Shown: positions 1 to 64,000 of the stretch, piece by piece
Layout of the letters: every line of letters starts with the position of its first letter
Position numbering within the stretch: the stretch's first letter is position 1
Translations under genes and position numbers: made by a program
The notes under the pieces: model-generated
Told to the model about the DNA's origin: nothing
Databases searched by the model: none
Seen by the model: only the letters and a program-made list of their open reading frames with translations
NCBI GenBank assembly: GCA_900547975.1
Contig: URIX01000003.1
Location: forward strand, 17,867-81,866
DNA: 64,000 bases
Direction of reading: 5' to 3'
Origin: an uncultured Eubacteriales bacterium
GTDB lineage: Bacteria > Bacillota > Clostridia > Christensenellales > CAG-917

Positions 1-506
1 GATAGTATATATGCAGAAATGTCTTGTTGTTGTTTATTTTGTGCGATGTATGTCCTGTGAATTCCGTCAATTATAAGTGTTTCGTTTATAAAGTTATAAG
101 CAATTATAATTGGACTATGTTCACTTTGTAATGAAAGCGCTTTTATTTTGTTTATGTTAATTTCTGACTTTGATAAATTGATACTGTTAGTAGGAATTGA
201 AGTAATTGGTATATTCTTTTCTTTGATTATTTGTTCTGCCTTGTCAATAGAAAATGTAAGGGTGAAGGTTAAGCCAAGCATATTATAATCTTGTGTAAAA
301 AACTGGCTGTCTATGTTTTTTCTTGTTAAATAGTAAGACTTGTTTTGTATATTATGAATTTTTCCAATATAAAAATCTAGTTCATATTTAATCTCTGGAT
401 GTATCTCTTCTATTTGTTTAATATTGTTTTCAAATTCCTCAATGTTTGTTAATGGTATTGTTTCATATGACGTTATGCAATTATCAATATTTTGTTTATT
501 ATTCAT
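1..506 (-). CDS. ParB/sulfiredoxin-like domain protein, 3' end cut by the window edge (absent from the supplied ORF track)
   Basis: My own minus-strand translation from ATG at 506 (GGGAG 5 nt upstream) gives MNNKQNIDNCITSYETIPLTNIEEFENN...SPIIIAYNFINETLIIDGIHRTYIAQNK, open to position 1. The IIDGxHR stretch resembles the ParB N-terminal-domain signature. Extremely AT-rich. Sits 20 nt downstream of the XRE gene. Confidence 0.55.
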   Translation of the reverse strand, partial: MNNKQNIDNCITSYETIPLTNIEEFENNIKQIEEIHPEIKYELDFYIGKIHNIQNKSYYLTRKNIDSQFFTQDYNMLGLTFTLTFSIDKAEQIIKEKNIPITSIPTNSINLSKSEININKIKALSLQSEHSPIIIAYNFINETLIIDGIHRTYIAQNKQQQDISAYIL

Positions 507-525
507 TTATTCTCCCGTAAATATA

Positions 526-783
526 TTATTTTTTCTTTGTTTGAGTTGTAGTAAAAAAAACTTGTTTTGTTCCGTCTATGCTTTCGTATCCGAGAAGATA
601 ATCGGTTGATACTTCGAGGATGGATGCAAGTTTTTTTATATCTTCGATGCAAGGCTCTTGTTTATCGAGTTCCCACGATGAAATCGTCATTTTGCTGACA
701 TTGAAATAACTGGCTATATCATTCTGCGAATAGCCTTTTTCTTTTCTTAATTCTTTTAGTCTGTCACCAAAAATTTTGCTCAT
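526..783 (-). CDS. XRE-family helix-turn-helix transcriptional repressor (candidate prophage repressor)
   Basis: 85 aa. LKELRKEKGYSQNDIASYFNVSKMTISSWE is a typical HTH_3/Cro-CI motif. Divergent from the + strand ORF block and abuts the operator array. Confidence 0.85.
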   Translation of the reverse strand: MSKIFGDRLKELRKEKGYSQNDIASYFNVSKMTISSWELDKQEPCIEDIKKLASILEVSTDYLLGYESIDGTKQVFFTTTQTKKK

Positions 784-785
784 AG

Positions 786-868
786 GTAAAGAATAACATT
801 ACATATAAAAAATTGTTGACAGTAATGAAAAACATTACTATAATATGAAATGTAATGATAATCATTAC
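786..868. promoter_or_regulatory. Three 17-bp operator-like inverted repeats, GTAATG-N5-CATTAC
   Basis: O1 786-802 gtaaag-aataa-cattac (1 mismatch); O2 822-838 gtaatg-aaaaa-cattac; O3 852-868 gtaatg-ataat-cattac. Centre spacing is 36 and 30 bp. O2 fills the promoter spacer and O3 covers the predicted transcription start. Confidence 0.7.
816..844 (+). promoter_or_regulatory. Consensus sigma-A promoter for the + strand phage operon
   Basis: TTGACA (816-821), exact 17-nt spacer, TATAAT (839-844). Confidence 0.75.
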
Positions 869-1029
869 GGCGTAAAAATAGATGTTTTGAACGTTTAGTG
901 GCTTTTTCGTTCGCAAAACTTCTGTTTTGCGCAGGGCGCATCAAGTTTCGGTTTTTCTTCTTGTTGCGCCTTCCGCTTCGGCGGAACTCAAAAATCTACA
1001 AAAAGAAAAACGAAAAAAGAGGAACTAAT

Positions 1030-1428
1030 ATGATTATATTCTTGCTTATTAAGTATCTTCGATTGAAAGAGGCATATAGAAAACTGAACGATGACGTTCG
1101 AGCTTCTATTACCGGATGTTATTCAACGACTATTAATATTCCTTCCGGATATCAACTAAATAGAGTTTTAAAATCAAAAGATTACAGATCCGTGACGATT
1201 GAAGTTGTGCCGAACAAACTTTCGTTTTTTGAAGCAGAGATTAAAAAAATGAAAGAGCGTGAAGAAGCGCAAGCAGGCAACTGTAAGTCTATCGATGAGA
1301 TTACTGTCGAAGATTTGCAGAGTATGGACGAAACCGAGTTGAAAAAACTGCGCCATTTTAAAAAGGCATTCGATTACAAACAAAGGAATATGAAGAAGGA
1401 CGACAATGCCGACACGCCTGCATCTTGA
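1030..1428 (+). CDS. Hypothetical phage protein (133 aa)
   Basis: ATG at 1030 is preceded by AGAGGA. The tracked ORF start at 898 (GTG) adds an implausible F/R/L-rich extension across a hairpin-containing leader. Confidence 0.55.
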   Translation: MIIFLLIKYLRLKEAYRKLNDDVRASITGCYSTTINIPSGYQLNRVLKSKDYRSVTIEVVPNKLSFFEAEIKKMKEREEAQAGNCKSIDEITVEDLQSMDETELKKLRHFKKAFDYKQRNMKKDDNADTPAS

Positions 1429-1690
1429 AATACTAACGGGAACGTATAAGTTTCACGATTTTTTCAAATTCGATATCGGTTGGGATAAGTTTTCGCTCTA
1501 TCGGATGACGAATCGCTGGGGCGGTGAGAAAGTCGTGTGTATCTATCAATCGAGCAAAAAGTGTTATAGGGTGATGTACTGTGACAAGTGGAATATCAAA
1601 ATTAAGGGCGAATCGCTTGGTAATGGCTGTGAATACAGAAGTTTCCGAACTCAATGGGAACTGTGTCGTTACCTCGATACGCTTGTATAA
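1406..1690 (+). CDS. Hypothetical small phage protein (94 aa, Cys/Trp-containing)
   Basis: ATG with GAAGGA upstream; 23-nt overlap with the preceding ORF. No recognisable motif. Confidence 0.4.
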   Translation: MPTRLHLEILTGTYKFHDFFKFDIGWDKFSLYRMTNRWGGEKVVCIYQSSKKCYRVMYCDKWNIKIKGESLGNGCEYRSFRTQWELCRYLDTLV

Positions 1691-1703
1691 AGAGGAAAAC
1701 ACT

Positions 1704-2645
1704 ATGAAAGAAAAACAAAATGGTCAGACGTCTGACCGCATAATCATAAAGGCAACGGACATCGTGTCATATGGATTTTTTCAGGAATATATCCATTTTT
1801 ATTCTTCCGTTCTTGGAACTTGGTTCTTTGAACTGTACGGCAAAAAGATTGCCGTAGTAAAACATGACTGTTGGGATTTCGAGTTTAGGGAAGACGTGGA
1901 CGGCGAGTGTGGCAAAATCTGGAAGCACGGCGATTTCAATAGTTATAGGGATTTTATCAACTGCCTTTTCCCGAAAGATATGTTCGACGTCGACTTCTTC
2001 TTTCCCGTTGAGGTTATGCAAGAATATGAGATTCTGAATAGCGTAGAGGATCTTAACGATAACGTCGAGAAGAACTATCTTAACATATCGTATCTTCTTT
2101 ACGATTTGGCAACGAATCGTAAAACCTATTTCAAAGATATGGGTTCTTCGATATATGCGTATGCCGACAATCATTTCGGATATTGCCGTACAACAACAAA
2201 GAATATGGTTGCGATTTACGAGAAGTTTTGCGACCACAACGTCACGAGTTTCCCCGTAAGGCTCAAAGAAGAATTTGCGCAATATAAGTATTCGCAACTT
2301 GCGGAACTTGTTTCCGTTCCCGACGAGCTGCTTCCGAATTTCAGTCATTCGATGAGTATTAAAGATATTCGTCTTGCAAAGAAAAAATATCTTTCGTCTT
2401 TGAAGGGAACGCCGGAAAAGATAACGTCGGACGACGACGTAGCGGTTTTGCCGAAGGAAGAACGCAAGATGAGCAACGGCGAGATTGCAAAAAGAATCAA
2501 GGCGGTGAAGAATCCGTATTACAACGAAAACGCAATAGAGCAATCCGCAAGATATAAAGCGTATCAAAAGGCAATCGAGGACGTTCTCGATGCGTTGGGG
2601 ATTGTAGACTTCGAGGTGACCGGTGGCGAAGAAGACGAGGCTTGA
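1704..2645 (+). CDS. Hypothetical phage protein (313 aa)
   Basis: ATG at 1704 is preceded by AAAGAGGAAAA. Long ORF in the co-oriented block; no recognisable motif. Confidence 0.6.
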   Translation: MKEKQNGQTSDRIIIKATDIVSYGFFQEYIHFYSSVLGTWFFELYGKKIAVVKHDCWDFEFREDVDGECGKIWKHGDFNSYRDFINCLFPKDMFDVDFFFPVEVMQEYEILNSVEDLNDNVEKNYLNISYLLYDLATNRKTYFKDMGSSIYAYADNHFGYCRTTTKNMVAIYEKFCDHNVTSFPVRLKEEFAQYKYSQLAELVSVPDELLPNFSHSMSIKDIRLAKKKYLSSLKGTPEKITSDDDVAVLPKEERKMSNGEIAKRIKAVKNPYYNENAIEQSARYKAYQKAIEDVLDALGIVDFEVTGGEEDEA

Positions 2646-2925
2646 AAAAGATTTTGAATCGATTTTGCAGATTCTTGAACAGACAGATTGCGAGGATGTC
2701 GGTGACGGCGTGTTCGGTTGTCTGAAAGAGGCAATGCAAGATTCTGCAAACGATACGTCGCTTGCGATATTGTGCGACGTCGTCAAAAGGACAATCGTAT
2801 CGCTCGATATGATTTATCGCTTCGTTGTCATTCCGAAGTCGCAAAATAACATCGTTTTCAAGCAGATATTAGAATCTCACAGAACTATATCGAGCAAAAC
2901 CGTAAATACGGTAGCTAATAAATAA
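2623..2925 (+). CDS. Hypothetical small acidic phage protein (100 aa)
   Basis: GTG start with GAGGTG 4 nt upstream; overlaps the previous ORF by 23 nt. Start is uncertain. Confidence 0.4.
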   Translation: MAKKTRLEKDFESILQILEQTDCEDVGDGVFGCLKEAMQDSANDTSLAILCDVVKRTIVSLDMIYRFVVIPKSQNNIVFKQILESHRTISSKTVNTVANK

Positions 2926-2952
2926 CAAAAACCTAAAAAGGAGAACAAAACT

Positions 2953-3399
2953 ATGGCAGACAACAAAAAAATCGACGAACAACAAGTTCAGCAAGGATTG
3001 ATCGGATCTGATCCGAACGCAGAGGTTGCAGAGGAACGCAAACCCACGAACGTACGAGTTCAAAAGTTTTTGCTTTTGAGCGCAAGATCTTTCGACATTG
3101 CGAAGAAAGATGCAAAAGGTCGTAAAACTTCCGAAATGGAAAAGGTGATGCAAATCTTCTTCCTCGATGGCAATCAATGCATTCCGAAGACGGGCCAACC
3201 GTTGCTCAACGGTTTTGCTCCCGTCGTATCGATATTCCAAAGAGAGCTTACGCCGGAAGTAATGGATCTCGAAGAAATGCAAGTTTTTACGCCAGTATTT
3301 GCAAAAATCAGCGGAAACGAAAACTTCATACAGTTGCACGGTATTCTTTCGGATGCGGAAGTTGAGATGTATCGTAAGATTATGGGTGTACTTCTTTAA
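2953..3399 (+). CDS. Hypothetical phage protein (148 aa). By position it could be the ssDNA-binding-protein analogue, but this is unproven
   Basis: Strong AAGGAG RBS and soluble composition. Followed by a hairpin and a 251-nt non-coding gap. Confidence 0.65.
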   Translation: MADNKKIDEQQVQQGLIGSDPNAEVAEERKPTNVRVQKFLLLSARSFDIAKKDAKGRKTSEMEKVMQIFFLDGNQCIPKTGQPLLNGFAPVVSIFQRELTPEVMDLEEMQVFTPVFAKISGNENFIQLHGILSDAEVEMYRKIMGVLL

Positions 3400-3413
3400 G
3401 CCCCCTATTTCGT

Positions 3414-3444
3414 CCTATACGGCAAATACAAAGCGCCGTATAGG
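3414..3444 (+). terminator. Perfect 10-bp hairpin followed by a T-rich tract (terminator or ssDNA structural element)
   Basis: cctatacggc (3414-3423), 11-nt loop, gccgtatagg (3435-3444), then attttatatat. Confidence 0.45.
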
Positions 3445-3650
3445 ATTTTATATATCAAAAGCGAGGTGGTGCGGATGATCTGATTTGGTGTCAATCTCAT
3501 TAATTTCCCCTTAATTAAATTGAACGTTGTTTGTTTTCCCTGCCGTAGTCGGTGGGGAAGATAAACGGCGTAAGTAAGTAGGTAAATAAGCAAAAGTGAT
3601 TAACGGAATGGGGGTGAATAAAAAATAACATTTCGAGGTGAAAAAACAAT

Positions 3651-3863
3651 ATGGCAAAACTTATAAAAACAAAATCCGGCAAAGAAATTGCATTGCTCAA
3701 TCCTTCTGAACGTGCAAAGAAGTATTCTCGTGAACTTAAACACGGCAAGAAAAGAAACGGACAACCGCTTACAGAAGCCGAAGCAGGTTTTCGTATGGGT
3801 GTTCTGAATGAACGCTCATTGCAAGCGAAGATTTACAATCGCAAGCACGGAATCAAAAAATAA
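3651..3863 (+). CDS. Small highly basic protein (70 aa)
   Basis: GAGGTG RBS. K/R-rich (MAKLIKTKSGKE...KHGKKRNGQ...NRKHGIKK) with no TM segment. Confidence 0.6.
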   Translation: MAKLIKTKSGKEIALLNPSERAKKYSRELKHGKKRNGQPLTEAEAGFRMGVLNERSLQAKIYNRKHGIKK

Positions 3864-3869
3864 TAATTT

Positions 3870-4214
3870 ATGGCAAGAAAATATTTGCGGAAAAACGAGT
3901 TTCGGTATTACACAAAACCTGAATTTTCGTCAAAAAGCGGTAAACCGCACGTTGCACACATAAGTGCGAAATACAATAAACGCTATAAGTTTAATGTTAT
4001 AACACATTCGAGGACATTTTTTGATTCCGATACTATGGAATTGAAAAAGAATCCGAACCGTAACAACGGAGAGCAAAAGGATAAACGACAATCGAGGATT
4101 TCAAAACCTATGTGGGATAATGAAAAATACTTTTCAAAAAAGAAAGTCAAAAATTGGCGTTTTGACAAGCAAGACAAGTCCGCAATAAAGAAGTGGAACA
4201 AAAAAAACAAATAA
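3870..4214 (+). CDS. Small highly basic protein (114 aa)
   Basis: Starts 7 nt after the previous stop. K/R/N-rich, ends ...KKWNKKNK, no TM segment. Confidence 0.55.
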   Translation: MARKYLRKNEFRYYTKPEFSSKSGKPHVAHISAKYNKRYKFNVITHSRTFFDSDTMELKKNPNRNNGEQKDKRQSRISKPMWDNEKYFSKKKVKNWRFDKQDKSAIKKWNKKNK

Positions 4215-4371
4215 AAAAATCAGCCCGAGTGACCTCACGATCTGTTCCGAACACGGAATTCGGTGTGGCTGATTTCAATAGCATTATATGCAATCGTTTG
4301 ATAATTGTCAAGCGAAAATTCAAATCTGACACGGCAGAATCCGTGAATAATAAAAATGAGAGGTACATATT

Positions 4372-5232
4372 TTGAGCAGAAAATCTAAAAGTGTTTTGAA
4401 AGGCGTGCTTGTGACACTTGCCATTCTTTTGTTGGGGGTTGCGGTTACGGCAGCACTCACCAACGGTTTTAAGACTTCGAATCCATACGGCTGGCTTGAA
4501 AACTTCGACAGAATGAAGAAGGGGCAAGAGATCGCAGGCTTCGAGGTCTGCAAAGATTTCGACGTCGATTTTGAAAAACTCGTCAATAATGTCGAAGCAG
4601 TCGAGGACAAAGAAGCAGGCACGAAAACTTATGCGCTTGTTAAAACCGATAACGTAAACATCTACATCAACGTCGTTGAAACCATTGCGGACAAAAAGAG
4701 TACTTACGTTCTCAATGTGAACGGTCAAAGCGTTTGCACGAGTGCGGACGGATTCAACGATACGGCAATCGAAGCGATTAAGTCTTTCGATACTTGCAAA
4801 ATCACTGATGTTAAGAACGCAGGCAGACTCGCACATTATATCGGCGCAATCAAACCCGTTGCGACTACGGAAACTTCGGCAAAGTACGAAGTTATGAAAG
4901 TGGGGCAAACGATTTCGGGAATAGAGTGGAATTTTGACAACGGCGTTGACGTTCAAGAACTTATCAAAGGTATTGAACCTGTTGACGGGGAAGGTGGCAA
5001 AATCTACTACCTTGTCAAGACCGACAGTGAAAGTATTTCAATTTCGGTTCTATCTTCTACGCGCGAAGGCAAATCAATTTATGCGCTTTCATTTGGACAA
5101 CGTTGCCCTTGGGCTTCTGACAGTTCGATTATCGATTCGAATTTGGATTTGTGCAAATCTTTTACGGCGTGTAAAATAACCGAGGTTCACAACGCAGAGG
5201 TTCTTGCAAAATACGTCGGCGCAAAAGCGTAA
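4372..5232 (+). CDS. N-terminally membrane-anchored protein with an internal tandem domain duplication (286 aa)
   Basis: TTG start with GAGAGGT RBS. TM segment VLVTLAILLLGVAVTAAL. Two roughly 110-aa repeats (nt 4516-4854 and 4897-5229) share KxGQxIxGxE...LVKTD...KSxYxL...SFxxCKITxVxNA...YxGA. Confidence 0.7.
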   Translation: MSRKSKSVLKGVLVTLAILLLGVAVTAALTNGFKTSNPYGWLENFDRMKKGQEIAGFEVCKDFDVDFEKLVNNVEAVEDKEAGTKTYALVKTDNVNIYINVVETIADKKSTYVLNVNGQSVCTSADGFNDTAIEAIKSFDTCKITDVKNAGRLAHYIGAIKPVATTETSAKYEVMKVGQTISGIEWNFDNGVDVQELIKGIEPVDGEGGKIYYLVKTDSESISISVLSSTREGKSIYALSFGQRCPWASDSSIIDSNLDLCKSFTACKITEVHNAEVLAKYVGAKA

Positions 5233-5296
5233 CACTTTCAAATGTCGGGGGTGATTTTTTCGCCCTCGACAAAACAATTTTCCAAAGGTGATAAAA

Positions 5297-6178
5297 ATGA
5301 AAAACAATTCTTCAAAATATAACATATGTCAAATTGTCGGCGTAAGCGTTGTTTGCGCCATACTTGTTCTTGGCACTGTTCTCGGTGTTGTTTTCGGGCT
5401 TCGTTCTTCTTCGGAAGGGGCGATTACCGACTTTACACCGCAAGACGAATTTGTCGTTCGTGAGCAGGTATCGGAAGGAATAACGCTTCTGTCCGGTGTG
5501 GCTACAACGGCTGCCGACGGATCTACAACGAAAACTTTGACGGCGACAGTAAATCCTGCTGATTCGTTGAAAACAGGATATTCGTGGACGGTTGCGTTTG
5601 TCAATCCAAATTCAACTTGGGCGAAAGGAAAAGACGTTACGCAGTACGTTACTGTAACGGAAAATTCAAGCAATGAATTGCAAGCCACTGTGACTTTCAA
5701 AAAACGTTTCAATGAACAAATTAAGGTAACTATAACGTGCGATGCAAAGCCTGCCGTTACGGCATCTGCGACTGTGGATTGTTACAAGGTTTTGACAAAT
5801 GTCACGATTAAACTCGTTAATTCAAAAAATACGATTACATTGTCTGAGCTTGGTGAGGGACAAGATGCTCGTGTAGACGGCGATTTCTTACCATATGAAT
5901 ACAATGTCACTATAACCCCCGTATTGGGCGACGGCACACTTGAACCTGTTGACACATCGTCTAAAATTGTTCTTCATATGAATGCGGACGGTACCGAGGA
6001 GGCTGTGTCGGGTGGAAAGCTTAATCCCGATCAGGGTTATGCACAAGGCTATTTGACCCCAAATAATGACTATGTAATAGAATTTTTCTACGGCGGTACA
6101 TCTTATGCAAGATACGACGTTAGACTAATGGTTTATCCAAATACAATGTCGATGTCCGTAACTTCTATCAAGTTTTAA
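5297..6178 (+). CDS. N-terminally membrane-anchored protein, T/V-rich beta-type ectodomain (possibly Ig-like)
   Basis: ATG at 5297 follows AAAGGTG. TM segment IVGVSVVCAILVLGTVLGVVFGL. LTATVNPADS...YSWTVAF...LQATVTF...VTITCDA resembles bacterial Ig-like (Big_2-type) patterning; this match is weak. Confidence 0.65.
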   Translation: MKNNSSKYNICQIVGVSVVCAILVLGTVLGVVFGLRSSSEGAITDFTPQDEFVVREQVSEGITLLSGVATTAADGSTTKTLTATVNPADSLKTGYSWTVAFVNPNSTWAKGKDVTQYVTVTENSSNELQATVTFKKRFNEQIKVTITCDAKPAVTASATVDCYKVLTNVTIKLVNSKNTITLSELGEGQDARVDGDFLPYEYNVTITPVLGDGTLEPVDTSSKIVLHMNADGTEEAVSGGKLNPDQGYAQGYLTPNNDYVIEFFYGGTSYARYDVRLMVYPNTMSMSVTSIKF

Positions 6179-6188
6179 GAGGTGAACC

Positions 6189-6797
6189 GTGGCAAAACAA
6201 AGTAAAGTTTCTAAAATTATATCGGTTTTGCTTGTAATTGCGCTTTTTGCAGGCGCATTTGCAGGCATTTCCATACTTTTGAAAAAGTCGTTAGACGGAG
6301 TTTTGCCCGACTCGATGTTCTTCGTGAAAATTGCCGATAAAACGATATTTTCAACCGCTTCGGGATATGTTGTAAACAAAAATAATCCGCTTACGGTTGA
6401 AGTTAAAAAATCACTGCTGAATGACGATAAGGCAAATTATACGGTTACAATCGATGCCGATTCGGAGTTGTCTTTTTCGTATGTCAAAGACGGCAAAGTA
6501 AATTTGTTTAAATCGTCTGTCGATGTATCAGATTTCTTTGTTATCGTCGATAACGAAAAGGGATTTGTACTTACAGCAAAAGGTAGTTCTGTTACCGAAA
6601 TGCTGAACGTACTTAATGACGGTTCGTCAATAAGCGTTGATGAAAAGTATATCGATTACAAAAAGACAATGTTCTGGCTTACGATTACATCGAAAGACGA
6701 TGTGCAATCCTTTGTAAAAATTGGTTTCTCGATAAATACTTCGCCCGTCATCATACCCGACGAGATTGTTCTCGACCAAAAGGAAATTATATTCTAA
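6189..6797 (+). CDS. N-terminally membrane-anchored hypothetical protein (202 aa)
   Basis: GTG start with AGAGGTG 5 nt upstream. TM segment IISVLLVIALFAGAFAGISILL. Its stop overlaps the next start (TAATG). Confidence 0.65.
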   Translation: MAKQSKVSKIISVLLVIALFAGAFAGISILLKKSLDGVLPDSMFFVKIADKTIFSTASGYVVNKNNPLTVEVKKSLLNDDKANYTVTIDADSELSFSYVKDGKVNLFKSSVDVSDFFVIVDNEKGFVLTAKGSSVTEMLNVLNDGSSISVDEKYIDYKKTMFWLTITSKDDVQSFVKIGFSINTSPVIIPDEIVLDQKEIIF

Positions 6798-8989
6798 TGA
6801 AAACCTATAATTCTAAACTAACTATCAGAACTTTGATTACATTGCTTGTGTTTGTAACGCTGGCGTTTTTGTCTTTTCAAATAATATCGTCGGGATTGGT
6901 TGCATACGCAGGTGATAAAGATTTGAAGTTCGATAATACGTCTATATTCGAGGATTTGTACGGAAGCAAGGACGAGCAAGGCAATGAATTCGATTTGAGC
7001 AATTATCCCGTCGACAAAAACGGCGAATTGCAATTCTATACTTTTTTAGAGTATGGATATTCATATTATGAGAACGTACAAGAAAATTTTGCGTTGTATA
7101 TGTATCTTTACAATCCGCAACAGCTTGATTTATCGACATATCTCGATTCAAACGTTGTGCGTATGGCAACGGCGTTTGCCAAGAACATTGAGGGTGAATA
7201 CGTCGCTTCCGAATATGACGATTTTAACATCGTGTGCGTATCGAGAACTACGGGCGATTATGCGAATTTGTTTTACAAATTCAAGATTTTAGATCCGGAA
7301 AAGAAGCTTCTTGCGTTGGCTCAAAAGTATGAATCGGAAAACGGTTGTCGCAGATACGATATTGCAGGCGTTTATCTCAAAACCGATAAAAGCGACGTAA
7401 CGTTGGACAAAAACATCGGACGTTCTTTTAAGTGTAGCGGTTATATGGCGACGTATGGCGAAAACGCAAATAATCCGTCCACTTTCATGTGCAAAGTTGA
7501 CGTTCTCGAAACGCTTGATTTGAAAGTGTATCAGACGAGTTATTTGACGGGTGTATCGAGCGCAGGCGCATATCACCACAACAATGTGAGTTCGGTATAT
7601 TTTGCCATTCCGCAAAGAGTTTTCGATAAGTACGGCAGTCTTTGGGAAATTTATGCTCAATGGTATGAGTGCAAAACCGCGCCGATATTGGTGACGTCGA
7701 ATCAAGATTTTTATCAAAAAGCATTATCAAACAATCATTATGAAACCATTGATAATTCAGAAGGCGGAACATCTCTTTTGTATGACAAATCGGTGGATTA
7801 TTTGTTGTGGTATGGTAGGCATAGCGATTCGGTTGCGGGGTCTTCAAATATATTGCACTATGACTGGGCTTATAATTTAAGACCGTTTTCGATGACCTCT
7901 GGCAATATGTTTATTCAACGTTTTGCTAATAGTTACTCAAATGTATTGCCGTTTGTGTTTTACAGTCCGTCGTACACGGATTCGGGTGCGTTTAACGTTA
8001 TAAACAAACAAACGGTTGCAGGCGACGTAACATCTTCTTCGATTAGGGATTATATTCAGAACTACGCTTCGAGCAATTATGTATCTTGGCATACGTCGAG
8101 GAATCTTCCGTCCGAACTCTTTGTAAATGAAGTCGATTCTACTCGTTCTGCAAAGGGGATTCAAGTCGGGTTGAACAAAATCAGAACGAATCTTCAAGAT
8201 ACTTTTGATTTGAATTCGTATAATTCAAATCATTCGTGGTGGGATAAACTTTGGGAATACGGTTGGTCTTATCCAAAGGACGAAGCATTGGACGAATCGC
8301 ATACGAACGTTAGTCCGTTTGAAGAAGTTAAACAGACTTCGTTGAATTCTTCGAGTATTGCTTCCGATTTGCTTATCAACGAAAACGACATCGAGTCTTT
8401 CAAGACGTTTTGCAACGTAAGCTATGGCAAAAAGGAAGTGCCGTATTTGTTTAGATTCGCCGTGTCTGATTATACGTCACGACCTATAACTCGTAATCCT
8501 GGAAGATTAGATGTCGATCAAGATGTCGTTGATTCCTATCTTGCACAAGAAACGGTATTTTTCGACTTTAACATCATAACTATGACGTTTAAGGGCAAGG
8601 AAGATTATTATACGCTTGCGGTTATGCATACGCCCGTTGATGTCATTGCAGGCGTTGAACCACCGCCCGTTGAGCTTACCCCGGGCGAACATCTTGCCAA
8701 CAATTTTTTGACTGCAATGCAAAAGATTTGGGATTGGTTCAAAAATAGCAATTTCTTAAAAGCGTTGAAGATTCTCGGCTTGATAATCGTCGGCGCAATA
8801 ATCGCTTTAATTTTGATAAAGGTTATCGGATTCTTTATCGGAAAATTCAAGAAAGGAAATCGAGGCGGACAAAAGCAATCCAACGTAACCGTCGTTATCG
8901 ATTCGGATTCCGTAAAGAAGAATCCAGAGCGGAAGGGGATTTATCGGAAAACTCGTCAGAAGCCGAAGAATGAATCTCGTCGAAGGTGA
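6797..8989 (+). CDS. Large secreted protein with a cleavable-type signal peptide and a C-terminal TM anchor plus basic tail (pIII-like adsorption protein or spike candidate)
   Basis: 730 aa. N-terminus ...TLITLLVFVTLAFLSFQIISSGLVAYA. C-terminus FLKALKILGLIIVGAIIALILIKVIGFFIGKF followed by KKGNRGGQKQ...RKTRQKPKNESRRR. Confidence 0.75.
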   Translation: MKTYNSKLTIRTLITLLVFVTLAFLSFQIISSGLVAYAGDKDLKFDNTSIFEDLYGSKDEQGNEFDLSNYPVDKNGELQFYTFLEYGYSYYENVQENFALYMYLYNPQQLDLSTYLDSNVVRMATAFAKNIEGEYVASEYDDFNIVCVSRTTGDYANLFYKFKILDPEKKLLALAQKYESENGCRRYDIAGVYLKTDKSDVTLDKNIGRSFKCSGYMATYGENANNPSTFMCKVDVLETLDLKVYQTSYLTGVSSAGAYHHNNVSSVYFAIPQRVFDKYGSLWEIYAQWYECKTAPILVTSNQDFYQKALSNNHYETIDNSEGGTSLLYDKSVDYLLWYGRHSDSVAGSSNILHYDWAYNLRPFSMTSGNMFIQRFANSYSNVLPFVFYSPSYTDSGAFNVINKQTVAGDVTSSSIRDYIQNYASSNYVSWHTSRNLPSELFVNEVDSTRSAKGIQVGLNKIRTNLQDTFDLNSYNSNHSWWDKLWEYGWSYPKDEALDESHTNVSPFEEVKQTSLNSSSIASDLLINENDIESFKTFCNVSYGKKEVPYLFRFAVSDYTSRPITRNPGRLDVDQDVVDSYLAQETVFFDFNIITMTFKGKEDYYTLAVMHTPVDVIAGVEPPPVELTPGEHLANNFLTAMQKIWDWFKNSNFLKALKILGLIIVGAIIALILIKVIGFFIGKFKKGNRGGQKQSNVTVVIDSDSVKKNPERKGIYRKTRQKPKNESRRR

Positions 8990-8994
8990 TTGCT

Positions 8995-9108
8995 ATGGAA
9001 CCTAAAATCGACAAAAAGAAAATCGGCATTAGTATTGCCAAAATCATAGGATTTTGTATCGGCGCATTTCTAATCGGATACATTGTCTATACATTTATCA
9101 ACGCATAA
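8995..9108 (+). CDS. 37-aa single-TM micro-protein (candidate coat or pVI-like virion/assembly protein); not in the ORF track
   Basis: My translation: MEPKIDKKKIGISIAKIIGFCIGAFLIGYIVYTFINA. It fills the 124-nt gap between the 730-aa gene and the ATPase gene almost exactly. Confidence 0.5.
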   Translation: MEPKIDKKKIGISIAKIIGFCIGAFLIGYIVYTFINA

Positions 9109-9113
9109 CGGAT

Positions 9114-11357
9114 ATGAAAAAAGAAAACGTTTTGAAAAACTTAATCTGCGCAGGAATCGCAATCGGGCTTATGTTGCTCGGTGTGTTCTGTTTTAGAGAA
9201 TCTTATTTGAGATTCTTTGAAGCGTGCAAGGATTTCGGTCTTGCTGTTGCAGGGTTGTTTTTGAAAGTGTTTTCTTTCTCGTCTGATTTCAATTCAAAGA
9301 GTGTGTTCGAGGTTTCGAGCATTCCGCTTGAAAGCATTATCCCGTTAGATTTTTCGGCGTTTGTATCGAAGGTGAAAAACTTTGGTTCAAAACTTATCGA
9401 CGTCGAAAACATCGTCGGATATTTCCACGTCATTTGGCTTGGAAGTTACATCTTTATATACTTGCTTTTGATTGGCGTGCCAGTACTTTTTATCGTGTTG
9501 GCTATTATAGACGCTAATCTAAAAGGCAAGAACAACAATCACGGCGCCGAATCGAAACCGCTTGTTTTATTTAAGCGTTTTGAACGCCGTATTTTAAGTC
9601 CGATTAATTTTGAAGTTAAGAGTTTCGTGACTTTTGTTCGTGAATCGAAACTTTGGAAAGTCATATGGACTGTAATTATAGTTTTCAATTTGAACGTCGC
9701 CACAGTCCTTATGGAACTTATGGCGTTGTATTTTGCACTTTTGGACGGTTTGAACGTATCGAACCTGTATATCCTTTTTTATAAACTATTTGCTGATTTA
9801 TCGATGTTGACCCGTGTTCCCGTTACGGTCTGGATAATCTTTGCGATTTTCTTTGTTTTAATTTGGCGCAGAAAGAAAGGGTATGAGCGTTTGAATCGTC
9901 GTGAGCAAAAGAACAGGGCGGTTATCGAGTTGCTTTGCACATTCGTTATTTTCTTTGCGACAATGGGCGCAGGCAAAACGCTAACTATGACAGACGTTAT
10001 TTTGACGAAGCAACAAGAACTTCGTGAATCGGCTTTGGACATAATGAAAGAAGTCGATTTGACTTTCCCCGATTTCAAGTGGGCTGTATTCGAGCAAGAT
10101 ATGAAGAAGATGATGAATTCATATCAACGCCCGAAACGTGATTTTTTCGGAAAAGTTGTTAGGGATGAGTACGGGAATATCGTTTTTGAAACGGCACGTC
10201 CGATTCTTTACAATCTTTCTCGTATCGACGATTATTTTCACAATTTGAAAATAACCGCAAAAAGATACTTCGACGAGGACAACTGCGAGTATCGAAAGTT
10301 TTACGATAAAGCCGTAGCACAGGGCAAATTGAAACCTATTATGTGGGGCTATGACGTTGAATATTACGGATTCTGGGCGGATAACGCCTTGAAGTACGAA
10401 TATATACTTGATGCTTTGCGTGATTATGCGCAGGCGTATTTTATCTATTCTTTGCCGACGAGCTTAATTTTCTCAAATTATGCCGTCGTGACGAAGGACG
10501 TTAAAAACGACACGGGCAATTTTCCTGCTTGGATGACGGACTTTTTTGAAGTGCCGACATTCGAGTCTGACGGTGAGTCTATGAACTCGCACATATTGGA
10601 CAACGATATGTTGCGACTCGGCAAGAAGTTTGACGAAAATAACAAATACAAAGATGTTTTTGAATTTGGCGTTCTTGCTTACACGGAAGGCGACAAAGAG
10701 CGTGGCAATATGCTCGATACAATGGAACTTAAAAAACTTGTCGAAGAAGTGAATCAGAAGAACGACAATTTCAATGGAACGTTCAAGATGTCGAGGCATC
10801 CTGCGACGATTCGCAATAGAAAGTTTTTCTTTGCGTATATGGATATGCAGAGAACGAGCAGTATAAACGCCGACTTGAAAGAAATTGGCGACAACGTAAA
10901 GATTGAATCTGCGACTTCAACCGAAATGTTGATGCCGTTTTTTGCCATAGATGAACTGGTGTTCAATCTCGTAATGCCATACTTTTATAATAAGTACTAC
11001 GAATTCCGCCACAATCGAGGCGATATGAATTTGACGATGTACTTGATGAAGAAGGTAGCCACGGCGATGAATAATCATTATGTCAGAGCATATAACACGT
11101 TCGGGTGTAAGACTGAAAAGTTGATTATCAATGAAGAAAAAGAGGCAAAGTACTACATTATGCCGAAGAAGATATTCAGCGGTGTTTTCTCGTCCGATGC
11201 GCTTGCAAGTTTCTTCCGGATGAAATCATCCAGAGCGATGCTCGGCGTGAATGATATACCGACGTATCAGAGCGACAAGGCGAGCATAAGCGAACTTGAA
11301 CAACTCAACAGTTACTTTGTGCGGGATTGGATGAAATATCTCGGTAAAGACGAATAA
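9114..11357 (+). CDS. Polytopic-membrane P-loop NTPase (candidate morphogenesis/extrusion ATPase, functional analogue of inovirus pI/Zot)
   Basis: ATG at 9114 (MKKENVLKNLICAGIAIGLMLLGVF...). About 6-7 hydrophobic helices in the first roughly 270 aa, then Walker A ATMGAGKT ([AG]x4GK[ST]), then a roughly 450-aa soluble region. The tracked start at 9054 overlaps the micro-ORF. Confidence 0.7.
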   Translation: MKKENVLKNLICAGIAIGLMLLGVFCFRESYLRFFEACKDFGLAVAGLFLKVFSFSSDFNSKSVFEVSSIPLESIIPLDFSAFVSKVKNFGSKLIDVENIVGYFHVIWLGSYIFIYLLLIGVPVLFIVLAIIDANLKGKNNNHGAESKPLVLFKRFERRILSPINFEVKSFVTFVRESKLWKVIWTVIIVFNLNVATVLMELMALYFALLDGLNVSNLYILFYKLFADLSMLTRVPVTVWIIFAIFFVLIWRRKKGYERLNRREQKNRAVIELLCTFVIFFATMGAGKTLTMTDVILTKQQELRESALDIMKEVDLTFPDFKWAVFEQDMKKMMNSYQRPKRDFFGKVVRDEYGNIVFETARPILYNLSRIDDYFHNLKITAKRYFDEDNCEYRKFYDKAVAQGKLKPIMWGYDVEYYGFWADNALKYEYILDALRDYAQAYFIYSLPTSLIFSNYAVVTKDVKNDTGNFPAWMTDFFEVPTFESDGESMNSHILDNDMLRLGKKFDENNKYKDVFEFGVLAYTEGDKERGNMLDTMELKKLVEEVNQKNDNFNGTFKMSRHPATIRNRKFFFAYMDMQRTSSINADLKEIGDNVKIESATSTEMLMPFFAIDELVFNLVMPYFYNKYYEFRHNRGDMNLTMYLMKKVATAMNNHYVRAYNTFGCKTEKLIINEEKEAKYYIMPKKIFSGVFSSDALASFFRMKSSRAMLGVNDIPTYQSDKASISELEQLNSYFVRDWMKYLGKDE

Positions 11358-11363
11358 TACGTT

Positions 11364-11640
11364 CTCGATGTCAAGGACAAGGCAAAAATAATTTTTGCTC
11401 GCAAAAATTATTTTCGGGACGGAATGCCCCTTGACATCGAGGGATAAAGATTACAATTTTACAAGTCCGTGCAACATATGTGTTGCACGGCTTGGTTGCA
11501 AAATAAGCTTGACGTTTGAGCGTAAGCGATACAACTCAAAATTTTGCCCTCGGAAGTCCGACGGCGCACAAGAGCAGGTTGCCGGTGCGCCGACGGAAGC
11601 CGAAGGCAAAAATGTTTGCGCACTTGATACTGCGCAAACA
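11364..11640. promoter_or_regulatory. Hairpin-dense intergenic region (candidate replication origin / packaging-signal region)
   Basis: 13-bp inverted repeat ctcgatgtcaagg (11364-11376) / ccttgacatcgag (11429-11441) encloses the palindrome caaaaataatttttg. Perfect 10-bp hairpin ccgtgcaaca-tatg-tgttgcacgg (11467-11490). Two more 8-bp stems: cggcgcac/gtgcgccg and gtttgcgc/gcgcaaac. Confidence 0.55.
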
Positions 11641-11660
11641 TAAAGGTCACGGAGGCTGAA

Positions 11661-12710
11661 ATGAACGCACTCTTGAATTCTCTATTACATAACTGCGTAA
11701 AGCGTGAAGAAATGACTCCGAGCTGGCTTCCTGATAAGGATGCCAACTATCACGATATAGCGATAGCAGAGAAGAAACTCGCAAGCAACGAGAATCGCAG
11801 ATACATATATCAAAATTATTGCGCAACTTGCACTTGCAGGACAAATTGCAAAATAATCGGATATAGGCATTGGAAGAAGATAAACACGATAATAAATAGA
11901 TTTCCGACTGGGGAAGTCGAGATAATTCGTTTTGACGAGCCGTTGAAGTGTATAGACGAGAACGTCAATCAAGAAAATGTCGGCGGAAGGAATTATATAG
12001 AGATAGACGGGATTTTGTTTCCGAAAGACGAAAACGCAAGCAATGCAAAGTTTTTGGAAAATATGTCAAACTCTGCGAGGCAGAGTGTAGACAAATATTG
12101 GGGCTTTGCAAAATCGAACGAATGGGATTATTTCATAACGTTGACTTGCGATCCGAAGAAGGTTGACAGATTCGATGACGACAAAGTAAAAGAACTTTGG
12201 ACGTATTGCAGGAAGAAGATTCAACGTTTCGATTGCAACGCAAAGATTTTGCTTGTGTGGGAACGTCATAAAAAAGAAAACGAATACGGACAGAAGGCAT
12301 TGCACGCTCACGGTTTCGTATCGATGCAACGGGCGTTTACGTGGCGACAAATGAAAGATAGGAACGGGAAGTGGATGTATTCGAATACGGGTGCAGCATT
12401 GTTTGAGTTTCCGTTCTGGGATTACGGACTTGCGACGTGCGCAATTATACCGAAGGGAAAAGACGAGAACGGGAACGATATAACGCAAGGTGCGGTTGTA
12501 AGTTATCTTTCAAAGTATATGAGCAAGAGTGAGATAAGTGAAGTCGGCTATGGAAAGAAACGTTTTCATCATACGACGAATCTTGCGTTCAAAGAAAAAG
12601 GAATGTATTGTATGGATTGCGACACGTTTGAAGAATCAATCGGGGATGACTTCGAGATATATAAGAAGGATGACAAGGGCAGAACGTATTATAGAAGCAA
12701 AAGGCACTGA
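11661..12710 (+). CDS. Rolling-circle replication initiator, HUH superfamily, two-tyrosine type
   Basis: GGAGG RBS. Motif I FITLT (WDYFITLTCD), motif II HUH (ALHAHGFV) and motif III YxxKYxxK (VVSYLSKYMSK) occur in canonical order. The last has the same form as the phiX174 gpA-type active site. Confidence 0.8.
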   Translation: MNALLNSLLHNCVKREEMTPSWLPDKDANYHDIAIAEKKLASNENRRYIYQNYCATCTCRTNCKIIGYRHWKKINTIINRFPTGEVEIIRFDEPLKCIDENVNQENVGGRNYIEIDGILFPKDENASNAKFLENMSNSARQSVDKYWGFAKSNEWDYFITLTCDPKKVDRFDDDKVKELWTYCRKKIQRFDCNAKILLVWERHKKENEYGQKALHAHGFVSMQRAFTWRQMKDRNGKWMYSNTGAALFEFPFWDYGLATCAIIPKGKDENGNDITQGAVVSYLSKYMSKSEISEVGYGKKRFHHTTNLAFKEKGMYCMDCDTFEESIGDDFEIYKKDDKGRTYYRSKRH

Positions 12711-12799
12711 AAATTAATGTTCAACCCGTGTATAAACTATTCGCAAAACACAACCTTTACGCAAAGAAAGTGATAAAATATGCTCTAAATAGAGGATTT

Positions 12800-12835
12800 T
12801 ACAAAATTAAGATTTGTTATGTAAAATATTTTACA
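12800..12835. other. dif-like / XerD-arm-like motif cluster at the right flank of the element (candidate att site)
   Basis: ttatgtaaaat (12817-12827) matches 10/11 of the XerD arms of E. coli dif (TTATGTTAAAT) and B. subtilis dif (TTATGTAAACT). It is part of a perfect 16-bp palindrome tgtaaaatattttaca (12820-12835). Two further ATTTTACAAA copies flank it. Confidence 0.3.
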
Positions 12836-13035
12836 AATTTCTCATATGTGTGTTTTTTCGAATTTCGGTTATTTGATATTCGGGACCGATTCTAATATCG
12901 ATTTCTATGTCGTTTTTTATATTATTATCTGTTCAAACCCGCCGTATTTTGTCGAAAACAAATCGATTCTCTATCCGTTTTACTCTGATTAAAACAGCGA
13001 TTTTTACGATTTTAAGTGGATTTATTGCGGGATTT

Positions 13036-14283
13036 TCAGTCGAAATTCAAGGTTTCGAGCGTGTGCAAAACCGCTAAATAAGCGTGTTCGTATGTCAAGC
13101 CGCCTTGAACGTAGACGATATACGGTTCTTTTATTGGCGAATCCGCGCTCAATTCGATTGACGAGCCTTGAACAAATGCGCCGGCAGCCATAATTACTTG
13201 ATTTTGGTATCCTGGCATATCCCACGGCAACGGTTTTACATTGCTGTCAATCGGCGAAATCTCTTGAATTGCGCCGCAAAAATCGATAAGTTTTTCTTCC
13301 GACCCGAGTTTTATGCTCGTAACGATGTCGTAAGGCTTCATATCGTCGCGCGGAAGCGTCTCAAAACCGAGTTTTGAATAGGTTTTTGCAAACAAAAGCG
13401 AGCCTTTGAGCGCGTTTTTGACTGCCGACGGCGCAAGAAACAAACCTTGATAATACGGCAAATAACCGTAGGCGTACGAGCCTTCTTCCATACCGAGCGA
13501 AGGCGCGGTCAAACGATAGGAAACTTGCTCGACAAGTTGCGATTTTCCTGTGATATAGCCGCCTGTGGGTGCGATTCCGCCACCGATATTTTTGATGAGC
13601 GAACCGGCGATTAAATCCGCGCCGACGTCGGTCGGTTCGATTTTTTCGACAAATTCGCCGTAGCAATTATCAATCAAAACGAGCGTTTCTGGGCTGATTT
13701 TTTTGACGAATTTGACGAGTTTTGCGACGTTTTCGACGCTAATTGCTTGACGAAGGCTGTATCCGCGACTTCTTGCGGCAAAAACAGCCTTGATTTTTTC
13801 GGTTTTAAGCGCGTTTTCGATGGCTTCATAGTCAAATTCGGGTGTCAAATCGGGGTTGGTTTTCAAGTCGATTTTGTCGAATCTGATTCCGAAATCCTTC
13901 AAAGAACCTTTGTTATCTGCCAAAATAACGTCGGTAAGCGTGTCGTAAGGCATACCAGAAACCGCCAAAAGTTTGTCGCCGGGACGCAAAACGCCGAAAA
14001 GCATAAGCGTCAAAGCGTGCGTTCCTGACACGATATTCGGCGAAACAATCGCGCTTTCGGCGTTGAAAATATCCGCATAAAGCCTGCAAAGCGTATCTCT
14101 GCCGATGTCGTCGTAGCCATAACCGGTCGTTCCGAACATATGGCGCGCTTGAATGGATTGATTTTTGTACGCGTCGAGGACTTTCTTTTGATTGTAAAGT
14201 GCGATGTCGTCAAGACGAGCATATTGTTCTTTTAGTTCGTGTTCACATTCTATTACAAGATTATTTGCCGATATTTTGTCCAT
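13036..14283 (-). CDS. ynbB: Methionine-gamma-lyase-family PLP protein (YnbB / aluminium-resistance-protein-like)
   Basis: 415 aa. FGTTGYGYDDIGRDTLCRLYADIFNAESAIVSPNIVSGTHAL matches the signature region of this family. Confidence 0.7.
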   Translation of the reverse strand: MDKISANNLVIECEHELKEQYARLDDIALYNQKKVLDAYKNQSIQARHMFGTTGYGYDDIGRDTLCRLYADIFNAESAIVSPNIVSGTHALTLMLFGVLRPGDKLLAVSGMPYDTLTDVILADNKGSLKDFGIRFDKIDLKTNPDLTPEFDYEAIENALKTEKIKAVFAARSRGYSLRQAISVENVAKLVKFVKKISPETLVLIDNCYGEFVEKIEPTDVGADLIAGSLIKNIGGGIAPTGGYITGKSQLVEQVSYRLTAPSLGMEEGSYAYGYLPYYQGLFLAPSAVKNALKGSLLFAKTYSKLGFETLPRDDMKPYDIVTSIKLGSEEKLIDFCGAIQEISPIDSNVKPLPWDMPGYQNQVIMAAGAFVQGSSIELSADSPIKEPYIVYVQGGLTYEHAYLAVLHTLETLNFD

Positions 14284-14459
14284 ATTTTATGCCTTTTTAG
14301 GTTATTTTTTCGATTGATTTTCGAGATTTTGTATACCTTGTTTTAGTTGTTTCTTGATTTTACTTGCAGTAAAATGGATTATATTTCGTTAGTTTTGTTA
14401 TGAATTTCGTGATTTTGTTGCGGATTTATCGCACTTTTAGCGCGATTTTTCCTCAGTTT

Positions 14460-15407
14460 TCATTGCGAATTTTCGGTTTTTTCGCGGATTTTTTCGGATA
14501 TATATCCGATTGCGCCGTCTGTGTCGCCGATATCGAACCATTTTACGAAGTCGTATTTTCTGAACCAAGTCAGTTGTCGCTTTGCGTAGTTGCGGGAATG
14601 TTGCTTGATTTTGTCTTTGATTTGGTCGAGTTCGGATTGGTCAACGACGAATTTGCCGTTTTCAATCGTAAATTTGCAATCTGCAAATTCTTTGTAGCCG
14701 ATGGCTTGCATCGATTGATAGGAAAAATCTCCGACGGACAAAACCTCTTGAACGAGCCCTTGCTCGAACATTTTGTCAACACGAGCGTTGATTCTTTCGT
14801 ACAAAGCCTGACGATCGGTGTTGAGCGCAACCATAATTACGTCGGGGTTTTTGCGCTCGTCCTGCGTTTGCGAAAGCGGTTTGCCTGTGCTTAAAACGAT
14901 TTCGAGTGCGCGAATAACGCGTTTCGTATCGTTTTCGTGAAGTCGATTTGCGGTTTCGGGGTCGAGATTTGCGAGTTTTTCGTGCATAGCGTGCGCGCCG
15001 ATTCGTTGCAGTTCGTCTTGCAAATTCGCGCGCAGTTCCTCGTTTTTGTTCGTGTGTGAAAAACTTATCGGATAAAGCAACGCTTCAAAATACAATCCCG
15101 TGCCGCCGACGACGATTGGCAATTTCCCTTCGTTTTGCGCTTTCTCGATTTCGATTTTTGCCATACGAGCAAATTCGGCAACGGAAAACTCGTCGCTCGG
15201 ATTTACGACGTCGATGAGTTTGTGCGGAATCCTTGCGCGTACGCTCGGATCTTCTTTTGCCGTGCCGATGTCAAGCGTGCGGTAAATCTGCATACTGTCT
15301 GCGGATATAATCACGCTGTCGAAAATTTTTGCAAGTTTCACGGCGAGTGCGGATTTTCCCGAAGCCGTCGGACCTGCGATGTAAATCGGCGGATAAATTT
15401 TGCTCAT
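14460..15407 (-). CDS. miaA: tRNA dimethylallyltransferase
   Basis: IYIAGPTASGKSALAVKLA P-loop, IISADSMQIYRTLDIGTAK, GGTGLYFEAL. Confidence 0.9.
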   Translation of the reverse strand: MSKIYPPIYIAGPTASGKSALAVKLAKIFDSVIISADSMQIYRTLDIGTAKEDPSVRARIPHKLIDVVNPSDEFSVAEFARMAKIEIEKAQNEGKLPIVVGGTGLYFEALLYPISFSHTNKNEELRANLQDELQRIGAHAMHEKLANLDPETANRLHENDTKRVIRALEIVLSTGKPLSQTQDERKNPDVIMVALNTDRQALYERINARVDKMFEQGLVQEVLSVGDFSYQSMQAIGYKEFADCKFTIENGKFVVDQSELDQIKDKIKQHSRNYAKRQLTWFRKYDFVKWFDIGDTDGAIGYISEKIREKTENSQ

Positions 15408-15574
15408 ATTGTTTTTGAGATATTGCTATTGAACTTGTGTCCGATTGCTATATTGTTGCTTTATTACGTTTTGGATTTTTCCTTATATATGGATTAATAT
15501 AATTTATGTATCAATATATATTATCCTTATATATGCGGATTGTTCGTTACGGTTTGTTTATCGATTCGATTTTG

Positions 15575-17512
15575 TCAAACTATGCGCTTAAACAATTTTT
15601 CGATGTCCTTTGCGCTGAATGCGACGACTGCGGGACGACCGTGCGGACATTTTGTCGGAAGATTGCCGTTTTCGTCAACGTAGTTTTTGATAACGCGCTC
15701 GATTTGTGCTCTCGTGAGCGATTGACCGCCTTTTATTGCGGCTTTGCACGCTTGCTGGCACAGTTTGTCTTTTAAGAGATTTTGAAGCGTCAATTCGCTT
15801 TCGCTTTGCATATTTGCAAACAAGTCCGAGAAAAACTTTGAGAAATTGACTTGTGCAACGGGGTCGGGCACGGCGTTTACCGTGTATGCGCTTCCGCTTT
15901 TGCCTATCTCGAAACCGAGATTTTGCAAATTCGGCAAGATTCTTTCAAAATACTCGCTTTCCTCGCCCGTCATTGCCAATTTGAACGGAATCAGTAACGG
16001 TTGCGTGTGCTCGACATTGAATTTTTCCACGATTCTGTCATACAAAATTCTTTCGTGCGCGGCGTGTTGATCGATAAGATATACGAGATCGCCGCGTTCG
16101 CAAATGATGTACGTATCGAAAATCTGCCCGACGATTTTTCCGTCGAATACCGCATAATCGCTTTCAGCGTTATCGACATTTGAATTGTTTTCGGTTGCAG
16201 AAACGCCGTTATCGTCGAAAACAACGGATTCTACGTCATCGAAACGATTTGAACTATGCGTAAAATCATTACCAAAAGATGCGTGCGAATCGTTTAGCAC
16301 AGAATCGGAATTTTTGCTCGTAATATCGAATCCGAAATAGTTTTTCGGCGTGGTTTTTCCGCTGAAAAGTTTTGACGTGTCGATGCTCGTTTGCGCATAA
16401 TTCACTTGCGGCTTGCGTACGGGGTCAACGTCGAAATTGTTTGAAAAATCGCTCTGTTTAGTGGTGTTTTGAGAGTTTTCAGTCGGATTTTGCTCGACGT
16501 CGAAACCGAAAGTAACGTTTTTAAGACTGTTATTTATCGTGTTTTGCACTGCGTGATAAACTGCACTGAAAACCGCGTGTTTATCTCTGAACCTTACTTC
16601 CGTTTTTGACGGATGAACGTTGACGTCAACGTCGTCGAACGGCATAAGAATATCCAAAACGAACATAGGATACGTGCGTTTCATCAAATATTCCGAATAT
16701 GCTTTTTCGACGGCGGTTTGAATGGTTTGATCCTCGACCGCTCTACCGTTTACGATGATTGTTTGGTACGTTCTGTTTGCCTTCGTATAGTCTACTTTTG
16801 ACGTAAAGCCCGAAACTTTTATCGTGCCACCGTACTCGTCGCAGATTTCAAGAAGATTGTCGGCGGTTTTTGCGCCGTAAACAGAGAAAATCGCATCGGC
16901 AAGCGTGCCGCCCTCGTTGCGAAGCAATGTGCCTTCCTCGTTGGAAAGTTCGATTCTTACGGACGGATTTGCCAAAATCAGCATTCTAACGACGTCTTTT
17001 ATGTAGTTGAGTTCGCTTACGCCTTTTTTGAGGAATTTTAGGCGAGCAGGCGTATTGAAAAACAAGTTTTCAACGCTTATAACGGTCCCCTCTGCTCTCG
17101 AATCGTCGCCCTCGAACGTGACTTTGCCGCCCGAAAGCATAATTTTTGAAGCAATATCTTGATTTTTGCTCTTTGACGAAAGCGTGACTTCGCTGACGGA
17201 CGATATGCTTGCAAGTGCTTCGCCTCTGAAACCGAGAGTCGAAAGACTGTCGAGATCGACAATATTTTTGAGTTTGCTCGTGGCGTGCGGCAAGAATGCT
17301 TTGCGCATATCATCCTTTTCGATACCGATTCCGTTGTCGCTGACTTGAATTTTGCGGATTCCGCCGTCTTCGACGTAAACTGAAACTTCGCTCGCGCCTG
17401 CGTCTATCGAGTTTTCAATGAGTTCTTTCACGACCGACGAGGGTCTTTCGACAACCTCGCCTGCCGAGATCATATTGAATACGTTTGGTTCAAGTACGTT
17501 AATTTTGCTCAT
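15575..17512 (-). CDS. mutL: DNA mismatch repair protein MutL
   Basis: N-terminal ISAGEVVERPSSVVKELIENSIDAGA (GHKL ATPase). C-terminal CPHGRP motif. Confidence 0.95.
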   Translation of the reverse strand: MSKINVLEPNVFNMISAGEVVERPSSVVKELIENSIDAGASEVSVYVEDGGIRKIQVSDNGIGIEKDDMRKAFLPHATSKLKNIVDLDSLSTLGFRGEALASISSVSEVTLSSKSKNQDIASKIMLSGGKVTFEGDDSRAEGTVISVENLFFNTPARLKFLKKGVSELNYIKDVVRMLILANPSVRIELSNEEGTLLRNEGGTLADAIFSVYGAKTADNLLEICDEYGGTIKVSGFTSKVDYTKANRTYQTIIVNGRAVEDQTIQTAVEKAYSEYLMKRTYPMFVLDILMPFDDVDVNVHPSKTEVRFRDKHAVFSAVYHAVQNTINNSLKNVTFGFDVEQNPTENSQNTTKQSDFSNNFDVDPVRKPQVNYAQTSIDTSKLFSGKTTPKNYFGFDITSKNSDSVLNDSHASFGNDFTHSSNRFDDVESVVFDDNGVSATENNSNVDNAESDYAVFDGKIVGQIFDTYIICERGDLVYLIDQHAAHERILYDRIVEKFNVEHTQPLLIPFKLAMTGEESEYFERILPNLQNLGFEIGKSGSAYTVNAVPDPVAQVNFSKFFSDLFANMQSESELTLQNLLKDKLCQQACKAAIKGGQSLTRAQIERVIKNYVDENGNLPTKCPHGRPAVVAFSAKDIEKLFKRIV

Positions 17513-17556
17513 ATACTACCTAACAATTCTAATTTTTGCGGTTTTTTATAAATGTT

Positions 17557-20178
17557 TTATTCTTCGAGTTGTTTTTTTAGATCGCAAAGCACGGTCAATG
17601 CTTGAAGCGGCGTGAGATTGTCGACGTCGAGATCTTTGATTTGTTGCTCAATCTTGCTCGATTGCGTATCGAACAAACTCACCTGCGATGTCACGTTCTT
17701 TTTTGCCGAACTCAACAACATTTCGTTGGTATCTCTGTTTTTCGAGTCTTCTTCAAGCGAGTGCATTATGCTCTTTGCGTGGTCGATAACCGATTTCGTA
17801 ACGCCTGCAAGAGAGGCGACCTCGATACCGAAACTTTGCGACGCACCACCGCTTACGATTTTGTGCAAGAATACGATTGTGTCGTTTGCCCTGCTCACGA
17901 GCACGCGATAGTTCTTTACGCCCTCTAAATCTTCGAGTTCGGTCAACTCGTGGAAGTGCGTTGCAAACAGAGTTTTAGCCTTTACGTTTTTGGTGATGTA
18001 TTCGAGCACCGCCCACGCAATCGACAGTCCGTCGAACGTTGATGTTCCCCTACCTATTTCGTCGAGAACGAGAAGGCTCGACGCCGTGGCGTAGTTCAAT
18101 ATGGTTGCGACTTCTATCATCTCGACCATAAACGTACTTTGACCGCCGCTCAAATCGTCGCTTGCGCCGATTCTCGTGAAAATTCTGTCCGTCAATGCGA
18201 TTTTTGCGGATTTTGCAGGCACAAAGCAACCGATATGCGCCATAAGCGTGATGATTGCAACTTGTCGCATATACGTCGATTTGCCCGCCATATTCGGACC
18301 GGTGATAATCATCGTTCTGTTGTCCGCGTCGTCGAGTAGCGTGTCGTTGGGAACGTACGAGCCTCTGTCGAGCAACGTTTCGACAACGGGATGTCTGCCC
18401 TCTACGATGTCGATACATTTGATTTTCTTGTTTATTTCCGGCTTGACGTACTTGTTTGCAACCGATACGTTTGCGAGCGACACGAGGCAGTCGAGCGTGC
18501 TGAGTGCTTGAGCGTTCGATTGAAGTTTCGCAAGATTCTCGAAACACATATTTTTGAGTTCGCAGAAAATCTTGTCTTCGAGCGCGGTTGCGTTGGATTC
18601 GGCGGAAAGTATTTTTTCTTCGAGTTGTTTAAGTTCGTCGGTTATGTATCTTTCGCCGTTTACGAGGGTTTGTTTTCTCTGATAGCGATAAGGCACTTTG
18701 TCAACAAACGACTTAGACACCTCGATATAGTAGCCGAAAATCTTATTATATCCGACTTTGAGCGTACGTATGCCCGTTTCTTCCCTCTCTTGTGCTTCGA
18801 GTTTTGCAAGCCATTCTTTTGCGGAAGTTTTGATGTCGCGCAGTTGATCGAGAGTTTCGTCGTAGCCTTTTTTGACGTAACCGCCGTTCTTATAACTGCT
18901 CACTCCGTCGCGATCCAATGCGCTTTGAAGCGTGGCGCAGACGTTTTCGAGCGAGTAAAGCGAGCGATTTATACCCTTTACGAGCGTGCTTGTCGCGCCC
19001 GAAAGAAGTTGTTTGATTAGAGGAATCGCCTCGAGCGTGTCGCTTATAGAAAGCAAATCTTTCGGCGAGGCGTTGCCGTAGGCAAGACGACCGTTGAGTC
19101 TTTCGAGGTCACGGACGGAATAAAAAGATTCGCCGAGTCTTTCGCGCAATGCTTTTGAACTCATCAAATCTTCGAGTGCGTCGAGGCGTTTGTTGATAGC
19201 GTCGGCGTCTTGAAGCGGCTGTTCTATCCAGCGTTTGAGCGTTCTTGCGCCCATTGCGGTGGACGTTTTGTCGAGAACCCAAAGAAGCGAACCTTGTCTT
19301 TTCCCGTCGCGTGCGCGCTGAGTAAGTTCGAGATTGCGCCTCGTCGCGTTGTCGAGCATCATAAAGGATTTATCGCGCAAATACGAGATTTTCGTAAGTT
19401 GTCCGAGACTCCTCTTTTGTGTTTGCGTAAGGTATTCCAAGAGTCCGCCTGCGGCGCATACCGCGGCATTTTTGTCCGTCAATTCGAATACGTCGAGCGA
19501 GCCGACTTTGAAAGCGGACAATATTTTTCTCGTAGCCGTCGAAACATTGTATGCAAAGTCGTGATAGCAATGCGCGCGCTTTTCGTTGGATATGAAATAC
19601 TTGACCTTTTGGTATTTGGATACGAAGTCCTCGTTGCAGATAATCTCGCTAGGAGCAATGCTTCCCAAAATGTTGGAAAGTCGCTCTAAATAGTCTTCTG
19701 CCGAGTACTCGTACACATTGAATTCACCCGTCGAAATATCCGTCCACGCAATGCCGAACGTCGAGGAATTTGTGAAAATCGAGCATAGATAGTTGGAAGT
19801 TTTCTCGTCGAGAATATCTTCTTCCATAACCGTACCGCTCGACACCACGCGCACGACGTCGCGATCGACGAGCCCTTTGGACGTTGCGGGATCGCTTAAT
19901 TGCTCGCATATAGCGACCCGATAGCCGTTTTCGATGAGTCTTCTTATATAATTATCGACCGCGTGATACGGAACGCCGCACATAGGCGCGCGCTCGTCGA
20001 GCCCGCAATCTCTGCCCGTCAAGGTCAAATCCAGCACCCTCGACGCTGTTACCGCGTCGTCGAAAAACATCTCGTAAAAGTCGCCCAAGCGGAAGAAAAG
20101 CAGGCAATCGGGATAATTGTCCTTGATTTGAAAATATCTTTTCATCATCGGTGAAAGTTTATCTCTGTCGATATTCAT
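17557..20178 (-). CDS. mutS: DNA mismatch repair protein MutS
   Basis: 873 aa. TPMMKQY-like SPMMKRYFQIK, GPNMAGKSTYMRQVA, DEIGRGTSTFDGLSIA. Confidence 0.95.
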   Translation of the reverse strand: MNIDRDKLSPMMKRYFQIKDNYPDCLLFFRLGDFYEMFFDDAVTASRVLDLTLTGRDCGLDERAPMCGVPYHAVDNYIRRLIENGYRVAICEQLSDPATSKGLVDRDVVRVVSSGTVMEEDILDEKTSNYLCSIFTNSSTFGIAWTDISTGEFNVYEYSAEDYLERLSNILGSIAPSEIICNEDFVSKYQKVKYFISNEKRAHCYHDFAYNVSTATRKILSAFKVGSLDVFELTDKNAAVCAAGGLLEYLTQTQKRSLGQLTKISYLRDKSFMMLDNATRRNLELTQRARDGKRQGSLLWVLDKTSTAMGARTLKRWIEQPLQDADAINKRLDALEDLMSSKALRERLGESFYSVRDLERLNGRLAYGNASPKDLLSISDTLEAIPLIKQLLSGATSTLVKGINRSLYSLENVCATLQSALDRDGVSSYKNGGYVKKGYDETLDQLRDIKTSAKEWLAKLEAQEREETGIRTLKVGYNKIFGYYIEVSKSFVDKVPYRYQRKQTLVNGERYITDELKQLEEKILSAESNATALEDKIFCELKNMCFENLAKLQSNAQALSTLDCLVSLANVSVANKYVKPEINKKIKCIDIVEGRHPVVETLLDRGSYVPNDTLLDDADNRTMIITGPNMAGKSTYMRQVAIITLMAHIGCFVPAKSAKIALTDRIFTRIGASDDLSGGQSTFMVEMIEVATILNYATASSLLVLDEIGRGTSTFDGLSIAWAVLEYITKNVKAKTLFATHFHELTELEDLEGVKNYRVLVSRANDTIVFLHKIVSGGASQSFGIEVASLAGVTKSVIDHAKSIMHSLEEDSKNRDTNEMLLSSAKKNVTSQVSLFDTQSSKIEQQIKDLDVDNLTPLQALTVLCDLKKQLEE

Positions 20179-21536
20179 TTTTCCTCCTTATGTCCGAAAA
20201 GGGACGCCGATTTGGATACGGTTATTCTTACGTCGAAAAATTTGCCTATATCGTCTTTGCTGCCCTCGAAAGTGACGAGCCTGCCGCCGTCTTCTCTGCC
20301 GCAAACCATACCGTCGAGTTTTGCCGCGACGTCTTCGCAAAGCACTCTGTACACGCCGCCGATGTAGGTTTTTGAAATCTCTTTGGTTATCGAGTTTTGA
20401 AGTTTGATAAGGCGCGCGATTCGCTCTTGCTTTATAGCGTACGGTATCTGTTCCATTTTAGCGGCGGGCGTGCCTTTTCTCGGCGAATAAATGAAGGTGA
20501 ACGCGTTTGAGTAGCGCACTTTTTTCACGATTTCGAGAGTGTCTTGAAAGTCTTCTTCCGTTTCGGTCGGGAATCCGACCATAATATCCGTCGTTATTCC
20601 GATGTCGGGCATACGCTTGCGCAGTTTGTCGATGATTTGAAGATAATGCGCGCTGTCGTAGCGTCTGTTCATATTTGCAAGCACCTTGTCCGAGCCTGCC
20701 TGAACGGGAAGATGCAAATTGTGGCAAACGTGCTTCGAAGTCGCCATAGCGTCGATAATATCGTCGTTGAGGTCCTTCGGGTGCGACGTCATAAAGCGCA
20801 CGCGGAAATCGCCGTCGATTTTGTCTATTTCGCGCAACAAATTCGCAAAATTCACCTTTTCGTTTGCAACGTCGTTGCCGTACGAGTTGACGTTCTGACC
20901 GAGAAGCGTTATCTCTTTATATCCGTTTTCGACGCACTTTTTCACCTCGTCGAGAACGTTTTGCATATCGCGCGAAACCTCTCTGCCTCTTACGTACGGC
21001 ACTATACAGTACGTGCAGAAGTTGTTGCAACCGTATATGATGTTCACCCACGCGTTGGGATAACTCGTGCGGGTTTGCGGCGTATTTTCGTCGATATCGA
21101 GATAATCGGACGGCTGATTTACATCGAAACAGCGGTATTTTTTGTCGCTGCGCTTTTTGATTTTCGCTCTGCCCTCGATGACCTTTTCAATTTCGTCTTT
21201 GAGTGCGGAAATGTTACGAGTGCCCAAAACTATATCGACGTACGGGAATCTTTCCTTGATGTCCTCTTTCACGCCGTCTTGTTGCGGCATACAGCCGACG
21301 ACCGCAAGAATGAGATTCGGATTGCGCTTCTTTTCCGCTTTCGTCACGCCGATATTGCCAAGCGCGCGGCGTTCCGCAGTGTCGCGAATACAACAAGTGT
21401 TGAAAACGATTACATCGGGATTTTCGTCTTCGGGACAATCGATATATCCCATTTTTTCGAGAATACCGGCGATTTTTTCGCTTTCGTGAACGTTCATTTG
21501 ACAGCCGTATGTGTTGATTTTGTAAAACTTCGTCAT
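20175..21536 (-). CDS. miaB: tRNA-i6A37 methylthiotransferase
   Basis: TYGCQMN, radical-SAM CNNFCTYCIVP, C-terminal TRAM region. I chose ATG at 21536 because AAGGA lies 6 nt upstream; the tracked start at 21542 abuts the RBS. 4-nt overlap with mutS. Confidence 0.9.
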   Translation of the reverse strand: MTKFYKINTYGCQMNVHESEKIAGILEKMGYIDCPEDENPDVIVFNTCCIRDTAERRALGNIGVTKAEKKRNPNLILAVVGCMPQQDGVKEDIKERFPYVDIVLGTRNISALKDEIEKVIEGRAKIKKRSDKKYRCFDVNQPSDYLDIDENTPQTRTSYPNAWVNIIYGCNNFCTYCIVPYVRGREVSRDMQNVLDEVKKCVENGYKEITLLGQNVNSYGNDVANEKVNFANLLREIDKIDGDFRVRFMTSHPKDLNDDIIDAMATSKHVCHNLHLPVQAGSDKVLANMNRRYDSAHYLQIIDKLRKRMPDIGITTDIMVGFPTETEEDFQDTLEIVKKVRYSNAFTFIYSPRKGTPAAKMEQIPYAIKQERIARLIKLQNSITKEISKTYIGGVYRVLCEDVAAKLDGMVCGREDGGRLVTFEGSKDDIGKFFDVRITVSKSASLFGHKEEK

Positions 21537-21693
21537 TTGCATCCTTTATGCTTTTGCGTTTAGCAAGATATTGTCGTTCGATTTGCGTATCTGCAAGCAG
21601 AATTTGCTTTGCTCGTACGCGCGCAATACGCGCATTGTATTTATCAAAGGTTTATTATACATAATTTCGGCGGATAAAACAATAATAAATTCA

Positions 21694-23985
21694 ATGAAAA
21701 AATCCGAAAAAACGAAAATAGTCGATCCCGAAGTCAAAAAACGCAAAAAACGTAAAATTGCGATTGCGTTATCCGTCTTCTTTCTGCTTCCCGTCGTCGT
21801 AGCGTCGGTGACGATAGGCGGATTTTCAATATGGGCGAACACGCAAAAACCGAACAAAGATTTGCTTCCGACCGCAAGCGCAACGCCCGTATTTTTCGAT
21901 TCGAGCGGCAACGAATTGCCCTACACCGAAGAAAACTACATCGCAATCGAGGATATTCCCGACAATCTCAAAAACGCTTTCGTCGCGCTCGAGGACAAAC
22001 GTTTTTATTCGCATAAAGGATACGACCCCGTGCGTATGGCGGGGGCGCTCGTAAACAATATAAAATCGGGCGTGCTCAAAGAAGGCGCGTCCACAATCAC
22101 TCAACAACTCGTCAAAAACACGCACTTGACTCACGAAAAAACCGTCAGTCGCAAACTCAAAGAGATTGCAATCGCAACGAATATCGAAAAGGAATATTCA
22201 AAAGACGAGATACTTGCGATGTACCTTTCGGTGATATACTTCGGCAACGGCGCATACGGCGTGAAGCAAGCGGCAAGATTGTATTTCGACAAGAATATTC
22301 AAGACCTAACTCTTCCCGAATGCGCAACGCTTGCAGGTATCGTAAAGAATCCTAAAAAATACTCGCCGTTTGCGGCGGAAAACGATTGCGTGGCGAGGCG
22401 TAACCTCGTTTTGTCGGTTATGAAAAAAGAGGGATATATTGACGAAAGCACGTATGACAATGCGATAAACGCACCTCTCGAATCAACGAAGAATCAGCAA
22501 GAAAGCGGCAATTTAAACAAACGAATTTACGATTTATATATAAAATCGGCGATCGAGGAAGTTTGTCAAAAACTCGATATAACAAAGTACGAATTGTCAA
22601 ACAGCGGACTTAAAATTTACCTCAACGTCGATTCGAAAATACAAAAGAAAATCGCAAAAATCGGAAGCGACAAAAGTCTGTATTCAACCGACGAAATCGA
22701 CGGTGCGATTATGATTTTGGACAACGGAACGCATACGGTTTCGGCGTATTGGTCGAATCTTGCCTACAACGTCAAAAGACAGGCGGGTTCGTCGCTTAAA
22801 CCCATTGCGGTTTACGCCCCCGCTATCGATAAAAATGCGATAACCCTTGCAACGCCAATCGTTGACGAAAAAGTTGTTTTCGGCGATTATTCACCGTCGA
22901 ATTACGGCGGAAAATACTACGGCGATACGACGATACGCCAAGCAATCAAAAAATCCATGAACAGCGTTAGCGTCAAAACTCTCGATTATATCGGCGTGGA
23001 TACGAGCATTGAATATCTCGAAAAACTCGGCATAAATACGTCCGAAAACGATAAAAACTACGCCCTTTCCCTCGGAGCCATCTCAAACGGCGTGGGAATA
23101 AAGCAAATTGCCGACGCATACGCAACGTTTGCAAACGGCGGTATCTACCAAGGCGCAAGTTTCGTAAACTACGTTGTAAAAGACGATCGGAAAATACTGT
23201 CGTCGCCAAGCATATCGCAAAATCGAGTTTTCAAAGAGTCCACTTGCGACCAGATCAATTCCGCTCTTTCCGATACGGTTAAAGACGGCACGGCAATAAC
23301 GCTATTGGCGTTAAACTTCGAAGTTTGCGCCAAAACGGGCACTGCCGAGCGTAACGACGGCAAAAACAGCGACGCTTGGAGCGCAAGTTACAACGACCAA
23401 TATACTGTCGTTGTATGGCACGGCTCTGACGACGGTATGAGCGAAAAAGGCGGTGGATTTGCAACAAAACAATGCCTCGAATTGTGGAAGACGCTCGATT
23501 CGTGTCGCGTCATAAGCAAGCAAATGGAAAAGAGCGATTCCACTTTTACGCTCGACGTCGATTTGTACGCCACTAAACGCAACAAAAGCGTAACGATTGC
23601 AAGTGAAAATACCCCATTAGAATATCGAAAAAGCGAAATATTTTCAAACGAGCAAATTTACCCGATGTCGTCTTGCTTCGATTGCGTTTCGCAAGACAAA
23701 GCGGACTTCGAGGCAAAATATATTGACGGCAAAGTCACGATAACTCTGCCCTGCGAGGAAATCTACACCTACAAAATCACAAAACTCGACGTTTTCGGCG
23801 AAACGATAATATCGCAAATTGACGGCACAACCGCAAACGGAATTATAACCGTTTTCGATACGCCGTATACGTTTTCGGACATCGTTCGCTACAAAGTCGA
23901 GTGTTTCGTCACGTCAAATCCGTCTGCAACCGCATATGCCGAAAAAGAAGTATTTATAGATGGCGAATTCAATTTAAGTGCGTAG
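21694..23985 (+). CDS. Class A penicillin-binding protein (glycosyltransferase + transpeptidase)
   Basis: N-terminal basic/TM anchor. GT51 motifs EDKRFYSHKGYD and GASTITQQL. Transpeptidase motifs SSLKP and KTGTA. Start moved to ATG 21694 (MKKSEKTK...). Confidence 0.9.
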   Translation: MKKSEKTKIVDPEVKKRKKRKIAIALSVFFLLPVVVASVTIGGFSIWANTQKPNKDLLPTASATPVFFDSSGNELPYTEENYIAIEDIPDNLKNAFVALEDKRFYSHKGYDPVRMAGALVNNIKSGVLKEGASTITQQLVKNTHLTHEKTVSRKLKEIAIATNIEKEYSKDEILAMYLSVIYFGNGAYGVKQAARLYFDKNIQDLTLPECATLAGIVKNPKKYSPFAAENDCVARRNLVLSVMKKEGYIDESTYDNAINAPLESTKNQQESGNLNKRIYDLYIKSAIEEVCQKLDITKYELSNSGLKIYLNVDSKIQKKIAKIGSDKSLYSTDEIDGAIMILDNGTHTVSAYWSNLAYNVKRQAGSSLKPIAVYAPAIDKNAITLATPIVDEKVVFGDYSPSNYGGKYYGDTTIRQAIKKSMNSVSVKTLDYIGVDTSIEYLEKLGINTSENDKNYALSLGAISNGVGIKQIADAYATFANGGIYQGASFVNYVVKDDRKILSSPSISQNRVFKESTCDQINSALSDTVKDGTAITLLALNFEVCAKTGTAERNDGKNSDAWSASYNDQYTVVVWHGSDDGMSEKGGGFATKQCLELWKTLDSCRVISKQMEKSDSTFTLDVDLYATKRNKSVTIASENTPLEYRKSEIFSNEQIYPMSSCFDCVSQDKADFEAKYIDGKVTITLPCEEIYTYKITKLDVFGETIISQIDGTTANGIITVFDTPYTFSDIVRYKVECFVTSNPSATAYAEKEVFIDGEFNLSA

Positions 23986-24173
23986 TAAACAATGCTTTGG
24001 CATATGAAGCACATTTGCAATTATGACAAAATTAACTATATTTTGAATGACAGAATAAGAAAGCGACTCCCATATCGGGGTTTATTCCGAAGGTGTGGGT
24101 GCCGCTTTCAATATCAGCATATGCAAGTATTTAGATAAGTCAACAAAAAAATGTCGGGATATTATCGAAAAAA

Positions 24174-25352
24174 TCAAAGAATTTCGATTCCTTCGACGGC
24201 TTTTGCAACCAAACCGTCAATATCCATTGCTTTTTCCGCTTCTCTCACCTTTTCGAGTTTGGGGTGAATTACGGGGTTTTTCGGCAAGAAAATCGTGCAA
24301 CAATCCTCAAACGGCTCAATCGACGTTTCGTAAGTGCCGATTTTGCGCGCGAGATTCATCGTTTCTTCTTTGTCGAACGCAATGAGCGGTCTGAAAACGG
24401 GCAAACTTGCACAATCTTCCGTTGAAGTCATACTCTCAACGGTTTGCGAAGCGACTTGTCCGAGGCTTTCGCCCGTTATCAACGCTTTACATTCCGCTTG
24501 CTTTGCGACAATCGACGCTATGCGCATCATAAATCTACGCATAATGGTTATCATAAATTCCGCAGGGCAAACTCTGTGAATTTCCATTTGGATTTCGGTG
24601 AACGGAACGACGTAAAGTTTGACGTCGGTTGCGTATTTTTCGACGATATTGCGAAGTTCAACCACCTTTTCTTTGGCTTTTTCGGACGTGTACGGCGGCG
24701 AGCAGAAATGGATTGCGCAAAGTTTCATACCGCGTTTTGCCATCATATATGCCGCAACCGGCGAATCGATTCCGCCCGAGAGCAACATAAGTCCTTTGCT
24801 CGAACAACCGACGGGAAGTCCGCCCGCGCCCTGAATTACGTCGCTATATACGAACGAATAGCCGTTTTCGCGCATATCCACCAAGAAATCGTAATCAAAT
24901 TCTTTCAAATCAACCTTAAACGAAGTGTTTGCAAGCACCACACCGCCGAGTTTTGCGGCAATCTCGTAGGATGCGAGCGGTATACGCTTGTCGGCGCGTT
25001 TGACCGTGACTCTGAATTTCGGCGCTTTGAGCAAAGTTTCCTCGTGCGTTTTGATTGCAAGTTGCTTTATGCACTCTCTTACGTCGCAAAAATCCTCGTT
25101 TGCTTTTGTTTCAACCTTGTATGCCACCGAAAACGAGTAAATTCCAAACACTTTTTTCAATCTGTCCACAAACTCGAACTCGTCGTCGACATCGAAGTTT
25201 TCGACAAAATATCTACCTTGCGAGCGCGCAAAGTCGAATTTCAAACCCGAAAGTGCTTGCTTTATGTTCTTTATAAGCAAACTTTCAAAATAATCGCGGT
25301 TTTTGCCTTTGAGGAATATTTCCCCGTATCTGATGATAATTACTTTTTCCAT
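24174..25352 (-). CDS. thiI: tRNA 4-thiouridine synthase
   Basis: IRYGEIFLKGKNR N-terminus and SGGIDSPVAAYMM PP-loop. Confidence 0.9.
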   Translation of the reverse strand: MEKVIIIRYGEIFLKGKNRDYFESLLIKNIKQALSGLKFDFARSQGRYFVENFDVDDEFEFVDRLKKVFGIYSFSVAYKVETKANEDFCDVRECIKQLAIKTHEETLLKAPKFRVTVKRADKRIPLASYEIAAKLGGVVLANTSFKVDLKEFDYDFLVDMRENGYSFVYSDVIQGAGGLPVGCSSKGLMLLSGGIDSPVAAYMMAKRGMKLCAIHFCSPPYTSEKAKEKVVELRNIVEKYATDVKLYVVPFTEIQMEIHRVCPAEFMITIMRRFMMRIASIVAKQAECKALITGESLGQVASQTVESMTSTEDCASLPVFRPLIAFDKEETMNLARKIGTYETSIEPFEDCCTIFLPKNPVIHPKLEKVREAEKAMDIDGLVAKAVEGIEIL

Positions 25353-25403
25353 AGCCGTTCCGTAGTATATTTTCGATTTTATATAAGTCTTTCAGACTTA
25401 AAA

Positions 25404-26549
25404 TCAAACTCTCTTGTAAGCGGTGAGTTTTTCGAGGCTGTTTTTTATAGTCGACACGATATAATCGATGTTGTTTATATCGTTTTCATACGACGTGCTG
25501 AATCTTATGATTCCGTCTTTATGGCTTTCGTCAAGTCCGAGTAAGCCTTTGAATCTCGATTCGTGGTGCGACGAACACGCCGAACCGATTCCAACCAATA
25601 TGCCGTAATTTTCTATGTCGTGCAACAAAACTTCGCCTCTTACGTCCTTAAAAGCAACCGTCAATATGTTAGGCGCGAAGTTCTCTTTGGGCGACACAAT
25701 CTCGATTTCGTCAATAGATTCGGTGAGTTTTGCCATCAACTGTTCTCTAAAAATCGTTTTTTTAGAATAGTCAACATCGAAATTATCAAGACAAATCTTC
25801 ACCGCTTGCGCAAATCCGATTATCGCCGGCACATTTTCCGTTCCCGAACGGAAGCCTCTTTCCTGTCCACCGCCATAGATAAGCGGCTTTATTGAAACGC
25901 CTTTTTTGACGAACAATGCCCCGATCCCTTTCGGTCCGTGAATCTTGTGCGCGGAAATCGTATATAAATCCACGTCGAGCGCGCGCAAATTTACTTTGAT
26001 TTTTCCAAACGCTTGCACACCGTCCGAATGGAACACTGCTTTCGGACAATGCTTTCTCGTAAGGCGCACGAGTTTTGCGATGTCGTTTACCGCCCCCGTT
26101 TCGTTGCTCACGTGCATAATCGAAACGAGCGAAACGCTTTCGTCGAGCAGTTTTTCAAATTCTTCGACGTTTATCGAACCGTCTTTATTTATGGGCGCAA
26201 ATTTGACGTCGAAACCTTGTCCCGCAAGTTGATTGGCACTGTTTATAATCGCGTCGTGTTCGCCCTCGCCGACGATAATTCTGCTTCCTTTGGGTTTTCT
26301 CGTGCAGAACAATGCTGTATTGTCCGCTTCGCTTCCGCCCGAAAGGAAATACAACTCGCCGTCGGGTGCTTTGAGGGCGGATTTTATGCTTTCTCTTGCG
26401 TTTTTGATTTTGACGGACAATGCGACTGACGGTTTGTAAAGCGCGGACGGATTGAAAAAATCTTCCATGCTCTCTTTGCGTATGGTTTCGGCAACTTCGG
26501 GATAAATCCTCGTAGTTGCGGCATTGTCAAGATATATCAGTTTGTCCAT
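25404..26549 (-). CDS. Cysteine desulfurase (NifS/NifZ type, ThiI partner)
   Basis: LDNAATT, SAHKIHGPKGIGAL (PLP lysine), GSACSS active-site cysteine. Immediately upstream of thiI. Confidence 0.9.
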   Translation of the reverse strand: MDKLIYLDNAATTRIYPEVAETIRKESMEDFFNPSALYKPSVALSVKIKNARESIKSALKAPDGELYFLSGGSEADNTALFCTRKPKGSRIIVGEGEHDAIINSANQLAGQGFDVKFAPINKDGSINVEEFEKLLDESVSLVSIMHVSNETGAVNDIAKLVRLTRKHCPKAVFHSDGVQAFGKIKVNLRALDVDLYTISAHKIHGPKGIGALFVKKGVSIKPLIYGGGQERGFRSGTENVPAIIGFAQAVKICLDNFDVDYSKKTIFREQLMAKLTESIDEIEIVSPKENFAPNILTVAFKDVRGEVLLHDIENYGILVGIGSACSSHHESRFKGLLGLDESHKDGIIRFSTSYENDINNIDYIVSTIKNSLEKLTAYKRV

Positions 26550-26585
26550 ATTCGTTTTCGGATTGCCGATTTTATAGTTTCGCTA

Positions 26586-27086
26586 TTATTTATTCTTGTT
26601 TTCGTCGCTGTTTGCTATTCCTTTTATCAGAAGCACCAGATAATTGTCGGGCGCAAACAAAAGTCGTTTTTTCTCGTTTTCGACTTTGAACACGATTTGC
26701 CATACGCCGCTCTCGTACGCTTTCGACGCACAGAGTAAATCGGATTTTTCGTCGTATACGTCGTTCATTATCTCGAAGCCGCAAACGTCTTTCCAAAGCA
26801 AATCGAGATACACTCTTTGTCTGTTCACGACGTCTTTCTCGATAACTTTCAATCTTGACGGCGAAAACTCGTAGATATACTCTTTTGCGGTTTTGTTGTA
26901 AAAGTGTATGCAGACCGCGCCGCCAACGAGCAACGTCGCAAAACCGAACATAAAATACCAACTGTAAAACGCCGAAATCAGTATGAATCCGAGCGAGGCG
27001 AGAATCATAGTTATACCCGCCCATTGCAGTTGGCGCATTTTTTGCGACACTTCTACGTCGATTGTTTGCGAATAGTGGTCGGTCAT
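26586..27086 (-). CDS. Hypothetical two-TM membrane protein (166 aa)
   Basis: TM pair WAGITMILASLGFILISAFYSWYFMFGFATLLVGGAVCIHF. The start is 1 nt after the mutS2 stop. No recognisable motif. Confidence 0.6.
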   Translation of the reverse strand: MTDHYSQTIDVEVSQKMRQLQWAGITMILASLGFILISAFYSWYFMFGFATLLVGGAVCIHFYNKTAKEYIYEFSPSRLKVIEKDVVNRQRVYLDLLWKDVCGFEIMNDVYDEKSDLLCASKAYESGVWQIVFKVENEKKRLLFAPDNYLVLLIKGIANSDENKNK

Positions 27087-27087
27087 A

Positions 27088-29136
27088 TCACTTCACCTTG
27101 AAATAGTCGTCTTTTTTGACTTTCGTCGTAAGTTTTCCAAAGGAAACGACCGCTTCGCCGCGTTGATTTACGGACGCGAGTTTGCCTCTCTTTTGCAAGG
27201 ATTTGACAAAGACGTTATCGCCGATTTTCAAAGGGGAATCGTCGGGAACGTCCTCGACGACCGCTTCTTTTTCGTAGTCTGCGGACATATTTTCCAGTTG
27301 TTTTTTGAGTTTTCTCGCCTCGAACAAATCCTTGTCCTCAACTTCGGGCTTGTTGAGAATATCCTTTATTTGCGCAAGAATATCGTTTGCCTCTTCAACG
27401 CTGTTTTCGATGAGGCGTTTGGTTTCCTTGCGTATGCTTTCGTCGAGTTTTTCACGCTTTTCTTCGATTCGTTTCTTCTCGATTTCGGCGTCTTTCAACG
27501 CTTTTGCGGCGTTTTCTCGGTCTATCGACGCTTCGCTCACGAGTTCGGCGGCTTTCACTCTGGTCTTTTCCGCCGCTGTCAAAACGTTGTCGAATTGGCG
27601 TTTTTCAACGGATATTTTGCTCTTTGCGTTTTCGATAATCTCGTCCGAAAGTCCGAGTTTCTTTGCAATGGCGAGCGCGTTCGACGAACCTATCGCGCCC
27701 ATAACGAGTTTGTAGGTCGGACAGAACGTGTTGCTGTCAAATTCCATAGAAGCCGCAACGACGCCCTTCGTCACGAGCGAAAACTCTTTAAGGTCGTTAA
27801 AGTGCGACGTGATAAACGCTTTTGCGCCAACTTTGAGCAAGTATTCGGCGATACTGACGGCAAGTGCCGCGCCTTCGCCGGGGTCCGTACCTGCGCCGAG
27901 TTCGTCGAACAAAACGAGTGATTTTGACGTGATAACGTTCAAAATTCCAATCGTATTCTTGATATGTGACGAGAACGTAGACAAACTTTGTTCTATGCTC
28001 TGCTCGTCGCCGATGTCACTGTACACGCCGTCGAAAACGGAAAGGTTCGCGCTCTTTGCGGGGATAAACAATCCGCTCATTGCCATAATCGTAAACAGAC
28101 CGACAAGTTTGAGCGTAACGGTTTTTCCGCCCGTATTCGGACCTGTAATCAACAGCATTTTCTCGTCTTTTTCGAGAGCGAGCGAAACGGGAACGACTTT
28201 TTTTCCGTCGATAAGCGGATGTCTGCCCGCGCGGATATTGATTATTCCCGCTTCGTTGAGTTCGGGTTTCACCGCCTTATACTCTCTTGCGAGTTGCGCT
28301 TTTGCAAACACCATATCCATATCGACAACGGTGTTGTAACTGTAAGTTATGCCGTCCGCGCAACTTTCGATTTGATTTGAAAAACCTCTCAAAATCCTTT
28401 CGATTTCGAGTTGTTCGTTGACGAGTTCGACTTTGAGTTCGTTGTTGAGTTCGACGATTTGCATAGGCTCTACGAATAACGTCGAACCCGAAGCGGATTG
28501 ATCGTGAACGAGTCCGGGGATTGTGCCTTTGCAGTCGCTTTTTACGGGTATGACGTACCTATCGCCGCGCACGGTTATGATGTTGTCTTGAAGATATTTC
28601 GAGTATTGCGGCGACGTTATGAAAAGTTGGAGTTTACTTCTTACGTTGTCGTTGAGTTTGCGAATACGAATACGAATCGCGCGCAACTCGTTCGAGGCGT
28701 TGTCGGCAACTTCCGTTTCGCTCAAAAACGCGTCGAAAATCTTTTTTTCGAGGGTTTCGTTCTCGAACAGTCCCATTGCCATACCTGCAAGTATCGGGCA
28801 ATCTTTCACCTTGTCGATAGTGTATTTGAGTCTTCTCGACACGCGAAGCGACCTTCCGACTTTCATAATTTCGGGGATTGCGAGCGTTGCGCCCTTTTTC
28901 GCCTTTACGAGAATCTCGCTTATGTCGTCGACTGAGAAATTGGGCGATAAAGAATACTCGAAAAGCACTCTGTCCGCTTCCGATGTTTCGTCGAGAGCGT
29001 AGTTTGCATCCGCGATTTTCTCGAACGGGACAAGCGACTTTGCCTTATCTTTTCCGCCTTGCGATTGCGCAAACGAGGCAAGTTTGTCGAGAATTTTGGG
29101 ATATTCGAGCGTATTCAAACTCTTTTGGTCAAACAT
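27088..29136 (-). CDS. mutS2: MutS2-family ATPase lacking the C-terminal Smr domain
   Basis: GPNTGGKTVTLK, DELGAGTDPGEGAALA, long K/E coiled-coil, then a KOW-like end ...IGDNVFVKSLQKRGKLASVNQRGEAVVSFGKLTTKVKKDDYFKVK-stop. Only 682 aa. Confidence 0.85.
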   Translation of the reverse strand: MFDQKSLNTLEYPKILDKLASFAQSQGGKDKAKSLVPFEKIADANYALDETSEADRVLFEYSLSPNFSVDDISEILVKAKKGATLAIPEIMKVGRSLRVSRRLKYTIDKVKDCPILAGMAMGLFENETLEKKIFDAFLSETEVADNASNELRAIRIRIRKLNDNVRSKLQLFITSPQYSKYLQDNIITVRGDRYVIPVKSDCKGTIPGLVHDQSASGSTLFVEPMQIVELNNELKVELVNEQLEIERILRGFSNQIESCADGITYSYNTVVDMDMVFAKAQLAREYKAVKPELNEAGIINIRAGRHPLIDGKKVVPVSLALEKDEKMLLITGPNTGGKTVTLKLVGLFTIMAMSGLFIPAKSANLSVFDGVYSDIGDEQSIEQSLSTFSSHIKNTIGILNVITSKSLVLFDELGAGTDPGEGAALAVSIAEYLLKVGAKAFITSHFNDLKEFSLVTKGVVAASMEFDSNTFCPTYKLVMGAIGSSNALAIAKKLGLSDEIIENAKSKISVEKRQFDNVLTAAEKTRVKAAELVSEASIDRENAAKALKDAEIEKKRIEEKREKLDESIRKETKRLIENSVEEANDILAQIKDILNKPEVEDKDLFEARKLKKQLENMSADYEKEAVVEDVPDDSPLKIGDNVFVKSLQKRGKLASVNQRGEAVVSFGKLTTKVKKDDYFKVK

Positions 29137-29213
29137 AACTTCACTTATATTTCGTTATCTGCCGCAAAAACCGACGAAGCGTGGCGTTTCGTCGATTTGC
29201 GATTTTATATGGA

Positions 29214-31613
29214 TTATCTGATTTTTGCGCCGACTTTGCGTTTGAGTGCGGACAAAATCTTTGCCATTTCGGCGGCGATTTCGTCGTCGGTGAGCGTACG
29301 TTCGAGCGATGAGAAAGCAAAACTCATCGCAACGCTCTTTTTATTCTTACCGATTTGTTCGCTCTTGTATTCGTCGAACACTTTAACGTCGGTGAGAAAT
29401 TTGATTTTCGCGCCTTTGACCGCGTCGACAATGTCTTGCGCAAGCACACTCTCGTCAACGACGACTGCGAGGTCGCGGTCGATATTCGGGAATTTTCCGA
29501 ACGGAGCGCATTTGCTCTTTTCAAGGCTTTCGCCGTTGAAAATGCCGTCAATCGAGATTTCCGCAACGTAGATTCTCGTGTTGTCAACGCCGTAGTTCTT
29601 TTGAACGTCGGGATGCAATTCGCCCAGATACCCCACGCTTTTGCCTTTTACGAACGCTTCCGCGCTTCTGCCCGGGTGCAAGAACGGCTTGTTTGCCCTT
29701 GCGTACTTGACGTCGATATGCAACGCTCTGAACACTTGTTCGATTGCGCCTTTAAGTTCGAAATAATCCGCGCCGTCGCCGTATTCGCCTATGCAAAGTC
29801 TGCATTCTTCGTTCGGCAATTCTTCGAGCGGAAGGCTCTTTGGCAAGTATACGTTCGCAACCTCGAAAAGTCTTGCGCTCTTGTTGAAATGGGTTGTGTT
29901 GTATACGAGCGTTTCAATCATACTGTGCGTAAGCGTCGTGCGCATAACACTGAGTGCTTCGCCGAGCGGATTTTTGAGCCGAATTGCGTTTCTTGCCTCG
30001 TCGTTCTCGTCGAGATTTAATAGCGTTGCGAATTTGGGCGACGTGAACGAGTACGTCACGCTTTCCATCAGTCCGCACGCGCGCAAGGTGTCTTTCACGA
30101 CGTTCACAAACTTGTTTTTGTCGGGAAGTCCGCCCTCTGCGAGTCCGGCAAACTCGAACAACGTCGGTTTGATATGCGAATATCCGTAAACGCGGATAAA
30201 TTCTTCTGCGATGTCGTTCACGCCGACGATGTCTTCTCTGTCCTCTTTTACGAGTGCGACGAGAGTTTTTCCGTCCTCTCTGACCTCGATTCCGAGACGA
30301 GCAAGTATGGAAATAAGCGTGTTTTTAGGCACTTTGCAGCCGAGAATTTCTTGTATTTTCTTGGTTGTGAACGGAATTTCTCTTAGGGATTGATAATCCA
30401 CTTTCACGTCGATAAGACCGTCTACGATGTCGCCCGAGCCGCTTTGATACACGAGGGTCAAAGCACGTTTGATTCCGTATTCTTGCGAAGCGAAATCTAT
30501 GCCCTTTTCAAATCTTGCCGAACTGTCCGAGCGCAGATTGAGCGCGCGAGAGGTACGGCGCACGTTGTCGCGAGCAAACTTTGCCGCCTCGAAAACGACT
30601 TCGTTCGTATCGTCTTGAATACCGCTGTTTGCGCCGCCCATAACGCCTGCCACCGCAACCGGTCTGTCGCTGTCGCAGATGACGAGCATACTCGGATTGA
30701 GTTTGTTTTCTTTACCGTCGAGAGTGACGATAACCTCGCCGTCTTTTGCGTTGCGCACGACGATTTTGTCGCCCGTGAGTTCTCTCTTATCAAACGAGTG
30801 CATGGGTTGACCGATTTCGATGAGAACGTAGTTGGTGATGTCGACGATGTTGTTTATCGGACGAATACCCACCGCTCTCAATCTCGATTTTATCTTTTGC
30901 GAGGACGGGAAAATCTTGATATTCTTCACGCCTGCCGCCATATATCTTGGGCAAAGTTCCTGATTTTGAACGTCGACGCTGACCATATCGGTGACTTTTG
31001 CGCCGCAAGAGCAAACTTTATAGTCGATGACGGGTTCTCTGCAATCGGTGTTGAGCGCGACTGCGACTTCTTTTGCCATTTTGTAAATGCTGTTGCAGTC
31101 GGGACGATTTGCAGTGACGCTCACGTCAAGGATAATATCGTCGTAGCCGAGTGCTTTGAGCGCGTTTTGACCGAGCGTCGTGCCCTCTTCAAAGCGAATG
31201 ATGTCGCCCGTCTTTTGATTTTGCGCGTCGTCTTCGGTTACGCCGACTTCTTCGAGACCGCAAAGCATACCCTCGCTGACAACGCCTCTGAGTTCGCCCT
31301 TTTTGATGTCGTGACCGTCGGCAAGGTGCGCACCGTCAAGCGCGACCGCAATGGTTTCGCCGCCCTCTACGGGAACGTTGGTTACGACTTGAATGGTCTT
31401 TGAACCGATATCGATTTGAGTTACGCGCAAACGGTCGGCGTTGGGATGTTTTTCAACCTTGACGATTTTTCCGACGACGACGTTTGTCGCTTGTTTTTCT
31501 TGATAAATAATATCTTCCACTTCAAAACCGATACCGACGAGTTTTTTTGCGAGAGTCGGGATTGAAACGTTGATGTCCACGTAATCTTTAAGCCAGGAAA
31601 TAGGAACTAACAT
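29214..31613 (-). CDS. pheT: Phenylalanine--tRNA ligase beta subunit
   Basis: 799 aa. MLVPISWLKDY, tRNA-binding domain VVGKIVKVEKHPNADRLRVTQIDIG. Adjacent to pheS. Confidence 0.95.
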   Translation of the reverse strand: MLVPISWLKDYVDINVSIPTLAKKLVGIGFEVEDIIYQEKQATNVVVGKIVKVEKHPNADRLRVTQIDIGSKTIQVVTNVPVEGGETIAVALDGAHLADGHDIKKGELRGVVSEGMLCGLEEVGVTEDDAQNQKTGDIIRFEEGTTLGQNALKALGYDDIILDVSVTANRPDCNSIYKMAKEVAVALNTDCREPVIDYKVCSCGAKVTDMVSVDVQNQELCPRYMAAGVKNIKIFPSSQKIKSRLRAVGIRPINNIVDITNYVLIEIGQPMHSFDKRELTGDKIVVRNAKDGEVIVTLDGKENKLNPSMLVICDSDRPVAVAGVMGGANSGIQDDTNEVVFEAAKFARDNVRRTSRALNLRSDSSARFEKGIDFASQEYGIKRALTLVYQSGSGDIVDGLIDVKVDYQSLREIPFTTKKIQEILGCKVPKNTLISILARLGIEVREDGKTLVALVKEDREDIVGVNDIAEEFIRVYGYSHIKPTLFEFAGLAEGGLPDKNKFVNVVKDTLRACGLMESVTYSFTSPKFATLLNLDENDEARNAIRLKNPLGEALSVMRTTLTHSMIETLVYNTTHFNKSARLFEVANVYLPKSLPLEELPNEECRLCIGEYGDGADYFELKGAIEQVFRALHIDVKYARANKPFLHPGRSAEAFVKGKSVGYLGELHPDVQKNYGVDNTRIYVAEISIDGIFNGESLEKSKCAPFGKFPNIDRDLAVVVDESVLAQDIVDAVKGAKIKFLTDVKVFDEYKSEQIGKNKKSVAMSFAFSSLERTLTDDEIAAEMAKILSALKRKVGAKIR

Positions 31614-31622
31614 ATTCGCACC

Positions 31623-32642
31623 TCAGTTGAATTGTTTGAGAAAACGCACGTCGTTTTCGTAGAGCATTTTGATGTTGGGAATGCCGTATTTAATCATAGC
31701 GATACGGTCGATACCGAATCCGAACGCAAAGCCGCTGTAAACGCTGCTGTCTATTCCGCACATATCGAGAACGTGCGGATTGACGATACCTGCGCCGAGA
31801 ATCTCGACCCAACCGGTGCCCTTGCAGACTCTGCAACCTTTTCCGTGGCACATAGAGCAAGTGACGTCAACCTCGACGGACGGCTCTGTGAACGGGAAAT
31901 ACGACGGGCGAAGTCTGACTTTAGTATCTTTCGAGAAGAGTTTTTCCGCAAACGTTTGCAAGCAACCTTGCAAATCGCCCATAGTGATGTGTTTGTCGAT
32001 TGCAAGTCCCTCGAACTGATTGAAAATCGGGCTGTGGGACGCGTCGTCATCGCTTCTATACACCTTACCGGGTGAAATTATACGGATAGGCGGCTCGCCC
32101 GCTTGCATAACGCGCGCCTGAACAGCGGATGTTTGCGTGCGAAGCACGATGTTGTCATTGATATAGAAAGTGTCCTGCATATCGCGTGCGGGATGGTCTT
32201 TAGGCACGTTGAGAAGTTGAAAATTATACAAATCGCTTTCGATTTCGGGTCCTTCCACGACGGAAAACCCCATACCCGAGAAAATATCGATAAGTTCTCT
32301 CGTAATGAGTGTGAGAGGATGCAAAGTGCCGAGATTTTCACGATTAGACGGCAAAGTAACGTCGATTTCCTCTGCTTTGAGGCGAGCAAGTTTCTCTTGC
32401 TCTACAACTTGTTCGGTCTTTTGGTTGAGCACGGCTTCGACTGCGAAGCGCAATTCGTTGACGAGTTTGCCCATCATCGGACGTTCCTCTTTGGGTACGT
32501 TTGCCATATCTCTCATAAGCATAGAGATTTCGCCGCTTTTGCCGAGATATTTGACTCTGACGTCGTTGAGATCTTGCGACGTTTGAGCTTTCTCGATCAT
32601 TTCGAGAGCGGCGTTTTTGATAGCGTCCATTTTTTCTTTCAT
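31623..32642 (-). CDS. pheS: Phenylalanine--tRNA ligase alpha subunit
   Basis: HPARDMQDTFY, FPFTEPS, GFAFGFGIDRIAM. Start set at ATG 32642 (MKEKMDAIK) with AGGAG upstream; the tracked start at 32705 is an upstream extension. Confidence 0.92.
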   Translation of the reverse strand: MKEKMDAIKNAALEMIEKAQTSQDLNDVRVKYLGKSGEISMLMRDMANVPKEERPMMGKLVNELRFAVEAVLNQKTEQVVEQEKLARLKAEEIDVTLPSNRENLGTLHPLTLITRELIDIFSGMGFSVVEGPEIESDLYNFQLLNVPKDHPARDMQDTFYINDNIVLRTQTSAVQARVMQAGEPPIRIISPGKVYRSDDDASHSPIFNQFEGLAIDKHITMGDLQGCLQTFAEKLFSKDTKVRLRPSYFPFTEPSVEVDVTCSMCHGKGCRVCKGTGWVEILGAGIVNPHVLDMCGIDSSVYSGFAFGFGIDRIAMIKYGIPNIKMLYENDVRFLKQFN

Positions 32643-32907
32643 AAAAACTCCTAAATTTTCGCACGCGTGGTGCGCGCACGATAAATATCTAAAAAATAAT
32701 AACAATATTAAAGTAATAAGTCAACAAAATGTGTCCAAACGTTGTCGAAACGTCGAAAAATTGTGTCAAAAATGCCGTCGAGACGTAAAAAATCTTTCAA
32801 ACCGTACTTAAACATAGAAAAGCATATCGTTTGAAAAAAAGAATGGTTTTTACATTGCCGTTAAATCGCCTAATAAACGTAGCAATTTACTGCACTGACA
32901 AAACAAC

Positions 32908-34284
32908 TCATTTCTTCACTATGACGGTGACGTCGAGAGGCTTGTTTGCAAGTCGAATATATTTCGTTCCCTCTATTCTCGTGTTGCCGAGATAAATTTT
33001 GGTATCTTCGCCGCGCTTGATGTGCATCGTATGTTTAATTTCGTTGTTTGAAAACACAACGTCCGCGCTGTCGATATTGTCGGGCAAATGCGGCGATATG
33101 CGCAATACGTCGCCGAGCGTGGAAATCCCGAAATTCAAATTGTTAAACTTGTATATCGGCTCAAAACTATTCTCAAAATCGACTATTCTTAAAATACTTT
33201 TGTTTTCTTTCGTTGATTTTTTATCAAAAAATACTCGCATAAAGAAATCAGAACTCAATGCCGCGCCGAGCATTGCGATGTCTTTTTTGTGGGAAAGAAT
33301 ACATATCGATTTATCGAAAAAATTCACCTTTTTCACTTTACTATGCCCTGCCGACGCGCTTTGCATATACTTTTCAACTCGGATTGAATACATAAACTCG
33401 TCAAGGTTTTCCTTTTCGCTCAAACTGCTTGCAAGCGACAAAAAGCCGAACTTTTGATTTTCGGTCGCATTTTCAAAACAATCGAACTTATCGTATATTT
33501 CGAGCGGCGTATAGTATCTCGAAAAATCAAAATTCAGCACGGATTCCGCACTGTCGCAAAGCCTCGAATATGTCATATACAATCCGTCGATAACGCCGTC
33601 GAGACTCTCTTTGTCCTTCTTTTGATAATTAGATTCGAGCATACAAAGTTCCAAAAACAGTTTTGATTTTGAAAAACTCTTGTATTTTTTGTTTTTGCAC
33701 GCCGTTCCGTTGTCTTTAACGTACTTTTTTGCAAGATTCATCGCCTTTGCAACAGTATTCAGATTTTCAAAAACGAAATAGATTTTTTCGAGAATAATGT
33801 ACAAAAACGCTTCTTTCATCGTCGTTATCTCGGCAAAAGTCAGCGTTTTGAGCCTGTTATGCTCGTTTGCAAGCGTTTTGAATCTGTCCTCGACGAAAAT
33901 CCAGCCCGTAGACGCAAGGCAGAATCTTGCAAGTTCCGCCGCTCTCGGTTTGCCGTTTACACTCGGATTGGCGCAAAGCGCGCTGAAATCTATTTTGCAT
34001 ATTCTATCGACAATCTGCCTGTCCTCGCAAAACGTCGAGAATATCCCCTTATATTTTTTGTTTTTCAACTTGAAAAGCAGCCATTTTATGTGACTTTTGT
34101 ACTTTTTGTCCTCGATTTCGCTTCCCTTGTCGGGCGATTGAAAATCGAATACGAGAAGTTTCGACTTTTCCTCGTACTCTGCGTTCGTTAGCACGGGAAA
34201 ATACACCTCTTTGGGATTCTTTTTCAAAATCATATATGCGATGAAAAACACCGTAACGACCAATATCGTCAATACGTACGCCAT
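32908..34284 (-). CDS. AT-rich orphan, N-terminally anchored hypothetical protein (458 aa)
   Basis: TM segment YVLTILVVTVFFIAYMIL, then a K/F/N-rich soluble region. Visibly AT-richer than the pheS and rnpB flanks. No confident family assignment. Confidence 0.6.
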   Translation of the reverse strand: MAYVLTILVVTVFFIAYMILKKNPKEVYFPVLTNAEYEEKSKLLVFDFQSPDKGSEIEDKKYKSHIKWLLFKLKNKKYKGIFSTFCEDRQIVDRICKIDFSALCANPSVNGKPRAAELARFCLASTGWIFVEDRFKTLANEHNRLKTLTFAEITTMKEAFLYIILEKIYFVFENLNTVAKAMNLAKKYVKDNGTACKNKKYKSFSKSKLFLELCMLESNYQKKDKESLDGVIDGLYMTYSRLCDSAESVLNFDFSRYYTPLEIYDKFDCFENATENQKFGFLSLASSLSEKENLDEFMYSIRVEKYMQSASAGHSKVKKVNFFDKSICILSHKKDIAMLGAALSSDFFMRVFFDKKSTKENKSILRIVDFENSFEPIYKFNNLNFGISTLGDVLRISPHLPDNIDSADVVFSNNEIKHTMHIKRGEDTKIYLGNTRIEGTKYIRLANKPLDVTVIVKK

Positions 34285-34383
34285 ACGGCGATTATTGCCA
34301 TATTTTGAACGAAATAGTAATTCTAAATCAACATATTTTCAAATTCGGTTGCAAAATATCGTCATTTGTGCTTTAATTTTAAT

Positions 34384-34702
34384 GCGAGTTAGCCGAACGG
34401 TCGCGTGAAATATTGAGGAAAGTCCGAGCATCACAGGGCAAGGGTGCCGGGTAACTCCCGGTGAAGGCGACTTCAAGGACAGTGCAACAGAAAAAAACCG
34501 CCGCGTATGCGGTAAGGATGGAAAGGCGAGGTAAGAGCTCACCCGCAATTTGGCGACAATGCGCGATGTAAACCCCACTCGATGCAAGATCGGGAGTACG
34601 AAATGTGGCCCGCAAACTCCCCACATCGCTTGAAACGTGCAGAAATGTACGTTGTAGATAGATGACCGTTTAAGACAGAACTCGGCTTACAGACTATCTC
34701 GC
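34384..34702 (+). ncRNA. rnpB: RNase P RNA, bacterial type A
   Basis: GAGGAAAGTCCGAGC (34415-34429) and ACAGAACTCGGCTTA (34675-34689) are the two P4 strands. GGGTGCCGGGTAACTCCCGG and AGTGCAACAGAAA match type-A core elements. The ends gcgag/ctcgc pair as P1. Confidence 0.9.
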
Positions 34703-34710
34703 AAAATGAA

Positions 34711-34740
34711 AAAAGAAGGCGCAAGAGCCTTCTTTTTTCT
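34711..34740. terminator. Rho-independent terminator between convergent rnpB and recN
   Basis: aaaagaaggc-gcaaga-gccttctttt with A/T runs on both sides. Confidence 0.75.
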
Positions 34741-34886
34741 TATATTTTTTTATATTTTTTCGATTCATTTGTACTTCGTTTAGTTCTATATATTTGTCGC
34801 ATTACACGATACGATTTGACGTAATTGCGACTATTGCAACGTTATCCATATTATTTGCATTTCAAATATTGCGGCTGAATTCAGGA

Positions 34887-36578
34887 TTATTTCAAAGAAT
34901 CTTTGTATCTTTGCGCGTTTGCTTTCATCTCTTTTGCGTGCGGCACGGCGTATATAGAATAGTCGTTTCCGCCAATAAGTCTTGCCACCTCGTCCGTATC
35001 GTCTTTTAGCAAATCGACGTGAGTCAAAGTCTTGCCGTTTTCGGTGGACTTCGAGATGAGATAGTGATTGTCCGCCATAGAAGCGAGTGACGGCATATGC
35101 GTCACGGCAACGACCTGTCTTGCACGCGAGATATTACACATCTTTTCAGACACGACTTGAGAGATATTGCCCGAAATTCCGGTATCTATCTCGTCAAAAA
35201 CCATAGTGCCGATGTCGTCCACGCCTGCGAGAATGTTTTTGAACGCAAGCATAAATCTCGACATTTCACCGCCCGAAATTATCTTCGCAAGCGGCTTTAA
35301 CGGCTCTCCTACGTTTGGCGAAATCATAAACTCCACACTGTCCGCGCCGTTTGCGGATATTTGGTCAACGTCGTCGGTAGTTTCGATTTCGACTTTGAAC
35401 GTCGAACCGCCCATACCCAAATCGCAAAGTTCTTTCGTGATGTCTTTTTCAAACTTATCTGCGATTTTGCGTCTTTCCTGCGAGAGTTCCTTTGCGCTTG
35501 CAAACAACTTTTCGGCGGCAACTTTAATCTCTGTTTCGAGTCTCTCCACTCTTTCGGTTGCGTTCGATAGCGTTTGCGCTTCTTTCGTCGCTTCTTCGTA
35601 GAATTTTTGCAAGGATTCGTAACTTCCGCCGTATTTGCGCAAAATCGTGCGCACGACTTCGAGTCTTTCCTCTATCTGCTCTGCCGAGCGCGAATCGAAG
35701 TCGAGTTTTTGAAGCATATCCGAAAGAGTCTCGGATATATCCGTAATTTCAACCTTGCAAGAATCCAACCTATCCGCGATAGGCACGATGTTTTCGTCGT
35801 ATGAAGAAATGGTGTTCAAAAGCGAGTTTGCGTTCTTAATGGACGCGCTCACGCTTTGCGAATCGTATCCGTCCAAAAGGTTTTTCGCACCTTCGAGCGC
35901 GGATATGATTTTTTCCATATTGCGAATACGCTTGCGAGCGGAAAGAAGTTCGTCTTCTTCCCCGTCTTTTACGTCCGCTTTTTCGATTTCGTCAATCTGG
36001 AATGATAAAATATCGAGTTTTCTCTCTCTTTCGTCGGCGTTTCCGAATCTCAAAAACTCTTTTTTCAGCGACGTGTAATCGTCAAAATTCTTTTCGACTT
36101 CGCCCTTTACCGTCGCGATTTTCTTCTCGCCGAGTTTGTCGAGAAGTTTGATATGATTCGTGCTTTTAAGCAGCGATTGATGTTCGTGCTGACCGTGAAT
36201 ATCGACAAGAAGTTCCGTCAAACTTTTAAGTGCGGACAAAGTGGAAATTCTGCCGTTTATTCTACACTCGTTTTTGCCGTCCGCGCTCATTTTTCTGCGC
36301 AAAATAAGCACGTCTTCGGCTTCGATTCCCAAATCGTCGAGGCAATCCTTTATCGACGGCGTGAGATAATCCTCGAACACCGCCTCTACGCTTGCCTTGT
36401 CCGTACCGAAGCGAATGAGGGATTTGTCCGCGCGCTCGCCCAACACGAAATTGAGCGAGTCGATGATAATCGACTTACCTGCACCCGTTTCGCCGCTCAG
36501 AATATTCAAACCGTTTTTGAGTTCGAGTTCGAGTTTATCGATGAGCGCGATATTTTCGATTGAGAGTTGGCAAAGCAT
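34887..36578 (-). CDS. recN: DNA repair protein RecN
   Basis: LSGETGAGKSIIIDSL Walker A, SGGEMSRFMLAFK signature, long coiled-coil. Confidence 0.95.
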   Translation of the reverse strand: MLCQLSIENIALIDKLELELKNGLNILSGETGAGKSIIIDSLNFVLGERADKSLIRFGTDKASVEAVFEDYLTPSIKDCLDDLGIEAEDVLILRRKMSADGKNECRINGRISTLSALKSLTELLVDIHGQHEHQSLLKSTNHIKLLDKLGEKKIATVKGEVEKNFDDYTSLKKEFLRFGNADERERKLDILSFQIDEIEKADVKDGEEDELLSARKRIRNMEKIISALEGAKNLLDGYDSQSVSASIKNANSLLNTISSYDENIVPIADRLDSCKVEITDISETLSDMLQKLDFDSRSAEQIEERLEVVRTILRKYGGSYESLQKFYEEATKEAQTLSNATERVERLETEIKVAAEKLFASAKELSQERRKIADKFEKDITKELCDLGMGGSTFKVEIETTDDVDQISANGADSVEFMISPNVGEPLKPLAKIISGGEMSRFMLAFKNILAGVDDIGTMVFDEIDTGISGNISQVVSEKMCNISRARQVVAVTHMPSLASMADNHYLISKSTENGKTLTHVDLLKDDTDEVARLIGGNDYSIYAVPHAKEMKANAQRYKDSLK

Positions 36579-36622
36579 AATTCACCGCCTTCGAAAAATG
36601 TCAAAAAGCAATTCTTTCGCGA

Positions 36623-37093
36623 TTAATACAGTCTGTTCGCCTCGAGCAAATCTTCGAGACGTCTGCGTATCATATCGACGTGTTCGAGAGAATCCACCGC
36701 CACGAAAATCGTGTTGTCGCCCGCAATAACGCCGAGAACTTCGTCGTACGAAAGTTTGTCGATAAGTTCCGCGGCAGGGCCTGCGCTTCCCGTTTCGGTT
36801 TTGAGAACGATGAGATTGCCCGTACTCTTTATGGAAACGACCGTGTTTTTGAACATACTCAAAAATTTGTCTGCGGCACTTGCCTCTTTAGTTTGTTGCG
36901 CGGTGTATTTGTAATGCCTGCCGTCGCTCGAAAGAGTTTTGATAATGCCCATTTCCTTGATGTCGCGCGACACGGTGGCTTGGGTCACCGAAAAACCTTC
37001 GCTGCGAAGGTAATCCACAAGTTCTTCTTGCGTGTCGACGTCGTGTTTTGAAATGATGTCCAAAATTTTGAGTTGTCTGTTTGCTCTCGCCAT
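36623..37093 (-). CDS. argR: Arginine repressor
   Basis: RQLKILDIISKHDVDTQEELVDYLRSEGFSVTQATVSRDIKEMG winged-helix region; C-terminal GVIAGDNTIFV. Confidence 0.9.
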   Translation of the reverse strand: MARANRQLKILDIISKHDVDTQEELVDYLRSEGFSVTQATVSRDIKEMGIIKTLSSDGRHYKYTAQQTKEASAADKFLSMFKNTVVSIKSTGNLIVLKTETGSAGPAAELIDKLSYDEVLGVIAGDNTIFVAVDSLEHVDMIRRRLEDLLEANRLY

Positions 37094-37104
37094 AATATTT
37101 CACC

Positions 37105-37908
37105 TTATCCTCTGGGATCGACAAGACCCCATCTGTTCATTTTTTGAAGCAATTTCTTGAAGAAATTGTTATCTTTGGTTGCCAAAAACTTTACGTTTCG
37201 AGCAGATTTTTCAACGAAAACGCTCTTTTCGCCCTCGATATTCGCAACGTTCTCGCCGTCGGCGCATACGATTGCCTTTTCGTCTTTTGCAAGTCGCAGT
37301 TCGATTTTGGATTTCGCGTTCACGACGAGCGGACGGGAATGCAGCGAGTGCGCGCATATGGGGATAATCACAAGTGCGTCCACGTCGGGCGCAAGCACCG
37401 GACCGCCTGCCGAAAGCGAATACGCCGTAGAACCCGTCGGCGAAGATACGATTGCGCCGTCGCTGTGATATGAATCCACAAACTTTCCGTCAACGTAAAC
37501 GCCGATGTAAATCGGGCGCGAAGTCGCGCTTTTAAGCACGATTTCGTTTAACGCTTTGACGCAAAAATCATCGAATCGCACGTCGAGAATTGCTCTTTGT
37601 TCGATTTTGCCTTCGATGATTCCGTTTGCAATTTCGCTCGCCGAAGAATTTTTTTCAAACTGGGTCAAAAATCCGAGATTTCCGGTATTTACGCCGGTTA
37701 CGACGACATCTTCTCTGATGTTTTTCACCGCTTCGAGAACAGTGCCGTCCCCGCCGAAAACAATCAAATTTTTGCAATCGGACGGAATGTTTTTCCCGTC
37801 CTCAATCTCGAATACGTCAAATCTTTCGTCTGCTTTAAGAGAAGCGACGATGTCGTTCATTTCCTTGGAATATTCGGCTTTTGTGAAAATTGCGATTTTC
37901 GTTTTCAT
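37105..37908 (-). CDS. nadK: NAD kinase
   Basis: GGDGTVL and NTGNLGFL motifs. ATG at 37908 is preferred over the tracked TTG at 37914. Confidence 0.9.
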   Translation of the reverse strand: MKTKIAIFTKAEYSKEMNDIVASLKADERFDVFEIEDGKNIPSDCKNLIVFGGDGTVLEAVKNIREDVVVTGVNTGNLGFLTQFEKNSSASEIANGIIEGKIEQRAILDVRFDDFCVKALNEIVLKSATSRPIYIGVYVDGKFVDSYHSDGAIVSSPTGSTAYSLSAGGPVLAPDVDALVIIPICAHSLHSRPLVVNAKSKIELRLAKDEKAIVCADGENVANIEGEKSVFVEKSARNVKFLATKDNNFFKKLLQKMNRWGLVDPRG

Positions 37909-38075
37909 AATCAAGAGCCATTATACAACATCGAAAGTATTTATTCAAGTATAAAACAAAGTTTTATTGAATAATTGCATATTTTCGGCGAGTTTATGCA
38001 AAGCGGATTTTTGCGGCGATTTGCAACTTTGCCTCCATCGATTGACATATTTGCTCGCTTTTGTATAATTGAGGT

Positions 38076-38405
38076 ATGTTTAGTTTGGTTTTATCCATAT
38101 CCGAATTTGCAACAAAACTTGTTGCCGGACTGTCCGGCACTATTTTTGCGTTGCTGATTTTGGGACTCGTTATCGGCGCAAAAAAACGCGTTCCGAAGAA
38201 CATTAATCCCGACGAACTCAAACGCAAGGCAAAGGACGCGCCCGAAACCGAAAATACGGACAAGAAAGGCAAAAAATCCAAATCCGATAAATCGAAAATC
38301 AAAGCGGAATCAATCGAGAATAAACAAGATAAACCCGAAACGACAGCCGAAAACAAATCCGATAACGCCCAAAGCGAAAAGAAAGAAGCGGTCGACAAAA
38401 AATAA
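38076..38405 (+). CDS. Small membrane protein with a Lys/Glu-rich tail (109 aa); strand assignment tentative
   Basis: TM segment LSGTIFALLILGLVIGA, then KKRVPKNINPDELKRKAKDAPE...KKEAVDKK. The overlapping minus-strand ORF (37994-38467) is F/S/L-rich, as expected for the antisense of a Lys-rich gene. Confidence 0.4.
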   Translation: MFSLVLSISEFATKLVAGLSGTIFALLILGLVIGAKKRVPKNINPDELKRKAKDAPETENTDKKGKKSKSDKSKIKAESIENKQDKPETTAENKSDNAQSEKKEAVDKK

Positions 38406-38493
38406 AAGCAACCTATTATTATCGAAAACAGCAATAAAGCTAATAGCGGCAAATCGAAAAACGACATAAAAACGACGTCTCAAACCGACGTCG

Positions 38494-39204
38494 TTATTTT
38501 TTCATATAGAGCAAATATTCGATGTTTTTATTTTCGTAGCGTATGGGCGAAGTGGACAAATTCAGTATTTTGAAACCGACGTTTCGGGCGTATTCGGTGA
38601 CATTTTCCACTGCTTTTTTGCGCAATTTTTCGTCGGTTACGATACCGCTTTTATTGAGTGCGGATTTGTCGAGTTCAAATTGCGGTTTTATAAGCACGAC
38701 AGCCTCGCCGCCCGTTTTGAGCAAATCGAACATAGATTGCAAAACGTACGTCAAAGAAATAAAACTCACATCGCTGCAAAGAAAATCGACTTTTTCAAGG
38801 TTATGCGGCAATGCTCTTGCGTTCGCTTTCAAAAATTCGACCTTACCCGTTTCAAGAAGTTTTTTTTCGAGCGCACAGTCGGCGACGTCTACGGCAAGCA
38901 CGCGCTTTGCGCCGTGACGAAGCAGGCAATCGGTAAATCCGCCGTTCGAGCAACCTATATCCGCGCAGTATTTTCCCCCGACGTCAAGGTTGAAATCGCA
39001 AAACGCTTTTTCGAGTTTATACGCGCCTTGCGAAGCGTAATTCTCGTCGTTTACGATTTGCACGTCGTCGCTGTCCGACACGTCTGTCGAGGATTTTGAA
39101 ACAATTTTTCCGTTCAGAGTCACCCTGCCCGTTTTTATCATATTCTCGGCGTAAGTGCGCGATTTGAGATTGAATTTATCTTGAATGTACTTGTCGATTC
39201 TCAT
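38494..39204 (-). CDS. tlyA: TlyA-family rRNA 2'-O-methyltransferase (S4 + FtsJ domains)
   Basis: MRIDKYIQDKFNLKSRTYAENMIKTGRVTLNGK (S4 domain) and DIGCSNGGFTDCLL (SAM motif). ATG at 39204 is preferred over the tracked TTG at 39213. Confidence 0.88.
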   Translation of the reverse strand: MRIDKYIQDKFNLKSRTYAENMIKTGRVTLNGKIVSKSSTDVSDSDDVQIVNDENYASQGAYKLEKAFCDFNLDVGGKYCADIGCSNGGFTDCLLRHGAKRVLAVDVADCALEKKLLETGKVEFLKANARALPHNLEKVDFLCSDVSFISLTYVLQSMFDLLKTGGEAVVLIKPQFELDKSALNKSGIVTDEKLRKKAVENVTEYARNVGFKILNLSTSPIRYENKNIEYLLYMKK

Positions 39205-39209
39205 AAAAT

Positions 39210-40103
39210 TCAATCCTTGTCCGATTTGTCAGATTGTTCGCTTGCGTGTTTTTTCTCTTGTTGTTTTGCGATTTTGGCTTTCTTTCTAATTTTTCTCTCG
39301 TCTTTATTGAAGACGGCGAGAACGCGCGCCACGAACATAACGAAATCGCGCGAATTGTCGATTGCTATTTTTTTCATAAACGCTTTGCCGCCGATTGTCA
39401 TTGCCGAAACTATTGCGGAAATGACGATAGAAAGCACGATTTGCCACGTTTCGTTCAGCGAAACGGTGATTTTGACAACCAAAGCCGCCGAGCAAGCACC
39501 TGAAATAATGCTGAATATATCACCCACTATATCGTTGCAAACGCTGGACACGGTGTCGCTGTTTTTGGTGAGCCAAAGTGCGGTTTTTGCGCCGTACACC
39601 TTTCTCGAAGCCATAGAGATTATAGGCGTCGTGTCGCAAGAGGTCACGGCAACGCCGATTGCGTCGAACAATATACCCGACAAAATGAGGAATGCAAGCA
39701 AAATTATGACGACTACGAGTTGTTCGGAGTTAGACACGATTTCGCTCAAATACGAGAAAAACGCGGACAAAACAAGGGAAATTATCGTTGCCTTTATCCA
39801 CCAAAGATTGTGTTTTTTCTTTGACGTTTTCTTCTTTTTGTCTTCCTTTGCCGCGTCCTTTTTGTCCGATTTGTCGCCGTGTTTATTACTTGTCAAGTCG
39901 TGTTTCTGACTTGTCGACGCACAAACGATTTTGTCGATGTTCTTGCTTAAATCGGAATCAAAAACTCCGCTGACATTGCCGTCAACGCTTTGATTTTGAG
40001 TATCTGACGCGGTATTTTGAATATTAGATAAATTGTCGGCGCCGTCGGAAACGTTGCCCGACGGTGCGTCGCTTTGAGATTTATTATCAGTATGAGTCTG
40101 CAT
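39210..40103 (-). CDS. oapA: Polytopic membrane protein immediately downstream of the large ncRNA (candidate OLE-associated protein OapA)
   Basis: About 100-aa S/D/N/K-rich N-terminal region, then about 4 hydrophobic helices (WWIKATIISLVLSAFF..., VVVIILLAFLILSGILFDAIGVAV, VGDIFSIISGACSAALVV, IVLSIVISAIVSAMTIGG) and a basic tail. ATG at 40103 has GAGG 5 nt upstream. The assignment rests on position, not on a motif I can verify. Confidence 0.5.
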   Translation of the reverse strand: MQTHTDNKSQSDAPSGNVSDGADNLSNIQNTASDTQNQSVDGNVSGVFDSDLSKNIDKIVCASTSQKHDLTSNKHGDKSDKKDAAKEDKKKKTSKKKHNLWWIKATIISLVLSAFFSYLSEIVSNSEQLVVVIILLAFLILSGILFDAIGVAVTSCDTTPIISMASRKVYGAKTALWLTKNSDTVSSVCNDIVGDIFSIISGACSAALVVKITVSLNETWQIVLSIVISAIVSAMTIGGKAFMKKIAIDNSRDFVMFVARVLAVFNKDERKIRKKAKIAKQQEKKHASEQSDKSDKD

Positions 40104-40113
40104 ATGCACCTCA

Positions 40114-40703
40114 AAAAAATTCTATGTAATGGTGGCAACGCCTCGGGTAAACCTTGCGCCATAGGTTCGGTAGGTTTTCCCTGACTCAAAACTCGTCGTC
40201 GCCGTCCGAGAAGTTTCCTATCATATGAGTCATCTCAACGAGAAACCGAATCGCCACTTAGAGCACACTATAATCCCCGAGTCGCCTCGCAAGAACAGTC
40301 TAGAAGATTTCCTTGACAGATTCCGCCCGCCCTTATCTTTTTTTGCAAAGAGGATTTCACAAGGCGATCGCCCGTCGTTGTTGCGCAACGCCGACGAGCG
40401 TGGTTCCTTAATCCCTCCAAATCACTCAAAGCAGGCTACACTGTACACAGCGCAGTTGCACCGCATATCAGGTTTAACCCCGGTCAGTAGACGATTTTGC
40501 GCGACTACCGAGTCGGGTCTCCACGGAAATTGGGTCGGGTTTCGTATGCCGTTACAAGCCGCCCAAAGTCCTTAACTCCCAGCAACAGCCCCGATTTGGG
40601 CAAAAGAAGCCATCACCAGAAACTTCATCGATATGCCCTTCGGCGATATTTTACCCCCGCCTCCGAGTCGGTGGAATCTGACTAGAATACTGCACCACCA
40701 TTT
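40114..40703 (-). ncRNA. ole: Large structured non-coding RNA, about 590 nt, interpreted as OLE (ornate, large, extremophilic) RNA
   Basis: No credible ORF on either strand and GC-richer than its flanks. Many short complementary segments; CGACUCGG occurs three times. Own promoter directly upstream. Sits upstream of a membrane-protein gene followed by tlyA-nadK-argR-recN, the neighbourhood known for ole-oapA in Firmicutes. Ends are approximate. Confidence 0.55.
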
Positions 40704-40709
40704 GATTAT

Positions 40710-40737
40710 ATTATACCGAAAATATGAAATATGTCAA
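40710..40737 (-). promoter_or_regulatory. Near-consensus sigma-A promoter for the large ncRNA
   Basis: Minus strand: TTGACA (40737-40732), 16-nt spacer, TATAAT (40715-40710). It starts 1 nt after the recG stop codon. Predicted start is near 40703. Confidence 0.6.
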
Positions 40738-40738
40738 C

Positions 40739-42766
40739 TCAACTGTTGAGCGTGACCGAATTTATTGCGTCCAAAAACGCGTTGATTCTGGATTTCGACG
40801 TCCTTGTGAGAGCCAAAAGTTCGTTTAAGGAAAGATTTGAAAGGTATTTATCGGCGTATTCCTTTGCGTTCGACAAAATTTGCGCGTTGACTTCGAGCGA
40901 AAACATAGGCGTTAATGAGCGACCGCTCTGTTTTACGCCCAAAAAGTCGCCTGCGCCGCGCATTTCGAAGTCCACTTCGGCAAGATATTGACCGTCGTTT
41001 GACTTTTCAAGCGTTTGAAGCCTCTCGATTGCCTTTTCGCCTTTGTTTGAGGAATGTAATATGCAATGCGCTTCGCTTCCGTCTCTGCCCACTCTGCCTC
41101 GAAGTTGGTGCAACGACGAAAGTCCGAATCTGTCCGCATTCAAAATGAGAATTTCCGTTGCCTTGGTGTCAATGCCTACCTCTATCACGCTCGTTGCTAC
41201 CAAAAGCCTCGTATTGCCTTGCGAAAACTCGAACATAGCGCGTTCTTTTTCCTCGTTTTTGAGTTTTCCGTGAATGACGGAAACGGCAAAATCATTGAAT
41301 AGATTGCCGAAATCGCGCATAAAACTCTCAATCGACATAAGGTTGTTGCCCTCTGCGTCGAATATGGACGGACAGACGATAAACGCTTGTTTGCCCTCTT
41401 TGAGTTTGCGCACGATAAACTCTACGGACGATTGCAAATCTTCGTATACCGTCGTTTCGACGTTCGTCTGCGCTTCCGCTCGCTTTTCTATGCGTGAAAT
41501 GGCAATATCCTCGTAAAAAGTTAGTGCCATCGAGCGCGGAATAGGCGTTGCGGTGAGGCTCAACACGTCGCACGCACCCTTTCTTTCCAACTTTGCCCTG
41601 TCGTTTACGCCGAATCTGTGTTGCTCGTCTATAACCGCCAAAGCGAGATTTTTGTATTCAACGTCGTCGGACACAAGCGAATTTGTGCCGATAACGCATT
41701 GATAATATCCGTTTTTAAGTCCTGCAAGCACGTTCTTTCTCTCGCTTTGCGTGCAAGAACTCGTAAGCAATGCAAATCTTATACCCATTGCCCTTGCCAC
41801 ATTCGCAAACTTTTTTGCGTGTTGAGTTGCAAGTATTTCGGTGGGTGCCATAAGCGCGGCTTGTTTTCCGCCTTTTGCCGCCGCACACATCGCAAAAAAT
41901 GCAACGGCGGTTTTTCCGCTTCCCACGTCGCCGCTTATTATCCTCGACATATATTCGTTTGAGCGCATATCCGACATAATATCTTCAAACGCTTGCGCTT
42001 GCGAGTCTGTCGGGGCGAATGAAAGCGTATTTACATAGTCAACTATTCTAAAATTGTCGAAATTATAAAATACTTTTCTCGATTTTTGAGCGTTATTGCG
42101 CAATTTTCGGTATATTGAAAGCACGATTGCAAGGTCGAGCGAAGCAAGAGAATCTATCGCCCTTTCGGCAAGATTTATGCTTGCAGGTCTGTGCGCCGCC
42201 TCGAAACACAATGCAAAATCCTTGTTGATTTTGGCAAGACTACCCTCGTACGTTGCGCCTTTCACGCTGTCGAGCGCAGAGTAAACGATATTCTTAAAAG
42301 CATTCTGCCCAATCGTCGAGCCGAGCGGATAAAGCGTGTATATGCCGTCGAGTTTTGAAATCTTTTCGATTTTTTCAAGCGAAGGATTTACGACGGTGAG
42401 CGAGCCTTGATCGTTTGAAAGCCTCGTGAGCATTCTGTACGACTGCCCGACTGAAAATCCGTCGTGTAAGAACGGCATATTGTAAAACATCGCCTTGAAA
42501 TATATTCTGTTGTTTGCAAGATTGTCGCTGAATATGACGAAAAAGGACTTCGTTTTCGAGCGAGTCACGCTCGATACGCTCTCCACTCTGCCTTCGAGCA
42601 ACACGAGTTGCCCCGCCTGCGCGTCGACAACTTTGATAGGACTTTTTAGGTCTATGTACTTGCGAGGCAAAAAAGAAAAGACCTCGAATACGGAATGTAT
42701 GTCAAGGTCGTTAAGTTTTTTTATCGTTGCGTCACCGACGCCTTTTACATCGCGCAACGAAAGCAT
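40739..42766 (-). CDS. recG: ATP-dependent DNA helicase RecG
   Basis: GDVGSGKTAVA, DEQHRFG, LHQLRGRVGR. Confidence 0.95.
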   Translation of the reverse strand: MLSLRDVKGVGDATIKKLNDLDIHSVFEVFSFLPRKYIDLKSPIKVVDAQAGQLVLLEGRVESVSSVTRSKTKSFFVIFSDNLANNRIYFKAMFYNMPFLHDGFSVGQSYRMLTRLSNDQGSLTVVNPSLEKIEKISKLDGIYTLYPLGSTIGQNAFKNIVYSALDSVKGATYEGSLAKINKDFALCFEAAHRPASINLAERAIDSLASLDLAIVLSIYRKLRNNAQKSRKVFYNFDNFRIVDYVNTLSFAPTDSQAQAFEDIMSDMRSNEYMSRIISGDVGSGKTAVAFFAMCAAAKGGKQAALMAPTEILATQHAKKFANVARAMGIRFALLTSSCTQSERKNVLAGLKNGYYQCVIGTNSLVSDDVEYKNLALAVIDEQHRFGVNDRAKLERKGACDVLSLTATPIPRSMALTFYEDIAISRIEKRAEAQTNVETTVYEDLQSSVEFIVRKLKEGKQAFIVCPSIFDAEGNNLMSIESFMRDFGNLFNDFAVSVIHGKLKNEEKERAMFEFSQGNTRLLVATSVIEVGIDTKATEILILNADRFGLSSLHQLRGRVGRDGSEAHCILHSSNKGEKAIERLQTLEKSNDGQYLAEVDFEMRGAGDFLGVKQSGRSLTPMFSLEVNAQILSNAKEYADKYLSNLSLNELLALTRTSKSRINAFLDAINSVTLNS

Positions 42767-42767
42767 T

Positions 42768-44441
42768 TTATTCTGCGGAAATTATGTAGAAATAATGCGG
42801 TTGTCCGCCCGCATAGCAAGCGGTTTCGAGCCAGTCGAATTCTTCCGAAACCTTTTGGACGAGCGCGTTTGCCTCGTCTTCCGATACGTCTTTGCCGTAA
42901 TAAAGCGTGAGCATATCCTTGTCTTTTGCGATTTTTCTTATCGTATCGAGAGTGGTTTCTTCTATGCTTTGACTCTTTGCGACGATTTTCTTTTCGCAAA
43001 TGCCGATTATATCGCCTTCTTTAACGGAAAATCTGTTCATACGAGTGGAACGAACGGCGTGCGTAATTTCGGCACAAGTCACGTTTTGCATAGCAACGCA
43101 CATATTTTCGTAATTATCCTCGGGCGTGGAATCGGAATCGAACGCAAGCGAAGCGGAAATACCTTCGGGCATATTCGTCGTCGGAATGACGTACACTTCG
43201 GCTTTTGCGAGTTCTTTTGCCTGATTTGCGGCAAGAATGATGTTAGAATTGTTTGGCAGAACGAAAACGTTTTTCGCTTTTGCGTCATTGATCGCTTTGA
43301 GAATGTCGTCGACGCTCGGATTCATAGTCTGACCGCCCTCGACCACGGTATCCACCATCAAATCTTTGAATATGTTTGCCATACCTTCACCCGAGCAAAT
43401 AGAAATCATAGCGTATTCTTTGAGTTCTTCTTCCTTGTCGGGCTTGTCGTTTGCATGGATTTTGCGGTTTTGTTCGAGCATATTCTCGATTTTCACGCCG
43501 TCGAGTTCGCCGAGTCCCAAAGCCGCTTTCAACGCTCTGTCGGGATGATTGGTATGAACGTGAGTCTTCACAAGGTCGGTATCGCCGATGACGAGCACGC
43601 AATCGCCGATTGTCATAAGATAATCTCTGTATTTGTTGATTGCTGCCGTCGTAACTTCGTTTTTGAGGTGCGTAATAAAATACTCCGTACAATACTGGAA
43701 CGTAATATGTTCGTAGTCGTTTTCGAGCGGGTCGAATTCCTCGCTCGGCGCGGCGAGCGGCGCGCTTTCTTCGGTTGCGACTTTACCGCCGCTGATAAGC
43801 ACGAGTTCCTCGCCGATAAGCGTGCGATACATACCGTCGAACACCGTAACGAGGCCTCTGCCGCCTGCGTCCACGACGCCCGCTTTTTTGAGCACGGGAA
43901 GCATATCGGGGGTTCTTTGCAGAATTTCCTCACCCGCGTCTATAACACGTTTAAGGAAGGATTCGAAATCGATTTTTTTGCCTTTAGACGCGATTTGCGC
44001 TTCTTCGGCCATTGCTCTGACAACGGTCAGAATCGTGCCTTCTTTGGGCTTCGTAACCGCGCTGTACGCAATTTCCGTACCTTTTTTCAAACACTCTGCG
44101 AACGTTTTGGGCGAGAGGTCGGCTTTGCCTTCGAGAGCAACGGCAAACCCTCTGAAAATTTGGGATGAGATAACTCCCGAATTGCCTCTTGCGCCTTTGA
44201 GCGCGCCTTTGGAGAATGCGAGCGCGATTTCGTCTATGAGCAAAGAACCGCAAGCGTTTGCTTCTCTCACTGCCGACGCGAGCGTGAGCGACATATTCGT
44301 ACCGGTATCGCCGTCGGGAACGGGGAATACGTTGAGTTCGTCAACGATTGCTCTGTTCATTTCGAGAGCCTTTGCGCCGCCTTGCAGCATTTCTTTGAAT
44401 TTTAATCCGTCAATTCTTATCATTTCGTATATACCTATCAC
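42768..44441 (-). CDS. yloV: DAK2-domain protein YloV
   Basis: VFPVPDGDTGTNM DAK2 motif. 557 aa. Syntenic with yloU-rpmB. Start is GTG 44441 (overlapping the yloU stop) or ATG 44423. Confidence 0.88.
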   Translation of the reverse strand: MIGIYEMIRIDGLKFKEMLQGGAKALEMNRAIVDELNVFPVPDGDTGTNMSLTLASAVREANACGSLLIDEIALAFSKGALKGARGNSGVISSQIFRGFAVALEGKADLSPKTFAECLKKGTEIAYSAVTKPKEGTILTVVRAMAEEAQIASKGKKIDFESFLKRVIDAGEEILQRTPDMLPVLKKAGVVDAGGRGLVTVFDGMYRTLIGEELVLISGGKVATEESAPLAAPSEEFDPLENDYEHITFQYCTEYFITHLKNEVTTAAINKYRDYLMTIGDCVLVIGDTDLVKTHVHTNHPDRALKAALGLGELDGVKIENMLEQNRKIHANDKPDKEEELKEYAMISICSGEGMANIFKDLMVDTVVEGGQTMNPSVDDILKAINDAKAKNVFVLPNNSNIILAANQAKELAKAEVYVIPTTNMPEGISASLAFDSDSTPEDNYENMCVAMQNVTCAEITHAVRSTRMNRFSVKEGDIIGICEKKIVAKSQSIEETTLDTIRKIAKDKDMLTLYYGKDVSEDEANALVQKVSEEFDWLETACYAGGQPHYFYIISAE

Positions 44442-44788
44442 ACGCGAATGCCCACCACGTTGACGTGAACGCGTTTTACGCGCATACCCGTAAACGTTTC
44501 AAGCGAAAACTTGACTGCATCCGCAAGGGACTTTTTGACTGCTTCTATATTCACTCCAAGTTTCAAAACGACAAACAACTCGACATAGATAAGGTCATCC
44601 ACAGTCTGGACCAGCGCGCCTTTGCCGAGTTGATTTTTTCCGAGAAGTTGGCTTATATTATCGCTGAAACGGCGTGACACCAAATCCACCACGCCATAAC
44701 AGTCCTGAGCCGAGTGACTTGCGATAATCTGCATAGCCTCATCGCTCACGGAAATTTTGCCAAACTTGTTTGAAGTTGAAAGCGACAT
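44438..44788 (-). CDS. yloU: Asp23/Gls24-family protein YloU
   Basis: GKISVSDEAMQIIASHSAQDCYGVV...VHVNVVGIRV. ATG at 44788 has AAGGAA upstream; the tracked start at 44836 is an extension. Confidence 0.85.
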   Translation of the reverse strand: MSLSTSNKFGKISVSDEAMQIIASHSAQDCYGVVDLVSRRFSDNISQLLGKNQLGKGALVQTVDDLIYVELFVVLKLGVNIEAVKKSLADAVKFSLETFTGMRVKRVHVNVVGIRV

Positions 44789-44863
44789 ATCAATTCCTTT
44801 TTCTAAAATATTACTATATAAGATAATTTTTTGCAACTAAAACACAAATTTTATGCAAATCAG

Positions 44864-44892
44864 TTGCAAAACCTATTTATATTTGTTAGAAT
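44864..44892 (+). promoter_or_regulatory. Candidate sigma-A promoter of rpmB
   Basis: TTGCAA (44864-44869), 17-nt spacer, TAGAAT (44887-44892). AGGAGG RBS precedes ATG 44923. Confidence 0.5.
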
Positions 44893-44922
44893 ATCAATCG
44901 TTCAAATTAGGAGGTACAGTAT

Positions 44923-45114
44923 ATGTCCAGAGTTTGTAGTGTATGCGGAAAAGGCAGAATGAGCGGCAACGCAGTCAGCCACAGCAACAGAAAGACCAGA
45001 CGCAGTTGGGCGCCCAACGTTCAAAAAGTCAAAGTCAATACACCGACCGGCGGAGTTGAAGAAACTTACGTTTGCACGCATTGTCTTCGTTCCGGCAAAG
45101 TTGACCGTGCGTAA
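44923..45114 (+). CDS. rpmB: 50S ribosomal protein L28
   Basis: [34 protein letters not shown]. Confidence 0.95.
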
Positions 45115-45145
45115 TTCCTTCTGAATAATGTAGCAATCAACGTTA

Positions 45146-45171
45146 GCCTTCCGAAAGGAAGGCGTTTTTTT
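45146..45171 (+). terminator. Rho-independent terminator of rpmB
   Basis: gccttcc-gaaa-ggaaggc followed by gttttttt. Confidence 0.8.
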
Positions 45172-45226
45172 GTTGTAAAAAACTATGTTTTTCGCTACGG
45201 CGAAAACGGATTTTAACTTCTTGTAT

Positions 45227-45313
45227 TCACTTCTTCTCTTTGTCTTTTTTCACAAAGAGTTTAAGGATTGCTTTGACGAATTTAGGCGGATTTACGCAAA
45301 TGATTTTGTTCAT
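45227..45313 (-). CDS. spoVM: 28-aa SpoVM-like sporulation micro-protein (not in the ORF track)
   Basis: My translation: MNKIICVNPPKFVKAILKLFVKKDKEKK, with GAGGTG RBS. Amphipathic and basic, with the PKF motif seen in B. subtilis SpoVM (MKFYTIKLPKFLGGIVRAMLGSFRKD). Same position as spoVM between rpmB and rpe in B. subtilis. Confidence 0.55.
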   Translation of the reverse strand: MNKIICVNPPKFVKAILKLFVKKDKEKK

Positions 45314-45467
45314 ACTTCACCTCGTTTTTTACAAGGTATGAATCTAAAACGCCAAACGTTACAAAGAAAAAACGAACCGCAAAGGATTCGTTTTAATTCA
45401 AATATTTCATAACGATTTATATCGCTTATTTGCTGTCTATCGCATTATTATCGCACCGTAAAGCTTA

Positions 45468-46109
45468 TTAGATATGAAGCGATTCTATCGTTTTTTGCGG
45501 ATTGTCGGACTTAAAAACCGAACTGCCCGCAACCGCTATGTCAACGCCCGCTTCTTTTAGAAGCGCAATGTTTTTCTCGCTTACACCGCCGTCAACTTCG
45601 ATGAGATACTTATATCCGTGTTTTTCGCGCTCTGTTGCGCCGAGTTTGGCTTTTGCAAGGCAAAGCGGCATAAAACTCTGACCGCCGAACCCTGCCTGAA
45701 CGGTCATAATTACGAGCATATCGATTTGACTGAGATAGGGCTTTACGACGTCGAAATCGACGTCTGCATTAACCACCAAACCGCACTTTTTGCCCTTTGA
45801 TTTGATTATATCGAGCGCGCCTTGAACGTCGTCCGACGCGTCGGGGTGAAACGTCACGATGTCCGCCCCCGCGTCGCAAAACTTGCCGACGTACTTTTCG
45901 GGCTTGGTTATCATAAGATGAGCGTCGATAGGCAGAGTCGAGTTTTGTCTGAACGCCTTTATCATCGGCATACCGAAAGTTATATTCGGGACGTAAACAC
46001 CGTCCATAATGTCGGCGTGAATGATGTCCGCGCCCCATTTTTCGATATTCTTGACTTCCGTTGCCATATTGCCGAAATCTGCGGCGAGCATTGACGGTGC
46101 AACCAACAT
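45468..46109 (-). CDS. rpe: Ribulose-phosphate 3-epimerase
   Basis: PSMLAADF, DIMDGVYVPNITFG, MTVQAGFGGQSF. Confidence 0.93.
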   Translation of the reverse strand: MLVAPSMLAADFGNMATEVKNIEKWGADIIHADIMDGVYVPNITFGMPMIKAFRQNSTLPIDAHLMITKPEKYVGKFCDAGADIVTFHPDASDDVQGALDIIKSKGKKCGLVVNADVDFDVVKPYLSQIDMLVIMTVQAGFGGQSFMPLCLAKAKLGATEREKHGYKYLIEVDGGVSEKNIALLKEAGVDIAVAGSSVFKSDNPQKTIESLHI

Positions 46110-46182
46110 AATTTTACCTCTAATTTTTTATACGGATAATACCGTAATATTATTCAAATCTTCCGCAACTGCGGCAATGCCG

Positions 46183-46277
46183 CAATTTCACCCACGCAAA
46201 GCGTGGATATCATCCAAACAAGATTTGGATTTCAACCGAGCGAAGCGAGGATTTCATCCACGCAGTGGATATCGTTT
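46183..46277. repeat. Five phased copies of an 11-bp motif (GGATWTCAWCC) at 22-bp periodicity in the rsgA-rpe spacer
   Basis: caatttcaccc 46183, ggatatcatcc 46205, ggatttcaacc 46227, ggatttcatcc 46249, ggatatcgttt 46267. The spacers form short hairpins (ccacgc-aaa-gcgtgg; ccaaa-caaga-tttgg). Confidence 0.6.
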
Positions 46278-46295
46278 GCGCCTAAAACGCGATTT

Positions 46296-47153
46296 TCAAT
46301 CGTATTGCTTCTCTTTTCTCTCGACAAGTTCTTGATAAATGGTCTTGTATCTCTCGTACCTGCCCTCACCTATTTCCTTGCCGACGTGCGCTTTTACCGC
46401 GCAATCGGGTTCATCTATATGCGTGCACATATTGAAGCGGCACTCTTTTCTGAACGCTTCCAAATCGTCGAAATAAAGCCTTAGATTTTCGGGCGCAACG
46501 TCCACGGTTTCGAGCATCGAAAATCCGCAAGTATCCACAAAATAAGTCGATTCGCCGATATGGAAAATCTCTGTTTTTCTCGTCGTATTTTTACCACGCT
46601 TTATTTTTTTTGCAAGTTCGCCCACTTCCAGCAAATCGCAATCGAGAATATTGTTGAGAAGCGAACTCTTACCCACCGCCGATTGTCCCGCAAAACAAGC
46701 GGTTTTACCCTTTGCGCAATCCACGATTTTTTTGACGTTTTCGCCCGTTTGCGCGCTACATTCGATTTGCTTTACAATGCCGTCGTATTCGCTCGTATCG
46801 ATTGCTTTAACGTCGCATTTATTCTTGACGAGCACGGGTTCGATACCCTCGACGAGGCAGTTTACGATAATTTTGTCCACGAGCAGAAAATCGGGTTCGG
46901 GCTCTGGGGCAATCACGATAAAGCATACGTCAACGTTTGAAACGTACGGACGGATAAGGCGATTTTTGCGCGGCTCGACGTTTTCGATGACGAAACTATC
47001 ACGCTCTTTTGCGATTTCAACGTAGTCGCCGACGTAAATCAAGCCGTCATTTTTCAGCCTTTTGCGTGCAAAGCAAACCTTGACGCCCTCGTCGGTGTCA
47101 ACGAAAAACTTTGAAGCGACCGCTTTTATAACTCTGCCTTTGTACGTTTTCAT
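46296..47153 (-). CDS. rsgA: Ribosome small-subunit-dependent GTPase A
   Basis: Circularly permuted GTPase: VKNKCD (G4) precedes GQSAVGKSSLLN (G1). C-terminal Zn cluster C..C.H....C. Confidence 0.9.
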   Translation of the reverse strand: MKTYKGRVIKAVASKFFVDTDEGVKVCFARKRLKNDGLIYVGDYVEIAKERDSFVIENVEPRKNRLIRPYVSNVDVCFIVIAPEPEPDFLLVDKIIVNCLVEGIEPVLVKNKCDVKAIDTSEYDGIVKQIECSAQTGENVKKIVDCAKGKTACFAGQSAVGKSSLLNNILDCDLLEVGELAKKIKRGKNTTRKTEIFHIGESTYFVDTCGFSMLETVDVAPENLRLYFDDLEAFRKECRFNMCTHIDEPDCAVKAHVGKEIGEGRYERYKTIYQELVERKEKQYD

Positions 47154-47277
47154 TCTGCTTTTATGCTTTCGATTTTGCCTTATTTTTCGGATTAAATCCG
47201 CATTTTCTATGTTTTATTTTCGATTTGTTTTAGTTGCTATTTATAGCGCTTTTATGCGAAATATAGCATTTATGCGG

Positions 47278-48333
47278 TTATTTTTCGACGTTTTCGAGGT
47301 ATCTTCTGCGAAGTTGACCGCACGCGCCCTCTATGTCGTTGCCCAGACTTCTGCGTATTGTCGCCGACACTCCGAGTTTTTCGAGTTTATGCAAAAATTC
47401 TTCCGTAGCGTCAACGCTCGGCGCGACGTGATTACGCTCTTTGACCTCGTTGAGCCTTATGAGATTGACGTGCGAGGGAAAGCCTTTCAAGAGCCTTGCG
47501 AGTTCTCTTGCGCAAGCATCCGAGTCGTTTTCTCCCTTTATGAGCGTGTACTCGAATATGACTCTGCGCCCCGTCTTGTCGAAATAGTATCTTGCGCTGT
47601 CCACGAGTTGTTGGACGGAATACGCTCTGTTTACGGGCATAAGCGCGCTTCGCAAATCGTCGAACGGAGCGTGCAGACTTATCGAAAGCGTGACTTTGTG
47701 TCCGCTGTCGGCAAACTTGCGGATTTTGTCGCAAAGCCCCGAAGTGGACAAGGATATATTGCGCTCGCCGATGTTTATTCCGTTTGAATCGCTCACTTTG
47801 TCGAGAAATTCAAGCACGTTGTCGTAGTTGTCGAAAGGTTCGCCGCTTCCCATAAGCACGAGATTGGTCACCGCTCTCGACTTTGCGCTGCCGCCGTTAT
47901 CGCGATTTACGCAAATGACTTGACCGAGCATTTCGGCAGGCGTGAGATTTCTCACGAGTCCGTCGAGGGTCGAAGCGCAGAACGTGCACCCCATACGGCA
48001 GCCTATTTGAGTGGACAGACAAAGCGTATCGCCGTAATCGTGCGGCATATACACGCCCTCGATGAGATTGTCGTCCAAAAGCCTGAACAGATACTTTTTC
48101 GTGCCCGACTTGCCCGTAAACACTTCGAGAACACTCACGGGATTCGCAACGAAATTCTCTTTGAGACGTTCACGCAAATCTTTTTTGAGCGAGGTCATTT
48201 CGTCGAAGTCTTTTCCGTCTTGCAAAAACGAGAAGATTTGCGAAGCGGTATATTTCGGACAATCGGAAACGAGAGAGGCAATTTCCTCTCTGCTAAGTCC
48301 GAGCATAACCGTTTTTTGCGCACTTTCGATCAT
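47278..48333 (-). CDS. rlmN: 23S rRNA/tRNA A-C2 methyltransferase RlmN
   Basis: Radical-SAM CRMGCTFCAS, LMGSGEP, C-terminal ACGQL. Confidence 0.93.
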   Translation of the reverse strand: MIESAQKTVMLGLSREEIASLVSDCPKYTASQIFSFLQDGKDFDEMTSLKKDLRERLKENFVANPVSVLEVFTGKSGTKKYLFRLLDDNLIEGVYMPHDYGDTLCLSTQIGCRMGCTFCASTLDGLVRNLTPAEMLGQVICVNRDNGGSAKSRAVTNLVLMGSGEPFDNYDNVLEFLDKVSDSNGINIGERNISLSTSGLCDKIRKFADSGHKVTLSISLHAPFDDLRSALMPVNRAYSVQQLVDSARYYFDKTGRRVIFEYTLIKGENDSDACARELARLLKGFPSHVNLIRLNEVKERNHVAPSVDATEEFLHKLEKLGVSATIRRSLGNDIEGACGQLRRRYLENVEK

Positions 48334-49610
48334 TTTACCCTCTTCAATTTTGCGATAAAGAATCCGTCGTATTCCTCGTGCGGCAAGATTTGAATCGTGC
48401 CGTCGTTATTTTTATATTTTCCGCCGTCGATACGGTCGAGTCCGTCAATTTTTTCAAGCGTGAAGCCGTCGTTTTTCGCAAGAAAATCGTTTACGACATC
48501 CTCGTTTTCTTCCTTGAAAAGCGTGCAAGTGGAATATACCATTTCCCCGCCGACTTTGAGATATTTTGCGGCGTTCTCGATGATTTTTCGTTGCGTATCG
48601 GCAAGTTCTCCGATGCATTTTTCGTCCTTATTCAAGAACACGTCGGGGTGCTTTTTGAATGTCCCCAGACACGAACACGGCGCGTCGCAAAGCACGAAAT
48701 CGAAAGAATCCTTCCATTCGTCTTTAAGAACGCAAGCGTCGGCTTGAATTGCCTTTACGTTGGGAGTATGCATACGGTTTTTGTACTTTTGAATGAGCGC
48801 GACTCTGTGCGGATATAGGTCGCACGCCGTGATTTTGCCGTGCGGACAAATCTCGCTCATATATACCGCTTTTCCGCCCGGTGCGGAACATATATCGAGA
48901 ACTTGCGCCCCGTCCGTAACGTTCAAAGACTGCACTGCGAGCATACTCGACGGCGATTGAAACGTCACGAGACCTTTGTCGAACAAATGCTTCACGCAAT
49001 CCGTCGCTTTGACGATATAGCCGCCGACATCGCTCTTTTTGAACTCGACCTTGTTCTTTTTGAGCAAAAATTCGACGTCGCTCGGCGTTGCCATTCGGGT
49101 GTTTATGCGGATATGTTCGAGCGTATCGCTTTTTGCGGATATAATCTCGATTGTCTTTTCTTTGCCGTATTGCATAGCGAGTTTATCGCAAAACCATTTC
49201 GGTTTCGAGTAGGTCACCGAAAAATAGCAATCGTCACTTTCACTCGGAAGCGTAAACTTGTTGTCCGCTACTTTTTTTAGAACGGCGTTTACAAATCCGC
49301 TTGCGCCGCCTTTACCGTTTGATTTTGCGACTTCCACGCACTCGCTGACGATTGCGAATTTAGGCACGTCCGTGAGATTGCAAAGCGCGTACGTCCCGAT
49401 TTTCAAGAGCGTAAGAACGGATTTTTGCGGTTTTTTCTCGACGAGTTGATTGAGGATATACTCGATTTTCACATTTTCTTCGAGAGTGCCGTACACTAGC
49501 CTCGTGGACATATCGCTCACGCGCTCGCCAAGGAACGCCATATTGCTGTACGTTCCCTCTTGAAACACTTTTGATAGTATTTTGTATGCGCTGTCGATAT
49601 GTTTTCTCAT
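48330..49610 (-). CDS. rsmB: 16S rRNA m5C967 methyltransferase
   Basis: DICSAPGGKA, DAPCS, YSTCT motifs. 4-nt overlap with rlmN. Confidence 0.9.
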   Translation of the reverse strand: MRKHIDSAYKILSKVFQEGTYSNMAFLGERVSDMSTRLVYGTLEENVKIEYILNQLVEKKPQKSVLTLLKIGTYALCNLTDVPKFAIVSECVEVAKSNGKGGASGFVNAVLKKVADNKFTLPSESDDCYFSVTYSKPKWFCDKLAMQYGKEKTIEIISAKSDTLEHIRINTRMATPSDVEFLLKKNKVEFKKSDVGGYIVKATDCVKHLFDKGLVTFQSPSSMLAVQSLNVTDGAQVLDICSAPGGKAVYMSEICPHGKITACDLYPHRVALIQKYKNRMHTPNVKAIQADACVLKDEWKDSFDFVLCDAPCSCLGTFKKHPDVFLNKDEKCIGELADTQRKIIENAAKYLKVGGEMVYSTCTLFKEENEDVVNDFLAKNDGFTLEKIDGLDRIDGGKYKNNDGTIQILPHEEYDGFFIAKLKRVK

Positions 49611-49664
49611 GCGTTCCTTAATGAAGTTTTCGTTTTATCCTTTATACGCGATTAGTGTGCCGTT

Positions 49665-50603
49665 TCACTCAAATTTAGTGCCGATTTCGACGTTTCTGCC
49701 GAGCAAAAATGCGTTGTCGCTCATACGCTTTCCGCCTTCGAGTTGAATCTCCGAAAGTCTGACAACGCCGTCTGCGACCTTTACGAACAATCCATCTTTC
49801 GCAGAAGATTTCACGACTTGTCCGAACTCGAAAGAATGGATATTTTCGACGTTACAATCCGATTTTTCGACTTTGAAAACTTTGAGCGTTTTGCCCAAAA
49901 CGTGCGTAAACGCCGACGGCCACGGCGACATACCTCTAACGAAGCAATCGATTTGACGAGCGGTTTTTGAAAAATCGATATTGCCGTCCTCTTTGCTTAT
50001 CATCGAGCAATGCGTCGCTTTGCTTTCGTCTTGCGGCACGAACACGGCTTTCCCGCTTTCGACGAGGGAGATTGCCTCGCAAATCGCCTCGCCGCCGAGA
50101 ATTGCGAGCCTGTCGAACAACTCGCCTGCCGTTTCGTCTTTTCCGATAGGTGTTGCTTTTTCAAGCAAAATATCGCCTGCGTCCACCGCCTTTACCGTGC
50201 GCATAACGGTTATTCCGCTCTCATCGTCGCCGTTGATAATCGACCATTGAATGGGCGAAGAACCTCTGTATTTAGGCAAAAGCGAAGCGTGTACGTTGAG
50301 TACGCCGAATCTCGGAATCGCCAAAAATCTTTCGCTCAAAATCTGACCGAACGCCGCGGTAACGACGACGTCGGGATTGAGATTTTCGATGTCGCCTATG
50401 CCGTCTCTCGACACTTTTTCGTACTGCAAAACGGGTATCGAGAGTTCTTGCGCCTTGACTTTGAGCGCAGAGGGTTTGAGTTGGTAGCCGCGCCCGACGG
50501 GCTTGTCGAGACCTGTCACGACTGCGGACACGGGATATACGGAATTAAGTTTTTCAAGCACCGTCGCCGAAAAGTCGGGACTGCCCATAAACACAATTTT
50601 CAT
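49665..50603 (-). CDS. fmt: Methionyl-tRNA formyltransferase
   Basis: MKIVFMGSPDF, NVHASLLPKYRGSSPIQ. Confidence 0.93.
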   Translation of the reverse strand: MKIVFMGSPDFSATVLEKLNSVYPVSAVVTGLDKPVGRGYQLKPSALKVKAQELSIPVLQYEKVSRDGIGDIENLNPDVVVTAAFGQILSERFLAIPRFGVLNVHASLLPKYRGSSPIQWSIINGDDESGITVMRTVKAVDAGDILLEKATPIGKDETAGELFDRLAILGGEAICEAISLVESGKAVFVPQDESKATHCSMISKEDGNIDFSKTARQIDCFVRGMSPWPSAFTHVLGKTLKVFKVEKSDCNVENIHSFEFGQVVKSSAKDGLFVKVADGVVRLSEIQLEGGKRMSDNAFLLGRNVEIGTKFE

Positions 50604-50667
50604 AAATTATTTCTTTGTTTCTTTTTTTGACTATCTATTCGAGGTTTACGCTTTTTCGTAACGTCAT

Positions 50668-51126
50668 TCAGTCTTGCTCGTCGAGCAGTTGTTTGCACTT
50701 CGACGTATACACGATTCCGTCCAAGTGGTCGATTTCGTGACAAAACGCCCTTGCCGTAAAACCTTCGACTTTGTATTTTTGTTCTTTGCCGAACCTGTCG
50801 AGAGCGGTGACTTTCACATTCATCGGGCGGGTCACTTCACCGTACTTTTTGGGCACTGACAAACAGCCTTCGAGTCCCGTTTGCTCTCCGCTTTGCGATG
50901 TTATGACAGGGTTGACGAGTTCAAAATATCCTTCGTCTGTATCAACCACGCACACGCGTTTCAAAACCGCGACTTGCGGCGCGGCAAGACCTGCGCCGTT
51001 TGCGGCTTTTACGGTGTCTTTCATATCGTCGAGCAAAGTCCAAAGTCTTTCGTCGAACTTGTCCACTTCTCTGCATTTTTTCGTCAAAATGGGGTCGGGC
51101 ACTTTGACAATCAATCTTTTTGCCAT
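50668..51126 (-). CDS. def: Peptide deformylase
   Basis: GAGLAAPQV, EGCLS, HEIDHLDG. Confidence 0.93.
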   Translation of the reverse strand: MAKRLIVKVPDPILTKKCREVDKFDERLWTLLDDMKDTVKAANGAGLAAPQVAVLKRVCVVDTDEGYFELVNPVITSQSGEQTGLEGCLSVPKKYGEVTRPMNVKVTALDRFGKEQKYKVEGFTARAFCHEIDHLDGIVYTSKCKQLLDEQD

Positions 51127-51145
51127 ACTTTATATCCTTTCGTGT

Positions 51146-53320
51146 TCAAATCAAACTTTGCGGATTGATTTCGACAAACACGTTGCATTTTTTCGATTTG
51201 TTTTGGTCGGCGATTTTGTATATTTCGCCGATAATATTCTCAAATTGTTTCGGCTCTATCCTCATCATCACCTGATAGCGACAAAGACCGTTCATCCGCG
51301 TGACGGGCGATTTGCTTGCTCCCAAGTACACGAATTTTCCGCTTTGTGACTGCAGATTTTGAACGGATTTATACACGTTTCTCGCCGCGTCCACGACGTC
51401 TTGCTCGTTGACTGACGACAAAAGCACACGAACAACTTTCGTAAAAGGCGGAAATTTCGTAACCATTCTCGTGTTGATTTCCTTTTTCCAGAAGCCTATG
51501 TAGTCGTACGTTCTGCCGAAGCGGAAAACGTAATGTTTCGGCGCATAGGTTTGAAGAATGACTCTGCCTTCTTTTTCCGCCCTGCCCGCTCTGCCCGCAA
51601 CTTGCGTTATGAGTTGGAAGGTGCGCTCGCTCGAGCGATAATCACTAAAATACAGCGCGGCGTCCGCTTCGAGAATACCCACGAGCGTGACGTTGCCGAA
51701 GTCGTGACCTTTTGCAATCATTTGCGTGCCGACGAGCACGTCCGCTTCCTTGTTGCCGAACGCGGAAAGAATCTTGAAATAACTGTCCTTTCTCACTGTC
51801 GTGTCGTTGTCCATGCGCAAGACTCTGACGTTCGGAATGAGATTTTTCAGTTCTTCCACAACCTTTTCCGTGCCGATTCTGCCTTGTTTTATCTCGTGAC
51901 TGCCGCAGTTGGGACACTTGGTCAAAGCGTGGTATCTGCGCCCGCAATAGTGACATTTGAGTTCGTTGTCTTCTTTGTGGTAGGTCAGCGAAATGTCGCA
52001 ATCCTCGCACTTTGCGATATATCCGCATTCCTTACAGCGGATAAACGAAGCAAAGCCTCTGCGATTGAGAAAAAGCATAGCCTGCTCGCCTTTTTCGACT
52101 GTTTCTTTAAGTGCGTCTTGCAAAGCAAGAGAAAACAGACTGCGATTGCCTTGTCTGAACTCTGCCGTCATATCCACGATTTCCATTTCGGGAAGTTTGT
52201 GTTTGGATATTCTTTCGGGCAGCGATACGAGACCGTACACGCCCTCGGTTGCTTTCAGATAGGTTTCCATATCGGGCGTAGCCGAACCGAGAATAAGCAC
52301 GCAATCGTTTGCTTTTGCGCGGTATTCCGCAATAGTTTTCGTGTCGTAGCGCGGATTGGATTCTGACAAATAACTCGTGTCGTGTTCCTCGTCGATAATG
52401 ATTGCGCCTATGTTTTCGAGCGGTGCGAAGATTGCCGACCTTGCGCCTATTGCGATGTGCGCTTTTCCGGTTTTTAGCCTTTTCCACTCGTCGTAGCGTT
52501 CGCTTGCGTTAAGTCCGCTGTGAAGTATCGCAACGTCGTCGCCGAATCTTGCGCGGAACAGACCGAGCATTTGCGGCGTAAGCGAGATTTCGGGAACAAG
52601 CATAATCGCGGTTTTGCCCTTTTCGATCATACGCTCTATCACGCACTCGTACACTTCGGTTTTTCCGCTTCCCGTAACGCCGTGCAAAAGATACGTTCCT
52701 TTTGCGCCGCAAAGCGTTTCCACCGCGCTCGCTTGTTTATCCGTAAGCACGACGTGCTTTTTCTCTCTTTGCAGAGTTTTTAGCGGCGTTGAACGCTCGT
52801 GTACGTCGCTTTCGCCGACGACGCCTTTCTCACGCAATCCGTTTATTGCGCTCACGCCGAATTTAGCGTTCAAAAAACTCAAAAACTGTCCGCCGTTAGA
52901 GGCAATATAGTCGAGAGCCTCTTGTTGCTTTTCCGCCCTTTTTCCGACGACTTCTTTGAGCTCGGCAAGCGTTCTCGAATCGTCGGCGGTGAGAAATTTC
53001 CTCGTATACTCGGGGTCTTTTTCCTCGCGAAGTTGCTGAGGAACAAACAAGCGCAAAACATCGATGTAGCGCAGATTGTACGTCTTGCGCATAAAGTTCA
53101 TAAGTCCCAACTGTTCGGGACTTATGGGCGAATCGAGATATTGCGCTTTTTTGAGGTCTTGAAATTCCGACTTATCCTTTTTGCCGATGACAAAGCCGAT
53201 AAGCCTCTTTTTCCCGAATTCGACAACCACTCTGCTGCCTATCGGCACGTCGTCGCCGATATAATCGAAAGTCCTGTCCACGTCACTATTGGAGATGTTG
53301 ACGATGACTTCCAGAATCAT
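51146..53320 (-). CDS. priA: Primosomal helicase PriA
   Basis: GVTGSGKTEVY, DEEHD, Cys4 zinc-binding region CKECGYIAKCEDC...CHYCG...CPNCG. Confidence 0.95.
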   Translation of the reverse strand: MILEVIVNISNSDVDRTFDYIGDDVPIGSRVVVEFGKKRLIGFVIGKKDKSEFQDLKKAQYLDSPISPEQLGLMNFMRKTYNLRYIDVLRLFVPQQLREEKDPEYTRKFLTADDSRTLAELKEVVGKRAEKQQEALDYIASNGGQFLSFLNAKFGVSAINGLREKGVVGESDVHERSTPLKTLQREKKHVVLTDKQASAVETLCGAKGTYLLHGVTGSGKTEVYECVIERMIEKGKTAIMLVPEISLTPQMLGLFRARFGDDVAILHSGLNASERYDEWKRLKTGKAHIAIGARSAIFAPLENIGAIIIDEEHDTSYLSESNPRYDTKTIAEYRAKANDCVLILGSATPDMETYLKATEGVYGLVSLPERISKHKLPEMEIVDMTAEFRQGNRSLFSLALQDALKETVEKGEQAMLFLNRRGFASFIRCKECGYIAKCEDCDISLTYHKEDNELKCHYCGRRYHALTKCPNCGSHEIKQGRIGTEKVVEELKNLIPNVRVLRMDNDTTVRKDSYFKILSAFGNKEADVLVGTQMIAKGHDFGNVTLVGILEADAALYFSDYRSSERTFQLITQVAGRAGRAEKEGRVILQTYAPKHYVFRFGRTYDYIGFWKKEINTRMVTKFPPFTKVVRVLLSSVNEQDVVDAARNVYKSVQNLQSQSGKFVYLGASKSPVTRMNGLCRYQVMMRIEPKQFENIIGEIYKIADQNKSKKCNVFVEINPQSLI

Positions 53321-54501
53321 AGAGCAATCACCTTGTCGAGAATAACGTCGGCAAGTTCTCTCTTGCTAACTTTTCCGCTTTCAAACTCGTTGCCGTCGTT
53401 GTCGATTATCGTTGCGACGTTGGTATCTACGTCAAATCCCGCGCCATCGACTGTAACGTCGTTTGCGACCACGAGGTCGGCGTGTTTCTTTTTGAGTTTG
53501 CCTTTGGCGTTTTCAATCAGATTTTCGGTTTCGGCTGAAAATACGACGAGTTTTCTTTCGTCCTTCTTTTCGCCTAGCGTTTTTGCGATGTCGGGATTTT
53601 TGACGAGTTCGAGGGTGAGCGTGTCGCTCTTGACTTTTTGCGAAAACGCGTTTTTCACCTTGTAGTCGGCAGGCGCGGCGGCCATTATGGCAACGTCGCA
53701 AGAATCGAACTCTGCGTTGCAAGCGTCGAGCATTTCTTGCGTCGTGGTGACGTGAATTGCTTTTTCGACGCATTTGGGCACGTCAACCTTGACGTTTCCG
53801 TACACGAAAACGACGCTTCCGCCTCTGTCCGCAACCGCTTCGGCAAGTGCCTTGCCCATCTTTCCGCTCGAATGATTTGCGATAACTCGCACGCCGTCGA
53901 TTTTTTCTTCCGTACCTCCCGAGGTGATAAGCACGCGTTTATTTGCGAAATCTTGCACGGGCGTGAGATAGTCGACGATTGCCTTTACAATGTCGCAAGG
54001 CTCTGCCATACGCCCTTTTCCGACGTCGCCGCACGCCAAAAGTCCTACCGTCGAATCGCAAAAAAGTGCGCCGCGCTCACGCAAAGTATGCATATTCTTT
54101 TGCGTTGCGACGTCCTCGTACATATTGCAATTCATCGCGGGACAAATGAGTTTTTGCGCGTTCGAGGCAAGGTACGTCGTCGTGAGCATATCATCCGCAA
54201 TGCCCTCTGCAAATTTTGCGATGATGTTTGCCGTCGCGGGAGCAACCACCAAAATATCCGCTTTTTTCGCAAGGGATATATGGTTGATGTCAAATTCCTT
54301 GACAGGCTCGAAAGCGTTTGTGACGACGGCGGATTTTGCAAGCGTTTGGAAGGTCAAAGGCGTGACGAACTCGCGGGCGTTGTCTGTCATAATAACGTCC
54401 ACGTTTGCGCCCAATTTTTTAAGCCTCGACACGATTTCGCACGCTTTGTAAACGGCAATGCCGCCGCTTACGCCCAAAACCACGTTTTTTCCGTACAACA
54501 T
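53317..54501 (-). CDS. coaBC: Bifunctional phosphopantothenoylcysteine decarboxylase/synthetase
   Basis: GVSGGIAVYKA flavoprotein N-terminus; C-terminal CoaB half. ATG at 54501 (MLYGKNVV) is preferred over the tracked 54597. Confidence 0.9.
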   Translation of the reverse strand: MLYGKNVVLGVSGGIAVYKACEIVSRLKKLGANVDVIMTDNAREFVTPLTFQTLAKSAVVTNAFEPVKEFDINHISLAKKADILVVAPATANIIAKFAEGIADDMLTTTYLASNAQKLICPAMNCNMYEDVATQKNMHTLRERGALFCDSTVGLLACGDVGKGRMAEPCDIVKAIVDYLTPVQDFANKRVLITSGGTEEKIDGVRVIANHSSGKMGKALAEAVADRGGSVVFVYGNVKVDVPKCVEKAIHVTTTQEMLDACNAEFDSCDVAIMAAAPADYKVKNAFSQKVKSDTLTLELVKNPDIAKTLGEKKDERKLVVFSAETENLIENAKGKLKKKHADLVVANDVTVDGAGFDVDTNVATIIDNDGNEFESGKVSKRELADVILDKVIAL

Positions 54502-54551
54502 AATAAGCCTCGTTTCAATCGAGATTGAAAAATCGTCGTAATACTTTCCGA

Positions 54552-54746
54552 TTAGTCGCGAACGATTTTGATTTTGTCTTCGTAGATTTCCTTGCAAGCG
54601 AGCGAAATGGGTTTCAAACCGCTCTTTTCAAGGTAACTGCTTTCGGTCGTTGCGAGTTCGCGAGCGCGTTTTGCAACTGCGACGGTAAGTGCGTATCTGC
54701 ACTCTGCGTGTTTGATGAGTTTGTCGATGGGGGGATCGATCATCAT
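54552..54746 (-). CDS. rpoZ: RNA polymerase omega subunit
   Basis: 64 aa. IDKLIKHAECRYALTVAVAKRAREL. Position between gmk and coaBC. Confidence 0.85.
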   Translation of the reverse strand: MMIDPPIDKLIKHAECRYALTVAVAKRARELATTESSYLEKSGLKPISLACKEIYEDKIKIVRD

Positions 54747-54861
54747 AGTTTGTTTCCTCCGATTTGAGTATGTAAATTAGTTTTGTTTTTATGTTTTCGC
54801 CCAAAGAGCGAGGTTTTACGATGTTTGTTTTATTGCGTTTAATTGCGCAATATTGCTCTGT

Positions 54862-55434
54862 TTATTTGAGTTCCGCCCTTCTTTGTTCGAGGTAGTTTAC
54901 GATTTTGTCGGCGCAAACTTCGGCAACGTCGTTTATCACCACGAAGTCGTAGTAAGGTATACTCTTTCTTTCAAACTCTATTTCGTCAAGGCGTTTTTTC
55001 AGAGAATCCGGTGTTTCGCTGCCTCTTCCGATAAGACGTTTTTTGAGTTCTTCGAGGGACGGCGGATTGATGAATATCGTCACGCAATCGGGATACGCCT
55101 TTTTGATGTTCATCGCGCCCACGCTGTTGATGTCGAGCAGGACGTCAAAACCTTGATTGCGCTTCGTTTCCACTTCGCATCTGAGAGTGCCGTAGCAGTT
55201 TGTGAAAGTGCGGGTGTATTCCACAAATTCGTCGTTGTCGACGCGCTTTACAAACTCGTCCTCGGTGACGAAATAGTAATCCACGCCCTCTTTTTCGCCG
55301 TTTCTCGGCTTTCTCGAAGTGCAGGACACCGAAAATCTAAGATTCGGCATCTTTTGAAACATTTTCGATATAACAGTACTTTTACCCACGCCGCTGAATC
55401 CCGACACGACGATGAGCAATCCTTTGTTTTGCAT
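54862..55434 (-). CDS. gmk: Guanylate kinase
   Basis: VVSGFSGVGKST P-loop, TSRKPRNGEKEGVDYYFV. Confidence 0.93.
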   Translation of the reverse strand: MQNKGLLIVVSGFSGVGKSTVISKMFQKMPNLRFSVSCTSRKPRNGEKEGVDYYFVTEDEFVKRVDNDEFVEYTRTFTNCYGTLRCEVETKRNQGFDVLLDINSVGAMNIKKAYPDCVTIFINPPSLEELKKRLIGRGSETPDSLKKRLDEIEFERKSIPYYDFVVINDVAEVCADKIVNYLEQRRAELK

Positions 55435-55466
55435 AATCGTTTACCTTCCGGATTGAATACTCGTCG

Positions 55467-56342
55467 TCATTCGACGTTTGCGGCTTGTTCGCGCATTTTT
55501 TCTATCTCGTTCTTGATTGCAAGAACTTCCTTTGTGATTCGCATATCGTTTGCTTTCGAGCCGATTGTATTGGTTTCTCGGTTGAACTCTTGCACGAGGA
55601 AGTCCATTTTGCGCCCGACGGGCTCTTTTGCCTCGAGAAGCGAGCGCATATTCGCGATATGAGTGGAAAGCCTCGTGATTTCCTCGTCTATCGCGCAATG
55701 GTCGGCATAAAGCGCGACTTCGGTTGCGAGGCGTTGCTTGTCGATGAGCGACGGCTCAACCGCTTCGGCGATTCGAGCGTTGAGATTGGCTCTGTAATCC
55801 TCTACCACTTTCGGCGCAAACTCTTTGATACGTTCGAGGCAATCTTGGATTGCGTCGAGTTTCCTTGCAATATCGACCTTTTGCGATTGACCCTCTTTTT
55901 CGCGCATGGATTTGAGATTATCAAGAGCGAGATTTACCGCTTCGAGAGTCATTTCGCAAAGCAAATCCTCATCTTCGACCGCCTCTTGCCTCGTCACGAT
56001 GTCACCCACTCTCAAGAGGGTCGAAACCGTCACGTCGTTTTCGAGTCCCGTGCCGTCCGCAAGTTTTTTAACAGCCGCAAGATAGTTGTTTGCGAGTTCG
56101 AGATCCACCGTATACGCGCCCTCATCCGTAGACGATTGTTCGTAGGTGAGATAAAGATCGACGTGACCTCTCGATATTGCCGAAGAAACGGCTTTTTTTA
56201 CCTTGTCCTCGACAAACAAGAAGTTACGAGGAAGTTTGAAATTGCAATCCAAAAACCTGTGATTTACGGTTTTAATTTCAATGGTTATGGTCTTGCCGTC
56301 ACGTTTTGAAACGCCTTTGCCATATCCTGTCATACTGTGCAT
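55467..56342 (-). CDS. yicC: YicC/YloC-family stress-induced endoribonuclease-like protein
   Basis: SMTGYGKG N-terminus and C-terminal EIEKMREQAANVE. Synteny with gmk. Confidence 0.85.
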   Translation of the reverse strand: MHSMTGYGKGVSKRDGKTITIEIKTVNHRFLDCNFKLPRNFLFVEDKVKKAVSSAISRGHVDLYLTYEQSSTDEGAYTVDLELANNYLAAVKKLADGTGLENDVTVSTLLRVGDIVTRQEAVEDEDLLCEMTLEAVNLALDNLKSMREKEGQSQKVDIARKLDAIQDCLERIKEFAPKVVEDYRANLNARIAEAVEPSLIDKQRLATEVALYADHCAIDEEITRLSTHIANMRSLLEAKEPVGRKMDFLVQEFNRETNTIGSKANDMRITKEVLAIKNEIEKMREQAANVE

Positions 56343-56420
56343 ATACGCGCATCCGCCTAATAATTTTTTGTTATTATATCATAAAGATTATACAAACACA
56401 ACAAATTGCGCCAACAATAT

Positions 56421-56450
56421 GATAAAAATAAAAAGGCTATTCAGCCTTTT
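56421..56450 (-). terminator. Rho-independent terminator after ligA
   Basis: aaaaggct-attc-agcctttt (56431-56450). On the minus strand it is followed by tatttttatc. Confidence 0.7.
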
Positions 56451-56499
56451 TAAGTGGAAAAAACAATATTTTTCGAGTTTTATTCGAATTTAGGTTTAA

Positions 56500-58452
<1,953 letters not shown>

Positions 58453-58637
58453 CTATTTGTTGCCTCGATTTTGAAAGGCATACCCATTCAAACTTAACTT
58501 ATAATCCGCTTATTGTCAATATAGCAATTTCTGTTATGCGGATTTTTGAGCATCTAACCGCATTGATTTATATTTTGCTTTTACAAATTCGCACTTGTTA
58601 CGACAGTCGTAAGTTGCGATTTCAAGCCGATTTTTTA

Positions 58638-60875
58638 TCAATCGTTGTCGTTTTTGCCGATGACTTTAAGGTTTGCCGCCGCGATAGCAAGCGAGAATCT
58701 CTTTACGCCTAATCCCTTAAAAGCGATTGCCGCAATCTTGTCTTCGCCGTCTCCGCTCGTTTGGATTATAATACCGCGCCCGAACTTGTTGTGCTCGACG
58801 ATAGTATCCTTTTTGAATTGCGAATAGTCCACGTTCGAGGCTTTTTTCGGCGTTTCGAGAGTGGATTTCGAAAATCCGTTCGACAAATTCTTTTTGAACG
58901 CCGACGTTTGCGGATTGTTTGCGCCGAGTTTTATGCGGTCTTTTGTATCGAACGTAGGCGACGTGTAATTTGAATTTGCGTAACGCATAGAGGATTTGAA
59001 TCCGCTCATTTCGCCAATGAAACGGCTCTTTGGCAAATATTCCATACGTCCGAAACGATAGCGTTGACGAGCATTTAGCACAAACAATTTCTTTCTCGCG
59101 CGCGTTATTGCGACGTACATAAGTCGTCTTTCTTCTTCGACGTCACCGGCGGTAATCGCTCTTTGCGTGGGGAAAATGCCGTCTTCGAGCGCAACGAGGA
59201 ATACGTCGTCGAATTCGAGCCCTTTCACCGCGTGTATTGTGGCAATCGTAACGTAATCGTCGTTGTTCATTTCGTCGGTGTCCGAAACAAGCGCAACCGA
59301 TTGCATAAAGTCGGATATGCTCGCGCCATCGTTGTCCTGCTCGAATTGTTGAACTGCCGACACGAGTTCTTCGATATTTTCCAGACGGTTTGCGTCGTCG
59401 GGGTCTTGACTTTGGGAAAGCGCGGCTTCGAGTCCGCTTCGGCGAATAACGTATTGCACGAATTCAACCGCCTGCATTTGCTTTGAAAACTGCACCAAAT
59501 CCGTCGCTATTTGCGTAAACGGCGCAAGTTTTTTTGCGGTCGTAGGCGTGAGCCATTCGGGATTTAGAAGCACCGAAAACATAGTCGTAGACTTTGCTTT
59601 TGCAACCTCTTGCAACTCCACGACCGCCGTGTTGCCTATACCGCGCTTCGGATAGTTCACCACGCGCAGAATACTGTCGTTGTCGCTTGGATTTATGGCA
59701 AGTCGAACGTATGCGAGCGCATCCTTGATTTCCTTGCGTTCGTAGAATCTGAAACCGCCGAAAACCTTGTACGGTATTCCGTGCAAATTAAATTCTTCTT
59801 CAAACTGACGAGTCACCGAGTTTGCACGCACCAAAACCGCCATATCCTTATAATTTTCTCCGTTTCTGTGCAGCGTATTTATGGTTCGAGCGACGTTCGT
59901 CGCCTCGTCACGGTCGTTGTACGCCTCGTAATATTCGATTGAATCGTCGCCTTTAATTTCACTCCAAAGGGTTTTTTCGTTACGGTTAGAGTTGTTCTTT
60001 ATGACGTTGTTCGCCGCTTGCAAAATAGACGTCGTACTGCGATAGTTCTGCTCGAGTTTGTAGACCTTTGCGCTCGGAAAATCCTTTGAAAAGTCGAGAA
60101 TATTCTTGATTTCCGCGCCGCGCCAACTGTATATCGACTGGTCCTCGTCGCCCACGACGAACAAGTTGCCGTTGAGTTTCGATAGCATTTTTACGATGTC
60201 GTATTGCAGTTTGTTGGTGTCTTGAAACTCGTCTACGCAGATGTATTTGAATCGTCTTTGATATTTTTCCAAAACGTCCGGACACTCCTTAAAAAGTTGC
60301 ACGGTTTTGAGAAGCAAATCGTCGAAATCCATACAGTTACAGTTTTTGAGTTCCTGCTCGTATCTCGAATAAATTTGGAAGATATTGTAAGCGTCGTTAT
60401 CGTCGTTTTTTATCGCGTCGTAATAAACTTCGGGCGACATATCGAGTGTTTTTGCGCGCGAGATATGCCACAGATAATCCCCCTTGTTTTTCGGGTCTGC
60501 CTGCGGATAATCCTGCAAAACGCGCTTTACGACTCTCTCGCTTTCGAGGTCGGTGTAAATGGTAAAATCTTTGGAATATCCTATTCTATCCGCGTCGAAT
60601 CGCAAAATACGCGCGCACATCGAGTGGAATGTGCTCGTCCACACACTCTGCGAGCCGAGATATTTTTCGATACGCTCTTTCATTTCGTTTGCGGCTTTGT
60701 TGGTAAAGGTGATCGCCAAAATATTGTACGGATCGACGCCGTTTTCGATGAGATGGCACACTCTTGCCGTAAGCACGCGAGTTTTTCCGCTTCCCGCGCC
60801 TGCGATAACCAAAACCGCGCCTTCGGTGTCGTTGACGGCGGCTAATTGTTGTGGATTGAGATTAAAGTTGTTCAT
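58638..60875 (-). CDS. pcrA: ATP-dependent DNA helicase PcrA (UvrD family)
   Basis: AGAGSGKTRVLT, VDEFQDTN, TIHAVKGLEFD, YVAITRA. Confidence 0.95.
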   Translation of the reverse strand: MNNFNLNPQQLAAVNDTEGAVLVIAGAGSGKTRVLTARVCHLIENGVDPYNILAITFTNKAANEMKERIEKYLGSQSVWTSTFHSMCARILRFDADRIGYSKDFTIYTDLESERVVKRVLQDYPQADPKNKGDYLWHISRAKTLDMSPEVYYDAIKNDDNDAYNIFQIYSRYEQELKNCNCMDFDDLLLKTVQLFKECPDVLEKYQRRFKYICVDEFQDTNKLQYDIVKMLSKLNGNLFVVGDEDQSIYSWRGAEIKNILDFSKDFPSAKVYKLEQNYRSTTSILQAANNVIKNNSNRNEKTLWSEIKGDDSIEYYEAYNDRDEATNVARTINTLHRNGENYKDMAVLVRANSVTRQFEEEFNLHGIPYKVFGGFRFYERKEIKDALAYVRLAINPSDNDSILRVVNYPKRGIGNTAVVELQEVAKAKSTTMFSVLLNPEWLTPTTAKKLAPFTQIATDLVQFSKQMQAVEFVQYVIRRSGLEAALSQSQDPDDANRLENIEELVSAVQQFEQDNDGASISDFMQSVALVSDTDEMNNDDYVTIATIHAVKGLEFDDVFLVALEDGIFPTQRAITAGDVEEERRLMYVAITRARKKLFVLNARQRYRFGRMEYLPKSRFIGEMSGFKSSMRYANSNYTSPTFDTKDRIKLGANNPQTSAFKKNLSNGFSKSTLETPKKASNVDYSQFKKDTIVEHNKFGRGIIIQTSGDGEDKIAAIAFKGLGVKRFSLAIAAANLKVIGKNDND

Positions 60876-61106
60876 AACGAGCGCCTTTTTGCGACTTTTT
60901 TTGCCGCATTTTAACTACAAACACTATACCACATATTGTGGCGTTTATCAATTTTTTCAAGAAAATAGCACAAAAATCCACGAAAAAAATTGTCCGTTTA
61001 TATTGATTTACTAAATCAAATATGATATTCTATTCATAACTTGGATTATAGAGGGATTTTTTTATACGAAAATTCTTCTGTTTTCCGCGCGGAGGAATTT
61101 ATTTTT

Positions 61107-62762
61107 ATGGTAAATTTTGATGAAATCGAGTTTCTTGAAAGCGAAATAGTTGACGACGACCCCACCGCCCCCGTCGGTACTTTGGTGCATATAACCGAAG
61201 ACGACAAAGTCGAACCCGTCGAGCAAAAACAAGCCGTTCAAGTCGTCGAATCCGACGTTCGGAACGAAACTCGCCAAGGCGAAGCAAAAGAAGTCGTCGA
61301 AGTCGGCAATTCAGATAACGAACAAAAGGAACTAGCGCAAACCGTAACGACGGACGTTCAAGACGAACCGCAAGCCGAACAAACCGCTCAGTCCGAAGAA
61401 ACGGTCACCGAAACTTATCAACCCGAAGCGGTCGAGCAAGCGGAAGAAGTAGAAGATACAACCGATGTTTCAACCGAGGAAACCTTGCAAGTCGCAGACG
61501 AATCGACAGAAACCGTCGAAACGGAATCCGTAAACGAAGTCGCAGACGAAACGGCGGTAGAAACGACCGAAGAACCGCAAGAAGTCACGCCGCAAGCCGA
61601 AATTACAGAAGAGGCGCAAAACATCGAAGATTCTTCCGAAGAAACCGCACCCGTTGAAGATAAGACTGCGGTAGAGAACGCAGTCGTAGAAGAATCCGCG
61701 CAAGAAAGCCAAAACGTCGAAGCGGCGCAAGACGAACAACCCGAAGAACAAAAAACCGTTCAAAAGGCAAAAAAACCGAGAAAACCCGCGCAAAAGAAAG
61801 AAGCCGCTCCCGTCGTCGTCAACGACGAGGAACACAAGACTTCCCTCAACCTCAAAAACGGCAAGTCCGTAAACGACGAATTGTTCGGAACGAGTTTCGA
61901 GATGGAACAACCCGCAAAGGCAAAAATCGTATCCACCAAGAAGAAACAAGAAAAGGCGGAAGATTTGTGGGCGGTTGCAGCCGTTGCAAACCCCAAGAAG
62001 GAAACCGCACCCGTAAAGGAAGAAGCGAAAGTCGAAGCGAAACCTGTCAAAACGGCTGCAAAGAAAGCGACGACAAAGACCGCAGAATCCGCGCCAAAAG
62101 CAGAAAACGAGGACGTCAAACCCGCGCCCAAGAAAACCGCTTCCAAAAAGTCAACAAAAGTTGAGAATATAAACACGTCTACGGAGGAAAAGAAAGTGGC
62201 AAAGACTACGAAAGAAGTCGCAACGGAAGAAAAACCCGTGAAAGCGAGCAAGGCAACAAAAGAAGTACCCGTAAAGGAAGCACCGGTAAAAGAAGAAGAA
62301 AAGGCTCACAAAGCGGAAACCAAAACCGTAAAAGACGATGAAACCGTCATCGTCGAAGGCGAAGGCAAAACTCACGGCAAGTACGTCATCAAAAAGACGG
62401 ACAAAGGCAACTTCGTTTTCAAACTCTATTCCTCGAATTACAGAGTCGTGGCAATCGGCGCACAAGCCTACACCACTCTCGGTGCGGCAAAAATCGGTAT
62501 TCAAAGCATAATCAACAACGCAGAGAAAGCACCGGTCGAAAATCAAACCTTGAAGAACTACGAAGTGGAAAAATTCCCCAAATGGGAAATTTATCAAGAT
62601 AAGAAAGGCGAATATCGTCTTCGCTTGTTTGCAACCAACGGCAACCTTATCGCCACCACCAACGACGGTTACGCCGACATCACGGGCGCAAAGAACGGAA
62701 TTGCGGCAGTTGCAAGAGCAAACAAAGGCTGCGCAATCGTAAGAAACGACAACCTCTGGTAA
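61107..62762 (+). CDS. Long disordered acidic/Lys-rich protein ending in a tandem YegP (DUF1508) domain
   Basis: GGAGGA RBS before ATG 61107. About 430 aa of E/Q/T/V- then K/A/E/P-rich low complexity. It ends with two YegP-like units: GKYVIKKTDKGNFVFKLYSSNYRVVAIGAQAYTTLGAAKIGIQSI and WEIYQDKKGEYRLRLFATNGNLIATTNDGYADITGAKNGIAAV. Confidence 0.75.
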   Translation: MVNFDEIEFLESEIVDDDPTAPVGTLVHITEDDKVEPVEQKQAVQVVESDVRNETRQGEAKEVVEVGNSDNEQKELAQTVTTDVQDEPQAEQTAQSEETVTETYQPEAVEQAEEVEDTTDVSTEETLQVADESTETVETESVNEVADETAVETTEEPQEVTPQAEITEEAQNIEDSSEETAPVEDKTAVENAVVEESAQESQNVEAAQDEQPEEQKTVQKAKKPRKPAQKKEAAPVVVNDEEHKTSLNLKNGKSVNDELFGTSFEMEQPAKAKIVSTKKKQEKAEDLWAVAAVANPKKETAPVKEEAKVEAKPVKTAAKKATTKTAESAPKAENEDVKPAPKKTASKKSTKVENINTSTEEKKVAKTTKEVATEEKPVKASKATKEVPVKEAPVKEEEKAHKAETKTVKDDETVIVEGEGKTHGKYVIKKTDKGNFVFKLYSSNYRVVAIGAQAYTTLGAAKIGIQSIINNAEKAPVENQTLKNYEVEKFPKWEIYQDKKGEYRLRLFATNGNLIATTNDGYADITGAKNGIAAVARANKGCAIVRNDNLW

Positions 62763-62780
62763 TAAAATCTGAATAATCAA

Positions 62781-62836
62781 AAAAGAACGCAATTTTGAAG
62801 TGGACTTACTCAACTTCGATTGCGTTCTTTTTTTAA
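62781..62836. terminator. Long bidirectional terminator hairpin between convergent genes
   Basis: aaaagaacgcaat (62781-62793) pairs with attgcgttctttt (62819-62831); A/T runs on both sides. Confidence 0.75.
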
Positions 62837-62856
62837 TCCTATTATAAAATCTTTTT

Positions 62857-63414
62857 TCACATATCGAAGAAAGATATGTCGTTTTGCTCGACTTGCTCGG
62901 AATTTATATCCTTTACGGCAAGAGTTTTGAGCGCGCCGCTCACCGCTCTCACAACCGCAAGAATCAACAGCATACACGCGCCGAGTATGAGCGTCGTGTC
63001 CGCTCGGCCTTGCGACAAACCGCAACTCGCGCCGACGAAGAATATGCCGGCGGCGGCATAGTTGAATCCTTGCGCGACTTTGAGTTGATTTACTGATTTT
63101 TTGAGATTTTCAACGCTCTTATTTACCGATTTAAGCGAAATTATTGTGCTTACGAGCGAGAAAACCAATGCGCAAAAGCATATCACGCCGAGCATAATTA
63201 CAATCACGCCGGCAAGTCCGGTTGCGATTGCACTTGCGCCCGCCCCGATTGCCCCGTCAAGTGTGCCGTCGCTCTCGGACGGGTCGGTGTTCATAAGCAC
63301 GACGCCTATGACGAAGCACGCAACGGCTACCCCTGCGTATAAAACCGTACCAAGCGCGTCAAGCACTCCCGACGCTATAATCTTCGGTCTTGACTTTGAA
63401 TATTTCATATTCAC
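62857..63414 (-). CDS. Hypothetical polytopic membrane protein (185 aa)
   Basis: About 4 hydrophobic G/A/V-rich segments (e.g. LGTVLYAGVAVACFVIGVVL, GLAGVIVIMLGVICFCALVFSLV). No recognisable motif. Confidence 0.6.
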   Translation of the reverse strand: MNMKYSKSRPKIIASGVLDALGTVLYAGVAVACFVIGVVLMNTDPSESDGTLDGAIGAGASAIATGLAGVIVIMLGVICFCALVFSLVSTIISLKSVNKSVENLKKSVNQLKVAQGFNYAAAGIFFVGASCGLSQGRADTTLILGACMLLILAVVRAVSGALKTLAVKDINSEQVEQNDISFFDM

Positions 63415-63486
63415 CTCTCGACTTGCAAAAGTCTTTGCAAATATTGTGTTTGTCTATTGTTTTGTTCTATCGGTTACGCTTTGCGT

Positions 63487-64000
63487 TTATGCGTTCGTTT
63501 CACCGCTCGTTACGCCTTCGCCTGTTTGTTCACCGCTCGTTTCACCGCCCTCGGTTTCTTCGGGAACGTAGAACTCGAACCACGCTACGCCGTTGCCCCT
63601 GAGTTTTCTTTCAACGAATTGAACTTGCCATGTCGTTTCGATTTTGCCGTTCACAAACGTGAAGAAGAACACTCTGCCGCCCGCAATGCAGTACATCATA
63701 GTATCGTCCGCATTGTAGTAGAACGTAGTCACGGTGTGAGTTTGCAAATTATCGCCTTCGTAGTTGTCGCCGATATTGAACGCAATCGTGTTATTTTCGG
63801 AATCGAAGATTGCCGTTTCGGTGAGTTCTTTTCCTTCCTGCGGTGCTCTTGACTTAAATTCGACAACGCCTTCAACGCCTTTGAGAACGCTCGATTCATG
63901 CACTTCGGTGATGACGAAATCGTCGTATGAATATATACCGTTTTCAAAATAGTTGAAATTGAATTCGATTTTGCCCGATTCGTATTTGGTAATCGCAATC
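63487..64000 (-). CDS. Hypothetical protein, 5' end beyond the window edge
   Basis: The tracked ORF starts at GTG 63903, but the frame stays open through 64000 by my translation (...IAITKYESGKIEFNFNYFENGIYSYDDFVITEVHESS...). C-terminus is E/T/G-rich. Confidence 0.55.
   Translation of the reverse strand, partial: IAITKYESGKIEFNFNYFENGIYSYDDFVITEVHESSVLKGVEGVVEFKSRAPQEGKELTETAIFDSENNTIAFNIGDNYEGDNLQTHTVTTFYYNADDTMMYCIAGGRVFFFTFVNGKIETTWQVQFVERKLRGNGVAWFEFYVPEETEGGETSGEQTGEGVTSGETNA

Follow-up and report, generated by a model that had tools for sequence, protein, structure and literature searches.

A mobile 13.2-kb element of human-gut Clostridia, most likely a temperate, non-lytic ssDNA phage-like element

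An uncultured Clostridia bacterium of the human gut carries, integrated in its chromosome, a real and mobile element of 13.2 kb; the features of this element within the window (the whole stretch of 64,000 nucleotides analysed) are collected in Table 1. Every feature listed by a previous, sequence-only reading of this DNA (Rep, ATPase, 730-aa, 37-aa and N-anchored proteins, hairpin region) is present in the sequence; the limits it gave, 526-12835, were wrong on both sides, and the size of about 12 kb has to be corrected to a unit of 13,189 bp. The element is bounded by a perfect 36-bp direct repeat. On the right, the element ends 6 bp past the Rep stop codon, at 12716, and the attR core covers 12717-12751. 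The left end and its repeat copy lie beyond the window start, the copy about 470 bp before it, and were placed from the identical genome L091 (100% identity over 9 kb), where the left repeat corresponds to window positions -472..-438. With a GC content of 39.5%, the element lies below its flanks (45-47%). To the left, where tailed-phage genes had been considered, the host nusA-infB-truB-ribF operon is found, with no phage genes. In agreement with what had been read from the sequence, searches of Pfam, PHROGs and NCBIfam with all ORFs, including long antisense ones, gave no capsid, portal, terminase, tail, lysin or integrase family match, and family searches of the element ORFs detected neither a recombinase nor conjugation or lysis genes.

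Table 1. Features of the element, in window coordinates
Feature	Position	Strand	Remarks
attL (left repeat copy)	about -473..-438		outside the window
269-aa accessory gene	3..506	-	first 168 codons in window; translation
CI/Cro-type HTH repressor, 85 aa	526..783	-	divergent from main operon
Switch region	784..1029	+	promoter scan and sequence read directly
Early module, five ORFs	1030..3399	+	ORF calls
Early ORF, 132 aa	1030-1428
Early ORF, 94 aa	1406-1690
Early ORF, 340 aa	1623-2645	+	phrog_15077, function unknown
Early ORF, 100 aa	2623-2925
Early ORF, 148 aa	2953-3399
Basic soluble protein, 70 aa	3651-3863	+	net charge +13
Basic soluble protein, 114 aa	3870-4214	+	net charge +23
N-anchored protein, 286 aa	4372-5232	+	internal tandem duplication
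N-anchored protein, 293 aa	5297-6178	+	beta-rich
N-anchored protein, 202 aa	6189-6797	+
730-aa protein	6797..8989	+	signal-like N-terminus, large ectodomain, C-terminal TM, basic cytoplasmic tail
37-aa single-TM protein	8995..9108	+	basic N-terminus, one TM helix, conserved GY..YT motif
Membrane P-loop NTPase, 747 aa	9114..11357	+	five N-terminal TM helices, C-terminal NTPase domain
Cis-acting intergenic region, 303 nt	11358..11660	+	four conserved hairpins
Last hairpin	11611-11641	+	ATGTTTGCGCA-CTTGATAC-TGCGCAAACAT
Rolling-circle initiator Rep, 349 aa	11661..12710	+	HUH endonuclease, two tyrosines in motif 3
attR (right repeat copy)	12716-12751	.	36 bp, A-ATGTTCAACCCGTGTATAAACTATTCGCAAAACAC

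Close relatives contain empty sites (L037, with 94% flank identity, L012 and L011), and the flanks of a further empty locus, L015, are 98% identical to those of the occupied locus L007. Homology to these empty sites begins at the right repeat, and the empty loci and the 36-bp repeat together define the ends, as had been hoped for from relatives without the insert; the feared pattern of a conserved block with no empty site is thus not what is observed. A gut contig of 12,425 bp (L104), 94-98% identical to the element and without host DNA, presents the order Rep stop, core, element left end, that is, an attP with the same core, while the distant relative L108 assembles as a circle, a 55-bp terminal overlap being its signature. 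Direct repeats, empty sites and the circular or tandem junction of a near-identical relative uphold the claim of an integrated mobile element. Moreover, the genes tested are all intact, with dN/dS values of 0.05-0.43 indicating purifying selection, and the element has a mosaic structure produced by recombination. In several species this locus is occupied as well, and at the equivalent site L043 carries a solo Rep gene.

At the left end, the 269-aa accessory gene, which in full extends over window positions -303..506 (from the identical locus L091), has a low GC content (about 30%) and an IIDGIHR motif, and no match to Pfam or PADLOC was obtained; element variants carry unrelated genes in its place. 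The HTH repressor belongs to PF01381 HTH_3 (1.8e-14) and to phrog_8, transcriptional regulator (1.6e-24), and the exact protein occurs in 117 blocks of the assembly collection. Together with a perfect TTGACA-17-TATAAT promoter at 816-844 (promoter scan score 12/12), which is overlapped by GTAATG/CATTAC inverted repeats forming a putative operator, it makes up a phage-like switch. The early-module genes were also called in L091-L098 and show dN/dS values of 0.05-0.41 (versus L007), phrog_15077 being the sole family match. Of the two basic proteins that follow, both candidates for a DNA-condensing or DNA-coating role, the 70-aa one is about 66% identical in loci where ATPase identity is only about 33%.

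The membrane proteins come next. As had been claimed, there are three further N-anchored proteins, each with a single predicted TM segment, N-terminal and behind a basic stretch. Their genes are the fastest evolving (35-79% identity to L007, against 97% for Rep), and relatives of the 293-aa protein were found in 28 of 33 distant loci. The signal peptide and C-terminal anchor ascribed to the 730-aa protein agree with TM segments predicted at residues 12-30 and 659-677, followed by the basic tail. This protein, a candidate adsorption or spike protein, has relatives in 24 of the 33 distant loci and matched nothing in PDB or the phage database; in L003 it is replaced by a 606-aa protein of undetectable similarity. 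The 37-aa micro-ORF, whose presence was also verified, ends 9 nt before the ATPase start. Among related loci it has 62 distinct homologues (consensus MKTxKRIL-(TM)-GY[FL][IV]YTG), each encoded next to the ATPase on its upstream side, and a 30-50-aa single-TM protein directly 5' of the ATPase was present in every locus examined. The statement that a major coat protein is missing needs qualifying: the 37-aa protein, whose family occurs at all the loci examined, may be a coat or assembly subunit. The tiny protein could equally be a subunit of the ATPase, and its basic end is N-terminal, whereas inovirus coat proteins as known have theirs at the other end; this weighs against the extruding-phage reading given below.

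The membrane-embedded P-loop ATPase likewise fits its first description: five TM segments are predicted, and a GAGKT Walker A motif comes after them. Walker A K288, the Walker-B-like E525 and R580 are invariant in 150 family members, and the family comprises 1,263 clusters at 50% identity in public metagenomes. No match was obtained in Pfam, NCBIfam, PHROGs, PADLOC or PDB, and its AF2 model (pLDDT 94.9) retrieved no known or Zot-like fold from PDB or BFVD. The proposed comparison with Zot/pI revealed no detectable homology by Pfam (0 of 24 family members matching PF05707 at E <= 5), by hhalign or by structure search; when a 150-sequence profile was aligned with a 24-sequence Zot profile, hhalign paired Walker A only, at 35% probability. 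Neither was any detectable relationship found to FtsK-HerA packaging ATPases, nor a match to the VirD4, TcpA or FtsK families, of which the first two had been named as pointing to conjugation. Of 50,697 phage records, a single one, unverified, was recovered by tblastn with the window ATPase; the family alignments A1 and A2 matched two IMG/VR contigs, and 72,556 plasmids gave no match. The linkage of tiny TM gene, ATPase and Rep is family-wide, a G2P-type Rep lying 24-1200 bp 3' of the ATPase in most related loci surveyed. Among relatives, the core is surrounded by swapped replication or integration genes (HUH-S3H Rep, rve, tyrosine integrase, or none), and one relative adjoins PcfJ/PcfK-like genes. 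As far as these searches reach, the core of membrane proteins and ATPase has no counterpart in known viruses, plasmids or secretion systems; for the ATPase, topology and gene linkage are the basis of a candidate role in export.

The rolling-circle Rep contains the expected motifs (FITLT, HAHGF, YLSKYMSK) and is assigned to the phage G2P/ORF2 family by PF23343 REP_ORF2-G2P (1.4e-7) and phrog_3419, rolling-circle initiation. Its closest relatives in the phage database are from Inoviridae (24-32% identity), and its dN/dS is 0.05-0.10. The hairpin-rich, Ff-like region described before it was confirmed by folding: as ssDNA, 11358-11660 reaches -85.8 kcal/mol, against -41 +/- 3.7 for shuffled sequences, which gives z = -12.1. 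The region is conserved above coding sequence, at about 90% of nucleotides among relatives with 68% ATPase identity, and compensatory changes affect five base pairs. Origin, sso or packaging roles may be attributed to it. In distant relatives, a hairpin loop motif TAGCG/CAGCG occurs, which we take to resemble the CS-6 box of ssoA origins.

The most likely reading is a temperate ssDNA phage-like element that does not lyse its host and brings a new module for export or assembly. More specifically, we tentatively favour a temperate integrative element of a large, undescribed gut-Clostridia family, replicating through an ssDNA intermediate and having a chronic, extruding, filamentous-type phage-like lifestyle. 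In the integrated state, the HTH repressor would close the consensus promoter, and derepression would lead to expression of the entire plus-strand operon. Integration and excision proceed via the 36-bp core, and the element encodes no recombinase. Rep would nick the plus strand in the hairpin region just 5' of its own gene, the likeliest site being the CTTG/ATAC loop at 11622-11629, and the ensuing rolling-circle replication would yield ssDNA circles, while the remaining hairpins could prime complementary-strand synthesis and/or designate the strand to be exported. The basic 70- and 114-aa proteins would neutralise the ssDNA and pass it to a membrane machine, composed of the five-TM ATPase and the tiny TM protein encoded directly upstream, which would carry it across the membrane without lysis. 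The exported DNA may then be coated by membrane-inserted proteins with their basic ends toward the DNA, the 286-, 293-, 202- and 730-aa ectodomain proteins acting as adsorption or tip proteins. Such a module would act as in filamentous phages, with no detectable homology to the Zot/pI module. Several observations weigh against an extruding phage: the phage and viral collections searched contain almost no members of the family, a filament would not usually carry three anchored proteins of 200-300 aa, and no lysin or wall-remodelling enzyme is encoded for crossing a Gram-positive wall.

A serious, less likely rival is a non-viral DNA-transfer element, i.e. an integrative rolling-circle plasmid or mobilisable element forming no virion, whose ATPase would pump DNA to a neighbouring cell or serve another membrane function and whose ectodomain proteins would be adhesins or surface-exclusion factors. 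FtsK, TraB and coupling proteins combine an N-terminal polytopic domain with a C-terminal NTPase domain, and the ATPase has this same DNA-pump layout, as a resemblance and not a homology. Coat and capsid homologues are absent, the ATPase family is scarce in phage collections and IMG/VR, PcfJ/PcfK-like genes adjoin it in one relative, circular forms suit a plasmid equally well, and Ig-like, fast-evolving surface proteins would also suit adhesins. Nevertheless, no relaxase, coupling protein, VirB4, FtsK_SpoIIIE or wall hydrolase was detectable in 24 family members, even at E <= 5, the plasmid collection was without a match, Rep belongs to the phage G2P/ORF2 family and not to Rep_trans or MOB, and small, very basic proteins, like a 30-50-aa TM protein present at every locus examined, would rather be expected of a virion. 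As for a decaying or domesticated prophage remnant, immobile and fixed at the locus, the missing recombinase, the shared locus in several species and the solo Rep of L043 could suggest it; it is largely refuted and retains a minimal probability, given occupied and empty sites between near-identical flanks, the attP junction of L104, perfect repeats, intact genes under selection and the mosaic structure.

Two further viral readings were considered. In the first, an enveloped and pleomorphic virus released by budding, comparable in function to plasmavirus L2 or the archaeal pleolipoviruses, would enclose a nucleoprotein core of the 70- and 114-aa proteins in host membrane, from which the 730-aa spike and the N-anchored proteins would project. 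The presence of at least six membrane proteins, among them the 730-aa one with its signal peptide and C-terminal anchor, a pair of strongly basic soluble proteins, and replication modules exchanged around a membrane-protein and NTPase core, as in pleolipoviruses, are in line with it, as are the equal layout of L2 ORF13 (738 aa, signal peptide, C-terminal hydrophobic stretch) and a size of about 13 kb, against 12 kb for L2 (PMC12662186). This reading is improbable: comparison with the L2 proteins gave no sequence similarity, L2 relies on DnaA-box origins and has a tyrosine-type recombinase (PMC12662186), bacteria other than Mollicutes offer no known precedent for budding through a cell wall, and the Ff-like hairpin region and Inoviridae-related Rep point to ssDNA extrusion. 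A true but extremely diverged inovirus (Tubulavirales), with pI/Zot homology beyond the reach of the methods, would explain the Inoviridae affinity of Rep, the short single-TM protein and a gene order (large anchored protein, tiny TM protein, ATPase, hairpins, Rep) mirroring the gIII-gVI-gI-IG-gII of Ff phages. The structural protein set is, moreover, specific to each candidate inovirus family (PMC6813254). This is highly doubtful in view of the PF05707 and hhalign results, of a pLDDT-95 model with no Zot-like structure in PDB or BFVD, and of a domain order opposite to that of pI, the TM part being here N-terminal and the ATPase C-terminal.

The favoured phage-like element can be compared with several known systems. 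With rolling-circle plasmids and IS91/Helitron-type elements it shares an HUH Rep with two tyrosines, and its hairpins resemble double-strand and single-strand origins; HUH enzymes can in principle integrate DNA without a recombinase. It is, however, much larger, with a six-gene membrane module, is unmatched among the plasmids searched, and is inserted site-specifically with the 36-bp core duplicated at both ends, unlike IS91. In Pleolipoviridae, an exchangeable replication module (including RCR Reps) likewise surrounds a conserved core of C-terminally anchored spike, small membrane proteins and NTPase, but the hosts are archaeal, the NTPase is not a polytopic membrane protein, and searches of PHROGs, Pfam and the phage collection showed no sequence similarity. 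Plasmaviridae (Acholeplasma virus L2) share with the element an integrative lifestyle, a size of about 12-13 kb, a gene set lying almost wholly on one strand, a ~730-aa envelope-type protein with signal peptide and C-terminal anchor, several small membrane proteins and no capsid gene. The likeness to L2 put forward earlier did not hold at the level of homology, sequence comparison giving no homologous protein, and L2, whose host lacks a cell wall, replicates not by rolling circle but bidirectionally from DnaA-box origins with the host replisome, has its own recombinase, and has related prophages integrating into tRNA genes (PMC12662186).

Filamentous phages (Inoviridae/Tubulavirales, Ff; gut and Clostridia inoviruses, Roux et al. 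2019, Burckhardt et al. 2023) resemble the element in the G2P-family Rep, the hairpin-rich cis region beside rep, the order of large anchored protein, tiny TM protein and membrane ATPase, a short single-TM protein, and the absence of lysis genes. Such a short single-TM structural protein is among the inovirus criteria of Roux et al., who also describe replication and integration genes swapped around a core (PMC6813254), and inovirus prophages with direct repeats and without integrase are common (PMC6813254, PMC10061712). The differences lie in the ATPase, with its reversed domain order and no detectable Zot/pI homology, in the candidate coat protein, basic at the N-terminus, in the three 200-300-aa N-anchored and two very basic soluble proteins that the element adds, and in its 13.2 kb, about twice the size of Enterocloster inoviruses (6.5-8.5 kb). 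Since inovirus detection uses pI as marker gene (PMC10061712), a pI-based screen would probably pass over this family.

Direct repeats, empty sites and a joined attP, the marks of a site-specific integrative element, are all present, and together with a circular relative and the dN/dS values they lead to the conclusion that the element is real, functional and mobile. No att repeats occur within the window, since the left end of the element falls outside it. However, an exact-protein look-up of the repressor gave a contig (L091) that matches the window over 9 kb at 100% identity and reaches 9.5 kb further left. When relatives free of the insert were compared, empty-site homology broke off at one 35-bp sequence on either side of the element, ATGTTCAACCCGTGTATAAACTATTCGCAAAACAC, which with one base added forms a perfect 36-bp direct repeat. 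The unit measures 13,189 bp, with a GC content of 39.5% against 45-47% in the flanks. Thus the integrated state claimed by the sequence-only reading stands, while its limits and its size of about 12 kb do not, the left end lying beyond the window. Empty sites were seen in L037 (flank identity 94%), L012, L011 and L015, the flanks of the last being 98% identical to those of an occupied locus, L007; occupied sites were few among 80 species-level genomes recovered via the lyase gene. The att site is intergenic and the window holds no tRNA genes. Beyond the 269-aa gene, the left flank in L091 is the host AP-endonuclease/ribF/truB/nrnA/rbfA/infB/nusA operon, free of the tailed-phage genes that would have spoken against the sequence-only reading, and the right flank carries methionine gamma-lyase, miaA, mutL and mutS. 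The circular junction was found in a gut contig, L104 (12,425 bp, host DNA absent), where the Rep stop is followed by the core and then by the left end of the element, an attP junction which means a circle or a tandem array; the joined form anticipated from the sequence does exist, in a variant 94-98% identical to the element and not in the window strain. Moreover, a distant relative (L108) shows a 55-bp terminal overlap, the signature of circular assembly, alone among about 20 contigs of 8-20 kb. dN/dS was 0.05-0.43 in every gene tested, and dS was about 0.05-0.1 in the left module but jumped to 0.7-1.6 for the membrane genes, which makes the element a recombination mosaic.

No integrase or recombinase is encoded in the full 13.2-kb unit, long antisense ORFs included; some distant relatives encode a tyrosine or an rve integrase. 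Integration might be carried out by the HUH Rep itself, by a host recombinase, or by RecA, which would act on the core and the surrounding 70 bp or so, imperfectly similar. A nick by Rep within the core would permit replicative excision between both repeats. Such nicking is attractive but hypothetical: the core has neither a hairpin nor a CTTGATA-like motif, and the hairpins that the family conserves are intergenic, or lie past the rep gene in distant relatives. A dif/Xer reading was weakly rejected, as by eye the core has no dif-like inverted arm pair and, in that assembly's own numbering, the single complete MAG chromosome carries the locus about 60 kb from its start. Rfam gave no small RNA at the att site.

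Two related loci touch on this question. The same chromosomal site in L043, flanked by methionine gamma-lyase and AP-endonuclease genes, holds a solo G2P-type Rep gene (11807-12673, minus strand; 288 aa; PF23343 at 1e-16), in a host with a lyase identity of only 72%. This gene, a remnant or else a minimal element made up of Rep alone, is compatible with a role of Rep in integration, although it may simply be left over. In L071 (13021-20401, minus strand), a distant relative with an ATPase 31% identical and no recognisable Rep between ATPase and lyase is inserted beside the methionine gamma-lyase gene of a host with just 50% lyase identity, suggesting that this locus is targeted repeatedly.

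Within the window, one minus-strand regulator precedes a tightly packed plus-strand operon. The element also carries a further minus-strand gene of 269 aa, which adjoins the repressor and has a GC content of about 30%; its IIDGIHR motif recalls ParB-like nuclease domains, while Pfam and PADLOC give no match. In variants this slot holds unrelated genes (six consecutive HTH genes in L003), and it has the look of a site for variable cargo or exclusion. The structural ORFs had been regarded as orphans, and rightly so, as apart from Rep the plus-strand ORFs match nothing in Pfam, PHROGs, NCBIfam or PADLOC, bar one uncharacterised PHROG. A hydropathy scan also agreed with the membrane topologies proposed from the sequence, with a single N-terminal TM in each of three proteins (286, 293 and 202 aa), one TM in the 37-aa ORF, and five TM segments ahead of the GAGKT P-loop in the ATPase; the 730-aa protein starts with a signal-like TM and has a second TM near its C-terminus, followed by a basic tail. 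Extreme basicity marks two soluble proteins, with a charge of +13 in the one of 70 aa and +23 in the one of 114 aa.

Features located in the window, with positions, strands and supporting matches
Feature	Position	Strand	Remarks
269-aa gene	3-506	-	whole in L091 at 10278-11087
HTH repressor	526-783	-	PF01381 at 1.8e-14; phrog_8
Promoter	816-844	+	perfect TTGACA-17-TATAAT, between repressor and operon
Second sigma-70 promoter	4283-4311	-	12/12 consensus, inside operon, at 60-aa/286-aa ORF boundary
286-aa protein	4372-5232	+	
730-aa protein, residues 641-691	8717-8869	+	aromatic-rich membrane-proximal stretch (IWDWF...) and adjacent TM
37-aa ORF	8995-9108	+	
ATPase, 747 aa	9114-11357	+	
Final hairpin (hairpin D)	11611-11641		loop CTTGATAC
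Rep	11661-12710	+	motif 1 FITLT, HUH motif HAHGF, Tyr motif YLSKYMSK; PF23343 REP_ORF2-G2P, 32.2 bits (curated cut-off 27.8); phrog_3419
Class A RNase P RNA	34385-34705	+	245.9 bits; host chromosome
OLE (ornate large extremophilic) RNA	40116-40714	-	408.7 bits; host chromosome

The second consensus promoter may drive antisense transcription or be fortuitous. In the 286-aa protein a domain of about 110-130 aa occurs twice in tandem, either copy terminating in ...CKIT[DE]V.NA..LA.Y[IV]GA, and since its relatives occur in a one-domain form of 169-174 aa, the duplication is recent. Residues 641-691 of the 730-aa protein gave weak, non-significant phmmer matches to the HIV gp41 MPER-TM (E = 0.24-0.8), probably a composition effect. 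The two RNAs of the host chromosome are unrelated to the element.

The Rep carries the motifs of an HUH initiator, and the rolling-circle families to which the sequence pointed were indeed matched; its closest relatives in the phage database are Inoviridae Reps. The 303-nt region between ATPase and Rep, folded as ssDNA, reaches -85.8 kcal/mol (shuffles -41 +/- 3.7; z = -12.1). Its conservation is about 90% in relatives with an ATPase identity of only 68%; four hairpins are kept, with compensatory changes in five pairs. The final hairpin is invariant. The cleavage site of phiX174 gene A is CAACTTG/ATA, which we take the loop to resemble, and this likeness, together with a two-tyrosine Rep of that superfamily, leads us to propose the hairpin as a putative plus-strand origin. 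The loop of the third hairpin, AAGAGCAGGTTGCC, is related to a loop (CAAGCGGTTCAGCG or TTTAGCG) that many distant relatives conserve downstream of rep, a motif reminiscent of the CS-6 box in ssoA single-strand origins, which suggests that this hairpin may be the complementary-strand origin. The first and largest hairpin directly follows the ATPase stop codon, the equivalent, by analogy only, of the position of the Ff packaging signal. The hairpins with CAAGCGGTTCAGCG or TTTAGCG loops downstream of rep are long and GC-rich (L001, L002, L008 and many of L110-L171) and are replaced in a second group of relatives by GTTTTGCGCC...GGCGC hairpins, both types probably serving as origin elements that differ by Rep subgroup.

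The related loci come largely from gut metagenomes, and in most of those surveyed the ATPase is followed, 24-1200 bp downstream, by a G2P-type Rep. Six loci have an HUH-S3H Rep instead, 6-10 kb from the ATPase and upstream of it in 5/6, and an rve integrase follows Rep in some loci, a tyrosine integrase in one. Relatives of the 293-aa protein were found in 28 of 33 distant loci and those of the 730-aa protein in 24. Where the 70-aa basic protein occurs, it shows about 66% identity in loci with ATPases about 33% identical. In all 62 distinct cases a single-TM protein of 30-50 aa stands directly upstream of the ATPase, with the consensus MKTxKRIL, TM helix, GY[FL][IV]YTG. This survey shows that the membrane module is the invariant core, whereas replication and integration genes are exchangeable; a conserved core with replication and integration genes exchanged in the same way has been reported for inoviruses by Roux et al. 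(PMC6813254). The N-anchored trio starts like the tiny TM protein, with a basic stretch and then a TM. From these starts and from the TM-basic end of the 730-aa protein we infer that in all these proteins the basic segments face the cytoplasm and the DNA, with the ectodomains outside. The circular assembly L108 (14,576 bp) combines the membrane/ATPase module of the family with an rve (DDE) integrase, an HUH plus superfamily-3 helicase Rep (Rep_OBD and RNA_helicase) and a DnaJ-domain protein.

A word-indexed search gave 47 unannotated ATPase homologues, and an exhaustive profile search of public genomes and metagenomes extended the family to 1,263 clusters at 50% identity, 640 of them below 1e-30. 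Among the best 150 of the 1,263, most have 700-800 aa and align over nearly the full profile. In 150 sequences of the family a Walker A Lys, a Glu past a Walker-B-like strand and an Arg are invariant. The ATPase has no Pfam match at E <= 0.01, and 24 family members match no Pfam ATPase family at E <= 5; the PDB sequence-profile search, NCBIfam, PADLOC and a Pfam consensus scan were all empty. Full-length AF2 modelling with 24 sequences (pLDDT 64, core <50) was replaced by a run of the cytoplasmic C-domain on the 150-sequence alignment (pLDDT 94.9, pTM 0.90). Foldseek with this model found nothing below E = 0.08 in the PDB, where generic P-loop fragments (AAA+, G-alpha, HerA) alone appeared. 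Its only significant structural neighbour was a single BFVD match, A0A894JLK1, an unnamed 269-aa viral protein (E = 3e-4; target-normalised TM-score 0.53). None of 72,556 plasmids carries a member; tblastn of the window ATPase on the phage collection gave one unverified phage record, and family alignments A1 and A2 gave two IMG/VR contigs. The literature searched, with subscription journals mostly outside its scope, holds no account of the family.

The element is read as a temperate rolling-circle entity, probably one that is extruded. A non-lytic, phage-like life style with ssDNA is favoured by the phage-type Rep with its Ff-like cis region, the CI-type switch, the universal short TM protein with the very basic small proteins, the swapped and fast-evolving ectodomain proteins, and the absence of conjugation, partition, capsid and lysis genes. 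It falls short of being established, as the ATPase can be placed neither in pI/Zot nor in any other family. An extruding, phage-like mechanism with a new module and putative particle formation is therefore a serious possibility, somewhat below an even chance. A further reading, possible if well short of even, has the ATPase together with the tiny TM and anchored proteins as the morphogenesis machine of non-lytic ssDNA viruses in gut Clostridia, a lineage so far unrecognised, of family rank or above and unrelated to Zot/pI-based inoviruses; such a lineage would integrate and excise at the 36-bp core without a recombinase of its own, via Rep or a host enzyme. The chance that the membrane module amounts to something categorically new is likewise substantial, though well short of even.

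If the lineage exists, current virus-detection tools would be effectively blind to it, in spite of more than 1,000 public protein clusters. The ATPase family lacks a model in Pfam, NCBIfam, PHROGs and PADLOC and is near-absent from phage and viral collections, so that its 1,263 clusters represent a class of mobile DNA that is widespread in gut Clostridia but goes unannotated. Should particles be made, the module would add a new way in which ssDNA phages of Gram-positive bacteria are assembled and exported, and marker-based inovirus surveys would overlook a whole group. Either way, integration and excision at a 36-bp core with no encoded recombinase pose a testable biochemical question.

The readings that compete with a phage-like extrusion differ in how they fare against known systems. 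An inert remnant can practically be discarded, given the attP junction and the dN/dS values. A non-viral transfer or export element is a serious rival, if less likely than extrusion; were no particles made, the ATPase module would be a candidate new DNA-transfer mechanism. Pfam and NCBIfam reveal no relaxase, coupling protein, VirB4 or FtsK_SpoIIIE in any ORF, and the 24 ATPase homologues match no conjugation ATPase family at E <= 5; a coupling protein of the VirD4/TcpA type with T4SS genes, which would have spoken against a phage, was thus sought and not found. An enveloped budding virus, the alternative offered from the sequence alone, is improbable. Plasmaviridae L2 has DnaA-box origins, the host replisome and its own recombinase, with related prophages in tRNA genes (PMC12662186), whereas the element has a rolling-circle Rep, an intergenic att site and no encoded recombinase. 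Neither tblastn of the ATPase against the phage collection (L13696 included), hhalign of the ATPase with L2 ORF1 nor BLASTP of the 730-aa protein with ORF13 detected L2 homology, and the likeness to L2 and pleolipoviruses is one of general layout only.

A bona fide but extremely diverged inovirus is likewise improbable. In Inoviridae/Tubulavirales the pI/Zot-like ATPase (PF05707, FtsK-HerA superfamily) is the sole conserved marker (PMC6813254), and the kinship with Zot/pI suggested by the gene order failed to appear in Pfam, hhalign or Foldseek. None of 24 family members matches Zot at E <= 5; hhalign aligned the Walker A motif alone, both with two inovirus Zot proteins and with a 24-sequence PF05707 profile (of low diversity, 64-85% identity, so that a very remote kinship is conceivable), and the model of pLDDT 95 found no Zot-like, terminase or A32-like match in BFVD, nor a Zot-like one in the PDB. 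Inoviruses are further recognised by short (30-90 aa) single-TM structural proteins (PMC6813254), to which one ORF, the 37-aa one, corresponds, with a putative structural role; the Rep and the structured intergenic region are present as well. Although no pI/Zot, their sole defining marker, is detected in the element, it is inoviruses that it works most like, and with them that it has its Rep family in common.

Follow-up and report, generated by a model that had tools for sequence, protein, structure and literature searches.

What is encoded in the 635 nt that separate the stop codon of recG (40741-40739) from the start codon of the next gene (ATG 40103) in this 64,000-nt stretch of DNA, hereafter the window? 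An earlier note, made from the letters of the window, had described this gap as nearly 600 nt free of genes, richer in GC than its flanks, opened by a TTGACA-16-TATAAT promoter 1 nt past the recG stop codon and closed shortly before the ribosome binding site (RBS) of a polytopic membrane protein, followed by tlyA, nadK, argR and recN. It had proposed an OLE RNA and its membrane protein OapA, in a non-canonical context with recG upstream and no dxs, and had kept an unclassified large non-coding RNA as the fallback. All these observations were borne out, with one correction and one addition given below, and the fallback is excluded.

Identity and extent of the RNA

OLE is a known large non-coding RNA of bacteria that associates with the membrane. 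The comparison with its Rfam model (RF01071), which the earlier note had suggested as the check, matched the minus strand of the window at 40714-40116 with 408.7 bits (gathering threshold 50, E = 1.3e-116). The match of 599 nt covers all the model positions 1-616, and no rival RNA family was found at E ≤ 1. The consensus structure of 21 relatives obtained with RNAalifold contains 138 pairs, of which 86 show compensatory changes, P1 and P2 among them. The elements that define the RNA and its borders are as follows.

40116..40714, minus strand: ole gene, full-length-type OLE RNA (RF01071 match and covariation)
40710..40737, minus strand: sigma-70-type ole promoter, TTGACA 40737-40732, 16-nt spacer, TATAAT 40715-40710
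40702-40695 to 40135-40128, minus strand: structured OLE core, from the P1 5' strand AAUGGUGG to the P1 3' strand CCACCAUU
40317..40680, minus strand: P3/P3.1 long-range helix enclosing domain 1 (P4-P9), located by RNAduplex
40107..40112, minus strand: oapA RBS, GAGGTG

The long-range helices P1, P2 and P3 are all retained. The core is closed by a P1 duplex of about 11 bp. Inside it, the strands of P3/P3.1 (5' CAGAUUCC... from 40680-40673 and 3' ...GGAAUCUG up to 40324-40317) pair over 8+3+3 bp (~14 bp) with -21.5 kcal/mol in RNAduplex. The label of this helix follows the description in PMC12265935, as the numbering of all OLE stems used here follows the text of the papers; in the literature P3/P3.1 is proposed to be the membrane-spanning stem, the RNA itself being membrane-spanning in a proposal of recent models. 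In the alignment to RF01071, P7 is short of merely 5 loop nucleotides while P8 and P9 are full length.

The OLE match has a GC content of 50.3% and the core of 51.7%, against 44.8% for the whole window; just 6.6% of 600-nt windows are equally GC-rich, so that the enrichment is real and modest. Few stop codons are to be expected in a structured RNA of high GC content. The description of the gap as gene-free needs correction in that mechanical ORFs are present, namely one of 116 aa on the plus strand (40225-40575) and others of 52, 53 and 62 aa. We regard it as next to impossible that the conservation of the region stems from protein coding on the opposite strand, by the 116-aa ORF. Several close relatives do have an open frame of 116-152 aa, but it is not maintained, with just 51-58 aa in L015-L018 and L020, all of which bear OLE, and 29-54 aa in many other loci with OLE, and the substitutions track base-pair covariation.

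The ole promoter, which begins 1 base past the recG stop codon, agrees with the consensus at 12/12 positions. In L002-L021 its two hexamers are conserved and stand at a fixed distance from the OLE core, also at loci with unrelated sequence further upstream. Transcription would start near 40703. At the other end, the closing helix stops at 40128 and the oapA ATG follows 25 nt further; in L001-L020 the RBS is conserved in the form TTGAGGTG, with ATG or GTG as the start codon after it. No terminator was found between the closing helix and oapA, nor ahead of tlyA. As the promoter precedes ole and a terminator before oapA is missing, ole appears to be co-transcribed with oapA, and we infer a single ole-oapA-tlyA transcription unit in which tlyA is last.

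OLE was present at 73 of the 80 related OapA loci (L numbers), 70 of them detected by nhmmer and 3 more by Rfam. Except in L075, where 3.5 kb separate the two genes, ole immediately precedes oapA (72 of the 73). The location of ole between its promoter and oapA would also suit an RNA that acts in cis only, regulating oapA-tlyA as a long 5' leader or in the manner of a riboswitch, and forms no stable trans-acting part of a ribonucleoprotein (RNP). We consider this very unlikely, as the family to which the RNA fully belongs has been shown in Halalkalibacterium (Bacillus) halodurans to be a stable, abundant, protein-bound membrane RNA (PMC12265935) and the 3' end of the RNA holds no expression platform, neither a terminator nor an RBS-sequestering helix. 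Nor does the distance of 3.5 kb in L075 fit a leader.

The host agrees with the anaerobic or extremophilic Bacillota in which OLE is found, judged through its relatives: the nearest ones, with 85-92% OapA identity, are gut Clostridia MAGs, and the lineage of the window is CAG-475-like, CAG-475 being placed in Christensenellales. Small genomes occur among the relatives (e.g. CP091723.1, 1.65 Mb). From the joint evidence, with which no finding disagrees, we hold with high confidence that an uncultured gut bacterium of the Christensenellales has its ole gene at 40714-40116 (-), coding for a full-length-type OLE RNA, and that the next gene is oapA, which codes for the four-helix membrane partner of the RNA. 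The pair is a good annotation of an already known class and no discovery.

OapA and the surrounding genes

The genes around ole were delineated as listed below.

39210..40103, minus strand: oapA, 297 aa (Pfam CNNM, hydropathy and motifs)
38494..39204, minus strand: tlyA, rRNA 2'-O-methyltransferase (NCBIfam TlyA 184.5 bits, Pfam FtsJ and S4)
38471..38495, both strands: bidirectional hairpin terminator separating tlyA from the small convergent gene; its stem of 9 bp is present on either strand, and the T-run is better on the plus strand
38042..38405, plus strand: small convergent gene between tlyA and nadK, ATG 38076, product of 109 aa
34887..37914, minus strand: nadK-argR-recN, usual downstream members of the ole cluster
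40739..44441, minus strand: yloV (fakA-like)-recG, in place of the canonical xseB-ispA

The identification of the downstream protein as OapA draws on several features. Pfam CNNM (PF01595) matched residues 135-266 with 29.0 bits, marginally above the cut-off of 28.4, and no further domain was detected; the same domain was found in 120/120 homologues among the matches listed, of 916 OapA homologues. Hydropathy peaks mark four transmembrane (TM) helices at 105-123, 128-146, 192-210 and 221-239. The motif DxxxD is present as DIVGD (residues 191-195), and D[IV][IV]GD occurs in 73/73 complete homologues. DxxxD is specific to OapA and not a feature of CNNM/MpfA proteins. The protein has every invariant position of the family, its core is almost invariant inside the clade, and it aligns with OapA proteins that adjoin OLE in canonical ispA-OLE-oapA-dxs clusters. 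An invariant lysine block (K78-K97) precedes TM1, and the loop between TM2 and TM3 contains SRK..GAK (alignments A1 and A3); by the positive-inside rule these positive charges are placed on the cytoplasmic face. The family median is 229 aa, and in the window protein residues ~1-77 form a variable, polar/acidic N-terminus and residues 267-297 a basic C-terminal tail.

The relationship of this OapA to CNNM proteins is weak at the level of sequence. The only PDB sequence match was CorB (7M1T/7M1U, E = 0.22), the structure reported as the closest fold of OapA (PMC11332333), and the profile of the OapA family gave no PDB match at E ≤ 1. An AlphaFold2 model built on a 16-sequence alignment reached a mean pLDDT of 39.6 and a pTM of 0.20, too low to be of use. 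OapA resembles the MpfA/CorB/CNNM transporters in its TM core, which matches CNNM at threshold, and differs from them by having DxxxD, by lacking the CBS and CorC domains and by being paired with an RNA; it also has four TM helices whereas CorB has three. In NCBIfam no OapA model matched, and a PknB match of 18.9 bits was rejected as spurious. Apparent OapA-Dxs fusions of 800-850 aa in L031, L036, L058 and L071 were rejected as artefacts of ORF extension; in L031 the two genes occupy ORFs of their own (oapA 190 aa, dxs 622 aa).

The start codon of tlyA (ATG 39204) is 5 nt past the oapA stop codon. Beyond it, nadK-argR-recN is probably a separate transcription unit with TTGAAT-17-TATAAT at 37948-37920 (-) as its promoter. 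Upstream, yloV-recG is also found in 19 relatives (L002-L004, L006-L020 and L046), and neither ispA nor dxs was found at the locus or within the 64-kb window. One relative carries the canonical xseB-ispA-OLE-oapA-dxs-tlyA cluster. The non-canonical context of the window, with recG upstream and no dxs, is a derived feature of the clade.

The gene order given by the earlier note gains one member, the small opposite-strand gene between tlyA and nadK. It has a perfect TTGACA-16-TATAAT promoter at 38042-38069 (+), and as its ATG 38076 is merely 6 nt past the -10 box its mRNA is probably leaderless. The product of 109 aa contains the motif ISEFATKLVAGLSG, a single TM helix and a lysine-rich tail. 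The promoter, the distance from the -10 box to the ATG and the N-terminal motif are kept in most of L001-L021. Among its 48 homologues none is named and every placeable one is from the clade of the window; Pfam gave no match to the protein. A 157-aa ORF at 37994-38467 (-) was discarded as the antisense shadow of the plus-strand gene. Elsewhere in the window, a PHROGs search of the block 900-12,700 yielded one rolling-circle Rep and one family of unknown function, and nothing else.

Dimerisation loops and protein-binding sites

The elements of the window RNA that correspond to published dimerisation loops and protein-binding sites are as follows.

40570..40632, minus strand: P5/P5.1 arm with J4a/5 and J5/6, the same as the Rfam consensus
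40546..40550, minus strand: P6.1 loop GGCAU, the same in the window and in 66/66 relatives
40383..40386, minus strand: P9 apical loop GCGC, self-complementary, located by folding of the P9 arm
40233..40243, minus strand: P13 stub UCUC-GUU-GAGA, with a 10-nt deletion relative to the RF01071 model
40190..40213, minus strand: P14.1 hairpin with a GCGA tetraloop at 40202-40199, GGCGAC conserved

The P5.1 loop GCCCA (40601-40597, minus strand) is unchanged in 66/66 full-length relatives, and the P6.1 loop GGCAU kisses the P5.1 loop within the RNA homodimer (PMC12265935). The P4 loop is A-rich (UAAAAUA). The apical loop of P9 is likewise a kissing loop of the homodimer (PMC12265935). These loops were read by folding the arm between anchors, and some distant loci failed anchoring. 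Read in this way, the loop is GCGC in the window and 9 close relatives; sister clades have GGCC, L047 has GATC, and in another group the loop contains UAGCUA. Its sequence shifts among relatives yet remains palindromic. The change of GGCC to GCGC, GAUC or AGCU, palindromic throughout, lends independent support from sequence comparison to the kissing contact that cryo-EM shows in the homodimer. Judged by their sequences, the homodimerisation loops (P4, P5.1/P6.1 and P9) all appear to be kept.

Besides, J4a/5 (AUCGAUGAAG, 40632-40623) and J5/6 (GUUAAGG, 40576-40570) match the consensus exactly. Together with the left shoulder of P6 they make the OapC k-turn in H. halodurans (PMC9723947, PMC12265935), and the window retains these nucleotides.

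The site of OapB is altered. In H. halodurans the GNRA loop and bulge of P13 form the primary OapB-binding site and the GCGA loop of P14.1 a weak secondary one (PMC7936274); the primary site is typical of full-length OLE and absent from the published variants (PMC11332333). In the window RNA both the GNRA tetraloop and the single-nucleotide bulge of P13 are deleted (alignment A2, columns ~625-638), and the remaining stub still pairs and covaries. In the window and 19/22 of L001-L022 (L005, L010 and L015 were not measurable) the P13 spacing measures 33-39 nt; it is 45-46 nt, with GNRA loops, in L023-L029, L033, L038, L040, L047, L051-L053 and L068. The primary OapB dock is lost clade-wide, while the P14.1 GCGA loop and the OapC nucleotides stay. 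With the P13 tip missing, the RNP cannot be assembled exactly as in H. halodurans, and the particle in this clade would probably work without high-affinity OapB binding. The genes oapB, oapC and rpsU were not found within the 64-kb window.

The deletion of the P13 tip, the missing ispA and dxs and the small genomes of relatives such as CP091723.1 might be taken to signify a decaying, non-functional remnant of ole in a reduced genome. This is extremely unlikely, as the RNA is full length apart from the P13 tip and the deletion is stable, being common to the window and those 19 related loci, with a stub under covariation. In addition, conservation of the promoter is perfect, no dimerisation loop is disrupted, one of them having changed and stayed palindromic, and the OapA core hardly varies in the clade.

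Comparison with known OLE particles and a possible mechanism

The OLE RNP of H. halodurans (OapA, OapB, OapC and bS21) shares with the window the RNA family and overall architecture, oapA immediately 3' of the RNA, tlyA, nadK, argR and recN in the cluster, an OapA with four TM helices, DxxxD and a cytoplasmic basic patch, and in the RNA the J4a/5 and J5/6 k-turn nucleotides and the P14.1 GCGA loop. Unlike it, the window OLE is without the P13 GNRA loop and bulge, ole has its own consensus promoter after recG and does not lie inside a long ispA-led operon, the locus is without ispA and dxs, OapA is longer by ~75 residues at the N-terminus and by a basic tail of ~30 aa at the C-terminus, and the cluster has an additional small membrane-protein gene.

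Of the OLE RNAs of C. acetobutylicum and C. botulinum, known as cryo-EM homodimers (Kretsch et al. 2025, PMC12286853; Wang et al. 2025, via PMC12265935), the four dimerisation elements are recognisable in the sequence of the window and the ~14-bp P3/P3.1 helix is also present, while the P9 loop is GCGC against a consensus of GGCC. Among the shorter OLE RNAs, variant 1 (TANB77) has P7, P8 and P9 shortened and variant 2 (RF39) has P7 and P8 absent with ~480-490 nt (Fernando & Breaker 2024, PMC11332333). As P7, P8 and P9 are essentially full length in the window, its OLE is neither of the two. It likewise lacks the OapB-binding nucleotides at the P13 end, as do many variant 1 RNAs (PMC11332333), and an uncultured gut host with small-genome relatives is common to both variants and the window, whose lineage, Christensenellales, is a different one. 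The short forms in L075, L076 and L080 (482-491 nt, ~485 nt; 204-238 bits with Rfam) stand against 599 nt and 408.7 bits in the window.

A mechanism can be extrapolated from H. halodurans, C. acetobutylicum and C. botulinum (PMC12265935, PMC7936274, PMC9723947, PMC11332333). The promoter would drive joint transcription of ole, oapA and tlyA, a stable RNA of ~575 nt may accumulate out of the transcript, and two such RNAs would dimerise. OapA, a CNNM-like putative divalent-cation transporter without the CBS/CorC domains of MpfA, would grip the RNA as dimers by its cytoplasmic basic surface and keep it at or through the membrane. By analogy, the particle may aid in coping with stress such as excess Mg2+, cold, short-chain alcohols and poor carbon sources. 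It is conceivable, though we think it improbable, that the particle has been remodelled in this clade and not just trimmed, with the 109-aa protein or the OapA tails as a new lineage-specific partner of OLE replacing OapB. On this view the loss of the P13 dock would go together with a gain of both OapA tails and with the insertion into the ole cluster of the gene for the 109-aa single-pass protein, whose lysine-rich tail would be cytoplasmic. The loss of the P13 tip, the OapA tails and the 109-aa gene all belong to one clade, and therefore their co-occurrence may be plain shared ancestry.

The annotation fills an apparent gap of 635 nt and names the adjoining membrane protein in a host lineage that is prevalent in the human and animal gut. 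As a natural variant, the full-length OLE of the window is a clean one: every contact for dimerisation and the OapC site are in place, and the primary OapB dock is gone. It could thereby help to show which protein contacts of OLE are dispensable.

Identity and fold of the RNA upstream of oapA

The whole window was scanned against all 4227 Rfam families, and at the gathering threshold two matches were found, namely OLE (RF01071), a large membrane-associated bacterial non-coding RNA encoded by ole, and RNase P RNA (34385-34705). The OLE match, at 40714-40116 (-), spans model positions 1-616 and, with 408.7 bits (E = 1.3e-116), exceeds the threshold of 50. When 39900-40900 was rescanned permissively (E ≤ 1), no family besides OLE came up, and so none of the ROOL, GOLLD, HEARO, raiA, tmRNA and intron models that the earlier note had named as controls. 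The note had proposed an OLE RNA/OapA pair at 39210-40737, and this reading is supported by the full-model match together with a downstream protein carrying a CNNM domain, four helices and the DxxxD motif. The RNA belongs to a well-described family, a routine Rfam scan suffices to detect it and the lineage is covered by public MAGs; its novelty is low.

Features of the ole locus
40737-40710, - strand: ole promoter TTGACA-16-TATAAT, 12/12, one base past the recG stop
40702-40695 with 40135-40128, - strand: P1 of the window RNA, AAUGGUGG paired with CCACCAUU
40103-39210, - strand: oapA, product of 297 aa with Pfam CNNM, hydrophobic helices and DIVGD
38042-38495, + strand: small gene with its promoter and terminator, opposite to ole, between tlyA and nadK

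From the recG stop (40741-40739, -) to the next credible start (ATG 40103) there are 635 nt, in which the ORFs are mechanical only. The longest (116 aa, 40225-40575, +) was rejected as a real gene as it is not kept in RNA-bearing relatives, the longest antisense ORF being only 51-58 aa in loci L015-L018 and L020, where the RNA is still present. The absence of a credible ORF claimed from the sequence is thus borne out, and the region is indeed GC-richer than its surroundings (50.3% vs 44.8% for the window; 6.6% of 600-nt windows reach 50.3%).

Among 80 related OapA loci from a genome collection (L001-L080), single-sequence nhmmer with the window RNA as query placed an OLE homologue directly upstream of oapA in 70, and Rfam added a short-form OLE in three more (482-491 nt, 204-238 bits), at L075 3948-4429, L076 3588-4072 and L080 7446-7936. 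In L075 ole is not adjacent to oapA (8001-8522) but lies 3.5 kb from it. The partners of the short forms are short OapA proteins without the N-terminal extension (172-173 aa in L075 and L080, an estimated 169 aa in L076). The remaining seven loci comprise five contigs cut at oapA and two, L050 and L054, with no OLE within 8 kb upstream of the oapA-like gene by nhmmer and Rfam. The oapA-like genes of these two (8001-8660 and 8001-8618) are divergent, with CADVIGD and an altered TM2-TM3 loop, and are followed by nadK-argR-recN; they may have lost the RNA and retained the protein.

A consensus fold was obtained independently of the Rfam model by running RNAalifold on 21 diverse representatives aligned with MAFFT, with helix (P) numbering assigned here from the text of the papers. 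It comprises 138 pairs, 86 of them kept via changes on both sides, including those of P1 (5' end with 3' end) and P2 (5' end with the CUAG region). The P3/P3.1 helix (8+3+3 bp) also forms in the window RNA.

Protein docks and dimerisation loops

OLE RNAs are described in three forms: full-length; variant 1, typical of TANB77, in which P7-P9 are shorter and the OapB site is often missing; and variant 2, typical of RF39, which has neither P7 nor P8 (PMC11332333). Unlike both variants, the window RNA has near-complete P7, P8 and P9 in the model alignment, while a 10-nt deletion relative to the Rfam model takes off the tip of P13. In H. halodurans, where OapB and OapC are further protein partners, the P13 GNRA tetraloop with a single-nucleotide bulge is the primary, high-affinity OapB site and the P14.1 GCGA loop a weak secondary one (PMC7936274). 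Measured from AGUGG to GGAAAC, the distance is 33-39 nt in the window and in 19 of L001-L022 (22 loci, of which L005, L010 and L015 could not be measured), where a UCUC-NUU-GAGA stub remains, vs 45-46 nt with GUAA, GCAA, GUGA or GCGA loops in L023-L029, L033, L038, L040, L047, L051-L053 and L068. The deletion is clade-wide. The P14.1 GCGA loop is kept, as are the nucleotides AUCGAUGAAG and GUUAAGG, which form the OapC k-turn in H. halodurans. With P7-P9 near-complete and the P13 tip gone, the window RNA is a full-length-type OLE whose sole loss is the primary OapB dock. As OapB-site losses 'in many clades' were already noted in the published survey (PMC11332333), it is a refinement and not a new class.

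Cryo-EM structures of OLE reveal four dimerisation centres, formed by the A-rich P4 loops, two P5.1-P6.1 kissing loops and a symmetrical P9 kissing contact (PMC12265935). The P4 loop of the window RNA is UAAAAUA, and P5.1 GCCCA and P6.1 GGCAU are invariant in 66/66 full-length relatives. At the P9 loop the window subclade has GCGC, sister clades as well as the consensus have GGCC, L047 has GAUC and another group has a UAGCUA-containing sequence; judged from these sequences, the loop varies yet stays self-complementary, as a homodimeric contact requires.

The membrane protein OapA

OapA, the membrane protein partner of OLE, is described as a four-helix, CNNM-like protein set apart from MpfA by its DxxxD motif, with CorB 7M1U as the closest structure (Fernando & Breaker, PMC11332333). 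The window protein matches Pfam CNNM at 29.0 bits vs a threshold of 28.4, further domains being absent, and has four hydrophobic helices, with DIVGD at residues 191-195, where the third begins. D[IV][IV]GD occurs in 73/73 complete homologues, and all invariant positions of a diverse OapA alignment are present. The sole PDB sequence match, CorB 7M1T/7M1U, is weak (E = 0.22), an OapA family profile found nothing in the PDB and the structure prediction was too low in confidence for use (pLDDT = 39.6). A database search gave 916 homologues, with PF01595 in all 120 among the matches listed. The protein, of 297 aa and with TM1 near residue 105, is longer than the family median (229 aa, TM1 near residue 42). 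OapA proteins in general have the juxtamembrane lysine block, and in the alignments the polar N-terminus of ~75 aa and the basic C-terminal tail of ~30 aa are confined to this clade.

Neighbourhood, transcription and putative role

The closest OapA genes (85-92% identity) belong to uncultured gut Clostridia MAGs (UMGS1331, CAG:238, CAG:475 and 'Christensenella sp.' UBA bins), and CAG-475 is placed in Christensenellales by GTDB-based work (PMC12969317). The window order, yloV-recG-OLE-oapA-tlyA-(small gene, opposite strand)-nadK-argR-recN, agrees with the neighbours first described and is common to 19 relatives (L002-L004, L006-L020 and L046). Since a distant relative, L031, has the canonical xseB-ispA-OLE-oapA-dxs-tlyA-nadK-argR-recN, the non-canonical context is a derived state of this clade. 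Neither ispA nor dxs occurs in the 64-kb window, as the note had it for the context of the RNA, nor does a KOW-type (OapB), L7Ae-type (OapC) or bS21 gene. Upstream of the yloV/fakA-like gene that precedes recG lie pcrA, ligA, yicC, gmk, rpoZ, coaBC, priA, def, fmt, rsmB, a radical-SAM enzyme, rsgA, rpe, rpmB and asp23, which make up the familiar Bacillota priA-to-recG block; two conserved clusters adjoin at ole.

Elsewhere in the window, a bacterial class A RNase P RNA (34385-34705, +, 245.9 bits) is encoded shortly after recN but on the other strand; a strong terminator hairpin (34708-34739) follows it. The ORFs of ~500-12900 are mostly on the + strand with almost no family matches, include proteins of 730 and 767 aa, and are flanked by a Cro/CI-type HTH gene (526-783, -) and a rolling-circle initiator (11661-12710; Pfam REP_ORF2-G2P and phrog_3419); this block may represent a small integrated element of phage-like or rolling-circle type. 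A 573-aa protein (61041-62762, +) matches solely two C-terminal DUF1508 repeats (~520-559), the rest being unannotated.

The ole promoter was correctly located in the initial reading. In L002-L021 both hexamers are kept, at an unchanged distance from the conserved GGUGGUGCAGUAUUC, even where unrelated intergenic DNA and not the recG end precedes the promoter. This speaks for selection on a promoter dedicated to ole; we infer a transcription start near 40703. In the sister group L023-L025 a promoter-like TTGCA-N17-TATAAT lies further upstream, ~30-60 nt 5' of OLE, with a small conserved hairpin (GAGC-loop-GCTC) before the OLE core, whereas in the window clade the promoter runs directly to the core. 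P1 is followed by a variable 10-20 nt, a conserved TTGAGGTG RBS and ATG or GTG, with no terminator-like site between P1 and the oapA start; the tlyA ATG (39204) is 5 nt past the oapA stop, and a hairpin (38495-38471) lies 3' of tlyA. We infer that ole-oapA-tlyA is one transcription unit and that nadK-argR-recN is expressed apart, from TTGAAT-17-TATAAT at 37948-37920 (-). This promoter-like site is 11 nt upstream of the likely nadK ATG (37908), without a Shine-Dalgarno sequence (37906-37948, -).

The small gene has a perfect TTGACA-16-TATAAT (38042-38069), an ATG 6 nt past the -10 box and a bidirectional terminator at its 3' end. As most of L001-L021 conserve the promoter, the spacing and the motif, its mRNA is probably leaderless, and this layout together with the nadK site suggests that mRNAs with no leader or a very short one are common in the organism. 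The 109-aa product has the motif ISEFATKLVAGLSG; it contains a single TM helix, its tail is rich in lysine, and it has no Pfam match. None of the product's 48 homologues is named, and all placeable ones belong to this clade. A mechanically called 157-aa ORF on the other strand (37994-38467, -), F/S/L-rich and without a family match, was rejected as its antisense shadow.

In the working proposed for the particle by analogy, an RNA of ~575 nt would be retained from the promoter-driven transcript, two such RNAs would dimerise, and OapA dimers would bind them by a basic surface on the cytoplasmic side and keep them at the membrane, which the P3 stems span in current OLE models (PMC12265935). The particle would help the cell adapt to stress from Mg2+, cold, alcohol and carbon source, and the similarity of OapA to CNNM/MpfA Mg2+ transporters suggests a link to divalent-cation handling. 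The remaining interest of the locus lies in the natural loss of the OapB dock from an RNA that is complete in other respects, in the way the P9 loop covaries as a palindrome and in the unexplained small membrane protein in the ole cluster.
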